Positions 1 through 64,000 of a stretch of DNA of 64,000 nt are shown piece by piece. Within the stretch, counting starts at the first letter, position 1, and each line of letters begins with the position of its first letter. Origin of the DNA: Candidatus Multivoradales bacterium (lineage in GTDB: Bacteria; Acidobacteriota; Thermoanaerobaculia; Multivoradales; Multivoraceae); NCBI GenBank assembly GCA_965223325.1, contig CBDCWI010000001.1, positions 256,001 through 320,000 on the forward strand, written 5' to 3'. Position numbers and translations under genes: made by a program. The notes beneath the pieces were generated by a model. The model was not told the DNA's origin, searched no databases, and saw only the letters and a list, made by a program, of their open reading frames with translations.

Positions 1-8098: not shown

Positions 8099-9664
8099 AT
8101 GGCAGCGCAGTCTCCTTTCGACCAGCGGCAGGTCACCGAACACTTCGACGTACTGATCGTCGGCGCCGGCATCTCCGGCATCGGTACCGCCTTCCATCTA
8201 GCCGACAAGTGCCCCGGCAAGACCTACGCGATTCTCGAGGGGCGGGCGAACTTCGGAGGCACCTGGGACCTGTTCAAGTATCCCGGAATCCGCTCGGACA
8301 GCGACATGCACACCCTGGGGTTCAACTTCAAACCCTGGCGTGAAGCCAAGGCGATCGCCGACGGGCCATCGATCATGCGCTACCTCGAAGAGACGATCAG
8401 CGAGTACGGCATCGACCAACACATTCGCTACAACCAACTGGTGCACAGCGCGTCGTGGTCGAGTGAAGAATCTCGCTGGACGCTCACTTCGACCGACAAG
8501 GAAACCGGCGAGACGACCAGGCGGAGCTGCAACTTCCTGGCAATGTGCGCCGGCTACTACAGCTACAAGAAGGGCCACACGCCGGAGTTCGCCGGTCGCG
8601 AACGCTTCGCGGGCGAGATCATTCACCCACAGCAATGGCCCGACGACCTCGACTACACCGGCAAGCGCGTCGTGGTGATCGGCTCGGGCGCCACGGCCAT
8701 GACCCTGGTCCCGTCAATGGCCGACCGAGCCGCCCACGTCACCATGTTGCAGCGCTCCCCCACCTATGTCGTGTCACGGCCCGACCGCGATGTCATCGCC
8801 AACACCCTGCGCAGGATCCTGCCCGAGCGCTGGGCCTACGGCATCACCCGCTGGAAGAACATCGCCATGCAGGAGTTCTTCTACAAGCAAACCCGTACCA
8901 GGCCAGAAAAGGTCAAGAAGAAGCTACTCGACCTGGTCGAGAAGGAAGTCGGCACGGCCGAGCTCGAGCGCCACTTCACGCCGAACTACAACCCCTGGGA
9001 TCAACGCCTCTGCTTGATTCCCAACAACGATCTCTTCGAAGTCATCAAGGCGGGCAAGGCCTCGGTGACCACCGATCACATCGAGACCTTCACCGAGACC
9101 GGCATCCAGCTCGCCTCGGGCGAGACTCTCGAGGCCGACATCATCGTCACCGCCACTGGCCTCGAACTGGTCGTCCTCGGCGAGGTGGAGTTCGAAGTCG
9201 ACCAGACGCCCGTCGACTTCTCAAAGACGTGGACCTACAAGGGCATGATGTATTCCGACGTCCCGAACATGGCTGCGACCTTCGGCTACATCAACGCCTC
9301 CTGGACTCTTCGCGCCGACCTCATCGCCGAGTACGTCTGTCGCCTCATCCAGCACATGGACGCCACGGGCACGACCCAGTGCACTCCCCGCCTCCGCGAC
9401 AGCGACCACGATATGCCCAGGCGCCCCTGGATCGAAGACTTCTCCTCGGGATACATGCAACGCATCATGCACATCTTCCCGCGCCAGGGTGATCGTGAAC
9501 CATGGATCAACCCGCAGCGCTACAGCCACGACAAAACGATGTTCCGCCAGGGTCCGATCGACGACGGCTGCATGATCTTCGAACAGGCCGCCGCCGGCCG
9601 ACCAGCAGCCGGCCCGAGAAGGGGCCACCCAACCAGCCAGCGCGAGCAGCGAGCGGCCTCCTGA
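8099..9664 (+). CDS. FAD-containing Baeyer-Villiger monooxygenase, EthA-like
   Basis: GAGISG, GGTWDLFKYPGIRSDSD, BVMO fingerprint FAGEIIHPQQWP, GSGATA, TATG; RBS GAGG before ATG 8099. Confidence 0.92.
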   Translation: MAAQSPFDQRQVTEHFDVLIVGAGISGIGTAFHLADKCPGKTYAILEGRANFGGTWDLFKYPGIRSDSDMHTLGFNFKPWREAKAIADGPSIMRYLEETISEYGIDQHIRYNQLVHSASWSSEESRWTLTSTDKETGETTRRSCNFLAMCAGYYSYKKGHTPEFAGRERFAGEIIHPQQWPDDLDYTGKRVVVIGSGATAMTLVPSMADRAAHVTMLQRSPTYVVSRPDRDVIANTLRRILPERWAYGITRWKNIAMQEFFYKQTRTRPEKVKKKLLDLVEKEVGTAELERHFTPNYNPWDQRLCLIPNNDLFEVIKAGKASVTTDHIETFTETGIQLASGETLEADIIVTATGLELVVLGEVEFEVDQTPVDFSKTWTYKGMMYSDVPNMAATFGYINASWTLRADLIAEYVCRLIQHMDATGTTQCTPRLRDSDHDMPRRPWIEDFSSGYMQRIMHIFPRQGDREPWINPQRYSHDKTMFRQGPIDDGCMIFEQAAAGRPAAGPRRGHPTSQREQRAAS

Positions 9665-9721
9665 GAACGCCATGCCATTGGGGAGCGGCCGTCGCCGAGG
9701 CTGCGGTGGTCTCGCGGTGAT

Positions 9722-12700
9722 CTAGCGGACGAGCGACCAGGCCTCGACGCCGCCTGACTCGAAGTCGTCTGCGAAGAGAACCGGCAGATCGGGGACCTCG
9801 CCGCCCTGGAACGCGTCGAGCGGGAGCGCCGGGTCGCCGATCAGGTTGTAGATCCTCGGCAGGTGCGGAATCGAACTCTCGTGCGGAAAGGCTTCCAGCG
9901 CACGACGAATGGCAGCCCCCAGCGACTCACTTGCCGGGTCGAAGAGGTACTCGGTGAGCGAGGCGTCCAGGTCAACAGCCGCCGAGTTCACCGACAGACC
10001 CGACGGTCCCCAGACCGCCAGCGCACCACGATCGGGCACAACAACCAGCGCCTCACTAAGGGCGGTGAGACCCGGGAACTCGAAGCGGCCGACCGAGCAG
10101 GTCAGGCTAGTGACCACCGGTAGGCGACCTCTGCCAGCCAGCGAGGCGACGTCGGCGGTGGTGAGCACACCCTCGGCGGTCAGGCGATCGAGACCGCCGT
10201 GGCCAATGTAGTTCAGCCACAGTAGACCGTCATCGAGGCGCTCTCGGACCGCCGCCCGTGCGGCGTCGGCACCGATCTGATCGAGATAGACCCGCTCGCT
10301 CGAAAGCGACTGCGGAACCTCGGCCCAGATGCGGTCCGAATCGGCGGCGAAGTCGCCAGCCTGGTCGCCGTCATCGGCCAGCAGCAAGACCCGGTCGGCG
10401 CCCGAAGCGCCAGCGTGCGCTGCGGCGAGCTTGTCGAGGTATAGGCCGAGCTCCTCGTTGGTGAGCACCGGAATGCGACCGACGACGACCTCCGGAACCG
10501 CGTCGTCGCCGTCCACATCACCGAGCACCATGTCTGACGCATAGAGACCATTCGGCGTCTCAATCAGAAGCGGTGGGACGAGGTTGGTGCCCAGACCGCG
10601 ATGATCGCGATAGTCGAAGCTGCCCTTGCCCACCAGGACGGCGTAGCGCGGCGGCGTTCGCCAGGTCGACCAGGCGTGGCCGAGGAAACGCCGCAAGGCA
10701 TCGGGCTCGGGAGTGCCCAGAGCGAAGCCATCGAAGATCGATTCGAGGGTGACAACCCGGGCGCTCAACCCAGTGCTGCGTTTCATCTCGGCGAGGTCCT
10801 CTGCCCCCGCAACGAGGCTTTCGGGAGCGATCACCAGGTACTCCGCTCCACCGTCGTCGGGGTCGGTGAGCTCGGCCCCCGCCATCGCTCGGTAGCGCGG
10901 TTCGGCCACCGCCGCTGCCTGAGCGGCGAAGATCAAGTGACCGCTCTGCTCGGGAACGAAGTGCACTGCAAACGGGGCGCTCGTCCCGGCCTGGACCTCC
11001 ATCTCGATGAGCCGCGGCAGATCGGGCTCGGTCACGTCGGCGACCACGATGTTCTGGTCGACGAAGCCATCGAGCACTGTCGGCTCGACCGACACAGTGG
11101 TAAACAAGAGTCCCTCGGCCCCGACCGTCGGCACACTCAGGTAACGTAGCTCGACCGAGTCCAGGTAGAAGATGCTGCTTGGCACCCCGTCGGGACGGGT
11201 GGCGACGAGCTCCAGGGTGTTGGTGCCCGGCTCGAGATGGCGACTCGGCAGGCTGAAGCGAACCTCGTGGCGACCCCGCCCGTCGAAGGAGACGGAGCCC
11301 GCGTGCTGACCGTTTGCATACAACGTGAGGTGGTGGTCGGTGTCGGCCAGGGACTCGGTGGCTGCAAAGAGAGCGAGGGTGACCTCGGCGGTATGTGCTG
11401 CGGCGGAGAGACCGGGCGCTCCGATCTCGACGGTGCGCGACCCAGCGGCAGGATGGCTCCCGACCAACACCGCCTGGAACCAGAACTCGGAGTAGGGATC
11501 ACGGGCGGCGGCAGTGGCGGCGAACACGTTCTGCTCCACGCGCGTACGGGTTGACACCCAGCGTGCCTGTCCGGAGGTCGCCCGCCCACCCGGCAGGACC
11601 GTTCCAACCGAACCCGGCGCGAGGTCGAGGGCATAGGCGTTCCAGGCACTCATCGACCCTGCTGCCTCGGCCCAGAAGAACAGTGCGTCTCCCCGGCTGA
11701 ACCAGCCCACGCCGTTGCGCCGTCGGTGACCGGCGTACTGGTTGCGGAGCCGGAACGAACCGTTCGCCAGACGCGCACGAACCTCGTCGAGGGTGAGATC
11801 GAAGAAACTCGCGAGCTGGGCGGCTGGAACACGGTACAGGCCGACCTCGTCGGTCTCGAGCAGCAGGCCAGAAGCACCTCCAGCCGAACGCTCGAGACTC
11901 ACCCGGCGAGCCAGGCCTGCCGCACGCCGCTCGGCGAGTCGCTGCGCGTCGAGGGCTGTGGCGCCATGAGGTGTGACCAGTACATCGTCGTCCAGGAAGC
12001 GAGACACGGCCCCGCTGGCCGTGACCCGGAAGGGCCCATAGCTCTTGACCCTGGAGCCGACTTCGATCTCCTCGAGCAGGTAGGTCGAAACGACCGCAGG
12101 GTCCGCGGCACCGTCGAGGACGGCGTAGCTGGCACCAGCGTAGGCCGAGGGATCGGCGACGATCAGGTGCTCGTTGACCCGCACCCATGAACCATCAGGA
12201 GCGGCTCGGTAGAGATCGAACCCGAGAGTTCCGTTCTCGCTCGCCGTCTCCCACTCGACGACCGCTCCGCCCGACTGCAGACGGGCCTCGAAGCGGGTCA
12301 AGAGAACCTCGGTCGCCGGGCGGGTGAAGCCGAAGTGCTGGTTGGGAACGTTGGCCGCTGCGATCGCCACCGGCTGCACCGCCGCGGTGCCGGTTTGCGT
12401 CGTCTGCTGAGAACCGGCCAGGAACGTACCGGTGGTATCGACCGCGATGATCCAGTCAGAGTTAGCGGGAAGACCGGCGAACGTGTAAGAGCCATCGGCC
12501 GCCGACGTCGTACTACCAAAGAGGGGGTCCGACGCATCGAGAACTCCATCGCCGTCGAGATCCCTGAAGAGGAAGACCGCGTTTCCTCCGATGCCACGTT
12601 CGAGCGGTGGTTCGAGCGTGGCGTCACCGTCGTTGTCGAAGTAGGTGACGCCAGAGATTGCGTACGAAGTTCCGGAGACCGAGTAGCCGAAGTCCGACAC

Positions 12701-15700
12701 CAGACTGGTGGGAGCCCGACTCGACGTCAAGGTCACCGGATGCGGGTTCTGCTGTGAGTTGTCGTTGACGTTGACTGCCCCGGTCGTCCGTGCCAACGAC
12801 TCGAGCACACTCACCACATCGGTGAGCTCGACCAGATAGCTCGCCGGCGCCGGCAGGCCGAGGAAGAAGTAGCCACCATTGGAGTTGGTGACCGCAGAAC
12901 GTAGGAGATTGTCGATCCCGACGTCGAGAACTCCATTGGCGTTGGTGTCATGCCAGAGTCGCAGGGTGACGCCTTCAATTCCCGATTCGTCGGCGTCGAG
13001 GTCGCCATCGTCGTTCTTGTCGTGCCACACCAGATCTCCAATGGCTCCTGAACCACCGCTCGGGGCGTAGCCGAAGTCGGCCAGGTTGTAGTCGTCGCCA
13101 GCCGCAAGGGTGATCGTTGCCGTCGGATCTGAACCAGCGGTGAGGTTCAGGCCCCACAGAGCACCGGCGGCATCGCTGACCGCAACTTGATAGTCGCCGG
13201 CGAGGATCCCACTGAAGTCGTAGTTGCCGCTGGCGTCAGTGACACTGGATGCAATCACCACACCCGAGTCGTTCAGAAGATCAACGGTGACATCTTCGAG
13301 GCCGAAATCGCTGCCATCGAACGAGCCATTGCCGTCGAGGTCAACGAAGACCAGGTCGCCGACTGTGGCAGCAGTCGAGCCCGCCACCAGCTCCCGGAAC
13401 CCGAAGTCTGCGAACAGCCAGTCGGTGCCCGCAGTCACTCCAAAACTGATCGTGGCTGACGGATAGATCGTCGGTTGAGGGTCGAACCCGGCGGGAAGAG
13501 TCGTTGTGTCGACCGCCGCTGTGTAGCCCCCCGTTGTCGTCACCCCGGTCGCGAGATAGCGACCGTCGGCACCGGTCGTGACAACCGTGCTGTAGCCTCC
13601 CGGTCCGGTGATGGTGACCTTGACTCCGGCGATGCCAGCCTCCCCAGGATCCTGGAAACCGTCCCCATCGCGGTCGAAGAACACCGTGTCGCCGATCGAG
13701 CTGCCGGTTGACGGCGCGTAGCCGAAGTCGGCGCGATCGTAGAACTCTGCTTCCGATAGAGCAATAGCGCCTGAAACCGCCCCGGTTCCAGTTGTCGCCG
13801 CGAAGCCGCTCGCGAGAGTGCTCTCGTCGGGGTCGACAAAGTAGGTCCCGGCGGTAAGCCCATCGAAGCGGTAGCGACCATTGATGTCGGTCTCGACCGA
13901 GGCGACCAGGGTGTCGCCAGCGTCGTACAGACCGTCGCCGTCGTCCTCATAGAGCTCGAGAGTCACGAGCGGCAGACCCGACTCCGACGAGTCGAGGATC
14001 CCGTCACGGTCGGCATCGAACCACACCCGGTCACCGATCGCGCCAGCCTCTTCCGTTCGGTTGTAGCCGAAGTCGACACCCGTTACGTTGCTCGACGAGA
14101 GCACGATCGGGAGTTCGTCGAAGCCGCTGGTGAGAACGGCATCGCGCAGCGCCCCGGCTTCGTCGGTGACCCGCACCGAGTACGTGCCAGCAGGCAGATC
14201 GTAGAAGGTGTAGTCGCCACTCGCGTCGGTGATGACACTCGCGATGACGACTCCGCCGCTATCGTGGAGATCGAGGGTGACGGCAGCAAAGCCCGGCTCC
14301 GCCGCACCGTCGTCGATGCCGTCGAGGTCGAGGTCATTGAAGACGTTGCCCGAGATGTCGGCCAGGGCGTTGTTGCGGAAACCGAAGTCGGCGTCGAGGT
14401 AGCCAGCAGCCGAGCTGATCAGGACCGCCTCGATCTGAACACCCGCAGCATTCGGCCCCGTCTCCTGATCGCTGGTGGTTGCGGTATAGGCCGCAAGCGC
14501 CGCCTGGCTCCCGTCGACACTCGCGAACCAGGTGCCACCGGCGAGCCCTTCGAAGCGGTACCAGCCGCTGGCATCCGTGAGGGTGGTTGCATGGAGCGTG
14601 TCGACGGTGGTGTCGAGGACGCCGTTCCCATCGACATCGGTCCACAGGGTCACGGTCGCTCCGGAAATCCCCGGCTCGCCGGGGTCATGGACGCCATCTC
14701 CATCGGCGTCACTGAACAGGCGGTCACCAACCGCACCCGGCACGTTGTAGCCGAAGCTCGAGGCCGCAAGGTCTGCGCTGGCAAGAAGGACACCTTTCTC
14801 GAAGGCCAGCCCGGCCGCGGTGGTACCCGTGAGGCCGAGAAGTTCCAGGTAGTTGTCGGACATCTGAATGGTGTAACTCCCGGTGGCGACGCCATCGAAG
14901 GAGAACGACCCATCGCTCGCCGATGCGACGGTTGCCACCACGCGGCCCTGGTCATCGAGGAGGTTGATGGATACATCGGGAATGCCCGACTCACCGACGT
15001 CGACGAGGCCGTTGGCGTTGGCGTCGAACCACACCCGATCTCTGATCTCATAGGTCGAGGCGCTCGAGAACCCAAAGTCGGCCTGGAGGTAGACCGTGCT
15101 GGGATTCACCGAAAGGGGTGGGCTGGTGCTGCCACCGATGCTCTGCGCACCAACGGTTGCACTGTAGCCATCGAGAACGCCTCCGGAAGCGAGATCGGCA
15201 GCCGCAACCGCGACGGTGTAGTCGCCTGGCGTCACACCGGTGAAGAGATAGCTCCCGTCTGCCGCGGTCGTCGTCGAGCTGACCGTCGTACCACTGGCGT
15301 TGTTGAGATGGATGGTGACTCCGCGAATCCCGACCTCGCCGGGATCCTGGATCCCGTCGCCGTCACCATCGCTCCACACTCGATCACCGATCGTCGCTGC
15401 CGTGGTGTCCGTCGGTGCGTAGCCAAAGTCGAGATCGCGGGCCTCTTCGTTCGCAATCACGGTGCGGGTTGTGCTGGGGTCGGTCACCGTCCCCGAGAGG
15501 CTGAGACCAGACGGTCGCGTCGTGTCATCCACCGCGACGAAGTAGACCCCGGGCCCAAGAGCCGAGAACAGATAGGCCCCCTCGAGATCGGTCTGAGCCG
15601 TCGCCACCAGGGTGTCGTCGCCCCCGCCGACGGCATTGTCGGCGCCGGCGTCCCAGAGCTCGACAGTGACGTTGGCGAGTCCAGGCTCGCCGATGTCCTG

Positions 15701-18700
15701 CACGCCGTCGCCGTCGGCATCGAGCCACACCCGATCTCCGAGCGCACCGCCGGACGCCAGCTTGTCGATCGCCAGATCGAAGACCGGGTTGATGGTCTCG
15801 AGCGATACCGCGCCCGCCTGGTTGAGGATCTGGCTGAGGCCCGCCGCCGGCGGGTTGTCGACCTGAACCGACAGGTTGATCGTCATCGACTCACCACCCA
15901 GGAGGGTGTAGCCATCGGACACAGCGACTACCAGCGGCGGCGAGTTGCCAGCCACGGTTTGGAGCTGGCGAGTGGTGGTCTCGACCTTGATTGCGTCCGC
16001 CCAGAGATACTCGGAGCCGTTGCTCTTGAGTCCCGAAGACAAGAGGCGCAGGAGGTTGTCGGCGGGATTGCCGTCGTTATAGCTCGCCGGAGGCAACGTG
16101 TACGACCTGGCGACATAAGCCGCATCGGTGCCGGCACCACCAAAGGAGCCGAGGGTCGTCCAGCTGGCTCCGTTGTCATAGGAAACGTCCAGGTTGACGA
16201 AGTCGCTCGCCGCCGAGAAGTTGATGCGCCGGTACTCGAGGGAGATCTCCGCCGACGCAGCTCCGGTGAGGTCGAAGGCACGCTGCGCACCATTGCCGGC
16301 CCGGGCGATACGCATCGAGAGGTCGCCGAGATCTGTCGCGATGGTCACGTCACCAGTGGTCGTTACACCATCGTCGGAGATCTCGGCCCAGGCCTGAGGA
16401 GTCCAGTCGATCGCGCCGTCGCTGCCGTTGTAGGCGGCCGGGTAGGTGGCAGTGAAATCGTCTCGATAGTCACTCACGACCGACACTGGCGCAGTGACGG
16501 ACGACGGGGGAACGAAACTGGCGCCCGCTGGAATCGGGTCCGAAACCGCAATCTGAGTGGCGGGCGCCGTGCCGGTGTTGGTCACCACAATGGTGTAGTT
16601 GATCGCAGCGCCCGGATTGACCGGACCACCGCCGGCGCTCGACGTCTTCTGAATCGTCAGGTTGGTCGCCGCGCCAACGCGGTAGCCGAAGTCGATCGTG
16701 TTGTCGACGTTGCCGCTGGCGATCGTGACCGCACCCCGATGATCACAAACGGTGCAGTTGTTGCCCTCGTCGGGATCGTAGCCGAGAACGACATTGGGCG
16801 GCAGCGTTCCGGTCATAACGCGCACGGTGTAGTTGCCATCTGCCAGGTCAGCGAAGGCGTAGTGGCCGTCGGCGTCGGTGTTCGTGGTGTCGATGACGGC
16901 TCCCAGGTTGTCGAGTAGATCGACCTGGACGAAGTAGAGGCCGTTCTCGGTGACCGGGTCATAAACACCGTCGGAGTTGGCGTCGAGCCACACCGTGTCG
17001 CCAATCACGCCAGGTGCCATCACACCGATGTCAGCGTACTTGACGATGTTGGTCGGCGGCAGGAAGAAGCCGAACTCACCATCGCAGACGATGCAAGGCC
17101 CGCTTTCGTCCGGATCGCCGGTGACGGTCGAACTGGGAAGGTCGGGATCGGTGAGGTCGAGCACCACGACGTAGTAGTCCGAGGGCAGACTCACGAACTC
17201 GTACTGTCCAAGGGCGTCGGTCACCGCCGAGGTGTAGAGGGTGTCGGTGCCAGCGTCGTAGACACCGTTCTGGTTCACATCGACGTAGAGGTTGACCGTC
17301 GCGTTGGGCACCCCGGGCTCTTCGGCGTCCTGGAGGCTGTCCCGATCGTCGTCCCTCCACACGCCGTTGCCAATCGAACCGCCGGGGGCGAAGCCGAAGT
17401 CCAGGTCGGTTCTGGTCTCACCGGTTGTGAGAACGACCAGCTCCTCGTCGTTCTGGGTGGTGAGGGTGTAGCGGTTGCCGTTGCCGTCGTTTGGCAGATC
17501 GCTGTCGAGCTCGTCGACATCGACCAGGTAACGGCCCGCGGCGAGGCCCGAGAACTCATAGTGCCCGGAGGCGTCGGTGCTCGCCACCCGAACGACCGCG
17601 TCGCTGGCATCGATGACACCGTTTGCATTGGTGTCTTCAAAGAGCACCACGCGAATGTTCTCGAGACCGATTTCGGTGGGATCCAGGACGCCGTCGCCGT
17701 CGTCATCTGCGAACACCGTATCGCCGATCCTCGCCGTTCCCGTGGGCTGATAGCCGAAATCGAGGGTAGTAACCGAGGCCGTTCCATCGGTGATCGCCGA
17801 GGCACGACTGTCGCAAGCGGAACAGAGACCGGGCTGGTCCGGATCTGCCGTCAGGATGGCGCCGGCGGGAAGATCGGGGTCGGCGAGGTCGACGACCACG
17901 ATCCAGTTGCCGGCCGGAAGATTGCTGAATGAGTAGCTACCGTCGGCAGCGGTAACCGTCGTTGCCACGAGCGCGTCGGTCGCGTGGTTGACGGCACCGT
18001 CACCGTCCTGGTCTTCATAGAGCCAGACCGTGACGCTGCCGATCCCCTCTTCGGCCACCTCTTCGGTACCGTTCGCGTTCCAGTCGACGAAGACGGTATC
18101 GCCGAGGGTCGAGTTCCCACTCTGGGTGTAGGCGAAATCGTGGTGTCCCGAAAGAGCGCCACCGGCGAGCGTCTGAGTGGCGGTAGTCCGGTCGTCGAGC
18201 GTGACATCGGTGTCGACCGTCTGCGTCCAGGTGCCGCCGGCCGGCAGGGTCGTCGTGTCGACGACCGCCTGATAGTTCCCGTCAGGCAGGTCGGACTGAG
18301 TCCACGAGCCATCCGCCCCGGTGGTCGTAAAGCGTGTCGCACCGTCGTCGCCGTTGCCGCAGATCGCATCGACCCCGCAGTCCTGAACCTGGATGGTCAC
18401 GCCACCGATTCCATTCTCCCCGTCGTCTTGGACGGCGTCGCCATCGTGATCGTTCCAGAGCGAACCGAAAATGGTGTTGGGAATGATGTAGCCGAAGTCG
18501 AGGCTCAGATCGTCGTCGTTGGCGGTGCTCCCGTTGTGGCTGTTGATCACCGCCGAACCGCGATCGTTGCAGACCGTACAGACGCCCGCCTCGTCTGGAT
18601 CACCCGTCGCGGTCCAGGTGGCACCGGGCAGGCTCGGTGGGATGACAACCACCACCCAGTTGCCGTCGGTGACAGCGGTGAACAGGTAGGTACCGGTGGC

Positions 18701-21700
18701 ATCGGTCGTCTGGCTGTCAGCAAGAACGCCATCGTCGCCATGGTCACCGTTGCCGTTTGGGTCGCTCCAGAGTTCGACGGTCGTATACGGGATGCCAGGC
18801 TCGCCGGCCTCCTGGACACCGTTGCTCGCGGTTCCGCCGCCATTGCCGTTGTCGGCAAAGACCGTGTCGCCGATCGTGCCCGCCGGGTCGATCCCCACCG
18901 TCGCCGTGTCGGTGGCGGTATTGACCGGGTCGCCGTTGAGGAAGTGGCCACCTGTCGAGGTTGCGGTGTTGGTCGTCGATGCGGAGTCGGGCTCGCCATC
19001 ACTGTCGGCGTCAGGAGGCTGCAGGGCCCTGAACGTCACATTGAGGAGCTTCGACTGACCGCCTGACACCGGCCCGACATCACTCCAGGAGAGCGTGCCG
19101 GTGTTGGCGTAGGGCGTCGCCCCGTAGGTCACACTGGTCGGATCCATATCTGCGGAGACGAACTCGAGAAGATCAGCATCGAACACGTCGCTAAGCGGCA
19201 GCGGACTCATGGTGTCGGCGCCGGCTCCGCTACAGGTATCCGCGGTGACTCGAAAGCCGATCGCGTCGACAAACAGCAGCGCTGCGTCGGAACTCTGGCG
19301 CTTCTTGGTGTCGATGCGAACAAAGAAGGCCGGATCAGGAAAAGTCGACCAGGACCAGGTGCGCCCCGAGGTGACGTCGAGGGCGATCGTGCCCGCGTTG
19401 GCGATCGGCGCATAGGTGTTGAGCTGGGCCGTGTCCACCGTGTTGACTACTTCGGTGGCACTGGCATCCGGGTACACGACTTCGATGAAGTCATCGACCA
19501 GCGCCTGATCGAGGTAGAGCGGCAGCAGCAGTTCGACCTTCTGGATGGTTCCCGACTGCGACCCGAAGTCGAAGTCGAGCACGCCGTAGTCGGGGTTGGC
19601 GAGTCCAAAGGACGCAGACGTGAACGTACCGTTGGGCCCGTGGATGTCGTCGACTCCGTTGCTCTGGTTGGCCCAGCCGGACGTCACGGACGTGTCTAGG
19701 GTGGTTGTCCACGCCGTCAGTTGGCAGCCACCCACCGGTCCGCGAGTGTTCTGAAGATCGATCGAGTAGCTCACCAGCTGACCTTCGAGGGCCGGATCGG
19801 GGGTGGTGAGCGTCTTGGTGACGATCAGACTCGGCAGGTAGCCGAAGTCGGCATCGTTCCAGGGGCTTGCCAGGGCTCCGCCGAGGTCGGTTGCGACGGC
19901 GATCTCATCGGTGGTCGCGGTGTAGCCAAACGGAAAGTCGGGATCGCTCCGATCGACCCTGATCAGGAAATCGCCATCGGGCAGGCTGGCAAACGAGTAC
20001 GCGCCGAGCGAGTCGGTCGCCGTGGTACGCACCAGAATGTCACCGGAATCCATCGCACCATCGCCGTTCTTGTCCCAGTACAACTCAACATCGACGTTGG
20101 CGATGCCGGGCTCACCGGCGTCCTTCGTCGCGTCCTGGTCGTCATCACGCCAGACCGTGTCGCCGACCGTGTTGGTTCCCAGAACGAGCGTCACCGCACT
20201 GTCTTCGAGAAACGCCGGCGCGCCGCCAAACGATGTGCCACCCGTGTTCTCGACGAACGGTGGCCCGCTGAATGGCGAGTCCACGGTGACGTCAAAGGAC
20301 CCAGTCACCGTGCCGGTGCTCGGTAGTGCATCCGAGAGCCACCACTGAATGTCGGTTACGCCGCTGGCCGGAACCGGCTCGGTCGTCGCCCAGCTCTGAC
20401 CACCGTCGGTTGAGAAAAGGATGCTGGCCGCCGTCGACGGGCTGTAGCCGAGGGTTGTCGATGCGCTGCCCGCGACGTAGGACGCGTTGGACGGAATTGT
20501 GTCGACGAGCACGATCGGCATGCCGAGATCGGGTCGACCCAGGTCCTGCGCGCCTGTGTTGGTGACCATCAGGTCGTAGGAGAGGGTGCCACCGGCGGCG
20601 ATCTCGGCCAGGTCGACGGCTTTGCTGAATGTCGCCTCGGCAGGAGTTGTTCCAATGACCGGCAGGCCAACGCCATAGTCGCCCGAGAACTTCTCGGTGT
20701 TCGACCCGGAGGCCGACTCCTGGTACGGAGACAGCGAAACCGAGCAGTCGCCGCGCAGGGCGAGGTACTGGTAGTGAACCTCGCCGGTCACGCCGTTGTT
20801 GTCGGGCGGAAGGTGCGTGAAGTAGAGCTCGTCCTCGAAGTTGATGATCTGATCCGGGTTGCCTCCGGAGCGGCTGATCGTCAGCGTGCCCCACGTCTTG
20901 ATGAGGCGAAGACAGGTCGGGTCAAAGCTCGGGTCGCCAACCGGCTGCAGCCAGGCGTTGTAGTCGAACAAGAGGTCGCCATCGTTGTCGAAGCCTTTGT
21001 TGACGATTCCGAGGTCGTAGTTCACGCCGTTCGAAGTCACCGTTTCGCCTGGTTCGACGGTGTCCAGGTTGGTGTTGAACCAGGTGCCGCCACTGGGGAA
21101 GATCTTGTTGGCGTTGGCCGAGATCTCGCTACGCATCGTCCCAGTCGCCGTTTCTGTGTCAGAAGGACCCTCGGCTGACACCGCCCAGATGTCGTACTCG
21201 AGCCACAGATCGTCGGCGGTGACGTTGGAGACTCCAAAGACTGGCGCGCCTGTGTTGTTGGGGTTGCCGCGCCGGGGATAGGTCAGATGCCAGTACTGGC
21301 GCGCACATTCGCCGGGGGCGAGGGTGCCGACCCAACGAGTCGCATCGACCACATCACCAATGTGCGTAAAGGAGTACAACCCGGTGTGAGCGAGCTGCGG
21401 GTGTTCGGCCACGAAACCAGCCGTCGCACTGTCGCGCACCGGGTAGGTACCCGGAGTGTTGGCCGCCTGGTCTCCGATCTTCATCTGCACCCCGGAGAGG
21501 GCTGCGTCACCGATGTTGCAGGCGCGTCCTGAGATCGTGGCGATCTCGGGCGCGAACGTCGAAGGAGAGGTGACGTTCGAATCGACCACGAAGTTCGGCC
21601 CGGCGCTGATCGTCACCTCGAGCTGGCCCGCCGCATGAGCGGTCCCGGCTACGCCGACCAGCAGAAGGTGGACGACCAGGAGCGAGAGCATCCAGGGCCA

Positions 21701-21898
21701 TCTGGTGGCGGCTGCGTGAGAGTGCGTGCGACCCTTGGGGGCACGAAGAAGATTGGGCAAGAGCTGGGGCCTTTGCGGCAGATGAAAAGACAGCACGCGA
21801 CCGACGAACGAAAGAGTTCGTCGGCAAGGTGACCCCGATATTGTATCGCAAATCTTCGATAAGACGAAAATCTCTCTTTTGCAGAATTTCACCAGCAA
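9722..21898 (-). CDS. Giant (~4000 aa) surface protein: about 17 SdrD B-like repeats, 3 DUF11-like domains, peptidase C25 (gingipain-like) domain, LFADDFESG tail
   Basis: Repeated IGDxVWxDxDxDG...GEPG...TDAxGxYxF...DFGY units; DUF11-like xxxKT...YxxxVTNTG; C25 motifs YLVIAP, YAVLVG, VGRIPV, NYIGHGG, SLTCSVG, NLIGDPAL; signal peptide ending AHA. True start probably near 21760-21796 because a TACAAT -10 lies at 21840-21845. Confidence 0.92.
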   Translation of the reverse strand: MLVKFCKREIFVLSKICDTISGSPCRRTLSFVGRVLSFHLPQRPQLLPNLLRAPKGRTHSHAAATRWPWMLSLLVVHLLLVGVAGTAHAAGQLEVTISAGPNFVVDSNVTSPSTFAPEIATISGRACNIGDAALSGVQMKIGDQAANTPGTYPVRDSATAGFVAEHPQLAHTGLYSFTHIGDVVDATRWVGTLAPGECARQYWHLTYPRRGNPNNTGAPVFGVSNVTADDLWLEYDIWAVSAEGPSDTETATGTMRSEISANANKIFPSGGTWFNTNLDTVEPGETVTSNGVNYDLGIVNKGFDNDGDLLFDYNAWLQPVGDPSFDPTCLRLIKTWGTLTISRSGGNPDQIINFEDELYFTHLPPDNNGVTGEVHYQYLALRGDCSVSLSPYQESASGSNTEKFSGDYGVGLPVIGTTPAEATFSKAVDLAEIAAGGTLSYDLMVTNTGAQDLGRPDLGMPIVLVDTIPSNASYVAGSASTTLGYSPSTAASILFSTDGGQSWATTEPVPASGVTDIQWWLSDALPSTGTVTGSFDVTVDSPFSGPPFVENTGGTSFGGAPAFLEDSAVTLVLGTNTVGDTVWRDDDQDATKDAGEPGIANVDVELYWDKNGDGAMDSGDILVRTTATDSLGAYSFASLPDGDFLIRVDRSDPDFPFGYTATTDEIAVATDLGGALASPWNDADFGYLPSLIVTKTLTTPDPALEGQLVSYSIDLQNTRGPVGGCQLTAWTTTLDTSVTSGWANQSNGVDDIHGPNGTFTSASFGLANPDYGVLDFDFGSQSGTIQKVELLLPLYLDQALVDDFIEVVYPDASATEVVNTVDTAQLNTYAPIANAGTIALDVTSGRTWSWSTFPDPAFFVRIDTKKRQSSDAALLFVDAIGFRVTADTCSGAGADTMSPLPLSDVFDADLLEFVSADMDPTSVTYGATPYANTGTLSWSDVGPVSGGQSKLLNVTFRALQPPDADSDGEPDSASTTNTATSTGGHFLNGDPVNTATDTATVGIDPAGTIGDTVFADNGNGGGTASNGVQEAGEPGIPYTTVELWSDPNGNGDHGDDGVLADSQTTDATGTYLFTAVTDGNWVVVVIPPSLPGATWTATGDPDEAGVCTVCNDRGSAVINSHNGSTANDDDLSLDFGYIIPNTIFGSLWNDHDGDAVQDDGENGIGGVTIQVQDCGVDAICGNGDDGATRFTTTGADGSWTQSDLPDGNYQAVVDTTTLPAGGTWTQTVDTDVTLDDRTTATQTLAGGALSGHHDFAYTQSGNSTLGDTVFVDWNANGTEEVAEEGIGSVTVWLYEDQDGDGAVNHATDALVATTVTAADGSYSFSNLPAGNWIVVVDLADPDLPAGAILTADPDQPGLCSACDSRASAITDGTASVTTLDFGYQPTGTARIGDTVFADDDGDGVLDPTEIGLENIRVVLFEDTNANGVIDASDAVVRVASTDASGHYEFSGLAAGRYLVDVDELDSDLPNDGNGNRYTLTTQNDEELVVLTTGETRTDLDFGFAPGGSIGNGVWRDDDRDSLQDAEEPGVPNATVNLYVDVNQNGVYDAGTDTLYTSAVTDALGQYEFVSLPSDYYVVVLDLTDPDLPSSTVTGDPDESGPCIVCDGEFGFFLPPTNIVKYADIGVMAPGVIGDTVWLDANSDGVYDPVTENGLYFVQVDLLDNLGAVIDTTNTDADGHYAFADLADGNYTVRVMTGTLPPNVVLGYDPDEGNNCTVCDHRGAVTIASGNVDNTIDFGYRVGAATNLTIQKTSSAGGGPVNPGAAINYTIVVTNTGTAPATQIAVSDPIPAGASFVPPSSVTAPVSVVSDYRDDFTATYPAAYNGSDGAIDWTPQAWAEISDDGVTTTGDVTIATDLGDLSMRIARAGNGAQRAFDLTGAASAEISLEYRRINFSAASDFVNLDVSYDNGASWTTLGSFGGAGTDAAYVARSYTLPPASYNDGNPADNLLRLLSSGLKSNGSEYLWADAIKVETTTRQLQTVAGNSPPLVVAVSDGYTLLGGESMTINLSVQVDNPPAAGLSQILNQAGAVSLETINPVFDLAIDKLASGGALGDRVWLDADGDGVQDIGEPGLANVTVELWDAGADNAVGGGDDTLVATAQTDLEGAYLFSALGPGVYFVAVDDTTRPSGLSLSGTVTDPSTTRTVIANEEARDLDFGYAPTDTTAATIGDRVWSDGDGDGIQDPGEVGIRGVTIHLNNASGTTVSSTTTAADGSYLFTGVTPGDYTVAVAAADLASGGVLDGYSATVGAQSIGGSTSPPLSVNPSTVYLQADFGFSSASTYEIRDRVWFDANANGLVDVGESGIPDVSINLLDDQGRVVATVASASDGSFSFDGVATGSYTIQMSDNYLELLGLTGTTAAGLAFEKGVLLASADLAASSFGYNVPGAVGDRLFSDADGDGVHDPGEPGISGATVTLWTDVDGNGVLDTTVDTLHATTLTDASGWYRFEGLAGGTWFASVDGSQAALAAYTATTSDQETGPNAAGVQIEAVLISSAAGYLDADFGFRNNALADISGNVFNDLDLDGIDDGAAEPGFAAVTLDLHDSGGVVIASVITDASGDYTFYDLPAGTYSVRVTDEAGALRDAVLTSGFDELPIVLSSSNVTGVDFGYNRTEEAGAIGDRVWFDADRDGILDSSESGLPLVTLELYEDDGDGLYDAGDTLVASVETDINGRYRFDGLTAGTYFVDPDESTLASGFAATTGTGAVSGAIALSEAEFYDRADFGYAPSTGSSIGDTVFFDRDGDGFQDPGEAGIAGVKVTITGPGGYSTVVTTGADGRYLATGVTTTGGYTAAVDTTTLPAGFDPQPTIYPSATISFGVTAGTDWLFADFGFRELVAGSTAATVGDLVFVDLDGNGSFDGSDFGLEDVTVDLLNDSGVVIASSVTDASGNYDFSGILAGDYQVAVSDAAGALWGLNLTAGSDPTATITLAAGDDYNLADFGYAPSGGSGAIGDLVWHDKNDDGDLDADESGIEGVTLRLWHDTNANGVLDVGIDNLLRSAVTNSNGGYFFLGLPAPASYLVELTDVVSVLESLARTTGAVNVNDNSQQNPHPVTLTSSRAPTSLVSDFGYSVSGTSYAISGVTYFDNDGDATLEPPLERGIGGNAVFLFRDLDGDGVLDASDPLFGSTTSAADGSYTFAGLPANSDWIIAVDTTGTFLAGSQQTTQTGTAAVQPVAIAAANVPNQHFGFTRPATEVLLTRFEARLQSGGAVVEWETASENGTLGFDLYRAAPDGSWVRVNEHLIVADPSAYAGASYAVLDGAADPAVVSTYLLEEIEVGSRVKSYGPFRVTASGAVSRFLDDDVLVTPHGATALDAQRLAERRAAGLARRVSLERSAGGASGLLLETDEVGLYRVPAAQLASFFDLTLDEVRARLANGSFRLRNQYAGHRRRNGVGWFSRGDALFFWAEAAGSMSAWNAYALDLAPGSVGTVLPGGRATSGQARWVSTRTRVEQNVFAATAAARDPYSEFWFQAVLVGSHPAAGSRTVEIGAPGLSAAAHTAEVTLALFAATESLADTDHHLTLYANGQHAGSVSFDGRGRHEVRFSLPSRHLEPGTNTLELVATRPDGVPSSIFYLDSVELRYLSVPTVGAEGLLFTTVSVEPTVLDGFVDQNIVVADVTEPDLPRLIEMEVQAGTSAPFAVHFVPEQSGHLIFAAQAAAVAEPRYRAMAGAELTDPDDGGAEYLVIAPESLVAGAEDLAEMKRSTGLSARVVTLESIFDGFALGTPEPDALRRFLGHAWSTWRTPPRYAVLVGKGSFDYRDHRGLGTNLVPPLLIETPNGLYASDMVLGDVDGDDAVPEVVVGRIPVLTNEELGLYLDKLAAAHAGASGADRVLLLADDGDQAGDFAADSDRIWAEVPQSLSSERVYLDQIGADAARAAVRERLDDGLLWLNYIGHGGLDRLTAEGVLTTADVASLAGRGRLPVVTSLTCSVGRFEFPGLTALSEALVVVPDRGALAVWGPSGLSVNSAAVDLDASLTEYLFDPASESLGAAIRRALEAFPHESSIPHLPRIYNLIGDPALPLDAFQGGEVPDLPVLFADDFESGGVEAWSLVR

Positions 21899-21967
21899 GC
21901 GGGCTCAATCCAAGCCCACCCTTCCCCACCTCCCTCAGGGGCTGGTCCAACCTGTGCTCTCAGAAGC

Positions 21968-21990
21968 TCGAGCCCCAGAAAGGGGCTCGA
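21968..21990 (-). terminator. GC-rich hairpin downstream of the acyl-CoA synthetase gene
   Basis: TCGAGCCCC-AGAAA-GGGGCTCGA perfect 9-bp stem 12 nt after the stop; weak U tract. Confidence 0.5.
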
Positions 21991-22002
21991 CGTGGGGTCT
22001 CT

Positions 22003-23613
22003 CTAGCCGAACTTCCCCTTCTCCCACATCTCGCGCAAGGCGAACTTCTGGATCTTCCCCGAACCGGTGAGCGGGAACTCATCGACGTGGTACCAGAGCT
22101 TTGGCGTCTTGGTGGGCGCCAGGGTCTGCCTCAGGTGATCGTGCAGTTCGAGGTCCTGGGCCGGGTTGTCGGGATCGGCGTCGCGAATGAAGGCGGCGAC
22201 GTTCTCCCCCCACTTCGGGTCGGGTAGACCAACGACCGCGACCTCGGCGACCTGAGGATGCTCGAAAAGGACCTCTTCGATTTCGCGCGGATAGATGTTC
22301 TCTCCGCCACGGATGATCATGTCTTTGAGCCGACCGGTGATGGTCGTATAGCCGCGCTCATCCATGGTGACCAGATCACCCGTATGAAGCCAGCCGTCCT
22401 TGTCGATTGCCTCGCGTGTCTTCTCCGGCATGTCGAAGTACTCGAGCATCACCAGGTAGCCGCGGGTGCAGAGCTCACCCTGGGTGCCCACCGGCACGAT
22501 CTCACCGCTGTCTGGATCGATGACCTTGATCTCGGTTTGCGGCAGCGCCGGCCCGAGAGTGTTGGCTTTATCTTCGGGGGTGTCTTTGGGTCTGGCCAGA
22601 GTGATCGCTGGCGAAGACTCGGTCTGACCGTAGACGATCGAGAAGTCGACGCCCAGCTCTGATTCGATGCGCCGCACCAGATCGGCGGGTACGGTCGAGC
22701 CTCCGGAGCAAACGTTTCGGACTCGGCTGAGATCGCGTTGTTTGAAAAGAGGGTGCTCCATGGCGGCGATCAGCATGGTCGGAACGCCGAGCATGTGGGT
22801 GCCCTTTTCGCTCTCGAGGAGCTCGAGCATCAGGCCCGGTTCGAACTGCACCATGCAGACGTGGGTTCCGCCCTTCTGCACCGGCGCCAGAGTTCCAATG
22901 ACGCAGCCCCCCGTATGAAAGAGCGGCATTGGATTGACGTAGACGTCGCCCTCGCGAACGTCGAAGCGCTCGGCGAACAAGCGCGCGTTGTTGGTGATGC
23001 CGCGGTGATGCAGGAAGGCACCTTTGGGGAAGCCGGTGGTTCCCGAGGTGTACTGGATCTGCACCGGGTCGTCGGGGGAGACGTCGGGCAGACCCTGGTC
23101 GCTGTCGGTCGAATCGAGAAACGCCTGCCAGTCGTCGAACGAGATCACCTCTCGAAGACTCGGCAGGTCTGGGCGGACCTGCTCGAGGGAGCGGCCCATC
23201 GGGTTGCCGCGGAACTCGGGCAGGTAGAAGATGCCCACCGAACCCGACTGCTCGAGCACGTAGTGCAGCTCTTTAGGCTGGTAGGCGGGATTCACCGTCA
23301 CCAGGACCACCCCGGCCAGGGCTGCGCCGAACTCGAGCACCACCCACTCGGGAATGTTGGGAGCCCACACCGCGACCCGCTCGCCCTTGGCAAAGCGGGC
23401 AGCCAACGCGCGGCCCGCGCGCTCGGCTTCGGCAAGCAGCTCCGCGTAGGTCCAGCGCCGTCGCTCCTCGTACTCGGGGATGCCCTCGACCAGCGCGACG
23501 CGGGCGGGCCATTTCGCCGCCGCTTCGTGCAGAACACTGCCGACGGTGGTTTCAAGAATCGGCGATGTCTCATCGGCCGGGACGAAACTGTACTCAGGAA
23601 GGGTCTTCGTCAT
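22003..23613 (-). CDS. AMP-binding fatty-acyl-CoA synthetase
   Basis: QYTSGTTGFPKG, YGQTE, GWLHTGD, GRLKDMIIRGGENIYPREIE, FPLTGSGKIQK. Confidence 0.95.
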   Translation of the reverse strand: MTKTLPEYSFVPADETSPILETTVGSVLHEAAAKWPARVALVEGIPEYEERRRWTYAELLAEAERAGRALAARFAKGERVAVWAPNIPEWVVLEFGAALAGVVLVTVNPAYQPKELHYVLEQSGSVGIFYLPEFRGNPMGRSLEQVRPDLPSLREVISFDDWQAFLDSTDSDQGLPDVSPDDPVQIQYTSGTTGFPKGAFLHHRGITNNARLFAERFDVREGDVYVNPMPLFHTGGCVIGTLAPVQKGGTHVCMVQFEPGLMLELLESEKGTHMLGVPTMLIAAMEHPLFKQRDLSRVRNVCSGGSTVPADLVRRIESELGVDFSIVYGQTESSPAITLARPKDTPEDKANTLGPALPQTEIKVIDPDSGEIVPVGTQGELCTRGYLVMLEYFDMPEKTREAIDKDGWLHTGDLVTMDERGYTTITGRLKDMIIRGGENIYPREIEEVLFEHPQVAEVAVVGLPDPKWGENVAAFIRDADPDNPAQDLELHDHLRQTLAPTKTPKLWYHVDEFPLTGSGKIQKFALREMWEKGKFG

Positions 23614-23687
23614 GGCATACCTGCCTGGAGTTGTGAAGAAGGTTCTCCGATGTTAGCGATCGCCGTTTGCAGGGGTCGGGCCCGACG

Positions 23688-24167
23688 TCACGCGCCCGGC
23701 CCTGACGACCCGGAGCTGGTGCGCCAGGCCGCTACCTCATCGAACCACCGCCGTGACCCCGGCCACAAGAGGAGGCCGAGGGTGAGACCCGTCAAGAGCG
23801 CCAGACCCAGCGCGGCAAGCGAGTAAGGACCCCGCACTGCGATCATGAGAAGTCGCAGGGCCAGATAGACAATCAAGACGCCGGCTGCCCAACGATGCCC
23901 CCGGCGCATCAGCCGCCGAGCAACGATGACGACCGGGATCAGCAGCAGGAAGAGAAGCGGGCTCCCGAAGCTCCCAGGAACGAGCGGCCCGTCACCGAGC
24001 ATCTGAAGCAACTCGAAGCGCTCACCGGAAACGCCGTCGATGAAGTGACCCATCTTCGCCCTCATCGTCCTCACGATCAGGAAGATCCGCGCGCCAATCA
24101 GAACGTAGACGAGGGCGAACGCCACCCGCAACGCGACGGGCGGCCGAGGTCTGGAGGGATCTTTCAT
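23688..24167 (-). CDS. Hypothetical membrane protein (about 4 TM helices)
   Basis: Four hydrophobic segments, ends in LLLWPGSRRWF; ATG 24167 chosen over upstream GTG 24197. Confidence 0.6.
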   Translation of the reverse strand: MKDPSRPRPPVALRVAFALVYVLIGARIFLIVRTMRAKMGHFIDGVSGERFELLQMLGDGPLVPGSFGSPLLFLLLIPVVIVARRLMRRGHRWAAGVLIVYLALRLLMIAVRGPYSLAALGLALLTGLTLGLLLWPGSRRWFDEVAAWRTSSGSSGPGA

Positions 24168-24304
24168 CGCCAGCGTTGGTACGGGTACCGCGGGCACCGG
24201 TTGCGAAGGGGCTCGGAAACAGAGCTCCCGAGCCCCCGACCTCCGGGCAAACGAGAGCGCCCCGCGTTCGCGTGGCGCTCGTGAGTTTGGCCTGGGTGTG
24301 GCGC

Positions 24305-24772
24305 CTACTTGAAGACCACCTGGCGCATGAGGTACTCACCGGTAATCGAACGAATCCCGGTGTATCCCTCGGTGTACTCGAAGGTCTCGTCCTCCGAGAT
24401 CTTCTTCTCGACCGCAGCGCGGAGCTTTAGAGCGACCGCCGGGTCGTTTCCCTTCTCGCGCTGCGCGAGACTGTCGAAGTTCACCACCAGAGTGACGTTG
24501 AACTCACCGCTTTCGGGCATCTCGCTGACGTAGATCGCGTGGCCACTGTTGAGACCGTGTTCCTGGGCAATCTTCGTTGCGGTGACCCAGGTCTGCTGCA
24601 GCCCAGCGAGATAGTGATCGATACGATTCGGCGACACCTTGACCGTCGTGACCGAGGCGACCGTGTCGCTCACCGTGTAGTCGCTGCCATAGGTCAACGC
24701 CTTCATCTGTGCCGACAGCGACCCCGCTCCCAACACACCCAACACCAAGAGGAAGAGGAAGAACTTCTTCAT
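24305..24772 (-). CDS. Secreted hypothetical protein
   Basis: Classical signal peptide MKKFFLFLLVLGVLGAGSLSA; strong SD AAGGAG. Confidence 0.8.
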   Translation of the reverse strand: MKKFFLFLLVLGVLGAGSLSAQMKALTYGSDYTVSDTVASVTTVKVSPNRIDHYLAGLQQTWVTATKIAQEHGLNSGHAIYVSEMPESGEFNVTLVVNFDSLAQREKGNDPAVALKLRAAVEKKISEDETFEYTEGYTGIRSITGEYLMRQVVFK

Positions 24773-25056
24773 ACTGACTCCTTCGCGTGACGATGTTCTT
24801 GCCGCCGAGGGCGGCGCGGATGCTTCTGGAAGCCGGATCTACGCAAGTGACGTGCCGGACAGAATTCACCGGTGACAGGGCGCCTGAAGAAAGGGCCACT
24901 ATCCGTTCGGATTGTCGAGCTATCTCGACGGATAGCTTCTCCGGGGGGCCAGAAGCTGCGACCGGCAATAGCCGACGGCCATCGAATAGGACACAGACTG
25001 CTGCCGTACCACTGGGCGATTCTCCACCCGCAGGCGAAAGAAGAGGAATTCGACTC

Positions 25057-26790
25057 ATGAGTACTCGCTCGACCGTTCCGGACGGCCGCTACCGGTTGTG
25101 GCCCGGCGTCGCCCTGGTTGCGATCCAGGTTCTCGTCTGGGTCGCGGCCCACGAGCTGGTTTCGGGAGACGCCACTCCCTTCGTCGCCGCAAGCGGCATC
25201 GGCGGCGGCCTCGCCGTCGCTCTGTGGTGGCTGTTCGCCAGCCGTGCGGCACGCCCAGAACGCTGGTGGATCGCCGCCCTCGTCGGCCTGGTCCTGGCCC
25301 TCACCTGGCTCCTCGCCCACCCTTCGATTCGAAGAGGCGCGATGGGCTTTCAGTTCTTCATCTACGCACTACCCGTCTTCTCGCTGGTCTTTGTCGGCTG
25401 GGCTGCCTTCTTGGGTCGGCTTCCAGCCTCCAAGCGTTGGGCGGCGCTCCTGGTTGCGCTCGGACTGGCGTCGGCTGGTCTCTCTTTGACCAAGAGCGCT
25501 GGAGTCACTAGCGATGGTGCCGCGATGTTGCGCTGGCGCTGGACGCCGACGGCTGAGGAGCGCCTCCTCGCCGGCGCTGGCAGCTCCGCGACCAAGTCGA
25601 CGACCGACTCTGCCGATCGCAGCGAGCGCGACGCTCAGACCTCGGCCGACTGGCCGGGCCTACGCGGACCGAACCGTGACGCCACCATTCGCCACATCCG
25701 CATCGAAACCGATTGGTCTCGAAGTCCACCGATGGAGCTATGGCGAAGGCCGATCGGACCGGGCTGGTCTTCGGTGGCGATCTCCGGCGAACTGCTCTAC
25801 ACCCAGGAGCAGCGAGGCGAAATGGAACTGGTCTCGTGCTACCGCGCGAGCACCGGTGAACCGATCTGGACACACAGCGATAAAGCCCGCTTCTGGCAAT
25901 CGGAGTCCGGTGCCGGGCCACTGGCGACACCGGCGCTCGCCGAAGGCCGCGTGTTCACCCTCGGCGCCACCGGCATCCTGAACGCCCTCGACGCCACCAG
26001 CGGAAGCCTCTTGTGGTCGCACAACGCCGCAGCCCAGAACGAGGCCGAGCTTCCCCACTGGGGTTTCTCGAGTTCTCCACTGGTCGTCGATGACCAGGTC
26101 ATCGTCCAGACCGGACGCCTGGTCGCCTATGACGCTGCCACCGGCGCCCGAAAGTGGTCCGGTCCAGAGCACAGCGGCAGCCACAGTTCACCGCAGCTGA
26201 TCAACATCGCGGGTACCGACCAGGTCGTCATGCTGGGCTCCGGAAGCGCCTTTGCCTTCGCGCCGGCTGACGGAACACTCCTCTGGGAACACTCGCTACC
26301 GGGTTCGAGCATCGCGCAGCCCGCCGCCCTCCGCGATGGAATCCTGCTCGGCAGGATCAACGCCGCCGCGCAAGCAACCGGGATCAGACGCCTGCGAATC
26401 ACCAACCACGCACCCGCGTGGCAGGTCGAAGAGCGCTGGACTTCGAACCAACTCAAAACCGCCTTCAGCGACTTCGTCGTCCACAACGGCTCAGTCTTCG
26501 GTTTCGACGGCCGGATTCTCACCTGCCTCGACCTCGAGACCGGCGAGCGGCGTTGGAAGGGCGGCCGCTACGGCTCCGGCCAGCTGCTCCTGTTCGCCGA
26601 CCAGGACCTCCTGCTCGTTTTGTCCGAGCAAGGGGAACTCGCCCTTGTATCGGCCACTCCGGATGGCTACCAGGAACTGGCGCGCTTCCCGACCCTGCGC
26701 GGGAAATCCTGGAGTCATCCAGCGAGCGCTGGACACCTGTTGGTGGTGCGCAACGACGAGGAGATGGTCGCCCTGCGCCTCCCGGGTTGA
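25057..26790 (+). CDS. Membrane-anchored PQQ-binding-like beta-propeller protein
   Basis: About five N-terminal TM helices, then DWPGLRGPNRD, W..PIGPGWSS, LNALDATSG.LLW, SSSPLV, CLDLETGERRW, W.HP; SD GAGG before ATG 25057. Confidence 0.88.
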   Translation: MSTRSTVPDGRYRLWPGVALVAIQVLVWVAAHELVSGDATPFVAASGIGGGLAVALWWLFASRAARPERWWIAALVGLVLALTWLLAHPSIRRGAMGFQFFIYALPVFSLVFVGWAAFLGRLPASKRWAALLVALGLASAGLSLTKSAGVTSDGAAMLRWRWTPTAEERLLAGAGSSATKSTTDSADRSERDAQTSADWPGLRGPNRDATIRHIRIETDWSRSPPMELWRRPIGPGWSSVAISGELLYTQEQRGEMELVSCYRASTGEPIWTHSDKARFWQSESGAGPLATPALAEGRVFTLGATGILNALDATSGSLLWSHNAAAQNEAELPHWGFSSSPLVVDDQVIVQTGRLVAYDAATGARKWSGPEHSGSHSSPQLINIAGTDQVVMLGSGSAFAFAPADGTLLWEHSLPGSSIAQPAALRDGILLGRINAAAQATGIRRLRITNHAPAWQVEERWTSNQLKTAFSDFVVHNGSVFGFDGRILTCLDLETGERRWKGGRYGSGQLLLFADQDLLLVLSEQGELALVSATPDGYQELARFPTLRGKSWSHPASAGHLLVVRNDEEMVALRLPG

Positions 26791-26820
26791 GCCACCGTCT
26801 CACGAAGGTAGGATTCTCCA

Positions 26821-29478
26821 ATGCCCCTCGAAGCTGGAGAGTGCCTCGGACCGTATGAAGTCATTGCGCCGCTGGGCGTCGGTGCAATGGGCGAGGTCTA
26901 TCGCGCCGTCGATACGCGCTTGGAACGACAGGTGGCGCTCAAGGTGCTGCCCGAAGACCTGCGTGCCGAGCCCGAACGCCGCGCTCGCTTCGAGCGCGAA
27001 GCACGAGTTCTATCGCGGCTCGAGGATCCACGAGTCTGTCGCCTCTACGATGTTGGAAGCGCCGATGACCGAGACTTCCTGGTCATGGAGCTACTGGAGG
27101 GAGAGTCACTCCGCGACCGCCTCGCACGTGGCCCTCTTGGACACTACGAAGCGATACGAATCGGCCAGCAGATCGCCCAGGGTCTGGCTGCGGTCCATCG
27201 CCAGGGATTGACGCACCGCGACCTGAAGCCCGCCAACATCATGTTGACGGCCAGCGGGGTCAAGCTGGTCGACTTCGGCCTCGCCAGGATGGAGCCTCCC
27301 GCGGCCCATCCCGAGATCACTTCGTCGGGGCAGGTCGTGGGTACCTACCGCTACATGTCACCCGAGCAGGCCCGCGGTGAAAAAGCAGGGCCGGCCTCCG
27401 ACCTGTTCAGTCTCGGCGTCCTGCTCTACGAACTGCTTTCGGGAGAGCGCCCCTTCAAAGCCAATGGACATGCGGAGATGATCTCGGCGCTACTTCGCGA
27501 CGAGCCGCAACCTCTCGAGTCTCATCGGGCCGACCTCCCTCCGAGGTTGGCCGAGGCGGTCCATCGCTGCCTCGCCAAGAAGCCGAAGGATCGCTTCGCG
27601 AGTGCGCTCGAGGTGTCGCGGATCCTCGAGGCCGAGGCCAGCTCCGTCGACGGAACGACCCTGATCTCGGGTGACCGACCCGCACCCGATCAGGCCGCGC
27701 ACCGGCGCAGGTTGCGTTGGGCGGCGGCAGCCATCGTTCTTGGCGCCCTCCTGGCGTTCGGCTGGTTCCTGACCGCTCGCCAGAACAGCTCCTCCGAACC
27801 GGGCTGGTCGCCCTCGACCCCGCCGCTCCAGATCGGCCGAAGAGTCGGCTACTACGGCAATCCGACTCTCGACCCGAGCGGTCGCCTCATCGCCTACGAG
27901 TTCTACGACGGGACCGGCCCCCTGGAAGACCTGCGTCTGTTCCTCTACGACCGACAAACCGGAAGCGAGCGCCAGGTACTGGACTGGTCGTCGTATCAGG
28001 GCACCCCGGCGTTCTCGCCCGAGGGACGCCGGCTCGCCTTCTCCAGCACGGGCCCGGACAACAGTGCCACGGCGAGTCTCTGGACCACAGATCTCGAAAG
28101 CGGCGCGACGCAGCGCTGGACGACCACGCCTGCCTTCTTCCCCGCCTGGTCGCCCGACGGGCGAGAGATCGCATTCTCGACCGGCTACTTCGATCCCCCA
28201 TGGGGTCTCGGCAGAGGTTCCGAGATCGCGGTTCTGGACCTCGGGAGCGGTGAGCTGCGCTACCTCGGTGCGCTCGAAGGCGGAGCCCAACAGCCCGCCT
28301 GGTCTCCAAACGGAAATCTCATTGCCTACTCGGCAATCGATCGTGACCAGACGTACCACATCCGGTTGATCGAAGCCGACGGCAGCGAGGATCGCGCTCT
28401 CACCGACGGACCCGGCCGGGCGCTAACACCGGCGTGGGGCTGTGGTGGCGAATGCCTGTACTTCCTCTCGACAGGAGAGAGCCGGGGCTTCCGCTACTCC
28501 CTCGTCCGCATGCTCATCGACCCCGAGCGGGGAAGCGCACTCTCGGAACCCGAACCAGTTGCCATCGCAGGTTATGTCGAAGACTTCGACGTCGACGACG
28601 TCGGCGACACGCTGCTCTACCTCGAACGTCAGCAACCGAGCCAGCCGTTCCTCGTCGAGGTGCTTGATGACTTCGAACCGGTCGGATCGCCAGAGAGCTT
28701 CATGCCAGCCCACGCGGGTCTGCGCGTGATGGATGTGCAAACCAGCGGTACCCTCGCGGTCTACCGGGAGACGCACGACGCCCCCTACCGCGCGCAGACC
28801 GGACTCGTCGACCTGGGTTCTGGCAGTGCCGAGTTGATCACCAAGGCCGACGTCGAAGTGCTACCGCAAACGTTCAGTGCGGACGATTCGAAGGTCCTGG
28901 TTCTCACCCGCCCGATCGAGAACGGCGGCGTCGCCCAACCACGGCAAACCGCCTGGCTAGACATTTCGAGTCACGACCTGGAGCCGATCGAAGGCTCCGA
29001 GGACATGCTCTGGGTCCACGCCTCCTTCGATCGTCGCTACCTCTCCGGTTCGCTGCAAAGCACCACCGACAAGCAATCGCTCCTACTAGACACCTGGAGC
29101 GACTCGACCGAACCCGTCGCACCGTTTCCGAATCTCGGCCCTGTCCGCATCAGAGCCTGGTCACCGACCGACTACCGAGTCCTCCTCCAAGCCGGTACGT
29201 ATTCCGAACTGCTCATCTGCTCAGTCGACGATCAAGAATGTTCCGAGCCCTTCGAGTGGCCCCACGACCCCAACGGAGACTGGTTCGAGCCTCATCGCAT
29301 TCTGTTCTCGCGTCACGGTGGGTTGATGGTCTGGGATGCCCAAGCAGGCGCGCCAGCGGTTGAGGTTGAATCACCTCTCATCACCGTTGGCAGCCGCTAT
29401 AGCCATGCCCTGCAGGCACTCGTCTTCACCGAAACCTGGGAGCGATCGACGCTCTGGGAAACCCGAGCGCCGAACTAG
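26821..29478 (+). CDS. Ser/Thr protein kinase with TM helix and TolB-like (PD40) beta-propeller
   Basis: LGVGAMGEVYRA, VALK, HRDLKPANIM, DFGLA, YMSPEQ; TM; repeated PAFSPEG/PAWSPDG/PAWSPNG. Confidence 0.92.
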   Translation: MPLEAGECLGPYEVIAPLGVGAMGEVYRAVDTRLERQVALKVLPEDLRAEPERRARFEREARVLSRLEDPRVCRLYDVGSADDRDFLVMELLEGESLRDRLARGPLGHYEAIRIGQQIAQGLAAVHRQGLTHRDLKPANIMLTASGVKLVDFGLARMEPPAAHPEITSSGQVVGTYRYMSPEQARGEKAGPASDLFSLGVLLYELLSGERPFKANGHAEMISALLRDEPQPLESHRADLPPRLAEAVHRCLAKKPKDRFASALEVSRILEAEASSVDGTTLISGDRPAPDQAAHRRRLRWAAAAIVLGALLAFGWFLTARQNSSSEPGWSPSTPPLQIGRRVGYYGNPTLDPSGRLIAYEFYDGTGPLEDLRLFLYDRQTGSERQVLDWSSYQGTPAFSPEGRRLAFSSTGPDNSATASLWTTDLESGATQRWTTTPAFFPAWSPDGREIAFSTGYFDPPWGLGRGSEIAVLDLGSGELRYLGALEGGAQQPAWSPNGNLIAYSAIDRDQTYHIRLIEADGSEDRALTDGPGRALTPAWGCGGECLYFLSTGESRGFRYSLVRMLIDPERGSALSEPEPVAIAGYVEDFDVDDVGDTLLYLERQQPSQPFLVEVLDDFEPVGSPESFMPAHAGLRVMDVQTSGTLAVYRETHDAPYRAQTGLVDLGSGSAELITKADVEVLPQTFSADDSKVLVLTRPIENGGVAQPRQTAWLDISSHDLEPIEGSEDMLWVHASFDRRYLSGSLQSTTDKQSLLLDTWSDSTEPVAPFPNLGPVRIRAWSPTDYRVLLQAGTYSELLICSVDDQECSEPFEWPHDPNGDWFEPHRILFSRHGGLMVWDAQAGAPAVEVESPLITVGSRYSHALQALVFTETWERSTLWETRAPN

Positions 29479-29490
29479 AGGCTCGCGCAT

Positions 29491-29914
29491 TCCCGAGAGC
29501 GCTACCCGCCTCCAAGAAACCATTGCCCCAGCGCAACCACCTACGAACGGCACAAACCTTCCGCAGTCCCTGGCACCGCGGAAAGTGGGCAGAACCACAA
29601 GCGCCAGTCGCCACGCAGACAGCCGCGCCAACAACCACGTCATCCCCCGTTCCAATCCCGGGGAAACGGCCAGTACAGCCTGGCGAGCCGGCAGTGGAAT
29701 GCGCGCGGCGAACCAACGCAGGCCAAAGTCGCAACGACAGGGCGACCACCAACAAAGGCGGCCCACACACCGGACCGCTTGCGCATTCCCCCTCTGAAAT
29801 GATCAGTAGGAGGGGCCGTGGTAACGACAGCGCAATCCCGAGAGCGCTACCCGCCTCCAAAAAACCATTACCCCAGCGCGACCACCTACGAACCGCGACA
29901 AACCACGGCCCCTC
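29491..29914. repeat. Non-coding repeat region downstream of autotransporter A (copy 1)
   Basis: 29729-29914 aligns with 35518-35701; a ~58-nt motif occurs at 29491 and 29836; CTTCCGCAGTCCCTGGCACCG at 29558. Confidence 0.8.
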
Positions 29915-32900
29915 CTACCACTGCTGGCGATACCCAAAGGTCAACGTGTAGAAGTCGAGATCATCACGTGCCAGATCAGTATCGAGCATGAAGTACAGCA
30001 TGCGCGAGCGCTTGAAGGTGAATTGCAAACCAAGCCCGAGGTTGAAGTAGTTGCGATCCGGGCTGTCGGTCAGGAGGCGGAACTGCTGCGCCGAAGTATC
30101 GACGACGAAGGTTCCGGGTATGCCGCGGCTGTCGTTCTCGAACTCGTGGAACCAGGACACCCGCGCGACCGGGTTCATAATCCCCCAACTCTTCGAAACC
30201 GGCAGCGCGGTCTCGAGGCCGATCTCACCGATCGTCGACTCGATGGTCTGAGCGGCGACGGAAACCTCCAGACCGGTGTTGCCGCCTTCGGTGAAGCCAT
30301 CGATCTCGACGCGGCTGCTGGTGGCGCGCACGAAGCCACTGGTGTCGAGACGTCCGAGCTGGAAGTCGTAGCCAAGGCCACCGTTTAGCGACCACTGTTC
30401 GGCGTCTGCTGAACCGTCGGCGTAGTAGACGGTGCGACCGTTCCAGGCCAACGGCAGTTCGATTCGTCGCCTGCTGTCGAAGGTCAGGCTGCCGTAGCTC
30501 AGCGCTCCGTCAGCGTAGAAGCGACCGAACTGCGCACCGCTGTATACCGAGAGCGTGGCACCAGAGGTCTCGAGGCGACCATCGTCGTGACCGATGTCGG
30601 TGCGACTATCGATGTAGCCGAGCGCAGTTCCGATGTACGAGCGCTTCCACTTCCAGTCCAGGCCGGCGGTGACGCCACGGGTACCGATGTCGTAGCCGGG
30701 CTCGACGGCGGTGCGTTCGTGCTCGCCGATCGAGATGCGACCATTGACGAACCAGCCGAGGCGCGATTCGCCGCGCTCGTCGAGCAGATAGTTGGCGTCT
30801 CCCGAACGGTCACCGTCCTGCTCGTTTTCGGAGTCCTGTTCGCTCGCTATGCCCGCCTCCGTGCGAACCTCTTCGAGAGCCCGATCGACGGCTCGGGTTT
30901 CTGCGGCGCCTTCGGCCTCCCACGAATCCAGACCCTGGTCTAGTTGCCCGGCTGAAACACCCTGGCCTTGAATGTCGAAGCCGAGACCCGAAACCCCTGA
31001 CGGCGCGTTACCAGTACGTAGGGCGGTCTGGCGTTGCGTGACGTTCTGCATCTGCGTACGACTCGATGCCAGGGCCACGTCACCCTTGATTGGCAGGCCG
31101 GTCGGGGTGATGGCTGCTACTGCGGAGCGCGTCGCTCCCACGGTGGGCAACGTGTAGAGGTAGTCGCAGAGCTCGGCCATCGTGGCCTCGGGATCAACAC
31201 ACGCCTCGTCGAGGGCGTCGGCAATCGAATCCTCGTCGGGCTGGTCGTCGCCGAAGTGGTCACCGAGATTGCCGCGCACCGAGACCTGAAACTGCACCGT
31301 GGCTGCGCTGTTGCGATCGTGTTCTCGGCCAGCAAGACGGGCGGTAACCGTGACCATTCCGGGAAGCGTCGGCATGCGCACGCGCTGCTCAGAGTCCCCG
31401 CGAGAGTCGGAGCGAGTCAGAGTGCCAGTCTCGAGCGTTGCGACCTCGGTCGACCACTCGATCTCTGCGTTGCCAATTCCCTGATCGTTGGCGTCGATCG
31501 CGCGCACCGCCAGGGTGACCTGTTCTCCGACCTTCGAGGAAAGTTCCGTCTCCTCGGCCACCAGGCGCACGGCTCGGTCGTCGTCCTTGATCGTCACCGC
31601 TCCACCAGAGCCGGCGAACTGCGCCGTGTCACCAGTGAGCAGGGTGACCTCGACCATGAACTTCTCATCGCCTTCGGCCAGATAGTCGTCGAGAATGCCC
31701 ACCCGCACGATGCGCTCACCCGTCTGACCGGCGCCCCAGCTGACAGTCTCGGTACGGCCTTCGAAGTCTTGACCGGCGACAGCACTCATCGAAAGCGCCC
31801 GCAGCTGGACATCGACCGGGCCGGCTGAGTCTCCAGAGAGGAGCAAACGGGCCCCGAGCCGCCGTGCCGACTCGTCGACCGAAGCGGGCAGCTCGACGGT
31901 CAGCACTGGCAGGTCCTGGTCGTCGTCGAGAATCGTCACCGTCGCTCTACTCGAGCCAAGGGTGGCGCCTTGGGGGTTCGATAGCACGACGGTGAAGCTC
32001 TCGATCGCCTCACGCTGGGTGTCGGCAATTACCTCGAGCATGATGACGCGCTCACTCTGACCGGGTGCGAAGCTCACGCTGCCGCTCGTACCGCGGAAGT
32101 CGCTGTTGGCCATTGCGCTGCCACTTTCGAGCGCCCAGTCAACCGTCACCAGTGAAGTCGCGGCTGGCGAGAGGCTGACCTTGACCTCGACGGGCGTCCC
32201 GCCCGCGTCACCTTCGAGAACCTCGACAGGACTCACGGTCAAGACCGAAGTGGTCGGCGGCGGAGATGGAGGCGGTGGCGGTGGCGCTGGCCCGGGGTTG
32301 GTGTCGTCGTTCTTGATCAGGCCAGTGGCACGATCGGCACCGGCTCCCAGGGTCACGCCCTGTGGGTTGCTGAGCACCAGCTCGAAGCTCTCGTTGGGCT
32401 CGACGGCGGTGTCTGAGCGCACCTGCACCGCGACCTTGTTACTGCCGGCCCCCAGTGGCTGGGTTCCCGCTCGTGCCGTGTAGTCGAGCGGCGCCTTGGC
32501 AGTTCCGTCGACCGTCTGGAAGTCGACGCTCGCACCCGGGCTCGGAATTCCAGTGACGACGAGATCGAATTCGAGCACCTGGGTTCCCGAGTCGCCCTCG
32601 GTCAACTCCACATCCCCGACCGAAAGCACCGGCAGCGCGGCGGCGACCGGGTCGATGTCGTTGATGGTGACGTTGATCACGGGAACCGGCACGTTGAGGT
32701 AGGTGGGATTCCAATTGGTGATCTCGAGCTGCATCGTTTCAGCACCCGGCTCGTCGATGCCGTCGTGAAAAATGTCGACCGTCAAGAAGGCACCCGAGTC
32801 GATACCGCGCACCGGCCCAGGGCACACCTCGACCGAGCGGCCGGTGAAGCCTTCGAAGTCTTCGCCAGCAACTGCAGAGCCGTTGACTGTCTTGTAGGTG

Positions 32901-35200
32901 ATGAACGAGCAGGCTGCCGGGTCAGCGTCGAAGAAGATCGGGAGCTCGAGCGTCGTAACCATGCCCTCCTGCTCGTCGACCACCTGATCGGTTACCGAAA
33001 GAGAGACCGGCACGATGGTTTCGACATCGAGGATCGTGCCCAGGGCCTCGACGTTGGCAAGCACAATGAAGTCATCTCCGCCCGTAGCCGTATTGATCTC
33101 GCTGATGCGAATGAAGAACTGTTCATCGCCCTCGACGTCCGTGTCGTCCAGGAGCGGCACCGCGATCTCGGCATTCAGCGCGCCGGCCGAGATCTTGTGG
33201 TGACCACCCGTTGAGGGCGTACGCACGGTGTAGTCAGACCCGCCCGTCGCCGTACGATCCTCGGTGTAGTAGTCGACGTCGATCTCGAAGTCGACGGCCG
33301 GCGAGATGGTCACCGGGAACTTGATGAACGCTTGATCCTCGGACTGGGTCGCATTCCCGATGGTCACCACCGTCTTGTCGTCATCGTCGAGGATGCCGGC
33401 CTGCACGCTGGACGGGAACGAGGCAGCTCCGCTGACGCTCAAGTTGATATCGAAGGTCTCCAGCGCCGGCTCGTCGCGGTCATCGGCGAAGATTTCGATC
33501 TCAAAGCCATGGACGCGATTCGTCATGGTGACGAGCTGCGGATTGACCGGGTCGACCACATCGGCCGCACTCGCCTGGCCGGCTCCGGTACCGAGCGTAA
33601 GCGTCCAGGTCACATCGACCGACTCACCCGCCGGTGGAGTACCGTCGAGCTCGAGCCGCACCGGCAGCTTGGTTGTCGTCCCACTGGTGCCCTCGACGAC
33701 CTGGCCGACGACAACCGCCAGGTTCGGCAGGTCATCGTCGACGATGGTGAAGGTGTGTTCCGCGGGGCCTACCAACTCGGCGCCAATGACCTCGACGATG
33801 CGAATGGTGAAGGTTTCGTCGCCTTCCCAGAGAGAATCCTGGGTCGCCCCGAAGGTCGGATTGAACGTTGCGTTGGGGCCGAAACCGCCACTGAACGTGT
33901 GACTGCCCGAGCCATCGCTGAAATCAACGCCGCGCTCAGCGCTTCCTGAAACGAACTGCCACTCGACGAACACCGTGTCCGTCGGCCCCATGCCGTTGGC
34001 CTCGATCGGCACACCACTTCCGACCCCCTCGGTGGTACTCGAGGTAGGACCGGTACCGAAGAAAACCGTCGTGGGTGGCGCACTGTCGTCGTCGAGAATA
34101 TGGCCGACGGCGGGTGTCGACGAGACGTTGAGCCACGGTGCCGGCGTCTGCGCAGTCAGGCCAACCTGAAACGACTCGGGGCCTTCTAGTGTGTTGTCAT
34201 TCTTGACTTCGACAAGCAGATCTTTAGCCAGCAAGCCCGCCTCGAGCACGAAGATCCCACCATCGGCAATCTGCGGGATGTAGTCCTGGCTCTGCGCCGA
34301 CACGTTGCCATAGTTGACGATCAGCTGGATGTCGGGGTGATCTGCCCGATCGGCTTCAACACGGAAGCGGAGAAACTCCTGCGGATCGGGTGGGTTGTGT
34401 TCCTGCGCACTGGCGCTCCGGATGACCACGGACACCTGGTCGTTGTCGGAGATCGTTGCCTGTTCTGAGAACGGCGTGAGGGTATAAGCCGGGTGCGAGA
34501 CGCCGTCGACAACGATGGTGAACGTCTCGTCGTCCTCCACCGCATCGTCATCGGTCGTGTTGATGTTGATGCTGAAAAAGGTGTTGCCGGCCGGCACAGT
34601 CATCGAACCGGGTTGGAGGTCGGTGTAGTCCGCGCCCGGAGAGGCACTTCCGGGTTCGAGGTGGTAGAAGACCTTGAACTCAGGGCCGGGGCCCGGACTG
34701 ATCGAGAAGTCGGCGCTGATGGGGTTGCCTTCGGTGACGGCCAACGCCCCCGGCGAAGTCACCGAAGTAATCGTCCGCGAGTCATCGTCGGTGATTGTCA
34801 TCAAGATCGACGCGGTACCCCGCAACGCACCGCTTGGATTGCTCAGCACCACCGCGAACTGCTCGTCTTCTTCCCAGGTGCTGTCGTCGGAGAGGTCGAC
34901 ACAGCCCGTCGCCTGATCCCCGACGTTAGGAAGGCTCAGCGACTGGGAAGTCACCGAGATGTAGTCGCCACCGCCGGCGCTCAGGGATTCGGTCGACCAG
35001 TTGACGGTCGCCGGTCCTGGCGCCCGAGCGACCTGGCGAAGCTCGACAGTGAAACAGATGTTGGACGCCGACTCCACCGCAACCGGAGCCGGCCCCACCG
35101 CCACGATTTCGTAGTCCTGCGCTACGACCGGAGCGGCACAGAGCAGCCCGAGCAAGAGGCAGAAACCAACGAATCGAAACACCAGACCACGGGAGGACAT
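29915..35200 (-). CDS. Calx-beta repeat autotransporter (paralog A)
   Basis: Signal peptide; about 10 Calx-beta units (TxDGTA...DY...DDxxxExxExF...TIxDDD); Ig-like domain; C-terminal beta-barrel ending FGYRQQW. Confidence 0.9.
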   Translation of the reverse strand: MSSRGLVFRFVGFCLLLGLLCAAPVVAQDYEIVAVGPAPVAVESASNICFTVELRQVARAPGPATVNWSTESLSAGGGDYISVTSQSLSLPNVGDQATGCVDLSDDSTWEEDEQFAVVLSNPSGALRGTASILMTITDDDSRTITSVTSPGALAVTEGNPISADFSISPGPGPEFKVFYHLEPGSASPGADYTDLQPGSMTVPAGNTFFSININTTDDDAVEDDETFTIVVDGVSHPAYTLTPFSEQATISDNDQVSVVIRSASAQEHNPPDPQEFLRFRVEADRADHPDIQLIVNYGNVSAQSQDYIPQIADGGIFVLEAGLLAKDLLVEVKNDNTLEGPESFQVGLTAQTPAPWLNVSSTPAVGHILDDDSAPPTTVFFGTGPTSSTTEGVGSGVPIEANGMGPTDTVFVEWQFVSGSAERGVDFSDGSGSHTFSGGFGPNATFNPTFGATQDSLWEGDETFTIRIVEVIGAELVGPAEHTFTIVDDDLPNLAVVVGQVVEGTSGTTTKLPVRLELDGTPPAGESVDVTWTLTLGTGAGQASAADVVDPVNPQLVTMTNRVHGFEIEIFADDRDEPALETFDINLSVSGAASFPSSVQAGILDDDDKTVVTIGNATQSEDQAFIKFPVTISPAVDFEIDVDYYTEDRTATGGSDYTVRTPSTGGHHKISAGALNAEIAVPLLDDTDVEGDEQFFIRISEINTATGGDDFIVLANVEALGTILDVETIVPVSLSVTDQVVDEQEGMVTTLELPIFFDADPAACSFITYKTVNGSAVAGEDFEGFTGRSVEVCPGPVRGIDSGAFLTVDIFHDGIDEPGAETMQLEITNWNPTYLNVPVPVINVTINDIDPVAAALPVLSVGDVELTEGDSGTQVLEFDLVVTGIPSPGASVDFQTVDGTAKAPLDYTARAGTQPLGAGSNKVAVQVRSDTAVEPNESFELVLSNPQGVTLGAGADRATGLIKNDDTNPGPAPPPPPPSPPPTTSVLTVSPVEVLEGDAGGTPVEVKVSLSPAATSLVTVDWALESGSAMANSDFRGTSGSVSFAPGQSERVIMLEVIADTQREAIESFTVVLSNPQGATLGSSRATVTILDDDQDLPVLTVELPASVDESARRLGARLLLSGDSAGPVDVQLRALSMSAVAGQDFEGRTETVSWGAGQTGERIVRVGILDDYLAEGDEKFMVEVTLLTGDTAQFAGSGGAVTIKDDDRAVRLVAEETELSSKVGEQVTLAVRAIDANDQGIGNAEIEWSTEVATLETGTLTRSDSRGDSEQRVRMPTLPGMVTVTARLAGREHDRNSAATVQFQVSVRGNLGDHFGDDQPDEDSIADALDEACVDPEATMAELCDYLYTLPTVGATRSAVAAITPTGLPIKGDVALASSRTQMQNVTQRQTALRTGNAPSGVSGLGFDIQGQGVSAGQLDQGLDSWEAEGAAETRAVDRALEEVRTEAGIASEQDSENEQDGDRSGDANYLLDERGESRLGWFVNGRISIGEHERTAVEPGYDIGTRGVTAGLDWKWKRSYIGTALGYIDSRTDIGHDDGRLETSGATLSVYSGAQFGRFYADGALSYGSLTFDSRRRIELPLAWNGRTVYYADGSADAEQWSLNGGLGYDFQLGRLDTSGFVRATSSRVEIDGFTEGGNTGLEVSVAAQTIESTIGEIGLETALPVSKSWGIMNPVARVSWFHEFENDSRGIPGTFVVDTSAQQFRLLTDSPDRNYFNLGLGLQFTFKRSRMLYFMLDTDLARDDLDFYTLTFGYRQQW

Positions 35201-35376
35201 TGTGAGGGCACCACAGCGGGAAGGAATAGGAACGCATGAACACGGCCCATGCACGAATAGCCATTTTAACGTATTTATCGAAAAAAATCACGTTTTTCTT
35301 GTACTCCTAGCCCGAAAACACCCCTGGCCACCCAAACACCGGCCAGAAAGGCCCAACACCGCCCCTCCCAAGGAAG

Positions 35377-35701
35377 CTTCCGCAGTCCCTGGCACCGAGC
35401 CGGCACCGAGGCGCAGCAGCACCGGCGGCGCGGAAGCTTCCGCAGTCCCTGGCACCGAGGCGCAGCACCGAGGCGCAGCAGCACCGCGGCGCGCAACGGG
35501 ACCGGGGAAGGCCTCGATCGCAACGACAGAGCGACCACCATCAAAGGCGGCCCGCCCACCGGACCGCTTGCACATTCCCCTCTCTAGTGATCAGGAGGAG
35601 GGGCGGTGGCAACGACCAGCCAATCTCGAGAGCGTGACCCGCCTCCAAGAATCCCTGCCCCGAGGCGACCACCTACGAACCGCGATAAACCACGGTCCCT
35701 C
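35377..35701. repeat. Non-coding repeat region downstream of autotransporter B (copy 2)
   Basis: 35518-35701 homologous to 29729-29914; CTTCCGCAGTCCCTGGCACCG at 35377 and 35437; GCACCGAGGCGCAGCA sub-repeats. Confidence 0.8.
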
Positions 35702-38700
35702 CTACCACTGTTGCCGGTACCCGAAGGTCAGGGTGTACTGGCCGAAGTCGGAGCGCATCAAGTCGGTGTCCAACATGAAGTACAACAAGCGCGAATGCCG
35801 CAGCGTGAACTGCACACCGAGCCCGAGGTTGAAGTAATCGCGGTCGGGTCGGTCGGTCAGTAGGCGGAACTCCTGGCCGGTGGCGTCGATTCCGAAGGTG
35901 CCCGGGATGCGCCGGCTGTCGTTCTCGAACTCGTGGAAGTAGGAGACGCGGGCAACGGGGTTCATCACGCCCCAGCTGTAGGACACCGGCAGGGCCGCTT
36001 CGACTCCGGCTTCGGCGAGTTTGGAGTCGACTGTTTGTCTCTTCATGCTCACTGCCAGACCGCCGGCACCAACTTCGTCGAACCCGTCGATTTCGAGGCG
36101 GCTGAGAAGCCCGCGGCCGAAGCCCTCGAGCTGTACCCGACCGAGTGTCCAGTCGTAACCGGCGCCGAGGGAGAGGCTGACCTGGTTGCTGTCGGTGACA
36201 CCGCGCGCGGTATAGACCGTCTGGCCGTTGAAGGCGATCGGCAGAACGATCTGGCGACGGGTATCGAAGTCGAGCAGACCGTAGCTCAGCGCGCCATCGA
36301 AGAAGAACTGGCCGCGCTGCAGACCGCCGTAGGCGGTGAGGGTGTAACCGTTGGTGTCGATTGAACCAACGTCTCCGTGCAGGTCGGTGCTGCTGTCGAC
36401 ATAGCCGAGAGCGCCGCCCAGGTAGCCTTCGGCAAAGCGCCAGTCGGCACCAGCTGTCACGCCCCGGGTACTGACATCGTAGCCGGGCTCGACCGCCGTT
36501 CGATCGTGGTCGCCGATCGAGATGCGACCGTTGACGAACCAGCCGAGACGCGACTCACCGCTGTCTTCTTCGATGACCCGCTGGTCTTCGGAAAGTTCCT
36601 CGCGCTCGAGCACAATCTCGTCTTCATCGGCAACCCCGGCCTCCTGGCGGATCTCCGAGAGCGCACTGTCGACACCACGGTCGACGTCGGCGGTTTCGCC
36701 CTCATAGGACGAAACGCCCGAGGCCAGCTGGCCGGTGCCAACCGACTGCCCCTGCACATCGAAACCGAGCTGTGACAGGCCGTGTGAGCCGCTGCCGTTG
36801 CGCAGCGCCTGTTGACGCTGGGCAACGTTCTGGAGCTGGGTCGCGCTGGCGGCGAGTGCCAGGTCGCCCTTGATTGGCAGCGCGCTCGGAGTCAACGCAA
36901 CGACGGCGGCGCGCTGCAGGGCGCCATTCCCGAGCCCGTAGAGGTAGACGCACAGCTCGCGCATCTCGCCGACGGCCTCGAGACAGGCGCGGTCGAGCGC
37001 GTCGGCGACCGAACCTTCGCCTGAACCGTCTCCCTCGGGAAACAGGTCGCCGAGGTCACCTTCCACGGTGATCTGGAACTCCACCGGTGCACCGCCGGCT
37101 TCGAGGAGTGCTCGCACCACCCCACGCGACGGCAGATCGGCAGCGCGAACGGTCTGAACTGCACGGCCATTGCCATTCGAAAGCGTTTCGCGGCCGGTCA
37201 CCAGCGTGACGCCTTCGGCCTCCCAGAGCACCTTGGCGTTGGCGACCACTCGATCTTCGGCACCGAGGACCCTGACTTCGAGGGTGCGCTCCTCGCCGAC
37301 CTGCATCGAGATGTCGGTCTCGTCTGCCACCAGGCGCAAGGCCTCGTCGTCGTCGACAATCGTCACAACGTAGCTGTCGGTCGCAAGGAGCGCTGCGTCG
37401 GGAGTCATCAAGGTCAGGGCGACCTGGAAGGTCTCGTTGGCCTCGACCTGGATGTCATCGAGAAGGCCAATGCGAACCGACTGCTCACGCTTGTCGCCTG
37501 CCGCCCACTCGACGGTCTCGGTACGCGCATCAAAGTCACGACCGGCAGTGGCGCTCATTGAGAGTGAGCGCACCTCGACGGCAACTCGTGACTGAGGCTC
37601 GCTCGACAGCGCCAGGCGAACGGGAACACGACGGCCGGCCTCACCGACGCTCTGAGGCACCGTCACCACAACCTCTGGAAGGCCGGTCGGTTGCGCCACG
37701 TCGTCATCGTTGATGACCACCGTCGCGGAGGGCTCGAGCAGCTCGGCACCTGAAGGGTTCGAAAGCACCACCGAGAAGAACTCGTTGCCCTCCTCGAGAT
37801 CGTCACCGAGGACGGTGACACCGAGGGTCAGTTCATCCACACCGGCCGGGAACGAGAGCGTTTCGAAGCGCCCGATGTAGTCCCCGCCCGCGCCGCTCTC
37901 GGCACTGGCGTCCCGGGTCGTGAAATCGACCGTAACCACCGAGGTCGAGACCGGTTCGAGCCGCACCGTAACCAACGCACTCACCGCTTCGCCTGGACCT
38001 CCTTCGGGAACCTGATCGCCAATGATCTGAAGCATCGGCGTCACGGCGGCGGTGTCGTCGTCGAAGATTGTGCCGGTGGCGCGTTCGCCACCAACCACCA
38101 GGTCGACACCAACCGGGTCGCGGAGCACCAACTCCAACGTTTCGTTGGGCTCTTCGAGAGTATCTCCAGTGACCAGGACGAGAATCTGGGTGTCACCGTC
38201 GACCAGATCGAGGGTGCCGGTCTTGCCAACATAGTCGCCCTCGGTGGAGCTCGCCGTACCGTCGACGATGGCATAGTCGACCGTCGCGGGCGCACCCATC
38301 AAACCGGTCGTGGTCACGGTGAACTGAAGCGTTGCGTTGCCCTGATCACCCTCGGTGACACCACCCCCGTTGGCGCGCACCTGAGGCACTGGGGGTGGCA
38401 CATCATCGTTCTGGATGGTGATCGTGGCGATGTCCTTGGTGACGTTGACGAAGGTCGGGTCAGAACTCGAAATCCTGACGACGAAGGTCTCGTCGGCCTC
38501 GAAGTTGGTGTCGCCGTTGATGGTTACGTCGATCGTCTGGGGCACGGTGTCGGCTGGGCAGAGCGTGACCACTCCGGAGTCGAAGGCGTAGTCGGAATCG
38601 GCGACGGTCGCACCGTCGGGCGCCGTCCCGTCTTCGGTCAGCCAGCCGACATCGGTGCAGGCATCGACGGGGTCGTTGAGTTGCACCGTGATCGGCACAA

Positions 38701-40957
38701 CGAAGGAGCCACCGTTGGTCTCCTGAACTGTCGCCGGGTCGAGGAGCTGAAGTTCCGAAGGCACGGCGACGTCTTCGCTGATGATCACGCCCAGCCCCTC
38801 GACGACCTGCAGGAAAATCGGATCATCGCCAGTGCTCGCCGCACCGGTCAGGCGCACGAAGAAGTCTTCATTCGCCTCGACGTCCGCATCGTCGGTGACC
38901 GGAATCGCAATCGCGACAGCCAGCTGCCCGGCGACGATTGTCGCGCTACCTCCAGCGGTTCCCAGGTAGTCAGAACCGGCAGTTGCACTGCGATCGGCAG
39001 TCTCGTAACTCAGCACGACGTCTGAATCGAGCTGCTTGCTGAGGACGGCCTGGAAGACCAGCGGTGCTCCGGCGTCCTCAGAGACCGCGGCCGGCGGAGC
39101 TTCGAGGCTCAAGAACGCGCCGCCGTCGTCGTCCTGAATCCTGCCGATCGCAGAGTCGGCGGCCGATGTCCCGGCCACGCCAACGTCGATCGAGAAGGTC
39201 TCCTCGGACTCGTCGATCGTGTCGGCGACGATAGGAATCGAAAGCGTCGTCACTCGCTCCCCCGCCGGGTCATAGCTGGCTGGGGCAGGAACGATGTAGT
39301 CGGCGGCGGTGGCGGTGATCGGGGTGATTGCGAAGTTGATCTGCGCCCCGGGGATCGGCGCCTGTGACAGCTCAACCCGGAAGTTCATCGTCGGGTTGGC
39401 GCCGCTGCCTTCGACCACCGCCGCATCGCTGACGAAGACCGTCGGCTCATCTGCCGGATCGGCGGTGATGACGACGGTGGCGCTGGTTGCTCCGCTGTGG
39501 GTCGCACCCACAACGTTGGTGAGGAGCACGTTGAAGGTCTCGTTGGGCTCCCAGAGACTGTCCTGGAACGATGAAACACCGATATCGACATCGAGCGGAT
39601 CGGTCAGACCGTCGTAGTTGACGGTGATGGTGTTCGAGAAGGCATTGAAATCACTCCCGGCCGTTGCCGACCCCGAAACGATGCTGTACGAGATGTCGAC
39701 CGAGCCAGGACTCCCACCCAGGTTCGAGAGCTGGCCAGCGCTGATCGATCCGCCGCCTCCTTCGGCAATGGACCAAGTGCCGCCCCAGGTCAAGAGTGGG
39801 CCGGTTGGCACAGCGATACGGTCATAGATGTGCAACTCGCCATTGGCATCGCCAAAGGTGACACCGGGCGCTGCCGAACTCAGCTGAACGGTCAGGAGCT
39901 CGGTTCCCTCGCCTTCGGGCGGGTCGGCCAGAATGTCGAAGTTCAAGAGAACGGACGTCTCGCCTTCCGGGATCACCAGAAAGCCGCCGTCGGTAACACC
40001 AAAGGTCGGGTCAGGAACATAGTCCGTCCCGTTGATTGCGGTGCCGCCGTAGGTCACCTGAACCGAGAACGTCTGATGCTCGGCGTGATCGATCTCAACG
40101 AACAAGAACTTCCCAACCTGGCCGGTCGCGGGTTCGGTGATCGACGAATCGCGGATCGAGACACTCACGCCGTCGCCGGGATCGGCAGTGATTGTCGCTG
40201 TCGGTGACGGCGCGCTGGTGAGATCGAACGACTGGTGCGAGAATGAGTCGATCACCACGCTGAAGGTCTCGTCGCCTTCGTAGAAGGTGTCGTCTTGAAT
40301 CGGAACCGAGATCGCGAATGACGGTGCCCCCTGCGGAATCGAGACCGATCCGCCGGCAGTGCCCTGGTAGTCGCTCCCGTCTGCCGCGGTGCCTGGCACT
40401 GTGTGGTAGTTGACCGTCGAGGCGACGGGGGCCGGCTGGTCGAGGGTGAAGGTGAAGTTGGCGTTTCCAGAAGCCTCGGTAACCGTCAGGTTCGGATTGT
40501 TGGTGACCTGGACGAGGTCGTCATCGATGATCTCGAGCAGAACTGACGAGTCCCCCGGGTCTGCACCCTGGAGGTTGTCGAACACCACCCGGAACTGCTC
40601 GCGTAGCTCCCACGTCCCGTCGTCAACGAGGGCGATCGATTGGGTAACACTGTCGCCAACCGCGGCGAAGGTCAGCGTGCCGCTGTCGTTGACATAGTCA
40701 GCCCCGGCCTGAGCACTCATCGGCTCGATACGCCAGTCGACTTGCGCGATGCCCGGCGCACGGGCGTTCATGAGCGTGGCGGTAAACGATACGCTGCCTG
40801 AGGCCTCGGCGGCGCTCCCGCCCGTGGCGCGGACTTCGAGCTGGGCGGTGAGCATCGTCGCACTACTCACGAGAATCAGTAGGCCGAGCACGACCTTCCT
40901 GAAACAGGACACACGTTGTTGCATGACGCAGCGAGCCTGCGGGCACAAGCGAAACAT
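35702..40957 (-). CDS. Calx-beta repeat autotransporter (paralog B)
   Basis: Same architecture as paralog A; SD GGGGAG; ends FGYRQQW. Confidence 0.9.
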   Translation of the reverse strand: MFRLCPQARCVMQQRVSCFRKVVLGLLILVSSATMLTAQLEVRATGGSAAEASGSVSFTATLMNARAPGIAQVDWRIEPMSAQAGADYVNDSGTLTFAAVGDSVTQSIALVDDGTWELREQFRVVFDNLQGADPGDSSVLLEIIDDDLVQVTNNPNLTVTEASGNANFTFTLDQPAPVASTVNYHTVPGTAADGSDYQGTAGGSVSIPQGAPSFAISVPIQDDTFYEGDETFSVVIDSFSHQSFDLTSAPSPTATITADPGDGVSVSIRDSSITEPATGQVGKFLFVEIDHAEHQTFSVQVTYGGTAINGTDYVPDPTFGVTDGGFLVIPEGETSVLLNFDILADPPEGEGTELLTVQLSSAAPGVTFGDANGELHIYDRIAVPTGPLLTWGGTWSIAEGGGGSISAGQLSNLGGSPGSVDISYSIVSGSATAGSDFNAFSNTITVNYDGLTDPLDVDIGVSSFQDSLWEPNETFNVLLTNVVGATHSGATSATVVITADPADEPTVFVSDAAVVEGSGANPTMNFRVELSQAPIPGAQINFAITPITATAADYIVPAPASYDPAGERVTTLSIPIVADTIDESEETFSIDVGVAGTSAADSAIGRIQDDDGGAFLSLEAPPAAVSEDAGAPLVFQAVLSKQLDSDVVLSYETADRSATAGSDYLGTAGGSATIVAGQLAVAIAIPVTDDADVEANEDFFVRLTGAASTGDDPIFLQVVEGLGVIISEDVAVPSELQLLDPATVQETNGGSFVVPITVQLNDPVDACTDVGWLTEDGTAPDGATVADSDYAFDSGVVTLCPADTVPQTIDVTINGDTNFEADETFVVRISSSDPTFVNVTKDIATITIQNDDVPPPVPQVRANGGGVTEGDQGNATLQFTVTTTGLMGAPATVDYAIVDGTASSTEGDYVGKTGTLDLVDGDTQILVLVTGDTLEEPNETLELVLRDPVGVDLVVGGERATGTIFDDDTAAVTPMLQIIGDQVPEGGPGEAVSALVTVRLEPVSTSVVTVDFTTRDASAESGAGGDYIGRFETLSFPAGVDELTLGVTVLGDDLEEGNEFFSVVLSNPSGAELLEPSATVVINDDDVAQPTGLPEVVVTVPQSVGEAGRRVPVRLALSSEPQSRVAVEVRSLSMSATAGRDFDARTETVEWAAGDKREQSVRIGLLDDIQVEANETFQVALTLMTPDAALLATDSYVVTIVDDDEALRLVADETDISMQVGEERTLEVRVLGAEDRVVANAKVLWEAEGVTLVTGRETLSNGNGRAVQTVRAADLPSRGVVRALLEAGGAPVEFQITVEGDLGDLFPEGDGSGEGSVADALDRACLEAVGEMRELCVYLYGLGNGALQRAAVVALTPSALPIKGDLALAASATQLQNVAQRQQALRNGSGSHGLSQLGFDVQGQSVGTGQLASGVSSYEGETADVDRGVDSALSEIRQEAGVADEDEIVLEREELSEDQRVIEEDSGESRLGWFVNGRISIGDHDRTAVEPGYDVSTRGVTAGADWRFAEGYLGGALGYVDSSTDLHGDVGSIDTNGYTLTAYGGLQRGQFFFDGALSYGLLDFDTRRQIVLPIAFNGQTVYTARGVTDSNQVSLSLGAGYDWTLGRVQLEGFGRGLLSRLEIDGFDEVGAGGLAVSMKRQTVDSKLAEAGVEAALPVSYSWGVMNPVARVSYFHEFENDSRRIPGTFGIDATGQEFRLLTDRPDRDYFNLGLGVQFTLRHSRLLYFMLDTDLMRSDFGQYTLTFGYRQQW

Positions 40958-41074
40958 TGGAAACTCCCCATCAAATAGAAGCCTAGCCCGACTTGAGTCA
41001 GGCTGGGTTTGACAATGTTAACACGGTCTTGACCTTTTAAAACCCCATTTACTAGTTTTTCTAAATGAGATGAG

Positions 41075-42619
41075 ATGACGCAGCCAGCCCTTCTCGTCGC
41101 CAGTCGGCGCGTTCACACTTCGCTCGAAGCCGGCGCCGGCGATCCCACCCGCAAAGGCACCGTCGGGACTTCGGATGAGCGATCAGCCGCCCTCCTCATC
41201 CGCGGCGGCATCATCGAACGCGTCGAGTCGCTCTCCACCGACGAGTCCTGGGCGGCCGGACTGCGGTCCCTGACCAACCTGCTCGAGGCAGACACCGGGC
41301 AGCAACTCGAGGTCCTGGACCTGGGTCAGCGCTGGCTCACCCCCGCCTTCGTCAACCCGCACACCCACCTCGCCCTCGGGTTTCTAAGAGGTCGCAACCG
41401 CAGCCGCCATGCAGCAGCCCGGTTGGTGGAAGATTTCTACTACCCCTTCGAGAGCCGCTTGACCGCCGACGATGTGCGCGCCTTCACACGTCTAGGGGCC
41501 TACGAATCGCTCCTGGCGGGCGTCGGCCTGGTATGGGACCACTACTACTTCGCCACCGCGGTCGCTGAAGCGGTCTTCGAAACCGGTCTGTCGGCGGTCG
41601 TCGCCCCGACTCTCCAGGACCGCAGCGGGCCGGGAGCCGCTCGAGGTGAAGTCGCCCTGGCTGAAACCGAAGCTCTGGCCAACGGCGGGTGGAGCGAGCG
41701 CGGGGTCTTTGCCGCCCTCGGTCCGCACGCTTCCGACACGGCCAGCCTGGCGCTCTGGAAGAGCGCAGCAGAGGTCGCGCGCCGCCTCCGTCTGCCCCTC
41801 CATGCCCATCTCGCCCAGTCGCTCGGTGAGTGGCAGCAGGCGGTCGCGCGCCACGGAACCACACCGCTCGACCTGCTACTCAACGAAGGGGTCTTCGAAG
41901 GGCTCCCGAGTACCTTGCTCGTTCACCTGCTCTTTACGACCGATCACGAGATCCAGCGGCTCGACCAAGAGCGCGATCACCCGGTCTGGTGCCCGTCGGC
42001 GCAGATGGTCTTCGGCTTCCCGGCCGACCCGACACGCTTCGAGCGGCTGGGGCTTTCCTGGATGATCGCCACCGACACTTCGGTCGGCAACGACTCGATG
42101 AATCTGCAAAAGGAGCTGCGCCTGGCGGCCGGACTGCGCACCGCGGGCACCGCCTGGTCGGCGGAGTATCACGACTTCATCGGCACCGTCGACGGTGACA
42201 CCCGACACGGCAGACGAGCCGTGGACTTAGCGCGCAGACGACAGCACTTCTTCGAGGCAGCCACCGACCTCGCTCGCCCATCGAACCTCCTCGACCGGGT
42301 CTGGTCACATCCCGGAGCGCTGCACCCACACTTCACCGCCGGCGTGATCGCCCCCGGCGCTCTGGCCAACCTTGCCATCTGGGATACACGGCACCCGTCG
42401 TTCTGGCCAGCCGAAAGCCCCGACGAGCGACTTGCCGTTCTAGCAATGGGCGACACCACCGGAGCCCTCGACGGCCTGATCACCAACGGTCGGCTGGTAG
42501 GCAAGATTGGCGACTTCCAGCGTAGCCTGCTGTCGTCTGACGCCTACTCTGCCGCCCAGGACGAAGGCCGCCGGAGGCTGGTCGAACTGATCGAGCGCGC
42601 CGCCTTGCCGCCGGCCTGA
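41075..42619 (+). CDS. Amidohydrolase family protein (chlorohydrolase/nucleoside deaminase-like)
   Basis: PAFVNPHTH, GPHA, HAHLAQ, ATD..GNDS, G.IAPGALANLAIWD. Confidence 0.85.
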   Translation: MTQPALLVASRRVHTSLEAGAGDPTRKGTVGTSDERSAALLIRGGIIERVESLSTDESWAAGLRSLTNLLEADTGQQLEVLDLGQRWLTPAFVNPHTHLALGFLRGRNRSRHAAARLVEDFYYPFESRLTADDVRAFTRLGAYESLLAGVGLVWDHYYFATAVAEAVFETGLSAVVAPTLQDRSGPGAARGEVALAETEALANGGWSERGVFAALGPHASDTASLALWKSAAEVARRLRLPLHAHLAQSLGEWQQAVARHGTTPLDLLLNEGVFEGLPSTLLVHLLFTTDHEIQRLDQERDHPVWCPSAQMVFGFPADPTRFERLGLSWMIATDTSVGNDSMNLQKELRLAAGLRTAGTAWSAEYHDFIGTVDGDTRHGRRAVDLARRRQHFFEAATDLARPSNLLDRVWSHPGALHPHFTAGVIAPGALANLAIWDTRHPSFWPAESPDERLAVLAMGDTTGALDGLITNGRLVGKIGDFQRSLLSSDAYSAAQDEGRRRLVELIERAALPPA

Positions 42620-42791
42620 GGCTGGCCTCAACGCGCGTCGCGCTCTTGACCCGGTGCCCCAGATTTACGAGCATTGAACGATGGCCGGCTGATGCGACTC
42701 AGGTGGCGAGTCAAGGCGGCGCAGTGAAAGATGGTGAAAGAGCGCCCCTCCATTCCCGAGAGAAGACAGTGCAACCCCCACACCAGTACCG

Positions 42792-44075
42792 ATGAAAACG
42801 CTGACCGTTTTCTCACCTTTCATTGGCGACCTGGCGGCCGGCCCGCGCCCTTTTTGTTTAGCGGCTCTCACCCTGGCGACCATCGCCCAGCCCGGATGTA
42901 GCGACGGCCCGTTGGGCAGCCTCGATGACCTGCCCCTCGAGACGGCAGAGACCATTGCCCACTCGCGGCAGGAACGACTCAACACACCGATCGAACCGGT
43001 TGGACAGGAGGAGTACGAGCGCCTGCTTTCCGCCGGTGCCGGGGCATCGATCACTGCCGAGGACCTCACTGCGATTGCCGAGGGGGCAACGGCTGCGATT
43101 ACACAACGGATGAACGAAGTCGCCGCTCTTATCGACCCGGACTCGGCCGACTGGCGGGCGCATTTCGCCACTCTCCAGCAACAACACCCGGAGAACACCG
43201 AGGCGCTCCTGGCGAGCTACCGCGAGGAGCTCGACGAGGCCCGAGCATTTACCGAAACGCGTGACCTGGTCACCTTGCCGAACCAGGAAATGCGGGTAGT
43301 CGAGGTCGGCAACATTGCCATCCGCCAGGCTTTTCCGCTTGCCCTCTACCTCGACGGCAAGCTGGGCGTCACACCTTCAGCAACGCTCGAAGAAGACCCG
43401 GCCTACCTGGTGAACCACTGTGATGTGTGTATTCCGCCTCTGGCCATTCACGAGGGCTACCCAGGACATCACGTCGGGTTCTGGCACCTCGACAACTCAA
43501 TCGCCGAGAAGGCGAAGCGGCGGCGGCAACGCAATCTCTTCGTGCTCGAAGGCTGGGCGCTCTACTCCGAGATCATGCTCCTCGACCTCGACTACTACGG
43601 TGATGACCTGGATGCCATCCTGGGGGCGTGGCGCTCGATTCTTCATCGCTCGCTACGAGCTGCGATCGACCCCAAGCTCCACCTGGCCGAGATCACTCCC
43701 GAGGCTGCCGTCGAGCGCTACCAGCGCGAGTTGATGATGACTGAGGATGCAGCCATCACGGAGGTGCGCCGTCATCTGTCGCAGCCGACCACCAAGGTGA
43801 CCTACTTCGTCGGGCTTCTCCAACTACTCGACCTACGGATGGGTCTGGCACAGTCAGACAGAGAGCTGAGCGAGCGCGAGATCCACGACGGCATCCTCAG
43901 CCTCCACCGCCCCTACCCGGAAGTCGCACAGGAGGTCTTCGAGACGCCCTTGCGATCCTTCAGCGAACTGGGCTCCGATCTTCCCTGGTCCAGCCCGTCG
44001 CCTGCTACGACGTCGGGCTCGTGGTTCGAGCGTCTGCGTCTGCCTCCGCTCGCAATCGAGACTCCAAGCGGCTGA
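42792..44075 (+). CDS. DUF885-family protein (zincin-like), possibly a lipoprotein
   Basis: HEGYPGHH and EGWALYSE motifs, R..ID.KLH, Y.VG.LQLLDLR; AQPGC possible lipobox. Confidence 0.8.
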
Positions 44076-44122
44076 CGTCGGAGTTCAACCAGCGGGCGAC
44101 ACATCGTGAAATGATCGCCGCA

Positions 44123-46180
44123 ATGTCTGATTCCAAAACGAGGCGGATCTTCGTCTCCAGTGCGCTGCCCTATGCCAACGGCTCGATTCATCTCGGCCAC
44201 ATGGTGGAGGTGACGCAATGCGACATCTGGGTGCGCTATCAGCGCCTGGTGGGTCACGACTGCTACTACGTCTGTGCCGACGACACCCACGGAACCGCAA
44301 CCATGCTGCGCGCCGAGGCAGAAGGTACGACCCCCGAAGCTTTGATCGCTGCGGTCGAAGAAGAGCACGTTCGGGACTTCGCCAGGTTCGCCGTGCACTT
44401 CGACAACTTCACCGGCACCAACGCGCCCGAGAACCGCGAACTCACCGAGACGTTCTACAAGCGCCTCGACGCGGCCGGGACGATCGCCAAACGCAGCGTC
44501 GAACAGCTCTACGATCCGGAACGCGAAATGTTCCTTCCCGACCGCTACGTGAGAGGCGGTTGCCCGGTTTGCAAGACCCCCGATCAGTACGGAGACAGCT
44601 GCGATCACTGTGGTAGCACCTACTCACCGACCGAACTCATCGACCCCCGGTCGGTGGTGTCGGGTGAGACCCCCGTGCTCCGTCGGTCCGAGCACTACTT
44701 CGTCGAGCTCAGTAAGTACGAGGACATGCTGCGCGAGTGGGTGTCTCTAGATCGGCTGCAAGTCGAGGTCGTCAACAAACTGCAGGAGTGGTTCGACGCA
44801 GGCCTTCGAGACTGGGACATCTCACGCGACGCGCCCTACTTCGGCTTCGAGATTCCAGGCGCTCCCGGGAAGTACTTCTACGTCTGGGTCGATGCGCCGA
44901 TCGGCTACCTTGCCTCCTTCCGCCAGCTGTGCGAACGCGAGGGCCTCGACTTCGACGCCTTCTGGGATCCCGAACGGGCGAAGGAAGAGGAGACCGAGGT
45001 CTTCCACTTCATCGGCAAAGACATTCTCTACTTCCACTGCCTGTTCTGGCCGGCGATGCTTCGAGGGGCTGGTTTCCGGTTGCCCGACGCCGTCTTCGTC
45101 CACGGGTTTCTCACCGTCGACGGCAAGAAGATGTCGAAATCGCGCGGCACCTTCATCAACGCCGCAACCTGGGCCAAGCATCTCGAACCCGACACCTTCC
45201 GCTACTACATCGCCGCCAAGCTCGGCCCCAACCTGGCCGACATCGATCTCAACCTCGAGGACTTCCAGAACCGGGTCAACTCCGACCTGGTGGGCAAGTT
45301 CGTCAACATTGCCAGCCGTTGTGCAGGCTTTCTCGAGAAGCGCTTCGATGGGCGCCTGGGGGCAACCCTCGATCAGCCGGAACTGCTCGAGCGGCTTTCG
45401 CTTGCTGGCGAAGAGATCGGTGCGGCGATCGAAGGTCTCGACTACAACCGCGCGGTGCGTCGCATCATGGCGGTCGCCGACGAGGCCAACCGCTACATCG
45501 ACGAGCGCAAACCCTGGGAGATCGCTCGCCAAGACGATCGCCAGGAAGAGCTCCACGCTGTCTGCACGACCGGAATCCATCTGTTCAAGATGCTGGCGAC
45601 CTGGCTCGGACCGATCGTGCCAGCAACCGTCGAGCGTGCCGAGGCGTTCCTGGCGACGGGTCCGCTCCTGTGGAAAGACGCCGGGACTCTTCTCGGGGAG
45701 CACCAGCTCAACACCTTCAAACCGCTCCTGACCCGAGTCCAGCCCGAGGACATTCAAGCCATGATCGAAGAATCCAAGACCGAAGCTCTAGACGACAAGG
45801 CCAAAGAAGAGACGGTACCTGCGACCGGGCCGCTGGCAGACGACCCGATCGCCGCGGAGGTCGAGTTTCCCGACTTCGCCAAAGTCGACCTGCGAGTGGT
45901 TCGCATCGTGCGCGCGCAGCACGTCGAGGGGGCCGACAAGCTGTTGCAGCTGACCCTCGACCTCGGCGGCGAGGAGAGAAACGTCTTTGCGGGCATCAAG
46001 TCGGCCTACGAACCCCAAGGGCTCGAGGGTCGGTTGACGGTCATGGTCGCCAATCTCGCACCGCGCAAGATGCGTTTCGGCGTTTCAGAAGGCATGGTCC
46101 TGGCGGCCGGGCCGGGCGGAAGCGACATCTTCCTGCTCGAACCGGACAGTGGTGCGGTGCCCGGCATGCGCGTCTCGTGA
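44123..46180 (+). CDS. metG: Methionine--tRNA ligase
   Basis: [14 protein letters not shown] (HIGH), Zn knuckle CPVC...[22 protein letters not shown]-terminal tRNA-binding domain. Confidence 0.98.
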
Positions 46181-46695
46181 ACGCGACGTCCAGCGATCTC
46201 GACCGGGCGAACCTCAACTGGCGCACATGGCTGGGCCGCCTCGTTCGGCTCGAGTGGATTCTGTTCGGATTCACGAGCCTTCTCATCCTCAGTTCCATCG
46301 CCTTCGTTCTGACCGACGGCTTTCTGCCGCGCCTCGATGCTGGCCTCGACCTCGCTTCGGGCCGCGGCCAGTACGACCAGGTCTACCTCTTCATTGGCGC
46401 CATCTTCTTCACCTGCGAATGGCTGGTCATGCCGTTCGGTCCCGGCCGCCCGTGGGCGGTGGTTTTAAAGGCGGTCGGTTTTCTCGGCATCTGGAGTGCC
46501 CAGGCGATCGCGCTCACGATGATCGCCGTCGGTTCGATTTCACGCACCGTTCTCGAGGGTCACAACATCCCGCTCTCGATCTGGTGCCTGACCTTCATCG
46601 TCTCGGCACCCACAGTGCTGGTGCTGATGGTGCCGTGGGTAAAGCGTATGAACGCCGAGCGCCGGGAACACATCGCGACGGCTCTTCGCTCCTAG
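46177..46695 (+). CDS. Hypothetical membrane protein (about 4 TM)
   Basis: GTG overlaps the metG stop (GTGA); 3' part of ORF 44737-46695 with four hydrophobic helices. Confidence 0.65.
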
Positions 46696-46712
46696 TGTTC
46701 AGACCATGTGAC

Positions 46713-48278
46713 TCAGAGCCGCACGATCTCCCACTCGCCGCCCGGACGGTCACGTACCTCATAGCCCAGGGCTGCCAGCTCGTCCCGAATACGATCGGAG
46801 AGGGCATAGTCCTTGTCGACCCGCGCCTTCTGACGTAGACCGCCCAGGATGTTGAGCAGGCCCTGGTGGTCATCGGCACTGTCAGAACCCCCGCCGCGAC
46901 GCGCGTCGGGAAGTCCGAGGACAGAGAGAAGCGTTGCCAGGCTCCTCGAGACGACGCGGCGCGCACCGGCCTGAGACTCGTCGCGGACCAGCACACCGCC
47001 GTCTAGAAACTCCCGCTGCGCGATCGAGACCAGTTCGGAGATCGCCGCCAGGCCGGCCGGGGTGTTGAGGTCGTCGTCCATTCCGGTTTCAAACGACTCG
47101 ATCGCGGAATCGATGGCCGTCCCCAGCTCCTCGTTCCCCAGGTCCTCCCTCGAGGTCGGCAACAGCTCGTCGTCGATCCCCGCCGCAACAGCCTCGAGAA
47201 CGTTGTAGATCTTCGCCACGCGACTCGCCGCCTGCTCGAGAGACGCGACCGAGAAGGTCATCGGCGAGCGATAGTGACTCGAAAGATAGAGCAGCCGAAT
47301 CGCCACGGGGTCAAAGGGTCCGGCCGGCCACATCATCTCGCGCAACCACTTGACGTTGCCAAGCGACTTGGACATCTTGACCGCGTCGCCATCGGCGTAC
47401 TCCGAAGCGCGCTCAGCCTCCGTCTCGGCCTTGACGGTGATGAACCCGTTGTGCATCCAGTAGTTGACCGCCTCTCTGCCGGCGAGGAGCTCCTGATAGC
47501 CACGGCAGTTCTGGGCGTTCTCGTTCTCGTGGTGTGGAAACACCAGATCCGTTCCCCCACCGTGAATATCGAAGGGCATGCCGAGGTAGCGCTCGGAGAG
47601 GGCGGAGCACTCGAGGTGCCAACCGGGACGACCGTGGCCCCAGGGCGAGTTCCAGCCGGGGACCAGATCGGGGTGTTCGAGAAACTCCGGCGGATCGTTC
47701 TGGTTGAGCTTCCAGACGATGAAGTCACCGGGGTTCTTCTTGACCGCCAACTGCTCTTCATCGATGCGACCGGACCCGCCCTCGAGCTGGTCATCGAGCT
47801 TGCGGCCTGAGACCCCTCCGTAACTCTCGAAGGAGGTGACATCGAAGTACACGTCGCCGTTGTTGGCCACGTAGGCACTCTGGTTTTCCACCAGGGTCGC
47901 CGCCAGCTCTACCATCTCGGCAATGTGATCGGTGGCTCGCGGGTGCGCGTCCGCCGGGCGATTCCCCAGTGCCGAAGTCACCCGCCCGTACTCGTCCATG
48001 TACGTCGAGGTGACCTCACGCCAATGGCGGCCTTCGCGGATCGCCCGCTTTACGATGTTGTCGTCAACGTCGGTGAAGTTGGTGACGTAACGCACCTGAT
48101 AGCCGCGGTACTCGAGGTAGCGCCGCAGCGTGTCCGGCACGACGGCGGCACGTCCGTGGCCGAGATGCAGGCTGTCGTAAACCGTCACCCCGCACCAGTA
48201 CAGGCCTACCTGTTTGCCGGCAGCATCGATCGGCCGAAAGGGCTCCTTCTTGCGACTCTTGGTGTTGTAGATCTTCAA
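46713..48278 (-). CDS. cysS: Cysteine--tRNA ligase
   Basis: CGVTVYDSLHLGHGR, GRPGWHLECS, DIHGGGTDLVFPHHENE, KMSKSLGN. Confidence 0.98.
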   Translation of the reverse strand: MKIYNTKSRKKEPFRPIDAAGKQVGLYWCGVTVYDSLHLGHGRAAVVPDTLRRYLEYRGYQVRYVTNFTDVDDNIVKRAIREGRHWREVTSTYMDEYGRVTSALGNRPADAHPRATDHIAEMVELAATLVENQSAYVANNGDVYFDVTSFESYGGVSGRKLDDQLEGGSGRIDEEQLAVKKNPGDFIVWKLNQNDPPEFLEHPDLVPGWNSPWGHGRPGWHLECSALSERYLGMPFDIHGGGTDLVFPHHENENAQNCRGYQELLAGREAVNYWMHNGFITVKAETEAERASEYADGDAVKMSKSLGNVKWLREMMWPAGPFDPVAIRLLYLSSHYRSPMTFSVASLEQAASRVAKIYNVLEAVAAGIDDELLPTSREDLGNEELGTAIDSAIESFETGMDDDLNTPAGLAAISELVSIAQREFLDGGVLVRDESQAGARRVVSRSLATLLSVLGLPDARRGGGSDSADDHQGLLNILGGLRQKARVDKDYALSDRIRDELAALGYEVRDRPGGEWEIVRL

Positions 48279-48285
48279 GGCGAAC

Positions 48286-49356
48286 TCACCTGCTGGATTC
48301 TGGAACGGCCTGACCCTTCTCGGGCGAGTCTATGGATTGCAGGCGCACGATGTTAGAGCGCATGCGACCGAAATAGTCCCAGCCACCAGGTGAGCTCTCA
48401 CCGGTCGGCAAGCCGGCGAGGCCATCGAGGACTACCTGGGAAAGCCCGCCGCGGTGTTCCCGGAGAGCTGCCATCGCGCGAGCGAGGCCATCACCTGGCT
48501 GCGGGGCAGCGGTACCCAGCCAGAGCACGATTGGGCGCCCCGCCGCTTCCTCGTCGAGCGAGCGCAGGGCATGATCGACCTCATGCTCGAGGTCATGAGC
48601 CAACTCTGCCGGATCGAGCGCCTGCCAATCAAAGCTCGGGTTCGAGCGCCCAGCGCTGCGGGCCAGGTAACGTGCATGGGGGCTCGTCAGAATGAAGGAG
48701 CGGTCGGTGGCTTCGGCAAGCTCCGCCGAGAGCTTCGACAATTCGGCCACCAGGCGTTGGCGCTCGGCCTCGATCTCGCTCTGCCCCTGGGGAAGTCGGG
48801 CGGCGAGATTCATCGCCACGTTTTCCAACTGAGACTTGAAGGTCTCGGGGTCGAGCCACAGGTAGGGATCCTCCTGGTCGTGGCTGTGCGCCCCCTCTTC
48901 GCCGTGGCTGTGCACCGGTCCGGGGACCGTGAGTGCAGAAATGCCTTCGGTGGTCCACACCAGCCGCTGCCGCGGCACGCTGGCGGTCGCCAGCCAGGGT
49001 TCGAGGCCAAGACCATGCGCCAGGACGAGGTCTGCTTCCTGTAAGCGCAACACGTCGTCACCGGAAGGCGAAAAGCCAGAGCCTGCACCCGCCGGGTCCG
49101 CGAGCACCTCGAGCTCGATTGACTCGCCGGCGAGTTGATCGGCCAACCAGGCGGTCGGCCACGAGGTGGCAACCACAACCAGACGCGGCGCTAAAGAAGC
49201 GGAATCGACAGCCGCCTCCCCGGCCGGGCCGTCGGTGGCCCTGCGCTCGCCACACGCAGGAACGACGAGCATCAGAAGTGCCACGAAGAAGGGCCAACGC
49301 CCAAACCGCACCCGCTCTCTTGCCAAGGGCTTCAAACCCCGATTGATCCTTGCCAC
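48286..49356 (-). CDS. Metal ABC transporter substrate-binding lipoprotein (ZnuA/cluster A-I-like, degenerate)
   Basis: Lipobox VPAC; ADLVLAHGLGLEPW; His-rich loop HSHGEEGAHSHD; DPYLWLDP; DYFGRMRSN. Confidence 0.8.
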   Translation of the reverse strand: MARINRGLKPLARERVRFGRWPFFVALLMLVVPACGERRATDGPAGEAAVDSASLAPRLVVVATSWPTAWLADQLAGESIELEVLADPAGAGSGFSPSGDDVLRLQEADLVLAHGLGLEPWLATASVPRQRLVWTTEGISALTVPGPVHSHGEEGAHSHDQEDPYLWLDPETFKSQLENVAMNLAARLPQGQSEIEAERQRLVAELSKLSAELAEATDRSFILTSPHARYLARSAGRSNPSFDWQALDPAELAHDLEHEVDHALRSLDEEAAGRPIVLWLGTAAPQPGDGLARAMAALREHRGGLSQVVLDGLAGLPTGESSPGGWDYFGRMRSNIVRLQSIDSPEKGQAVPESSR

Positions 49357-50528
49357 CAGACACCGCCTATGAGAACAACGAGCAACGCCGCCAAGAGTGC
49401 CGCGAAGACGACGATGATTCCAACCTCGATGGCGAGGATGCTAGCAATGCGCCTTCGTGATGCGCCGATGCGCTTCATCAGCTCGAACTCGGGCGCCCGG
49501 AGTCGGGCGGTCAATGCGACGATCAGCGCGAAGAAGAGGAGGGTCGAGACGGCGACCAGCGTCCAGTATGCGAACAGTGCGCTGCGCACGCGGGTGACGA
49601 TCTCGAGCACGCTCGCGACGACGGCCTCAGGTTCGATCCCCTGACGCGTCTCATGAAGCGCCAGGTCTCCCAACAGAAGGTCCTTCTGTTTCTGAGAGCG
49701 CGGGAACACCAGCACCGCATCCAGGCTGCCGTCTCCTTCGTCGCCGTGGAGGTGAAAACTGGCGCGGTTGGTCTCATCGATCTCGGTGAACATGAAGATC
49801 GCGGCACTGGCCTCGATCACGGCGTCCTCCGTTACTCCCCCCTCATCGCTTTGGGGGGCTTCCACTGCCTGGTGACCGTGCAGGCGACCCTCGATGACCC
49901 AGGTCGTGCGGACGTCGGTAAAGAAAGCCGTGTCGTCTGGGCTCCCGGTGGCGGCCAGAACACCGCTCACTTCGAGAACGATCGGGTAGGAGCCGGCGAG
50001 GTTGTAGAGGTTGCTGAGGTCGGAGCGCACGGTATCTCCGACCGCCAGCTGAAACTCCGAAGCAACCGCTGCCCCGGCTACGACCTCGCCGAGAAGCGCC
50101 GGCAAGCGTCCTTCGGCCGCCCGCAGGCCACGGGCCGCGAAGTAGTCCGGCGTGGTCCCGACGAGCGGCGCCGCCTCGATCGAGTAGCGCAGATGAAGTG
50201 GGGCGAGTATCGGCGGCCGGGCGGCGCCCCGAAGAGCCGCCAGGCCTTCCAACTCGCGCCATAGCATGGAGGGTGGACCGTCGCCGGGGGCTTTCGGGGT
50301 ACGAAAGTAGAGCGCTCCCATCACCAGGTCGAACGCGCTTCCTGCCGGCCCAACGACGAGCGGCGTCTGGCGGGCACGCGCGAGCAGACGCTCTTCGAGC
50401 TGGCTGGCGAACACGGCGGTAAAGAGCGGCAGAAAGAGCGCCACACAAACACCGAGTACCAGAATGGTGGTTCGGATGGGAGAGCCTGAGAGCGATCTCC
50501 AGGCCAAGTAGAAGGCATCGCGCAACAT
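49332..50528 (-). CDS. ABC transporter permease, FtsX/MacB-like
   Basis: LAWRSL..., N-terminal TM, large periplasmic domain with PLVVGPAGS, RxxEFELMKRIGASR, C-terminal TMs. Confidence 0.85.
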   Translation of the reverse strand: MLRDAFYLAWRSLSGSPIRTTILVLGVCVALFLPLFTAVFASQLEERLLARARQTPLVVGPAGSAFDLVMGALYFRTPKAPGDGPPSMLWRELEGLAALRGAARPPILAPLHLRYSIEAAPLVGTTPDYFAARGLRAAEGRLPALLGEVVAGAAVASEFQLAVGDTVRSDLSNLYNLAGSYPIVLEVSGVLAATGSPDDTAFFTDVRTTWVIEGRLHGHQAVEAPQSDEGGVTEDAVIEASAAIFMFTEIDETNRASFHLHGDEGDGSLDAVLVFPRSQKQKDLLLGDLALHETRQGIEPEAVVASVLEIVTRVRSALFAYWTLVAVSTLLFFALIVALTARLRAPEFELMKRIGASRRRIASILAIEVGIIVVFAALLAALLVVLIGGVWWQGSIGV

Positions 50529-50532
50529 CGAC

Positions 50533-51231
50533 TCAGCGCTCGCTCTCTGTTCCAACTGGAGCACCTCTCGGGGCGAGCTCGACCACGCGATCGAAGCGCT
50601 CGAGGATTGCCGGGTCGTGGCTGACGACGAGTAGAGCAACGCCGCTCTCCCCGGCGCTCTCCAGGAGGAGGTCGACGGCGTTCTGACCCTGCGCCGGGTC
50701 GAGGCCCGCCGTCGGTTCGTCGGCCAGCAGGATGCGGGGCTCGGTGACCAGAGCGCGCGCGATGGCCAGGCGCTGCACTTCGCCACGTGACATCACCGAC
50801 GGGCGTTTGTGCTCATGCCCAGCGATCTCGAGACGTGCGAGAAGCCGCCGGGCACGCTCGCGGACCGCGTCGTCGAGGACCAGTGCAGGGCTCAACCGGT
50901 AGGGCAAAAGCACGTTCTCGATCACATCGAGTGACTGAAGCGTCGGGTGATCCTGGAACACGAACCCAACCGACCGGGCCCGGTGGCGGCGCCTCTGTGT
51001 TTCGCTCGCCCGGCCGAGGTCGAGGCCTGCGACGATGACCTGGCCCGCGCCGGCGCCATGAACCCCCGCGATGACATCGAGCAATGTCGACTTGCCGCAT
51101 CCAGAGGGGCCAGCCACTGCGAGACGTTCGCGGGCGCCGATGTCGAGCCGGTCCAGGCGGAGCTCGAACGCACCGTCGGGGTACCGGAAGACCAGGTCAC
51201 GAATCTCGACGGCCAGGGTGGGATCACTCAT
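50533..51231 (-). CDS. ABC transporter ATP-binding protein (LolD-like)
   Basis: GPSGCGKST, VGFVFQD, MSRGEVQRLAIARAL, LLADEPT, VSHD. Confidence 0.92.
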   Translation of the reverse strand: MSDPTLAVEIRDLVFRYPDGAFELRLDRLDIGARERLAVAGPSGCGKSTLLDVIAGVHGAGAGQVIVAGLDLGRASETQRRRHRARSVGFVFQDHPTLQSLDVIENVLLPYRLSPALVLDDAVRERARRLLARLEIAGHEHKRPSVMSRGEVQRLAIARALVTEPRILLADEPTAGLDPAQGQNAVDLLLESAGESGVALLVVSHDPAILERFDRVVELAPRGAPVGTESER

Positions 51232-51928
51232 CCTCTGACCCATCCCGAGGTTCCTCGAGGAGCTCATCGAGGGCACCCGAGCGCAGCAGTTCTTCGGCCG
51301 TCATGTAACCCCGCGCGGACGTTGGCGGCGAGTCGCCGATTCCTGGGCCGCCCCCGCGCTCGCGGGCCAGGCTGCGCAGGTGGCTGGCGACAATCAACAG
51401 GTCCTTGGCGCCACCGGCACGAGGTGCCCCGAGCCAGTAGGTCGCACGGTAGCGGTTGACGCGCGGGTGGCGGTGATCGCGATGCGACACCACCCCACCG
51501 ACGCTCCAATCGGCAGCGATCTGAACCCGACCGGGCTCGCGCGCGATCACCTCGAGCGACTCGTAGTCGATGCGCACGACCTCGAAGCCGATGTGATCGC
51601 GCGCCATGGCCGCTGCGGCCGTCCAGTGCTCGATGTATTCGCGGGTCAAGAGGGCACCGGCAAAGCGCTCCGAGAGCAGGTCGTGAATCGCGCTCCTGTC
51701 CGTTCCGAGCCGGTAGACCTGATACACACCACGATGGAGCTCCTCGAAGCGAGCCAGAAGCTCCTCGTCGGCGATCCCCTCGAGACCAGACGACGACGGA
51801 TTCATACACCCCGCTGCCATTGCTAGCGGTAGAGCGCAGGCCAGGAGCAAAGCGACGGCCCGGGGTAGGCCGAGGGACGGAGCGGGTCGAAAGAGCCTGG
51901 GAGCTGCAGGTGTTAGAGAACAGAGCAT
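51224..51928 (-). CDS. Hypothetical lipoprotein
   Basis: Lipobox LAMAAGC; stop overlaps the ATPase start; WSVGGVVSHRDHRHPRVNRY motif. Confidence 0.7.
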   Translation of the reverse strand: MLCSLTPAAPRLFRPAPSLGLPRAVALLLACALPLAMAAGCMNPSSSGLEGIADEELLARFEELHRGVYQVYRLGTDRSAIHDLLSERFAGALLTREYIEHWTAAAAMARDHIGFEVVRIDYESLEVIAREPGRVQIAADWSVGGVVSHRDHRHPRVNRYRATYWLGAPRAGGAKDLLIVASHLRSLARERGGGPGIGDSPPTSARGYMTAEELLRSGALDELLEEPRDGSEDE

Positions 51929-51996
51929 GAGCCTGACCGAATCATACGGCCGCCGACAAGCCCAAACGACGGCCAGAAGATTGATAGGTTTTCGGC

Positions 51997-52677
51997 ATGT
52001 CGCGCCTTGCTCGAAGATCGGCCGCTGCCTCGGCCTGGTGGGCCGCCGTCCTCTCGACCTCGGTCTTCGCAGGGGCAATCGCCAGCGTCGCCCATGCCCA
52101 CGTCGCCTGGCCCTCGTCCTACTCGACGCGGGTGACGATCGCGGCGTCCGACGATGGGCTCCTGATCACGGTCACCGCCGAGATCCCAACGCTGTCGCTG
52201 GTGCCGCGCTTTCGCCACCACTTCAAAGACAAGGATCTCAAGGCCGAGATCGAGGCCGGACGGTTCGCCGCCCTCGAAGACGAGTTCCGCGATTATCAGT
52301 TCACGGAGCTCGCCCGAGGTCTCGAGACAACCATCAACGGCGAGCTCGTCGACGGCCGGTGGCTCCCTGTCGACACGCCGATCAACGGGCGTTCGAACGA
52401 GGGCTTCTTTGTCTACATCTTGCAGTTCTCTCCAACAGAACCCGTCGAGCTCGGGCGGCGACTGGAAGTCGAGGTCAACAACCACCTGTTCGAGCGCAAG
52501 CCTTTAGTGCTTTCCAATCTTGTGCAGGCGAACGACGGTTGGCAGGCCGTCGAAGCCTCGACCGAGCAGCCCCCGGAAGGGGCAGACCTGAGCCCTGGAT
52601 CTGTCGCCGAGATGGCGCTCTGGGCCGAAGACGAAGATCGGCGCAGCTTCCGAGTGGTCCTGGTGCGAAGCGAATAG
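51997..52677 (+). CDS. Secreted hypothetical protein (AHA|H N-terminus, possibly metal-related)
   Basis: Signal peptide ending VAHA followed by His; divergent from the ABC cluster. Confidence 0.7.
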   Translation: MSRLARRSAAASAWWAAVLSTSVFAGAIASVAHAHVAWPSSYSTRVTIAASDDGLLITVTAEIPTLSLVPRFRHHFKDKDLKAEIEAGRFAALEDEFRDYQFTELARGLETTINGELVDGRWLPVDTPINGRSNEGFFVYILQFSPTEPVELGRRLEVEVNNHLFERKPLVLSNLVQANDGWQAVEASTEQPPEGADLSPGSVAEMALWAEDEDRRSFRVVLVRSE

Positions 52678-52779
52678 AAAGGACCCTCCTGGCTCGCTGT
52701 CGTTGGTCACAAAACACCGTCCTGATAGACTCAGAACTTCCAAAAACGTACCCGCCGGTAGCACCTCCCGGAGCCCGAA

Positions 52780-54351
52780 ATGACTGAACCCGTCGACACG
52801 AACCGTGCCGAGCAGGCCGAGACTTCGCCTGCCGAGGCCACCGATACACCCCACACCGAGGCGTCGGCAGTCGATGCGCAAGCAGCCAGCGCAACGACAC
52901 CCGACGACCCAGCAACTGACGCCGACGCGCCCGCCGCGCCTTCGGTCAGCGCGACTGAGAACGCGCCGAGCGACGGCGTAGAGCCGGCTCCGGAGGCTGC
53001 GCCCGATGCGGTGGTGCCGGAAGCCGCTGCGGCCGCGGTTGCCGCCGGCGAGGCGGAGCCCGCTGACGGAGAGCCCGTCGATGAAGTACCTGCGGTAGAA
53101 GGTGCAGAAGCCGCAGAGGCCGCAGGAGCCGCAGAAGGCGGTGCCGCTACTGCGAAGGGGGCCGCCCCGGCCCCTGATGAGGCCGCCGAGGAAGTGCCGA
53201 TCCCCCCCGAGTTCCAGCACTTCGTCGACGCGATGGAAAACGGCACACCGCTCGACGGCAAGGTCATCGGCTGGAACAAGGGCGGCTTTCACGTCTCACT
53301 CGACGGCGTCCCTGGTTTCTGCCCACGCTCCCAGATCGAGCTCGGCAACCCCAAGCGCCCCAACAGCTACGTCGATCGCACGTTCCCATTCAAGATCACC
53401 GAAGTCAAAGAGGGCGGCAAGCGCATTGTCGTCTCGCGTTCGAGTCTTCTGGTTGTTGCCCGTGAAGAGGCGATGAACAAGGTCAAAGCAGCCCAGAAGA
53501 GCGGCGAGGCAATCGACGGCACCGTCACCTCCACCACCGACTTCGGTGCTTTCGTCGACGTGGGCGGCGGTGTCGAGGGTCTGGTCCACCTGTCGGCGCT
53601 TTCACGCCGCCGCGTCGAGAACGCGCGCGAGATCGTGCACCCGGGTATGCCGGTCAAGGTCAAGGTCACCAAGATCGAAAAGGGCGGTCAGCGCATCTCG
53701 CTGTCGATGAAGGCCCTCGAGCCCGATCCGTGGACCGGCATCGAAGACCGCTTCCCCGTCGGTTCGAAGCACACCGGCAAGATCCTGCGCAAGACCGACT
53801 TCGGTTTCTTCGTCGAGGCCGAGCCCGGCGTCGACGGTCTGGTTCACGAATCGCAACTTCCGATTGGCATGCGCGCCGACGATGATGCCCTCGCCGAAGG
53901 CAAGGAGATCGAGTTCTGGGTGCGCGAGGCCGACGCGCGACGCCATCGCCTGTCGCTCGCGATGCGCGAAGTCGCGGCGACCAACCCCTGGAAAGACATC
54001 GGCAAGCGCTACGAAGAAGGCCAGACCATAAAAGGCACGGTCGAGCAGACCGCACGCTTCGGCGTCTTCATCATGCTCGAACCAGGCCTCACCGGCCTGC
54101 TGCCCTTCGCGGTGCTGTCGCTGCCAACGGGTGCCAACCCGCAGCGTTCGTACCGGCCCGGTTCGGAGGTTGAAGTGCAAATCGCCGAGATCGACTCGAA
54201 GCGCAAGCGCATCTCGCTGGTTCCTCCGGGCTCGCAGCTCGAGGGCACCAAGTCCGACCTCAAGGCTTACCGCGACCGTGCAGCCAAGGAACCCGAGGCG
54301 CAGGGCATGGGAGCGCTGGCAGCCGCCTTCGCCAAGATCAGTGGCGACTGA
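52780..54351 (+). CDS. S1 RNA-binding domain protein (ribosomal protein S1-like, 4 S1 domains) with acidic low-complexity N-terminus
   Basis: KGGFHV...GFCPRSQI, DFGAFVDVGGGVEGLVHLS, DFGFFVE...DGLVHESQ, RFGVFIMLEPGLTGLL; RISLS ends. Confidence 0.9.
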   Translation: MTEPVDTNRAEQAETSPAEATDTPHTEASAVDAQAASATTPDDPATDADAPAAPSVSATENAPSDGVEPAPEAAPDAVVPEAAAAAVAAGEAEPADGEPVDEVPAVEGAEAAEAAGAAEGGAATAKGAAPAPDEAAEEVPIPPEFQHFVDAMENGTPLDGKVIGWNKGGFHVSLDGVPGFCPRSQIELGNPKRPNSYVDRTFPFKITEVKEGGKRIVVSRSSLLVVAREEAMNKVKAAQKSGEAIDGTVTSTTDFGAFVDVGGGVEGLVHLSALSRRRVENAREIVHPGMPVKVKVTKIEKGGQRISLSMKALEPDPWTGIEDRFPVGSKHTGKILRKTDFGFFVEAEPGVDGLVHESQLPIGMRADDDALAEGKEIEFWVREADARRHRLSLAMREVAATNPWKDIGKRYEEGQTIKGTVEQTARFGVFIMLEPGLTGLLPFAVLSLPTGANPQRSYRPGSEVEVQIAEIDSKRKRISLVPPGSQLEGTKSDLKAYRDRAAKEPEAQGMGALAAAFAKISGD

Positions 54352-54697
54352 GCGGACGAGCGGTACGAAAACCCGCAGCGTCTACAAGGTCGTCTTCCTG
54401 AGCCAGGGTCAGGTCTACGAGATCTACGCCCGTTCCGTCTCCCAGGGGGCGCTCTTCGGTTTCGTTGAAGTCGAAGAGATTGTGTTTGGAGAGCGCTCGG
54501 AAATCGTCGTCGACCCCAGCGAGGAATCACTCAAAACCGAGTTCGAGGGGGTCAAGCGCACCTACCTGCCGATGCACTCCGTGCTGCGAATCGACGAGGT
54601 CGAGAAGCAGGGCAGCCCGCGAATCCGCTCGGCCGAAGGCAAAGACAAGGTCACGCCGTTCCCGATGCCGGTCTACCCGCCGCCCGAGAGCAAATAA
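54341..54697 (+). CDS. DUF1820 family protein
   Basis: YKVVFLSQGQVYEIYA...LFGFVEVEE..FGERS..VVDPSEE.LK.EF.GVKRTYLPMHSVLRIDEVEKQG; GTG overlaps the upstream gene end. Confidence 0.85.
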   Translation: MATERTSGTKTRSVYKVVFLSQGQVYEIYARSVSQGALFGFVEVEEIVFGERSEIVVDPSEESLKTEFEGVKRTYLPMHSVLRIDEVEKQGSPRIRSAEGKDKVTPFPMPVYPPPESK

Positions 54698-54748
54698 GCC
54701 AACGGCAGCGCGCTCCCCGTTCGTCCCTCTGGCAGCCACCGGCGGCAC

Positions 54749-54776
54749 TTCTCGAGGCGGGCCCGACTGCTAGAAT
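54749..54776 (+). promoter_or_regulatory. Putative sigma70 promoter (extended -10) for skp
   Basis: TGcTAGAAT at 54768-54776; weak -35 TTCTCG. Confidence 0.45.
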
Positions 54777-54870
54777 CGACGGCTGTTCCCCACATCGCGA
54801 CGCTGTGCACTTTCCGAGGACACTGTGCCTTCCAGGACACCGCGTCGACCTCGTTCCCAGGAGAGCTTCC

Positions 54871-55434
54871 ATGACCCGTTCCCACGCTCACTTTGCCAAC
54901 CGCAGCCGGTTTTGCCGTCTCGTACCGGTCCTGGCGTTTCTCGCAACGCTCGCATGGCCCGCGATGGCGCAAGAGCCGATCAAGATCGCAGTGGTCGACG
55001 TCGACCGAGTGGTCGCACTCTCCGAGACCGGCAAGGCTCTCGATGCAAGACTCAAGGCACTCGAACAGGAACTGCGTGCCAAGCTCGAAGAGAAGGCCCA
55101 GACCGTTCAGAACCTACGCGCCAGCGCCGCCGGCAAAACGCCTGACGAGCAGCGCGAGCTCGGCAAGCAGATCGAAGACGAGCGCCTCGCCGCCCAGCGT
55201 CTCCAAGAGGACAGCCAACGCGAGATGAACAAAGAGCAACAGGTCGGCCTCGAGAGGATCCGCGAGCAACTGCGGCCGGTCTTCGAGCAGATCCAGGCAG
55301 AGTCTGCCTACGACCTGATCCTGAACTTCAATCCCCAGATCGTCGTGGCGGTTGGCGAAAGGGTCGACATCACACCGCGAGTGATGGAGCTACTCGACGC
55401 CGGCACCCCGGGAAGCAGCACCTCCGGCAACTAG
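54871..55434 (+). CDS. skp: OmpH/Skp family periplasmic chaperone
   Basis: Signal peptide AMA|Q; KIAVVDVDRV, coiled coil, YDLIL...DITPRV; SD AGGAG. Confidence 0.88.
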   Translation: MTRSHAHFANRSRFCRLVPVLAFLATLAWPAMAQEPIKIAVVDVDRVVALSETGKALDARLKALEQELRAKLEEKAQTVQNLRASAAGKTPDEQRELGKQIEDERLAAQRLQEDSQREMNKEQQVGLERIREQLRPVFEQIQAESAYDLILNFNPQIVVAVGERVDITPRVMELLDAGTPGSSTSGN

Positions 55435-55509
55435 TCGTCCCGGAGGGAATCCCCGAAGTACAGGGCGCCGCTTTCTGGAGGCATCAGGGCGTTCGATAGC
55501 CTCTGCGGG

Positions 55510-57120
55510 ATGAGTGCGCGCCACCCACCAGACCCCCCAGGCCAGAACACCCGAAAGCCACCTCACCCGACCTCCGCGCCTGGTGCGGTGCGCGGAGAAC
55601 GTGAGGCCGTAGCCGGCGACGAGTGGCTGACGCGCTATCCGGCCGACCACCGCTTCCGCTTCCGCGTCGATTCCGGTCATCCGATCCCCGGCTGGCGCCC
55701 GCGACAGGCAGGAACCCAGACCCGCGCAACCCACGCCGGCACCGCAATCTTCGTCGAGGACACCCTACTCGAGGTCGTCGCCTATGAAACCACCGGCAGC
55801 CAGCCGCCACGGCACTGCTACTTCCTGGCACCCTGGAACGACCAGCTAAACCTCGGCCACCCGCCGCAGGAGTACTCGGTCGAGGTCGCCTCACGTCGCG
55901 CGGCAGATCGCCAACGGGTCGCCGCACTCGAGAAATGGTCACGAGCGGCAATCGTCGCCTCGCCCGTCGTTTCAACCATCCCCGGCGAGCTCCAGGAGAA
56001 ACTCGAACGCGAGATCCAGTACCCGGCGATTCTCGGCACGGTGCTCTCGGCTTGCCTCGTCGGCGCCTCCGCCGTCGCCACCATCCTGTTCGCCCTCTGG
56101 GCCAGCAAGGCACCCGAGGCCCCACGCTGGGCCAGGAACTCCACCTTCCTCTTAGGCGCCGGAGGCCTCTACTTCACCGCCGAAAGCCTCCTGCGCATCG
56201 GCTCGTCGATGGGACTCAGAACTCCCATGGGCTCCCTCCCCGTCGCCGGTCCCATCCAGGTTTTCCGGGCCTTCAAAGACACCATCGACCGCACGAAGGC
56301 CCGCAACACCCTAGAGGGCGAACGGATCGACACCGGCACAGAGCCCCTGCGGAGGCGCGACCGCGTCACCGAACTCGCCCCCGATGAAGACGACCGACGC
56401 CGGCTCGAGGTGGTCAGTGCCTTGCCCAAGGACCACTGGACACTGAACCGCACCGGACTCCGCTACCGCGACCTCTGGTTCATGCCCACCGAACGTGACC
56501 CTGTCGAACTCGTCGCCAGCGACCAGTCCCCGACGTCGAGACCCAGAACCGGTTGGCGCTTTGTCCTGGTGCAAGCAGAGGGCAACGAGAACTTCAAAGA
56601 CTGGGGCGACTACCAGCCCGAAGAAGTCCAGGAAGTCGCCCGGGCGCTCGAGCGCCAAAGGCTCCAACCGTTCGTTGACGTCCTCGCTCTCGTCTGGGGC
56701 CTCATGGCTCCCGAGGACCGCCAGCGCCTCGAGAACACCTACGGCTTCGCCGAAGAACGCTACGCCCGCTTCAGCATCTGGCTCTTCGGCATCCTCGCTG
56801 CCGCTCTCGCCTTCGACGCCCTGCGCATCCTGATCGGCGGCCAGATCGAGTGGCGAGACCCACTCTTCCTCCTGCTCGGCCTCACCGGAACATTCGACGC
56901 CCTACGCCGCCACCTCGGTACCACCACCGGTCCTCGACCGGCGGCCGAACCAACCCCACAGGTCAACGCATTGGGCCTACGAGAAAAAGCCACACTGGCA
57001 CCCCCCGAAGAACCCTTGAACCCGGGCGAGGAACCCGATCTACCTCTGATCGTTCCCGGCAGCCTCTTCGCCCCCCTCGTCCGCGGGCTGGCGAAGCCGC
57101 TCCTCAAGTTGGCCGACTAG
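55510..57120 (+). CDS. Hypothetical membrane protein with two similar soluble+TM modules
   Basis: Long ORF with high GC3 codon usage and two clusters of hydrophobic helices. Confidence 0.75.
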   Translation: MSARHPPDPPGQNTRKPPHPTSAPGAVRGEREAVAGDEWLTRYPADHRFRFRVDSGHPIPGWRPRQAGTQTRATHAGTAIFVEDTLLEVVAYETTGSQPPRHCYFLAPWNDQLNLGHPPQEYSVEVASRRAADRQRVAALEKWSRAAIVASPVVSTIPGELQEKLEREIQYPAILGTVLSACLVGASAVATILFALWASKAPEAPRWARNSTFLLGAGGLYFTAESLLRIGSSMGLRTPMGSLPVAGPIQVFRAFKDTIDRTKARNTLEGERIDTGTEPLRRRDRVTELAPDEDDRRRLEVVSALPKDHWTLNRTGLRYRDLWFMPTERDPVELVASDQSPTSRPRTGWRFVLVQAEGNENFKDWGDYQPEEVQEVARALERQRLQPFVDVLALVWGLMAPEDRQRLENTYGFAEERYARFSIWLFGILAAALAFDALRILIGGQIEWRDPLFLLLGLTGTFDALRRHLGTTTGPRPAAEPTPQVNALGLREKATLAPPEEPLNPGEEPDLPLIVPGSLFAPLVRGLAKPLLKLAD

Positions 57121-57159
57121 CGCTAGCGCCGCCAAGCTCCGCGCAAGCCAAACACAGAA

Positions 57160-57415
57160 CTCCGCGCCAGCCGCCGAAGGCGCGAGCACGAAAGCGCGAC
57201 GTGCCGCAGGCACGAGCCAACCCAGCTCCGCGCCAGCCGCCGAAGGCGCGAGCACGAAAGCGCGATGCGCCCCAGGCACGAGCCAACCCAGCTCCGCGCC
57301 AGCCGCCGAAGGCGCGAGCACGAAAGCGCGATGTGCCGCAGGCACGAGCCAACCCAGCTCCGCGCCAGCCGCCGAAGGCGCGAGCATGAAAGCGCGATGT
57401 GCCGCAGGCACGAGC
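57160..57415. repeat. 66-bp tandem repeat, about 3.9 copies
   Basis: Units start at 57160, 57226, 57292 and 57358 (CTCCGCGCCAGCCGCCGAAGGCGCGAGCACGAAAGCGCGA...GTGCCGCAGGCACGAGCCAACCCAG). Confidence 0.95.
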
Positions 57416-57458
57416 GTGCCCCCCCTCATCCCACCGTCGCGCGATGCCCAATCCGATA

Positions 57459-57740
57459 GGGCGGATGGTGGAGCTTCAGCCCCCGGGAGCAATCAGACGG
57501 GAAAGGCGCAGGATCCAACTTGGCGTCGGCGGGCTGGTTGGCGGGATCAGGGCGGGCAAGTGTCTGAGCGGAGCAAAGCAACACCGGCCGCACCCTGCCA
57601 AACGAACCCAGCGCCACGCCAACCACAAACGGCCGTCGAAGGCGCAGCGAGTTTTGCCCGACCCCCGCCAACCAGCCCGCCGACGCCTAGTTGGATGCGC
57701 CGGCCGTCGCTCCCGGGGGCTGAAGCTCCACCATCCGCCC
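57459..57740. repeat. Long nested inverted repeat (REPIN/MITE-like)
   Basis: Perfect 32-bp IR 57459-57490 / 57709-57740; inner 33-bp IR 57513-57545 / 57664-57696 with one mismatch. Confidence 0.9.
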
Positions 57741-57765
57741 GGCGCCCCAGGCCCGCCTACCGCTT

Positions 57766-57825
57766 CACCTCACCTCACCTCCCCACACCTCACCACACCC
57801 CACCTCACCACACCACACCTCACCT
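57766..57825. repeat. Degenerate pentamer microsatellite (CACCW) x12
   Basis: cacct cacct cacct cccca cacct cacca caccc cacct cacca cacca cacct cacct. Confidence 0.85.
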
Positions 57826-57947
57826 CGCCAGGCGCCACGCCACACCAAAGAGAAACAGCCAACCGCTACCAGCAACGGCCAGCACCTTCCACGCGACGAC
57901 CACCGCTCCTCTTCCAGAACAACCCCTCGAACCCAACCCCAAAAAAA

Positions 57948-59051
57948 CTAACGCTTCTTAGGGTGTTTACGCATCGCGCGGTGGATCTCCCTCCACTTCT
58001 TCTTCTCAGCCAGAGCAGCTCCCTGATCCTGCCGTATCTCCAGGTGAGCGATCTCTTTTTGTAGCCGCGTCCAGCTCTCGAAGCGCGCCGCGCTCATCGA
58101 CCCGTCCGCAATCGCAGCCTGAACAGCACACCCCGGTTCGGTCGTGTGCCGGCAGTCACGAAACCGACACGCCCCAGCGAGTTCCTCCACGTCCTCGAAC
58201 GTCTCTTCGAGTCCCTCGCCCCCCCAGAGCTGCAGTTCTCGAATACCTGGATTGTCGATCAACAACGCGCCCTGCGGAAGCTTGATCAGCTCGCGATGGG
58301 TCGTGGTGTGTTTGCCGCGGTCGTCGCCCCCGCGCACCGCACCCGTACGCATACGCTCAAAACCGGCAAGCCCATTGATCAGCGTCGACTTGCCCGCACC
58401 CGATGAACCGACGAGCACAATGGTACGCCCGGGCTCGAGCCACTCATCGATCGCCTCGAGGCCGACTCCGTGCTTGGCCTGCACCACGACAACTGGCACA
58501 CCCTCACCGGCTGCCTCGAGGGTCGCTCTGACCTGTCGATCCAGTTGAGAGGCGAGATCGGCCTTGTTGAGAATCACCACCGGCTGGGCTCCGGACTCCC
58601 ACGCCGTTGCGAGGAAGCGTTCGAGGCGGCGCAGGTTGAAGTCACCGTCGAGCCCCATGACGATGAACACCGTGTCGACGTTAGCGGCCACGACCTGGAT
58701 CTCGGTGCGCTCCCCCGCTGCCTTTCGTTGAACCTGGGTCGCGCGCGGCAACAGCGCTTCGATGCGTGCCGGCCCGCCCTCGGCGCGCGCCGCCAGATCG
58801 ATCACGACCCAGTCTCCGATCACCGGAAGGTCCTGCGGCCCTCGGGCGGCGTGCCGCAGTCGACCTGCGATCACGGTCTCGACTTCGCCTTCGGCCGTCA
58901 TCACCGTTTGGACACCGCGCTGCTGCAACACGACACGGCCGGGAACCGAGCTCGAGGCAAAGTCGGCTTCCTTCCACACGCTCTGCAGGCGGTCATCCCA
59001 GCCGTAGGCTGAAAGCCCCGAAGACTCGCGACTGGTGCTCGGCGAGCTCAA
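57948..59051 (-). CDS. rsgA: Ribosome small subunit-dependent GTPase A
   Basis: PVIGDWV, NKAD, GSSGAGKSTLIN, GKHTTT, DNPG, Zn finger CRFRDCRHTTEPGCAV. Confidence 0.95.
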   Translation of the reverse strand: MSSPSTSRESSGLSAYGWDDRLQSVWKEADFASSSVPGRVVLQQRGVQTVMTAEGEVETVIAGRLRHAARGPQDLPVIGDWVVIDLAARAEGGPARIEALLPRATQVQRKAAGERTEIQVVAANVDTVFIVMGLDGDFNLRRLERFLATAWESGAQPVVILNKADLASQLDRQVRATLEAAGEGVPVVVVQAKHGVGLEAIDEWLEPGRTIVLVGSSGAGKSTLINGLAGFERMRTGAVRGGDDRGKHTTTHRELIKLPQGALLIDNPGIRELQLWGGEGLEETFEDVEELAGACRFRDCRHTTEPGCAVQAAIADGSMSAARFESWTRLQKEIAHLEIRQDQGAALAEKKKWREIHRAMRKHPKKR

Positions 59052-59064
59052 GAAACGATCCGTC

Positions 59065-59739
59065 TCACATGTTCCCCATCAGGAAACGCCAACGGTCGAG
59101 ATCGGGCACGCGCATGAACATGTTCGAGATCAACTCGTCACCAATCGTCGAGCTGGGACGCGGCCCATAGTCGTGACCGGGATACACCTTCGTTTGCGGT
59201 GGCAACTGGCCGAGCCTCTGAAGCGAGTGATACATCGCGTCGATGTCGCTACCCGGAAGGTCGACTCGACCGCACGCCTGGACAAAAAGAGTGTCGCCGG
59301 CGATCAAGTGGTCGCCGACGTGAAAACACACCGAGCCCGGCGAGTGGCCAGGCGTGTGGTACACGGCGATGGTGAGTTCACCGAGTTCGACACTCGCCCC
59401 ATCTTCGAGCACGACGATCGATTCCTGCGGTGTTCCTCCGATGCGGCGCAGGCGGTCGACCTCGGCAGAATGTACCCAGGTGCGAAACTCCCGGACCTTG
59501 CGTAGCTCGGCGATTCCGGGGATGTGCTGGCCGAAGATGTCGCCTCCGATGTGATCGGGATGGGTGTGGGTCAAGAGGACGCCGAGGACTAGAAACCCCT
59601 GATTTTCCGCGGTTTCGACCAATCCCGGGCCGTCCCAGGCCGGGTCGACGACGTACGCCTTCTTGCTCTCGTCGTCGGCCACGATGTACAGGCAGTTTCC
59701 CATCGGGCCGGCCTTGATCTGTTGGACAACCGCGGCCAT
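59065..59739 (-). CDS. MBL-fold metallo-hydrolase (glyoxalase II-like)
   Basis: THTHPDHIGG, HTPGHSPG, GDTLF..CGRVD, YPGHDY. Confidence 0.92.
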   Translation of the reverse strand: MAAVVQQIKAGPMGNCLYIVADDESKKAYVVDPAWDGPGLVETAENQGFLVLGVLLTHTHPDHIGGDIFGQHIPGIAELRKVREFRTWVHSAEVDRLRRIGGTPQESIVVLEDGASVELGELTIAVYHTPGHSPGSVCFHVGDHLIAGDTLFVQACGRVDLPGSDIDAMYHSLQRLGQLPPQTKVYPGHDYGPRPSSTIGDELISNMFMRVPDLDRWRFLMGNM

Positions 59740-59744
59740 CTCTT

Positions 59745-60158
59745 CTACTCCTCAGTGGGTTGTGCGCCAGCCGCGAGGACGCGGCGGAACGAGCCGCGAT
59801 ACGACCAGGCGAGAAACAGACCCAGCGCCGCAGCCACCAGGCCGATTACCAGGCCCGAGGGTGCGAGGAAGGCATCGAAGAGAACGATGTTGAGGACCAC
59901 CGGGGCGAGGACCGTGAGCGCGAGAGGCACGAAGCGCCCGATCAACAAAAAGAACCCGCACACCGCTTCGGTGGCCTTGATGAGCGGCCACATGTAGCCC
60001 GTCCCGATCAGCGCACCAACGAAGGCTTCACCGTCTGGCGGAAGCTCAGGTTCGGGAAGAAACCCGAAGAAGCCGTTCAGTCCAAAGACAAAGAACAAGA
60101 TGCCAAGCAGGCTGCGTGCGACGACGACTGCGGTCTTGCGAGGTCCCGAAAGTGCCAT
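59745..60158 (-). CDS. DoxX-like membrane protein
   Basis: ARSLLGILFFVFGLNGF...E..CG..LLIGRFVPLAL..LAPV..NI. Confidence 0.85.
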   Translation of the reverse strand: MALSGPRKTAVVVARSLLGILFFVFGLNGFFGFLPEPELPPDGEAFVGALIGTGYMWPLIKATEAVCGFFLLIGRFVPLALTVLAPVVLNIVLFDAFLAPSGLVIGLVAAALGLFLAWSYRGSFRRVLAAGAQPTEE

Positions 60159-60486
60159 AGGTGTTAACCCCCCGTTGTGAGTTCTGATGTTCGTGAAGCG
60201 ACAGTGTACGTGTCACGAACCGACCCTGCCCCACGGCCCGCCGCATGAACATCTTGATTGATGTGCCTGGGCCGACGCGAAGTCGTCTGGCGGTCGAAGA
60301 TTTTCTCGCGATGCAAGTTCATGAGCCCACTGAAGTTGCCGCTCGCACTCCGCACAAGAGCATGAAATATCTGGTTTCGGAGTCTTTCGGTCGCTACAAT
60401 GCATCCACTCCACATCCGATTGATCTCTTTTCTTCGATAACCACTTGCCGCGCCCCGGCAACCCTGCCATCGAGAAACCAACCTCA

Positions 60487-61902
60487 GTGATCCCCCTCAG
60501 CATCAGTCTCGCCAGCGTTGTCCTCGTCATCATGCTCGCCACCGCAGTCTGGGTGTGGGCAACCATCCCCGTCCGCCGACAGCGTCGCGAACTGCAGGCG
60601 AGGAACCAGCGCCTGGCCGAGAAGTCCGACCAACTGAGGATCAAGAACGCCGATCTCGAGCGCCGCATCGAGATCGCCCAACGTCGCGAGCTCGAGCGTC
60701 GCGCGCGTGAAGAACAGGCCCTTCACAGCCAGCGCCTCGAGAGCCTCGGCATGCTCGCTGGAGGCATCGCGCACGACTTCAACAACCTCCTGGTCGGCAT
60801 CATGGGGAGCGCCGAGCTCGCTCGCACTTCTCTGCCCCGCGACAGCGCAACGCGCGATCACCTCGACAGCATTCTCATGTCCTCCGAGCGTGCCGCCGAG
60901 CTCTGCCGTCAGATGCTGGCCTACGCTGGCAAAGCTCCCTTCAGCACCCAGTCCCTGGACCTGCGCGAGCTCGTTCTGTCGCTCGAAAGCCTGTTGGCCA
61001 CCTCGATCGACGAGCGCATCAACCTCGATATCGACTTGAGCACCGATGTCCAGCCGATCGGTGCGGACCGGGCACAGATCGAGCAGGTGGTCCTCAATCT
61101 GGTCATCAACGCCGCCGAGGCGATCGCAAACCAACCGGGGACGATCTCGATTCGCACCGGCGAAGCGGTTTGCGATCGCGACGCCCTGGCTGCCATGCCT
61201 CTGTCATGGGATGTCGAAGAGGGAACCTTCGCCTTCTTCGAGATCAGCGACACCGGCCCCGGCATCCCGGAAGACATTCAGCCTCGGATCTTCGATCCCT
61301 TCTACACCACCAAGTTTCTCGGCCGGGGTCTCGGCCTGGCGGCGGTGTTCGGAATCCTCCGCCGACACGGAGGGTTCATCACCGTCGAATCCAGTCTCGC
61401 AAGTGGATCGGCTTTCCGGGTATACCTGCCGCTCGCCAAGGCCCAACCTCGCGCCCTGACCGCTACCGGCAGCCGCAGCCTGCGCGAGCTCAACGCTCGA
61501 GACGCACCGAGTCGCGGCAATGTTCTGATCGTTGACGACGAACGCGTCGTGCGTGAATTCGCAACCATGGCGCTCGAGCGTGACGGCTTCACAACCGTGC
61601 TCGCCGACGACGGCTCGAGCGGCGTCGAGAGCCTGCGCTCGATGCCCGGGTCCGTCGACTGCGTTCTGCTCGACATGACCATGCCGCGCATGGACGGCGC
61701 GACGGCACTGCGTGCGATGCGCGAAGTGGCGCCAGAGGTTCCGGTCATCGTCATGAGTGGACACAGCGCCGATGTGGTCGAGGGCCTGTTCGAAGACGGA
61801 GAGGTCTTCGCCTTCCTGCCCAAGCCGTTCGCGCTTGATCAATTGCAGTGGGCGGTCAACGAGGCTATGGGTGAGGAACCGGCTGCTGCCTCGTCCTTCT
61901 AG
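60487..61902 (+). CDS. Hybrid histidine kinase/response regulator (CckA-like core)
   Basis: Single TM, coiled coil, H-box GGIAHDFNNLL, N-box NLVINAAEA, DTGPG, FDPFYTTK, GLGL; receiver domain VDDE...D..MP...KPF. Confidence 0.93.
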   Translation: MIPLSISLASVVLVIMLATAVWVWATIPVRRQRRELQARNQRLAEKSDQLRIKNADLERRIEIAQRRELERRAREEQALHSQRLESLGMLAGGIAHDFNNLLVGIMGSAELARTSLPRDSATRDHLDSILMSSERAAELCRQMLAYAGKAPFSTQSLDLRELVLSLESLLATSIDERINLDIDLSTDVQPIGADRAQIEQVVLNLVINAAEAIANQPGTISIRTGEAVCDRDALAAMPLSWDVEEGTFAFFEISDTGPGIPEDIQPRIFDPFYTTKFLGRGLGLAAVFGILRRHGGFITVESSLASGSAFRVYLPLAKAQPRALTATGSRSLRELNARDAPSRGNVLIVDDERVVREFATMALERDGFTTVLADDGSSGVESLRSMPGSVDCVLLDMTMPRMDGATALRAMREVAPEVPVIVMSGHSADVVEGLFEDGEVFAFLPKPFALDQLQWAVNEAMGEEPAAASSF

Positions 61903-61950
61903 TGACGGCGAGCGAACCGCGGAGGCAGAGCGAGCGAGAACGCCGCTCGG

Positions 61951-63348
61951 TTATCGGTTGACCGGGATGTGTTCGCGCGAGAAGTACTCGCGCGCCGCTT
62001 TCATCACCGCAGGAGCGAGCACCAGAGCGGCGATCAGATTGGGCACCGTCATCATCGCAAAGGCGGTGTCGATGATGTTGATCACCGTACTGGCGCTCCA
62101 CACGGCACCGAGAAACGTCCCGACAATGTAGATCCCGCCGTAGACAGTCTCGCGCCGGGCTCCGAACAGGTAGCCGAAACACTTTCGGCCGTAGTAGGAG
62201 TAGCCGACCATCGTCGACACCGCGAACAGGGTCACAATGATCGTGAGCAGAACCTGACCGGTGATGCCAAAGTTGGTGACGAAGGCTTCGTTGGTGAGCG
62301 CAACGCCTTCAATCTCGGCACCCTGCCAGTTCGCACCCGTCAAGACGACAATAGCGGTCAAGGTACAAACGACGATGGTGTCGAGGAAGGGGCCGAGCAT
62401 CGCAACCAGCCCCTCGCGAACCGGTTCGTTGGTGCGCGCGGCGCCGTGCGCTAGAGGCGCAGTGCCAATGCCGGCTTCGTTCGAGAACGCCGCGCGCTTG
62501 ACGCCAATCATGATGACCTGACTCACGGCGACCCCCTCGGCGCCGCCAATCGCCGCCCGACCGGTGAACGCCTCGCTGAGAATCTGCGCCAGCACCGCAC
62601 CCGCCGCGTCGATGTTCATCGCCACGATCACCAGCGCCGCAATCAGGTACACAAAGCACATCGACGGAACCAGGCGAGAGGTCAACCGGCCAATGCGTGC
62701 GACGCCGCCAAAGGCCACGGACGACACCAGAAGGGCACAGACCCCGCCGGTGATCCAGGCCGGCACGGACCACCCGTCGTAGAGAATCTCGGAGAGTTGA
62801 TTGGCCTGGAACATCGGCAGGCAACCGATGATGCCGAAGGCCGCGAACAGGTACGCCAGTGGTTTGAACCGGCGCCCCAGGCCCTCTTCGATGTAGTACA
62901 TCGGGCCACCCTGAAGCCGGCCGAGCGAGTCGTGGCCGCGAAACAGGACCGCCAGGGTGCAGGTGAAGAACTTGGTTCCCATCCCCACCAGTGCCGCGAC
63001 CCACATCCAGAAGACCGCCCCCGGGCCACCCTGTGAAATGGCCAATGCCACCCCACCGATATTGCCAACGCCGATCGTCGACGCGAGCGCCGTCGACAGC
63101 GCCTGGAAGTGGCTGATCTCCCCCGGGTCGTCGGGACTGTCGTAGTCACCGCGCAAAACGGCGAAGCCGTGTCCGATGCGCCGAAACGGCAGCAGCCGCG
63201 AGAACAGGGTGAAAAACACACCCGCACCGATCAACAAGAGGACCAGCTGCGGCCCCCAGGCCAGGTCGACAATGACCTGGGTCACTCGCTCGAAGCGCTC
63301 GGACAAGTCGCCGCCCGCGGCCACCGCGGCAGAAGTTGGGCTTTGCAT
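61951..63348 (-). CDS. Alanine/glycine:cation symporter (AGCS family)
   Basis: ISHFQAL...TIGVGNI.GVA.AI..GGPGAVFWMW, GGPMYYI, FSNEAGIG.APLAH, F.DTIVVCTLT. Confidence 0.95.
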   Translation of the reverse strand: MQSPTSAAVAAGGDLSERFERVTQVIVDLAWGPQLVLLLIGAGVFFTLFSRLLPFRRIGHGFAVLRGDYDSPDDPGEISHFQALSTALASTIGVGNIGGVALAISQGGPGAVFWMWVAALVGMGTKFFTCTLAVLFRGHDSLGRLQGGPMYYIEEGLGRRFKPLAYLFAAFGIIGCLPMFQANQLSEILYDGWSVPAWITGGVCALLVSSVAFGGVARIGRLTSRLVPSMCFVYLIAALVIVAMNIDAAGAVLAQILSEAFTGRAAIGGAEGVAVSQVIMIGVKRAAFSNEAGIGTAPLAHGAARTNEPVREGLVAMLGPFLDTIVVCTLTAIVVLTGANWQGAEIEGVALTNEAFVTNFGITGQVLLTIIVTLFAVSTMVGYSYYGRKCFGYLFGARRETVYGGIYIVGTFLGAVWSASTVINIIDTAFAMMTVPNLIAALVLAPAVMKAAREYFSREHIPVNR

Positions 63349-63574
63349 GCCGCGCAACGTATCAGGCACCCGGGTAGGGACCCGGGTGGGCCTGGAACCT
63401 CGGAACGAACCTGGAACTTCCCCCCTACCGTGCGTGGTTGCTGAATCTTAGCATTGAAGACTCAGACCTAGCGAGAGGTCCAATAGAAAGCTCATCCAGC
63501 AGGGTTTTCAGTCACTTGCCAGTCGTGCTCGGAGCGACCTGCGTGGTCGTTGCTCAGATCATGCGGTCCGGTGC

Positions 63575-63604
63575 TTGACATCCGTCGATCCGTTTCAATA
63601 GATT
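63575..63604 (+). promoter_or_regulatory. sigma70-type promoter of the groES operon
   Basis: TTGACA (63575-63580), 18 nt, TAGATT (63599-63604). Confidence 0.75.
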
Positions 63605-63605
63605 G

Positions 63606-63632
63606 TTAGCACTCTCTGGCGAGGACTGCTAA
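63606..63632 (+). promoter_or_regulatory. CIRCE element (HrcA operator)
   Basis: TTAGCACTC-N9-GACTGCTAA, one mismatch to the consensus TTAGCACTC-N9-GAGTGCTAA, upstream of groES. Confidence 0.92.
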
Positions 63633-63900
63633 TCAGGACTCGGGACGGCAGTCAGACAGGCCGCCTGCCCCTCCACAAACAGCCTCGCCGCGGTCGCGGC
63701 CTCTCGGCCGTCCAGCCCGCAACAAGCGTCAGCAGCACGACCGTCGCCCATCGATCTTCTGGTGCGCAGCGGCTGGCTTGCGAAACGCGACCTTGGGGGC
63801 ACATCACACAGCACGGCACTGCCTTCGCCCAAAGACGGTAGGGCCTTCTTCTCAACCCAGATAGACACAAACGTTCACCATCACACAGGAGTAGTGACAA

Positions 63901-64000
63901 GTGGCAAAGAAACCAAACGTCCGTCCCCTTCAGGACCGTGTCCTCGTCAAGCGCCTCGAGGCCGACGAGCAGGTACGCGGCGGCATCATCATTCCCGACT
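63901..64000 (+). CDS. groES: Co-chaperonin GroES, N-terminal fragment (runs off the window)
   Basis: GTG after SD AGGAG; [33 protein letters not shown]. Confidence 0.95.

Follow-up and report, generated by a model that had tools for sequence, protein, structure and literature searches.

A giant protein with an SdrD-B-type repeat stalk, a C-terminal PorU-like C25 peptidase cassette and a short FESG tag

Results

One reading frame encodes a stalk and a C25 peptidase

The window analyzed here, a stretch of 64,000 nucleotides (64 kb), encodes a giant protein in which a long stalk of SdrD-B-type repeats is followed by a conserved cassette with a C25 peptidase domain and by a short tag at the C-terminus. 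In sequence and in predicted fold, the cassette is nearer to PorU than to the gingipains. We tentatively read the product, at somewhat less than an even chance, as a Sec-exported stalk protein with an active, zymogen-controlled cysteine peptidase, in which the tag would serve separately, for sorting or retention. Coordinates of all features are given in Table 1.

The reading frame is uninterrupted across 9722..21898 (-). The original prediction, that a stalk protein of about 4000 residues and an intact C25 protease are one protein, had the anatomy right: a single ORF of 4058 codons holds both. The gene likely starts at ATG 21691, where the entry in the public protein collection (3989 amino acids) begins, or at the alternative TTG 21760. 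Inspection of the translation by eye revealed a hydrophobic, signal-peptide-like N-terminal stretch ending in AHA, with AGQ following. An orthologue of 4246 amino acids (P0232) is collinear over the whole architecture, tag included, at 48–52% identity, and selection on the fusion can be argued from this conservation. Skp/OmpH and autotransporters are also encoded in the window, so the host is taken to be a diderm; it is probably an Acidobacteriota-like (Thermoanaerobaculia-related) organism, a placement based on best hits with 33–58% identity.

Table 1. Features of the giant gene and of the neighboring tagged gene, in window coordinates
Feature	Position	Strand	Basis or remark
Whole ORF, 4058 codons	9722..21898	(-)	stop at 9722-9724
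Signal-peptide-like N-terminus, MLSLLVVHLLLVGVAGTAHA followed by AGQ, residues 70-89	21632..21691	(-)	read from translation
N-terminal region, residues 90-575	20174..21631	(-)	marginal Pfam DUF11 (E 0.023); look-alikes; orthologue
SdrD-B-type repeat 1, residues 576-689	19832..20173	(-)	Pfam SdrD_B and own-repeat HMM
Insert 1, beta-rich, residues 690-1006	18881..19831	(-)	weak Pfam only
SdrD-B-type repeats 2-7, residues 1007-1741	16676..18880	(-)	own-repeat HMM and Pfam SdrD_B
DUF11 (residues 1747-1798) and insert 2 (to residue 2050)	15749..16675	(-)	Pfam
SdrD-B-type repeats 8-17, residues 2051-3193	12320..15748	(-)	own-repeat HMM
Ig-like WETASE module, residues 3194-3292	12023..12319	(-)	motif coordinates, AF2 strands
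Low-confidence linker with one helix, residues 3293-3343	11870..12022	(-)	AF2 pLDDT
Three beta-domains, residues 3344-3686	10841..11869	(-)	AF2 model; NCBIfam T9SS_sortase alignment
Peptidase C25 catalytic domain, residues 3687-4027	9818..10840	(-)	Pfam; alignments
C-terminal extension: Pro-rich spacer (4028-4039), then tag (4040-4058)	9725..9817	(-)	translation; motif analysis
Second FESG tag, IFSDGFESGTTNRWD, C-terminus of GH9 endoglucanase	8000..8044	(+)	

The stalk consists largely of SdrD-B-type repeats

Pfam SdrD_B matched 16 stretches of the protein (E 6e-221). An HMM made from the protein's own repeats counted 17 copies, in blocks of one, six and ten, in agreement with the roughly 17 repeats that had been predicted. 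Motifs resembling calcium sites (D-x-[DN]-x-[DN]-G) occur 21 times over the whole protein. The accompanying claim of three DUF11-like domains is only partly supported because two of the three are marginal by Pfam (E 0.023 and E 0.61); a single stretch, 1747-1798, is significant (E 3.7e-8). The N-terminal region, which is 61% identical to the N-terminus of P0232, probably consists of DUF11-like beta-sandwiches. Atlas look-alikes of the marginal parts were DUF11 clusters (score 0.90), which is a lead only. Insert 1 has no assigned family; it gave weak Pfam matches (Agarase_CBM, E 0.15; DUF7507, E 0.61) and is kept in both P0232 and P0235, and the unit formed by DUF11 and insert 2 was found again in 37 of the collected C25 relatives. 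Membership among the MSCRAMM adhesins was considered and rejected, as the NCBIfam model MSCRAMM_SdrD scored 428 bits against a cut-off of 2500 and matched the B-repeat part alone. LPXTG was not seen at the C-terminus of the translation.

The C-terminal cassette contains an intact C25 domain

The last ~840–870 residues form a conserved cassette, which opens with an Ig-like "WETASE" module and continues through a flexible linker and three beta-domains to the C25 domain. The junction motifs expected at about 12200-12320 were located there, PATEVLLTRFEAR at residues 3194-3206 (12281-12319) and VEWETASENGTLGFDLYR at residues 3214-3231 (12206-12259). An AF2 model of the cassette, of medium quality (pLDDT 72, pTM 0.62), predicts seven strands in the WETASE module (P0002 residues 11-103), and an alignment of 16 sequences shows W27, T29 and E32 of the module to be invariant. 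The linker that follows is modeled with pLDDT <50 at P0002 residues 107-151. It is a candidate processing site, within which the chain would be cut; because the linker is poorly conserved in the same alignment, no cleavage site can be named.

The three beta-domains ahead of the catalytic domain have their counterpart, by alignment, in the pre-catalytic region of PorU, and the first of them may resemble a C25 propeptide. The gingipain propeptide family PF08126 was not detected in the giant protein in profile scans at E<=10 and E<=1. At the equivalent place in the cassette, PF08126 matched weakly (E 2e-4) in one relative only (P0158); its match in another relative, P0151, falls after that protein's first C25 domain.

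Peptidase_C25 (PF01364) matched over its full profile (1-374 of 374) with E 1.9e-73 and 248 bits against a cut-off of 23, which places the domain, as judged by profile, in Peptidase family C25 (MEROPS clan CD). The predicted catalytic residues were exact in position, His3900 at 10199-10201 and Cys3934 at 10097-10099, and the domain around them is full-length. By alignment, the two residues correspond to those of the GHG and TC motifs in PorU and RgpB, and they are invariant in the 16 aligned sequences. Pairwise alignments with 186 relatives showed the His to be kept in 185 and the Cys in all 186. Asp3845 (10364-10366) aligns with RgpB Glu152, and an acid is kept at this position in 164 of 186 relatives.

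The cassette is closest to PorU

Among solved structures, PorU was the best match to the cassette both by sequence (phmmer, E 1.7e-9 versus 2.4e-3 for RgpB) and by predicted fold (Foldseek, E 1.7e-28 over 821 columns versus 2.3e-15 over 374 columns for RgpB). The NCBIfam model T9SS_sortase (NF033707) matched P0002 298-839 with 203.5–207.8 bits over profile positions 171-733 of 1095. The cassette had been described both as gingipain-type and as PorU-like; all three methods, the last with 208 bits, favor the second description, and the first fits less well. Assignment as a PorU proper was rejected, as ~208 bits stand against an equivalog cut-off of 420, part of the profile only is matched and the T9SS C-terminal domain of PorU itself is missing.

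A T9SS C-terminal domain in the giant protein was likewise rejected. The sole TIGR04183 signal (25.3 bits) lies inside a repeat, at 1656-1697, covers profile positions 20-61 of 72 and has no stretch passing alone; we read it as spurious. No T9SS, PorV, PorQ or PorZ genes were found among the ORFs of the window that were scanned, 25 with Pfam and 35 with NCBIfam. The passages of Abby et al. 2016 (PMC4793230) that concern T9SS place the system in no clade beyond Bacteroidetes. From the non-Bacteroidota relatives of the cassette, we infer that T9SS is probably absent beyond the 64-kb window as well.

In some Bacteroidota cargo, a module of the WETASE kind stands just ahead of where PorU cleaves. 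That such modules are common near the C-terminus of T9SS cargo had been proposed, and this held in part. A T9SS type A domain above cut-off directly followed the WETASE-like module in two of five Bacteroidota-type loci (L058 and L060); in two others the domain was below cut-off and in one there was none. These Bacteroidota matches are short, 40–79 residues at 33–53% identity.

The cassette family is large and widespread

The fusion is not peculiar to this genome: the combination of a giant passenger and a C-terminal C25 cassette describes a family of 4097 cluster representatives at E<=1e-30, which rises to 16188 at E<=0.001. The cassette is nearly always the C-terminal part of variable, often giant proteins. 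Among the best 150 of the 4097 representatives, 48 have at least 2000 amino acids and 109 end no more than 15 residues after the GDP motif that closes C25. For 121 of the 149 other representatives listed, the best-scoring matched stretch starts between residues 1 and 21 of the query, and 20 of 23 mid-length relatives cover 96% of the 869-residue cassette query. Passengers ahead of the cassette include SdrD_B/DUF11 stalks, LamG, beta-helix, beta-propellers and P-domain. Carriers were found in Acidobacteriota, Desulfobacterales, Planctomycetota, Chloroflexota, Verrucomicrobiota-related groups and Gammaproteobacteria. By sequence, the giant protein belongs to this clade of C-terminal PorU-like C25 cassettes and differs from it only by its added tag. 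NCBI records name the clade "C25 family cysteine peptidase".

With the WETASE motif as search pattern, 69 related C25 loci were found. Of 43 related loci, 6 have a polysaccharide chain-length or tyrosine-kinase gene no more than 8 kb away. Genes for radical SAM/SPASM, HprK-like, AsnB/lasso-cyclase-like or nucleotidyltransferase proteins adjoin the C25 gene in 17 of the 43. In tblastn searches of the 64-kb window, radical SAM/SPASM, HprK-like, AsnB/lasso-cyclase-like, NTP_transf_5 and Wzz-tyrosine kinase were absent, and a generic Ser/Thr kinase domain was the only match to the conserved neighbor genes. A literature search found no paper on the cassette subfamily, including its activity, localization or cleavage, and a search for Thermoanaerobaculia with peptidase and C25 returned nothing.

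The FESG tag is a lineage-specific C-terminal feature

The giant protein terminates in ...LFADDFESGGVEAWSLVR, of which FADDFESGGVEAWSLVR is the very end, and the FESG tag (VLFADDFESGGVEAWSLVR) corresponds to residues 4040-4058 (window 9725-9781), with FESG 13 residues ahead of the stop codon. The earlier observation of a FESG tail instead of a T9SS C-terminal domain is thus borne out. The second tag belongs to a GH9 endoglucanase encoded 1.7 kb from the giant gene (ORF 5981-8047 (+); start in the public collection at 6155). The pattern F[ED][ST]G has 8 matches in the six frames of the window, and only two of them, in the giant gene and in the GH9 gene, come as close as 13 residues to the stop codon of an ORF with more than 700 codons.

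Thirty-one proteins, drawn from two unrelated families, carry an extended form of the motif at their very C-terminus, with the consensus FADGFESGDTSAWSxVVP-COOH. Its F, D, F, E and W are invariant in the 31 instances, 29 of which end 13–20 residues after the first F; D-G is present in 21 and E-S in 24. The tag is real and more than chance. It was also considered as the truncated remnant of a lectin-type domain, which we take to open with a strand similar to the tag; P0170 and P0181, in which TEGFES/TEDFEG stands directly after the signal peptide, helped to suggest this. The uniform ends of 29 of the 31, the five invariant positions and the occurrence in two unrelated families led us to reject a mere remnant. 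Pfam and NCBIfam scans of five tagged proteins at E<=10 placed no model over the tag, and a literature search for the FESG or GFESG motif found no relevant paper. The tag is disordered in both of the medium-quality AF2 models, with pLDDT <50 in that of the cassette. Tagged proteins with intact N-termini carry Sec-type signal peptides in 20 of 26 cases by a crude pattern and in four more by eye.

A coupling of C25 with FESG had been predicted and did not hold at the protein level. The tag is present on 10 of 188 C25 relatives as compared to 21 of 120 GH9 relatives, so it does not go with the protease as a partner feature. The 1.14 Mb surrounding the 69 related C25 loci of other genomes yielded no real tag, as compared to two in this 64-kb window. 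On a tree of 184 cassettes that was built with the tag removed, tag presence required 4 changes, versus 7–10 in 1000 label shuffles; the tag is thus a feature of a lineage, and the C25 proteins that bear it are those most closely related to the giant protein. Other GH9 relatives have IPTL-CTERM, SLH, hydrophobic-anchor or T9SS-like ends in the tag's position.

Discussion

To our knowledge, work on C25 peptidases has dealt almost entirely with the gingipains and PorU of Bacteroidota, which are T9SS-dependent. In the reading that we tentatively prefer, the giant protein would be exported by Sec and would reside outside the cell or on the surface of a diderm. About 3100 residues would form a stalk of beta-sandwich modules (the 17 SdrD-B-type repeats, the DUF11-like domains and the two inserts) that bears the cassette of ~840 residues at its C-terminal end. 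The cassette would be synthesized as the tethered zymogen of an active cysteine peptidase. The preceding beta-domains may control it, and processing would take place in the flexible linker, by analogy with gingipain adhesin-protease polyproteins. A protease held on, or freed from, a long stalk would result, acting on extracellular or surface proteins. The FESG tag, which the organism appears to attach to further secreted enzymes, the GH9 cellulase among them, would lie outside the protease mechanism. It is read as a sorting or retention signal because anchoring or sorting modules occupy the same position in GH9 relatives.

Two alternatives with sortase-like activity gain from the fact that PorU, the best match by fold and sequence, is a transpeptidase and not a degradative protease. 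The one we consider unlikely, yet worth weighing seriously, is a module acting in cis: the cassette would cut its own linker after WETASE, and the passenger would be ligated to a surface acceptor, possibly a glycan or lipopolysaccharide, or released. Such a cassette would be a built-in attachment or release device in phyla without T9SS. By each of three methods, no known protein comes closer than PorU, which, in the passages of PMC10202324 that describe its reaction, cuts and then transpeptidates its cargo. The position of the cassette behind highly variable passengers resembles that of an export or attachment module. The WETASE-like module of L058 and L060 lies directly before the T9SS type A domain, which is where PorU cuts, and a disordered linker is predicted after the corresponding module of the giant protein. 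The polysaccharide chain-length and tyrosine-kinase genes near some related loci count in favor of action in cis as well. However, hydrolysis and transpeptidation look alike in sequence, the linker is unconserved, and the Bacteroidota matches are short, with the T9SS domain above cut-off in a minority. Nor was an analogue of PorZ, PorV or PorQ seen in the window as a partner for acceptor delivery. The bolder form of this idea, a T9SS-independent PorU-type transpeptidase, in use among diderm bacteria of numerous phyla, that ligates its passenger in cis to the surface after the WETASE cut and in this lineage may also recognize the tag, is to our minds rather unlikely.

It is improbable that the C25 protein acts in trans as a PorU analogue, stripping cargo, for example the GH9 enzyme, of its FESG tag and attaching or releasing that cargo while, like PorU, bearing the signal itself. 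The invariant Asp and Glu of the tag mostly precede Gly, Ser or Ala, which fits the cleavage preference given for PorU in the relevant passages of PMC10202324 (T/E/D/N before G/A/S). PorU is described there, and in part of PMC11285876, as retaining its own C-terminal signal domain uncleaved. The tagged GH9 gene is close by, and tagged C25 proteins are the nearest relatives of the giant protein. However, shared ancestry alone would make the tagged proteins cluster on the tree, and D-G and E-S are common dipeptides, so the fit to the PorU preference may be coincidence. The tag is rare among cassette relatives, and its absence around the 69 C25 loci suggests that the function of the cassette family is independent of it. 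PorU is also a dedicated enzyme of ~1150 residues, as compared to a cassette fused to giant passengers. Lastly, a structural or adhesive fiber with C25 as a non-catalytic binding head is very improbable: the stalk does resemble adhesin B-repeat regions, and many surface proteins bear inactivated enzyme folds, but His, Cys and the third acid are conserved and the C25 domain is complete.

PorU-like enzymes on variable, often giant surface proteins form a very large group, to which this locus belongs, and a literature search found no experimental work on C-terminal PorU-like C25 enzymes of these non-Bacteroidota groups. Learning whether the cassette degrades, processes itself or ligates would reveal how cell surfaces are built and trimmed in these phyla. 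As a conserved ending of secreted enzymes, the FESG tag is a candidate sorting or retention signal of a new kind, and the small GH9 enzyme offers a direct test of it. If the bolder in-cis reading were true, C-terminal sorting signals would gain a new member in the tag, and the chemistry of PorU would be much more ancient and widespread than T9SS.

Comparison with known systems

Like the SdrD-type MSCRAMM adhesins, the giant protein has a long stalk of SdrD_B repeats, 17 in its case, with Asp-rich motifs resembling calcium sites. It differs in having no ligand-binding A region, Ser-Asp repeat or LPXTG, and in belonging to a diderm, whereas those adhesins come from Gram-positive bacteria. Like the T9SS C-terminal domain, PEP-CTERM and IPTL-CTERM, the FESG tag stands at the extreme C-terminus of Sec-exported enzymes. 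Unlike them, it is ~18 residues long and hydrophilic, without a transmembrane stretch or a folded domain.

The gingipains join a C25 protease and adhesin-type domains in one polypeptide that is processed after export. RgpB, Kgp and HRgpA belong to the same family (PF01364), and the catalytic domains superpose in the predicted model with TM 0.62–0.63 normalized to RgpB. The sequence match is far weaker than that to PorU, and the propeptide family PF08126 was not detected in the giant protein. The order of domains also runs the other way, from stalk to protease. Gingipains carry immunoglobulin-like and T9SS C-terminal domains after the catalytic domain, whereas the giant protein has only 31 residues there.

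PorU of the P. gingivalis T9SS (PDB 6ZA2) is the closer counterpart. The His/Cys dyad lies in the same motifs (..NY.GHGG.. and ..T.TC..), and the pre-catalytic beta-domains of the cassette align within the stretch of the PorU profile given above. The cassette does not have the last ~360 positions of that profile, which include the T9SS C-terminal domain, and the window around the giant gene has none of the PorV, PorQ or PorZ genes. Its relatives occur in phyla for which the T9SS passages of PMC4793230 report no such system. PorU stands alone, whereas the cassette sits behind a stalk of 3100 residues.

Anatomy of the stalk-protease protein

A single uninterrupted reading frame of 4058 codons encodes the window protein. 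Its entry in a public protein collection has 3989 residues and starts at ATG 21691; an alternative start at TTG 21760 would extend it by an N-region with positive charge. With either start, a hydrophobic stretch that resembles a signal peptide and ends at AHA/AGQ comes before the mature protein. SdrD_B was matched in 16 stretches (Pfam, E 6e-221), and an HMM made from the protein's own repeats found 17 copies in three blocks, between which lie a 317-residue insert and a DUF11-plus-insert unit. There are 21 Asp-rich calcium-site-like motifs. The Peptidase_C25 match is full-length (profile 1-374 of 374, E 1.9e-73), and the protein ends in LFADDFESGGVEAWSLVR. The frame, stalk repeats and intact C25 anatomy of the original prediction are confirmed, and a coordinate check placed its motifs and catalytic residues exactly where it had put them. 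It had also counted three DUF11-like domains; one was significant, whereas the other two were only marginal.

Coordinates of window genes and of features of the window protein
Feature	Position	Strand	Basis
Ser/Thr kinase-caspase (C14) fusion	window 347-2332	-	
Sel1-repeat-caspase protein	window 2348-3898	-	
GH9 endoglucanase	window 5981-8047	+	
Stalk-C25 protein	window 9722-21898	-	
Calx-beta autotransporter, first	window 29915-35254	-	
Calx-beta autotransporter, second	window 35702-40957	-	
Repeat blocks	protein 576-689, 1007-1741, 2051-3193		own-repeat HMM
DUF11	protein 1747-1798		Pfam
Peptidase_C25	protein 3687-4027		Pfam
Ig-like module, seven strands, with W-E-T-A-S-E motif	P0002 11-103		AF2
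Linker, low-confidence, one helix	P0002 107-151		AF2
Three beta-domains	P0002 155-482		AF2
Catalytic domain	P0002 498-842		AF2
Tail, disordered	P0002 845-869		AF2

The last 869 residues (P0002) were modelled with AF2 at medium confidence (pLDDT 72, pTM 0.62, 16-row alignment). Alignments of relatives span 96% of P0002, which is more than a bare C25 domain; the unit from the Ig-like (WETASE) module to the catalytic domain is called the cassette here. All 16 aligned sequences share His711 and Cys745 of P0002, which are His3900 and Cys3934 in full-protein numbering. Among 186 relatives, the His is kept in 185, the Cys in all 186, and the acid aligned with RgpB Glu152 in 164. Judged by these residues, the C25 catalytic machinery looks intact.

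Distribution of the cassette

A profile-free scan over 1.84 billion cluster representatives matched the cassette in 16188 proteins at E<=0.001 (9697 at E<=1e-10 and 4097 at E<=1e-30). Among the best 150 representatives, 48 have at least 2000 residues, 16 have at least 3000, and 109 stop no more than 15 residues from the GDP motif at the end of the C25 domain. SdrD_B/DUF11 stalks like that of the window protein precede the cassette in, for example, P0147, P0148, P0152 and P0155; other passengers are DUF11 arrays, LamG plus DUF2341, beta-helix, beta-propellers and P-domains. The cassette was also found at 69 loci in a genome collection (best identity 39%), from Thermoanaerobaculia, Holophagae, Vicinamibacteria, Desulfobacterales, Planctomycetota, Kiritimatiellia, Lentisphaerae, Gammaproteobacteria, Anaerolineales and others.

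One relative, P0232 (4246 aa), aligns collinearly with the window protein from end to end at 48-52% identity and shares its C-terminal tag; the fusion is therefore conserved and no assembly accident. Identity between the two is 61% in the N-terminal region and 37% in the cassette (phmmer), and from these values the protease end seems to be evolving faster than the rest. On sequence evidence, the window fusion is real, but it is one case of a widespread uncharacterised family. Members carry the NCBI record name 'C25 family cysteine peptidase'; the clade is annotated in databases, and no description of its function was found in the literature. The protein draws attention to PorU-like enzymes that, in many non-Bacteroidota phyla, are joined in cis to variable passengers in front of them.

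Secretion context and neighboring genes

No T9SS component or attachment-complex genes were found among the 25 (Pfam) or 35 (NCBIfam) window ORFs. Best-hit taxa are Acidobacteriota, a placement resting on 33-58% identity, and Abby et al. 2016 (PMC4793230) report T9SS for 60 of the 97 Bacteroidetes genomes they covered and for no other clade. The C25 fusion likely sits outside a T9SS context. Diderm features of the window are a Skp/OmpH-like gene and two tandem Calx-beta autotransporters of ~1750 residues each, both with 7-8 Calx-beta stretches, an Autotransporter beta-domain and a C-terminus ...TLTFGYRQQW.

The WETASE search pattern also matched Bacteroidota- or Ignavibacteria-type loci; these module matches are short (40-79 residues, 33-53% identity). 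The proposal that this module is found near the C-terminus of T9SS cargo held for L058 and L060, where a T9SS type A sorting domain comes immediately after it (40.8 and 40.9 bits for TIGR04183, against a cut-off of 23), but not for L064 and L066, which score below cut-off, or L065, which has no match.

In related loci, a peptide-modification-like gene set adjoins many cassette genes (L001, L004, L008, L014, L015, L017, L018, L021, L033, L034, L036, L038, L039, L043, L049, L051, L062, L063 and L067). It includes radical SAM/SPASM, HprK-related kinase-like, AsnB/lasso-cyclase-like (370 bits for NF033535, whose cut-off is 525) and NTP_transf_5 genes, and in some cases a Wzz/tyrosine-kinase polysaccharide gene is present as well. 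Of the 43 loci that extend 2 kb or more downstream, 17 have one or more of the first four gene types within 8 kb; none of these genes occurs in the window. Two adjacent window genes encode caspase-type proteins, one a Ser/Thr kinase fused to a caspase (C14) domain and the other a Sel1-repeat protein with a caspase domain (NCBIfam 'caspase, EACC1-associated type', below its cut-off).

A C-terminal tag shared with a GH9 endoglucanase

Two window genes end in the short FESG tag: the stalk-C25 gene and the GH9 endoglucanase (CelD_N plus Glyco_hydro_9; C-terminus IFSDGFESGTTNRWD). With these two included, the tag is present on 21 of 120 GH9 and 10 of 188 C25 relatives; excluding the window gene, it is on 20 of 119 listed GH9 relatives. 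The consensus reads F-A-D-G-F-E-S-G-D-T-S-A-W-S-x-V-V-P-COOH; a hydrophobic residue comes before it, in many cases along with a Pro-rich spacer. All 31 tags have the same F, D, F, E and W, and 29 of the 31 proteins terminate 13-20 residues past the first F. No Pfam or NCBIfam model matched the tag, and a literature search with 'GFESG' returned nothing relevant. This undescribed tag is the second general point exposed by the window protein.

The tag is disordered in both AF2 models (medium confidence; the GH9 model is poor elsewhere too), and the N-termini of tagged proteins read as Sec-type signal peptides. Untagged GH9 relatives have IPTL-CTERM, SLH domains, hydrophobic anchors, Cys-rich modules or T9SS-like ends at the equivalent position. 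From its position, we infer that the tag acts as a linear signal for sorting or retention at the C-terminus.

Two tag-bearing giants, P0170 and P0181, have a FESG-like strand right after the signal peptide (..LPHTEGFES.. and ..LPWTEDFEG..), so the tag may imitate the opening strand of a domain at the N-terminus; the window protein lacks such a strand. P0147 (2407 aa), a close relative, ends ...SPEGLFLDGVRVGRLGCVV..., resembling a tag broken after LF.DG, possibly through a frameshift or assembly error. Other ends were also seen. Some Acidobacteriota C25 relatives (P0171, P0260, P0265 and loci L005 and L008) have a different short tail, rich in Pro and terminating in ..GGSGE or ..SGGE-COOH (3 of 188 by strict pattern, with look-alike ends elsewhere). 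P0257 has a Cys-containing hydrophobic, Arg-rich, sorting-signal-like C-terminus, and several relatives, among them L046 (Lentisphaerae), P0227, P0235 and P0290, have an extra C-terminal domain of ~150 residues.

Proposed mechanism and alternatives

The Sec-type N-terminus, beta-sandwich repeat stalk, C-terminal PorU-like cassette with intact dyad and added lineage-specific tag are the basis for a tentatively favored reading, with close to an even chance of being right. After export, the protein would serve as a cysteine peptidase on a stalk, either displayed or released. Gingipain adhesin-protease polyproteins have zymogen-type control and a processing site, and the pre-catalytic beta-domains and flexible linker may provide both here. 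The tag would act separately from the protease, controlling sorting or retention.

It is unlikely, though worth weighing, that the cassette works in cis like a sortase, cutting the chain after the WETASE module and then either ligating the passenger or setting it free. We regard as improbable a trans-acting PorU analogue that serves tagged cargo. In its favor, PorU bears its own uncleaved signal (PMC11285876 and PMC10202324). The invariant Asp and Glu of the tag, which in most cases have Gly or Ser after them, also fit the PorU cleavage preference (T/E/D/N before G/A/S) given in PMC10202324, but such dipeptides are common and the match was therefore given little weight.

The original prediction had coupled the protease to FESG tails, and at the protein level this coupling failed: 178 of 188 cassette relatives are untagged, and in the 1.14 Mb surrounding the 69 related loci there is no real tagged ORF (the lone match, a 194-codon ORF in L038, is a chance one) against two in the 64-kb window. 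On a FastTree tree of 184 cassettes, built without careful search after the tag was cut off, tag presence required 4 changes versus 7-10 in 1000 label shuffles, and the nearest neighbors of the window protein are tag-bearers. On this tree, such clustering is as expected from a lineage-specific tag and no demonstration of co-evolution. That the C25 domain is a non-catalytic head, set beside the dyad kept across relatives, is highly improbable.

Comparison with PorU, gingipains and SdrD

Judged by sequence and predicted structure, the closest characterised protein to the cassette is PorU rather than a gingipain, and 'PorU-like' suits it better than the earlier 'gingipain-type' label. Against solved structures, phmmer gave E 1.7e-9 for PorU (6ZA2) and 2.4e-3 for RgpB, and Foldseek gave 1.7e-28 over 821 columns and 2.3e-15 over 374 columns, respectively. 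NCBIfam T9SS_sortase matched at 208 bits (profile positions 171-733). However, this is half of the score of 420 set as the equivalog cut-off, PorU's C-terminal third with the T9SS signal domain is missing, and the cassette sits behind a 3100-residue stalk; for these reasons the window protein is not a PorU. It belongs to Pfam family C25, and defining features of the PorU, gingipain and SdrD families were looked for and not found, which places it outside all three.
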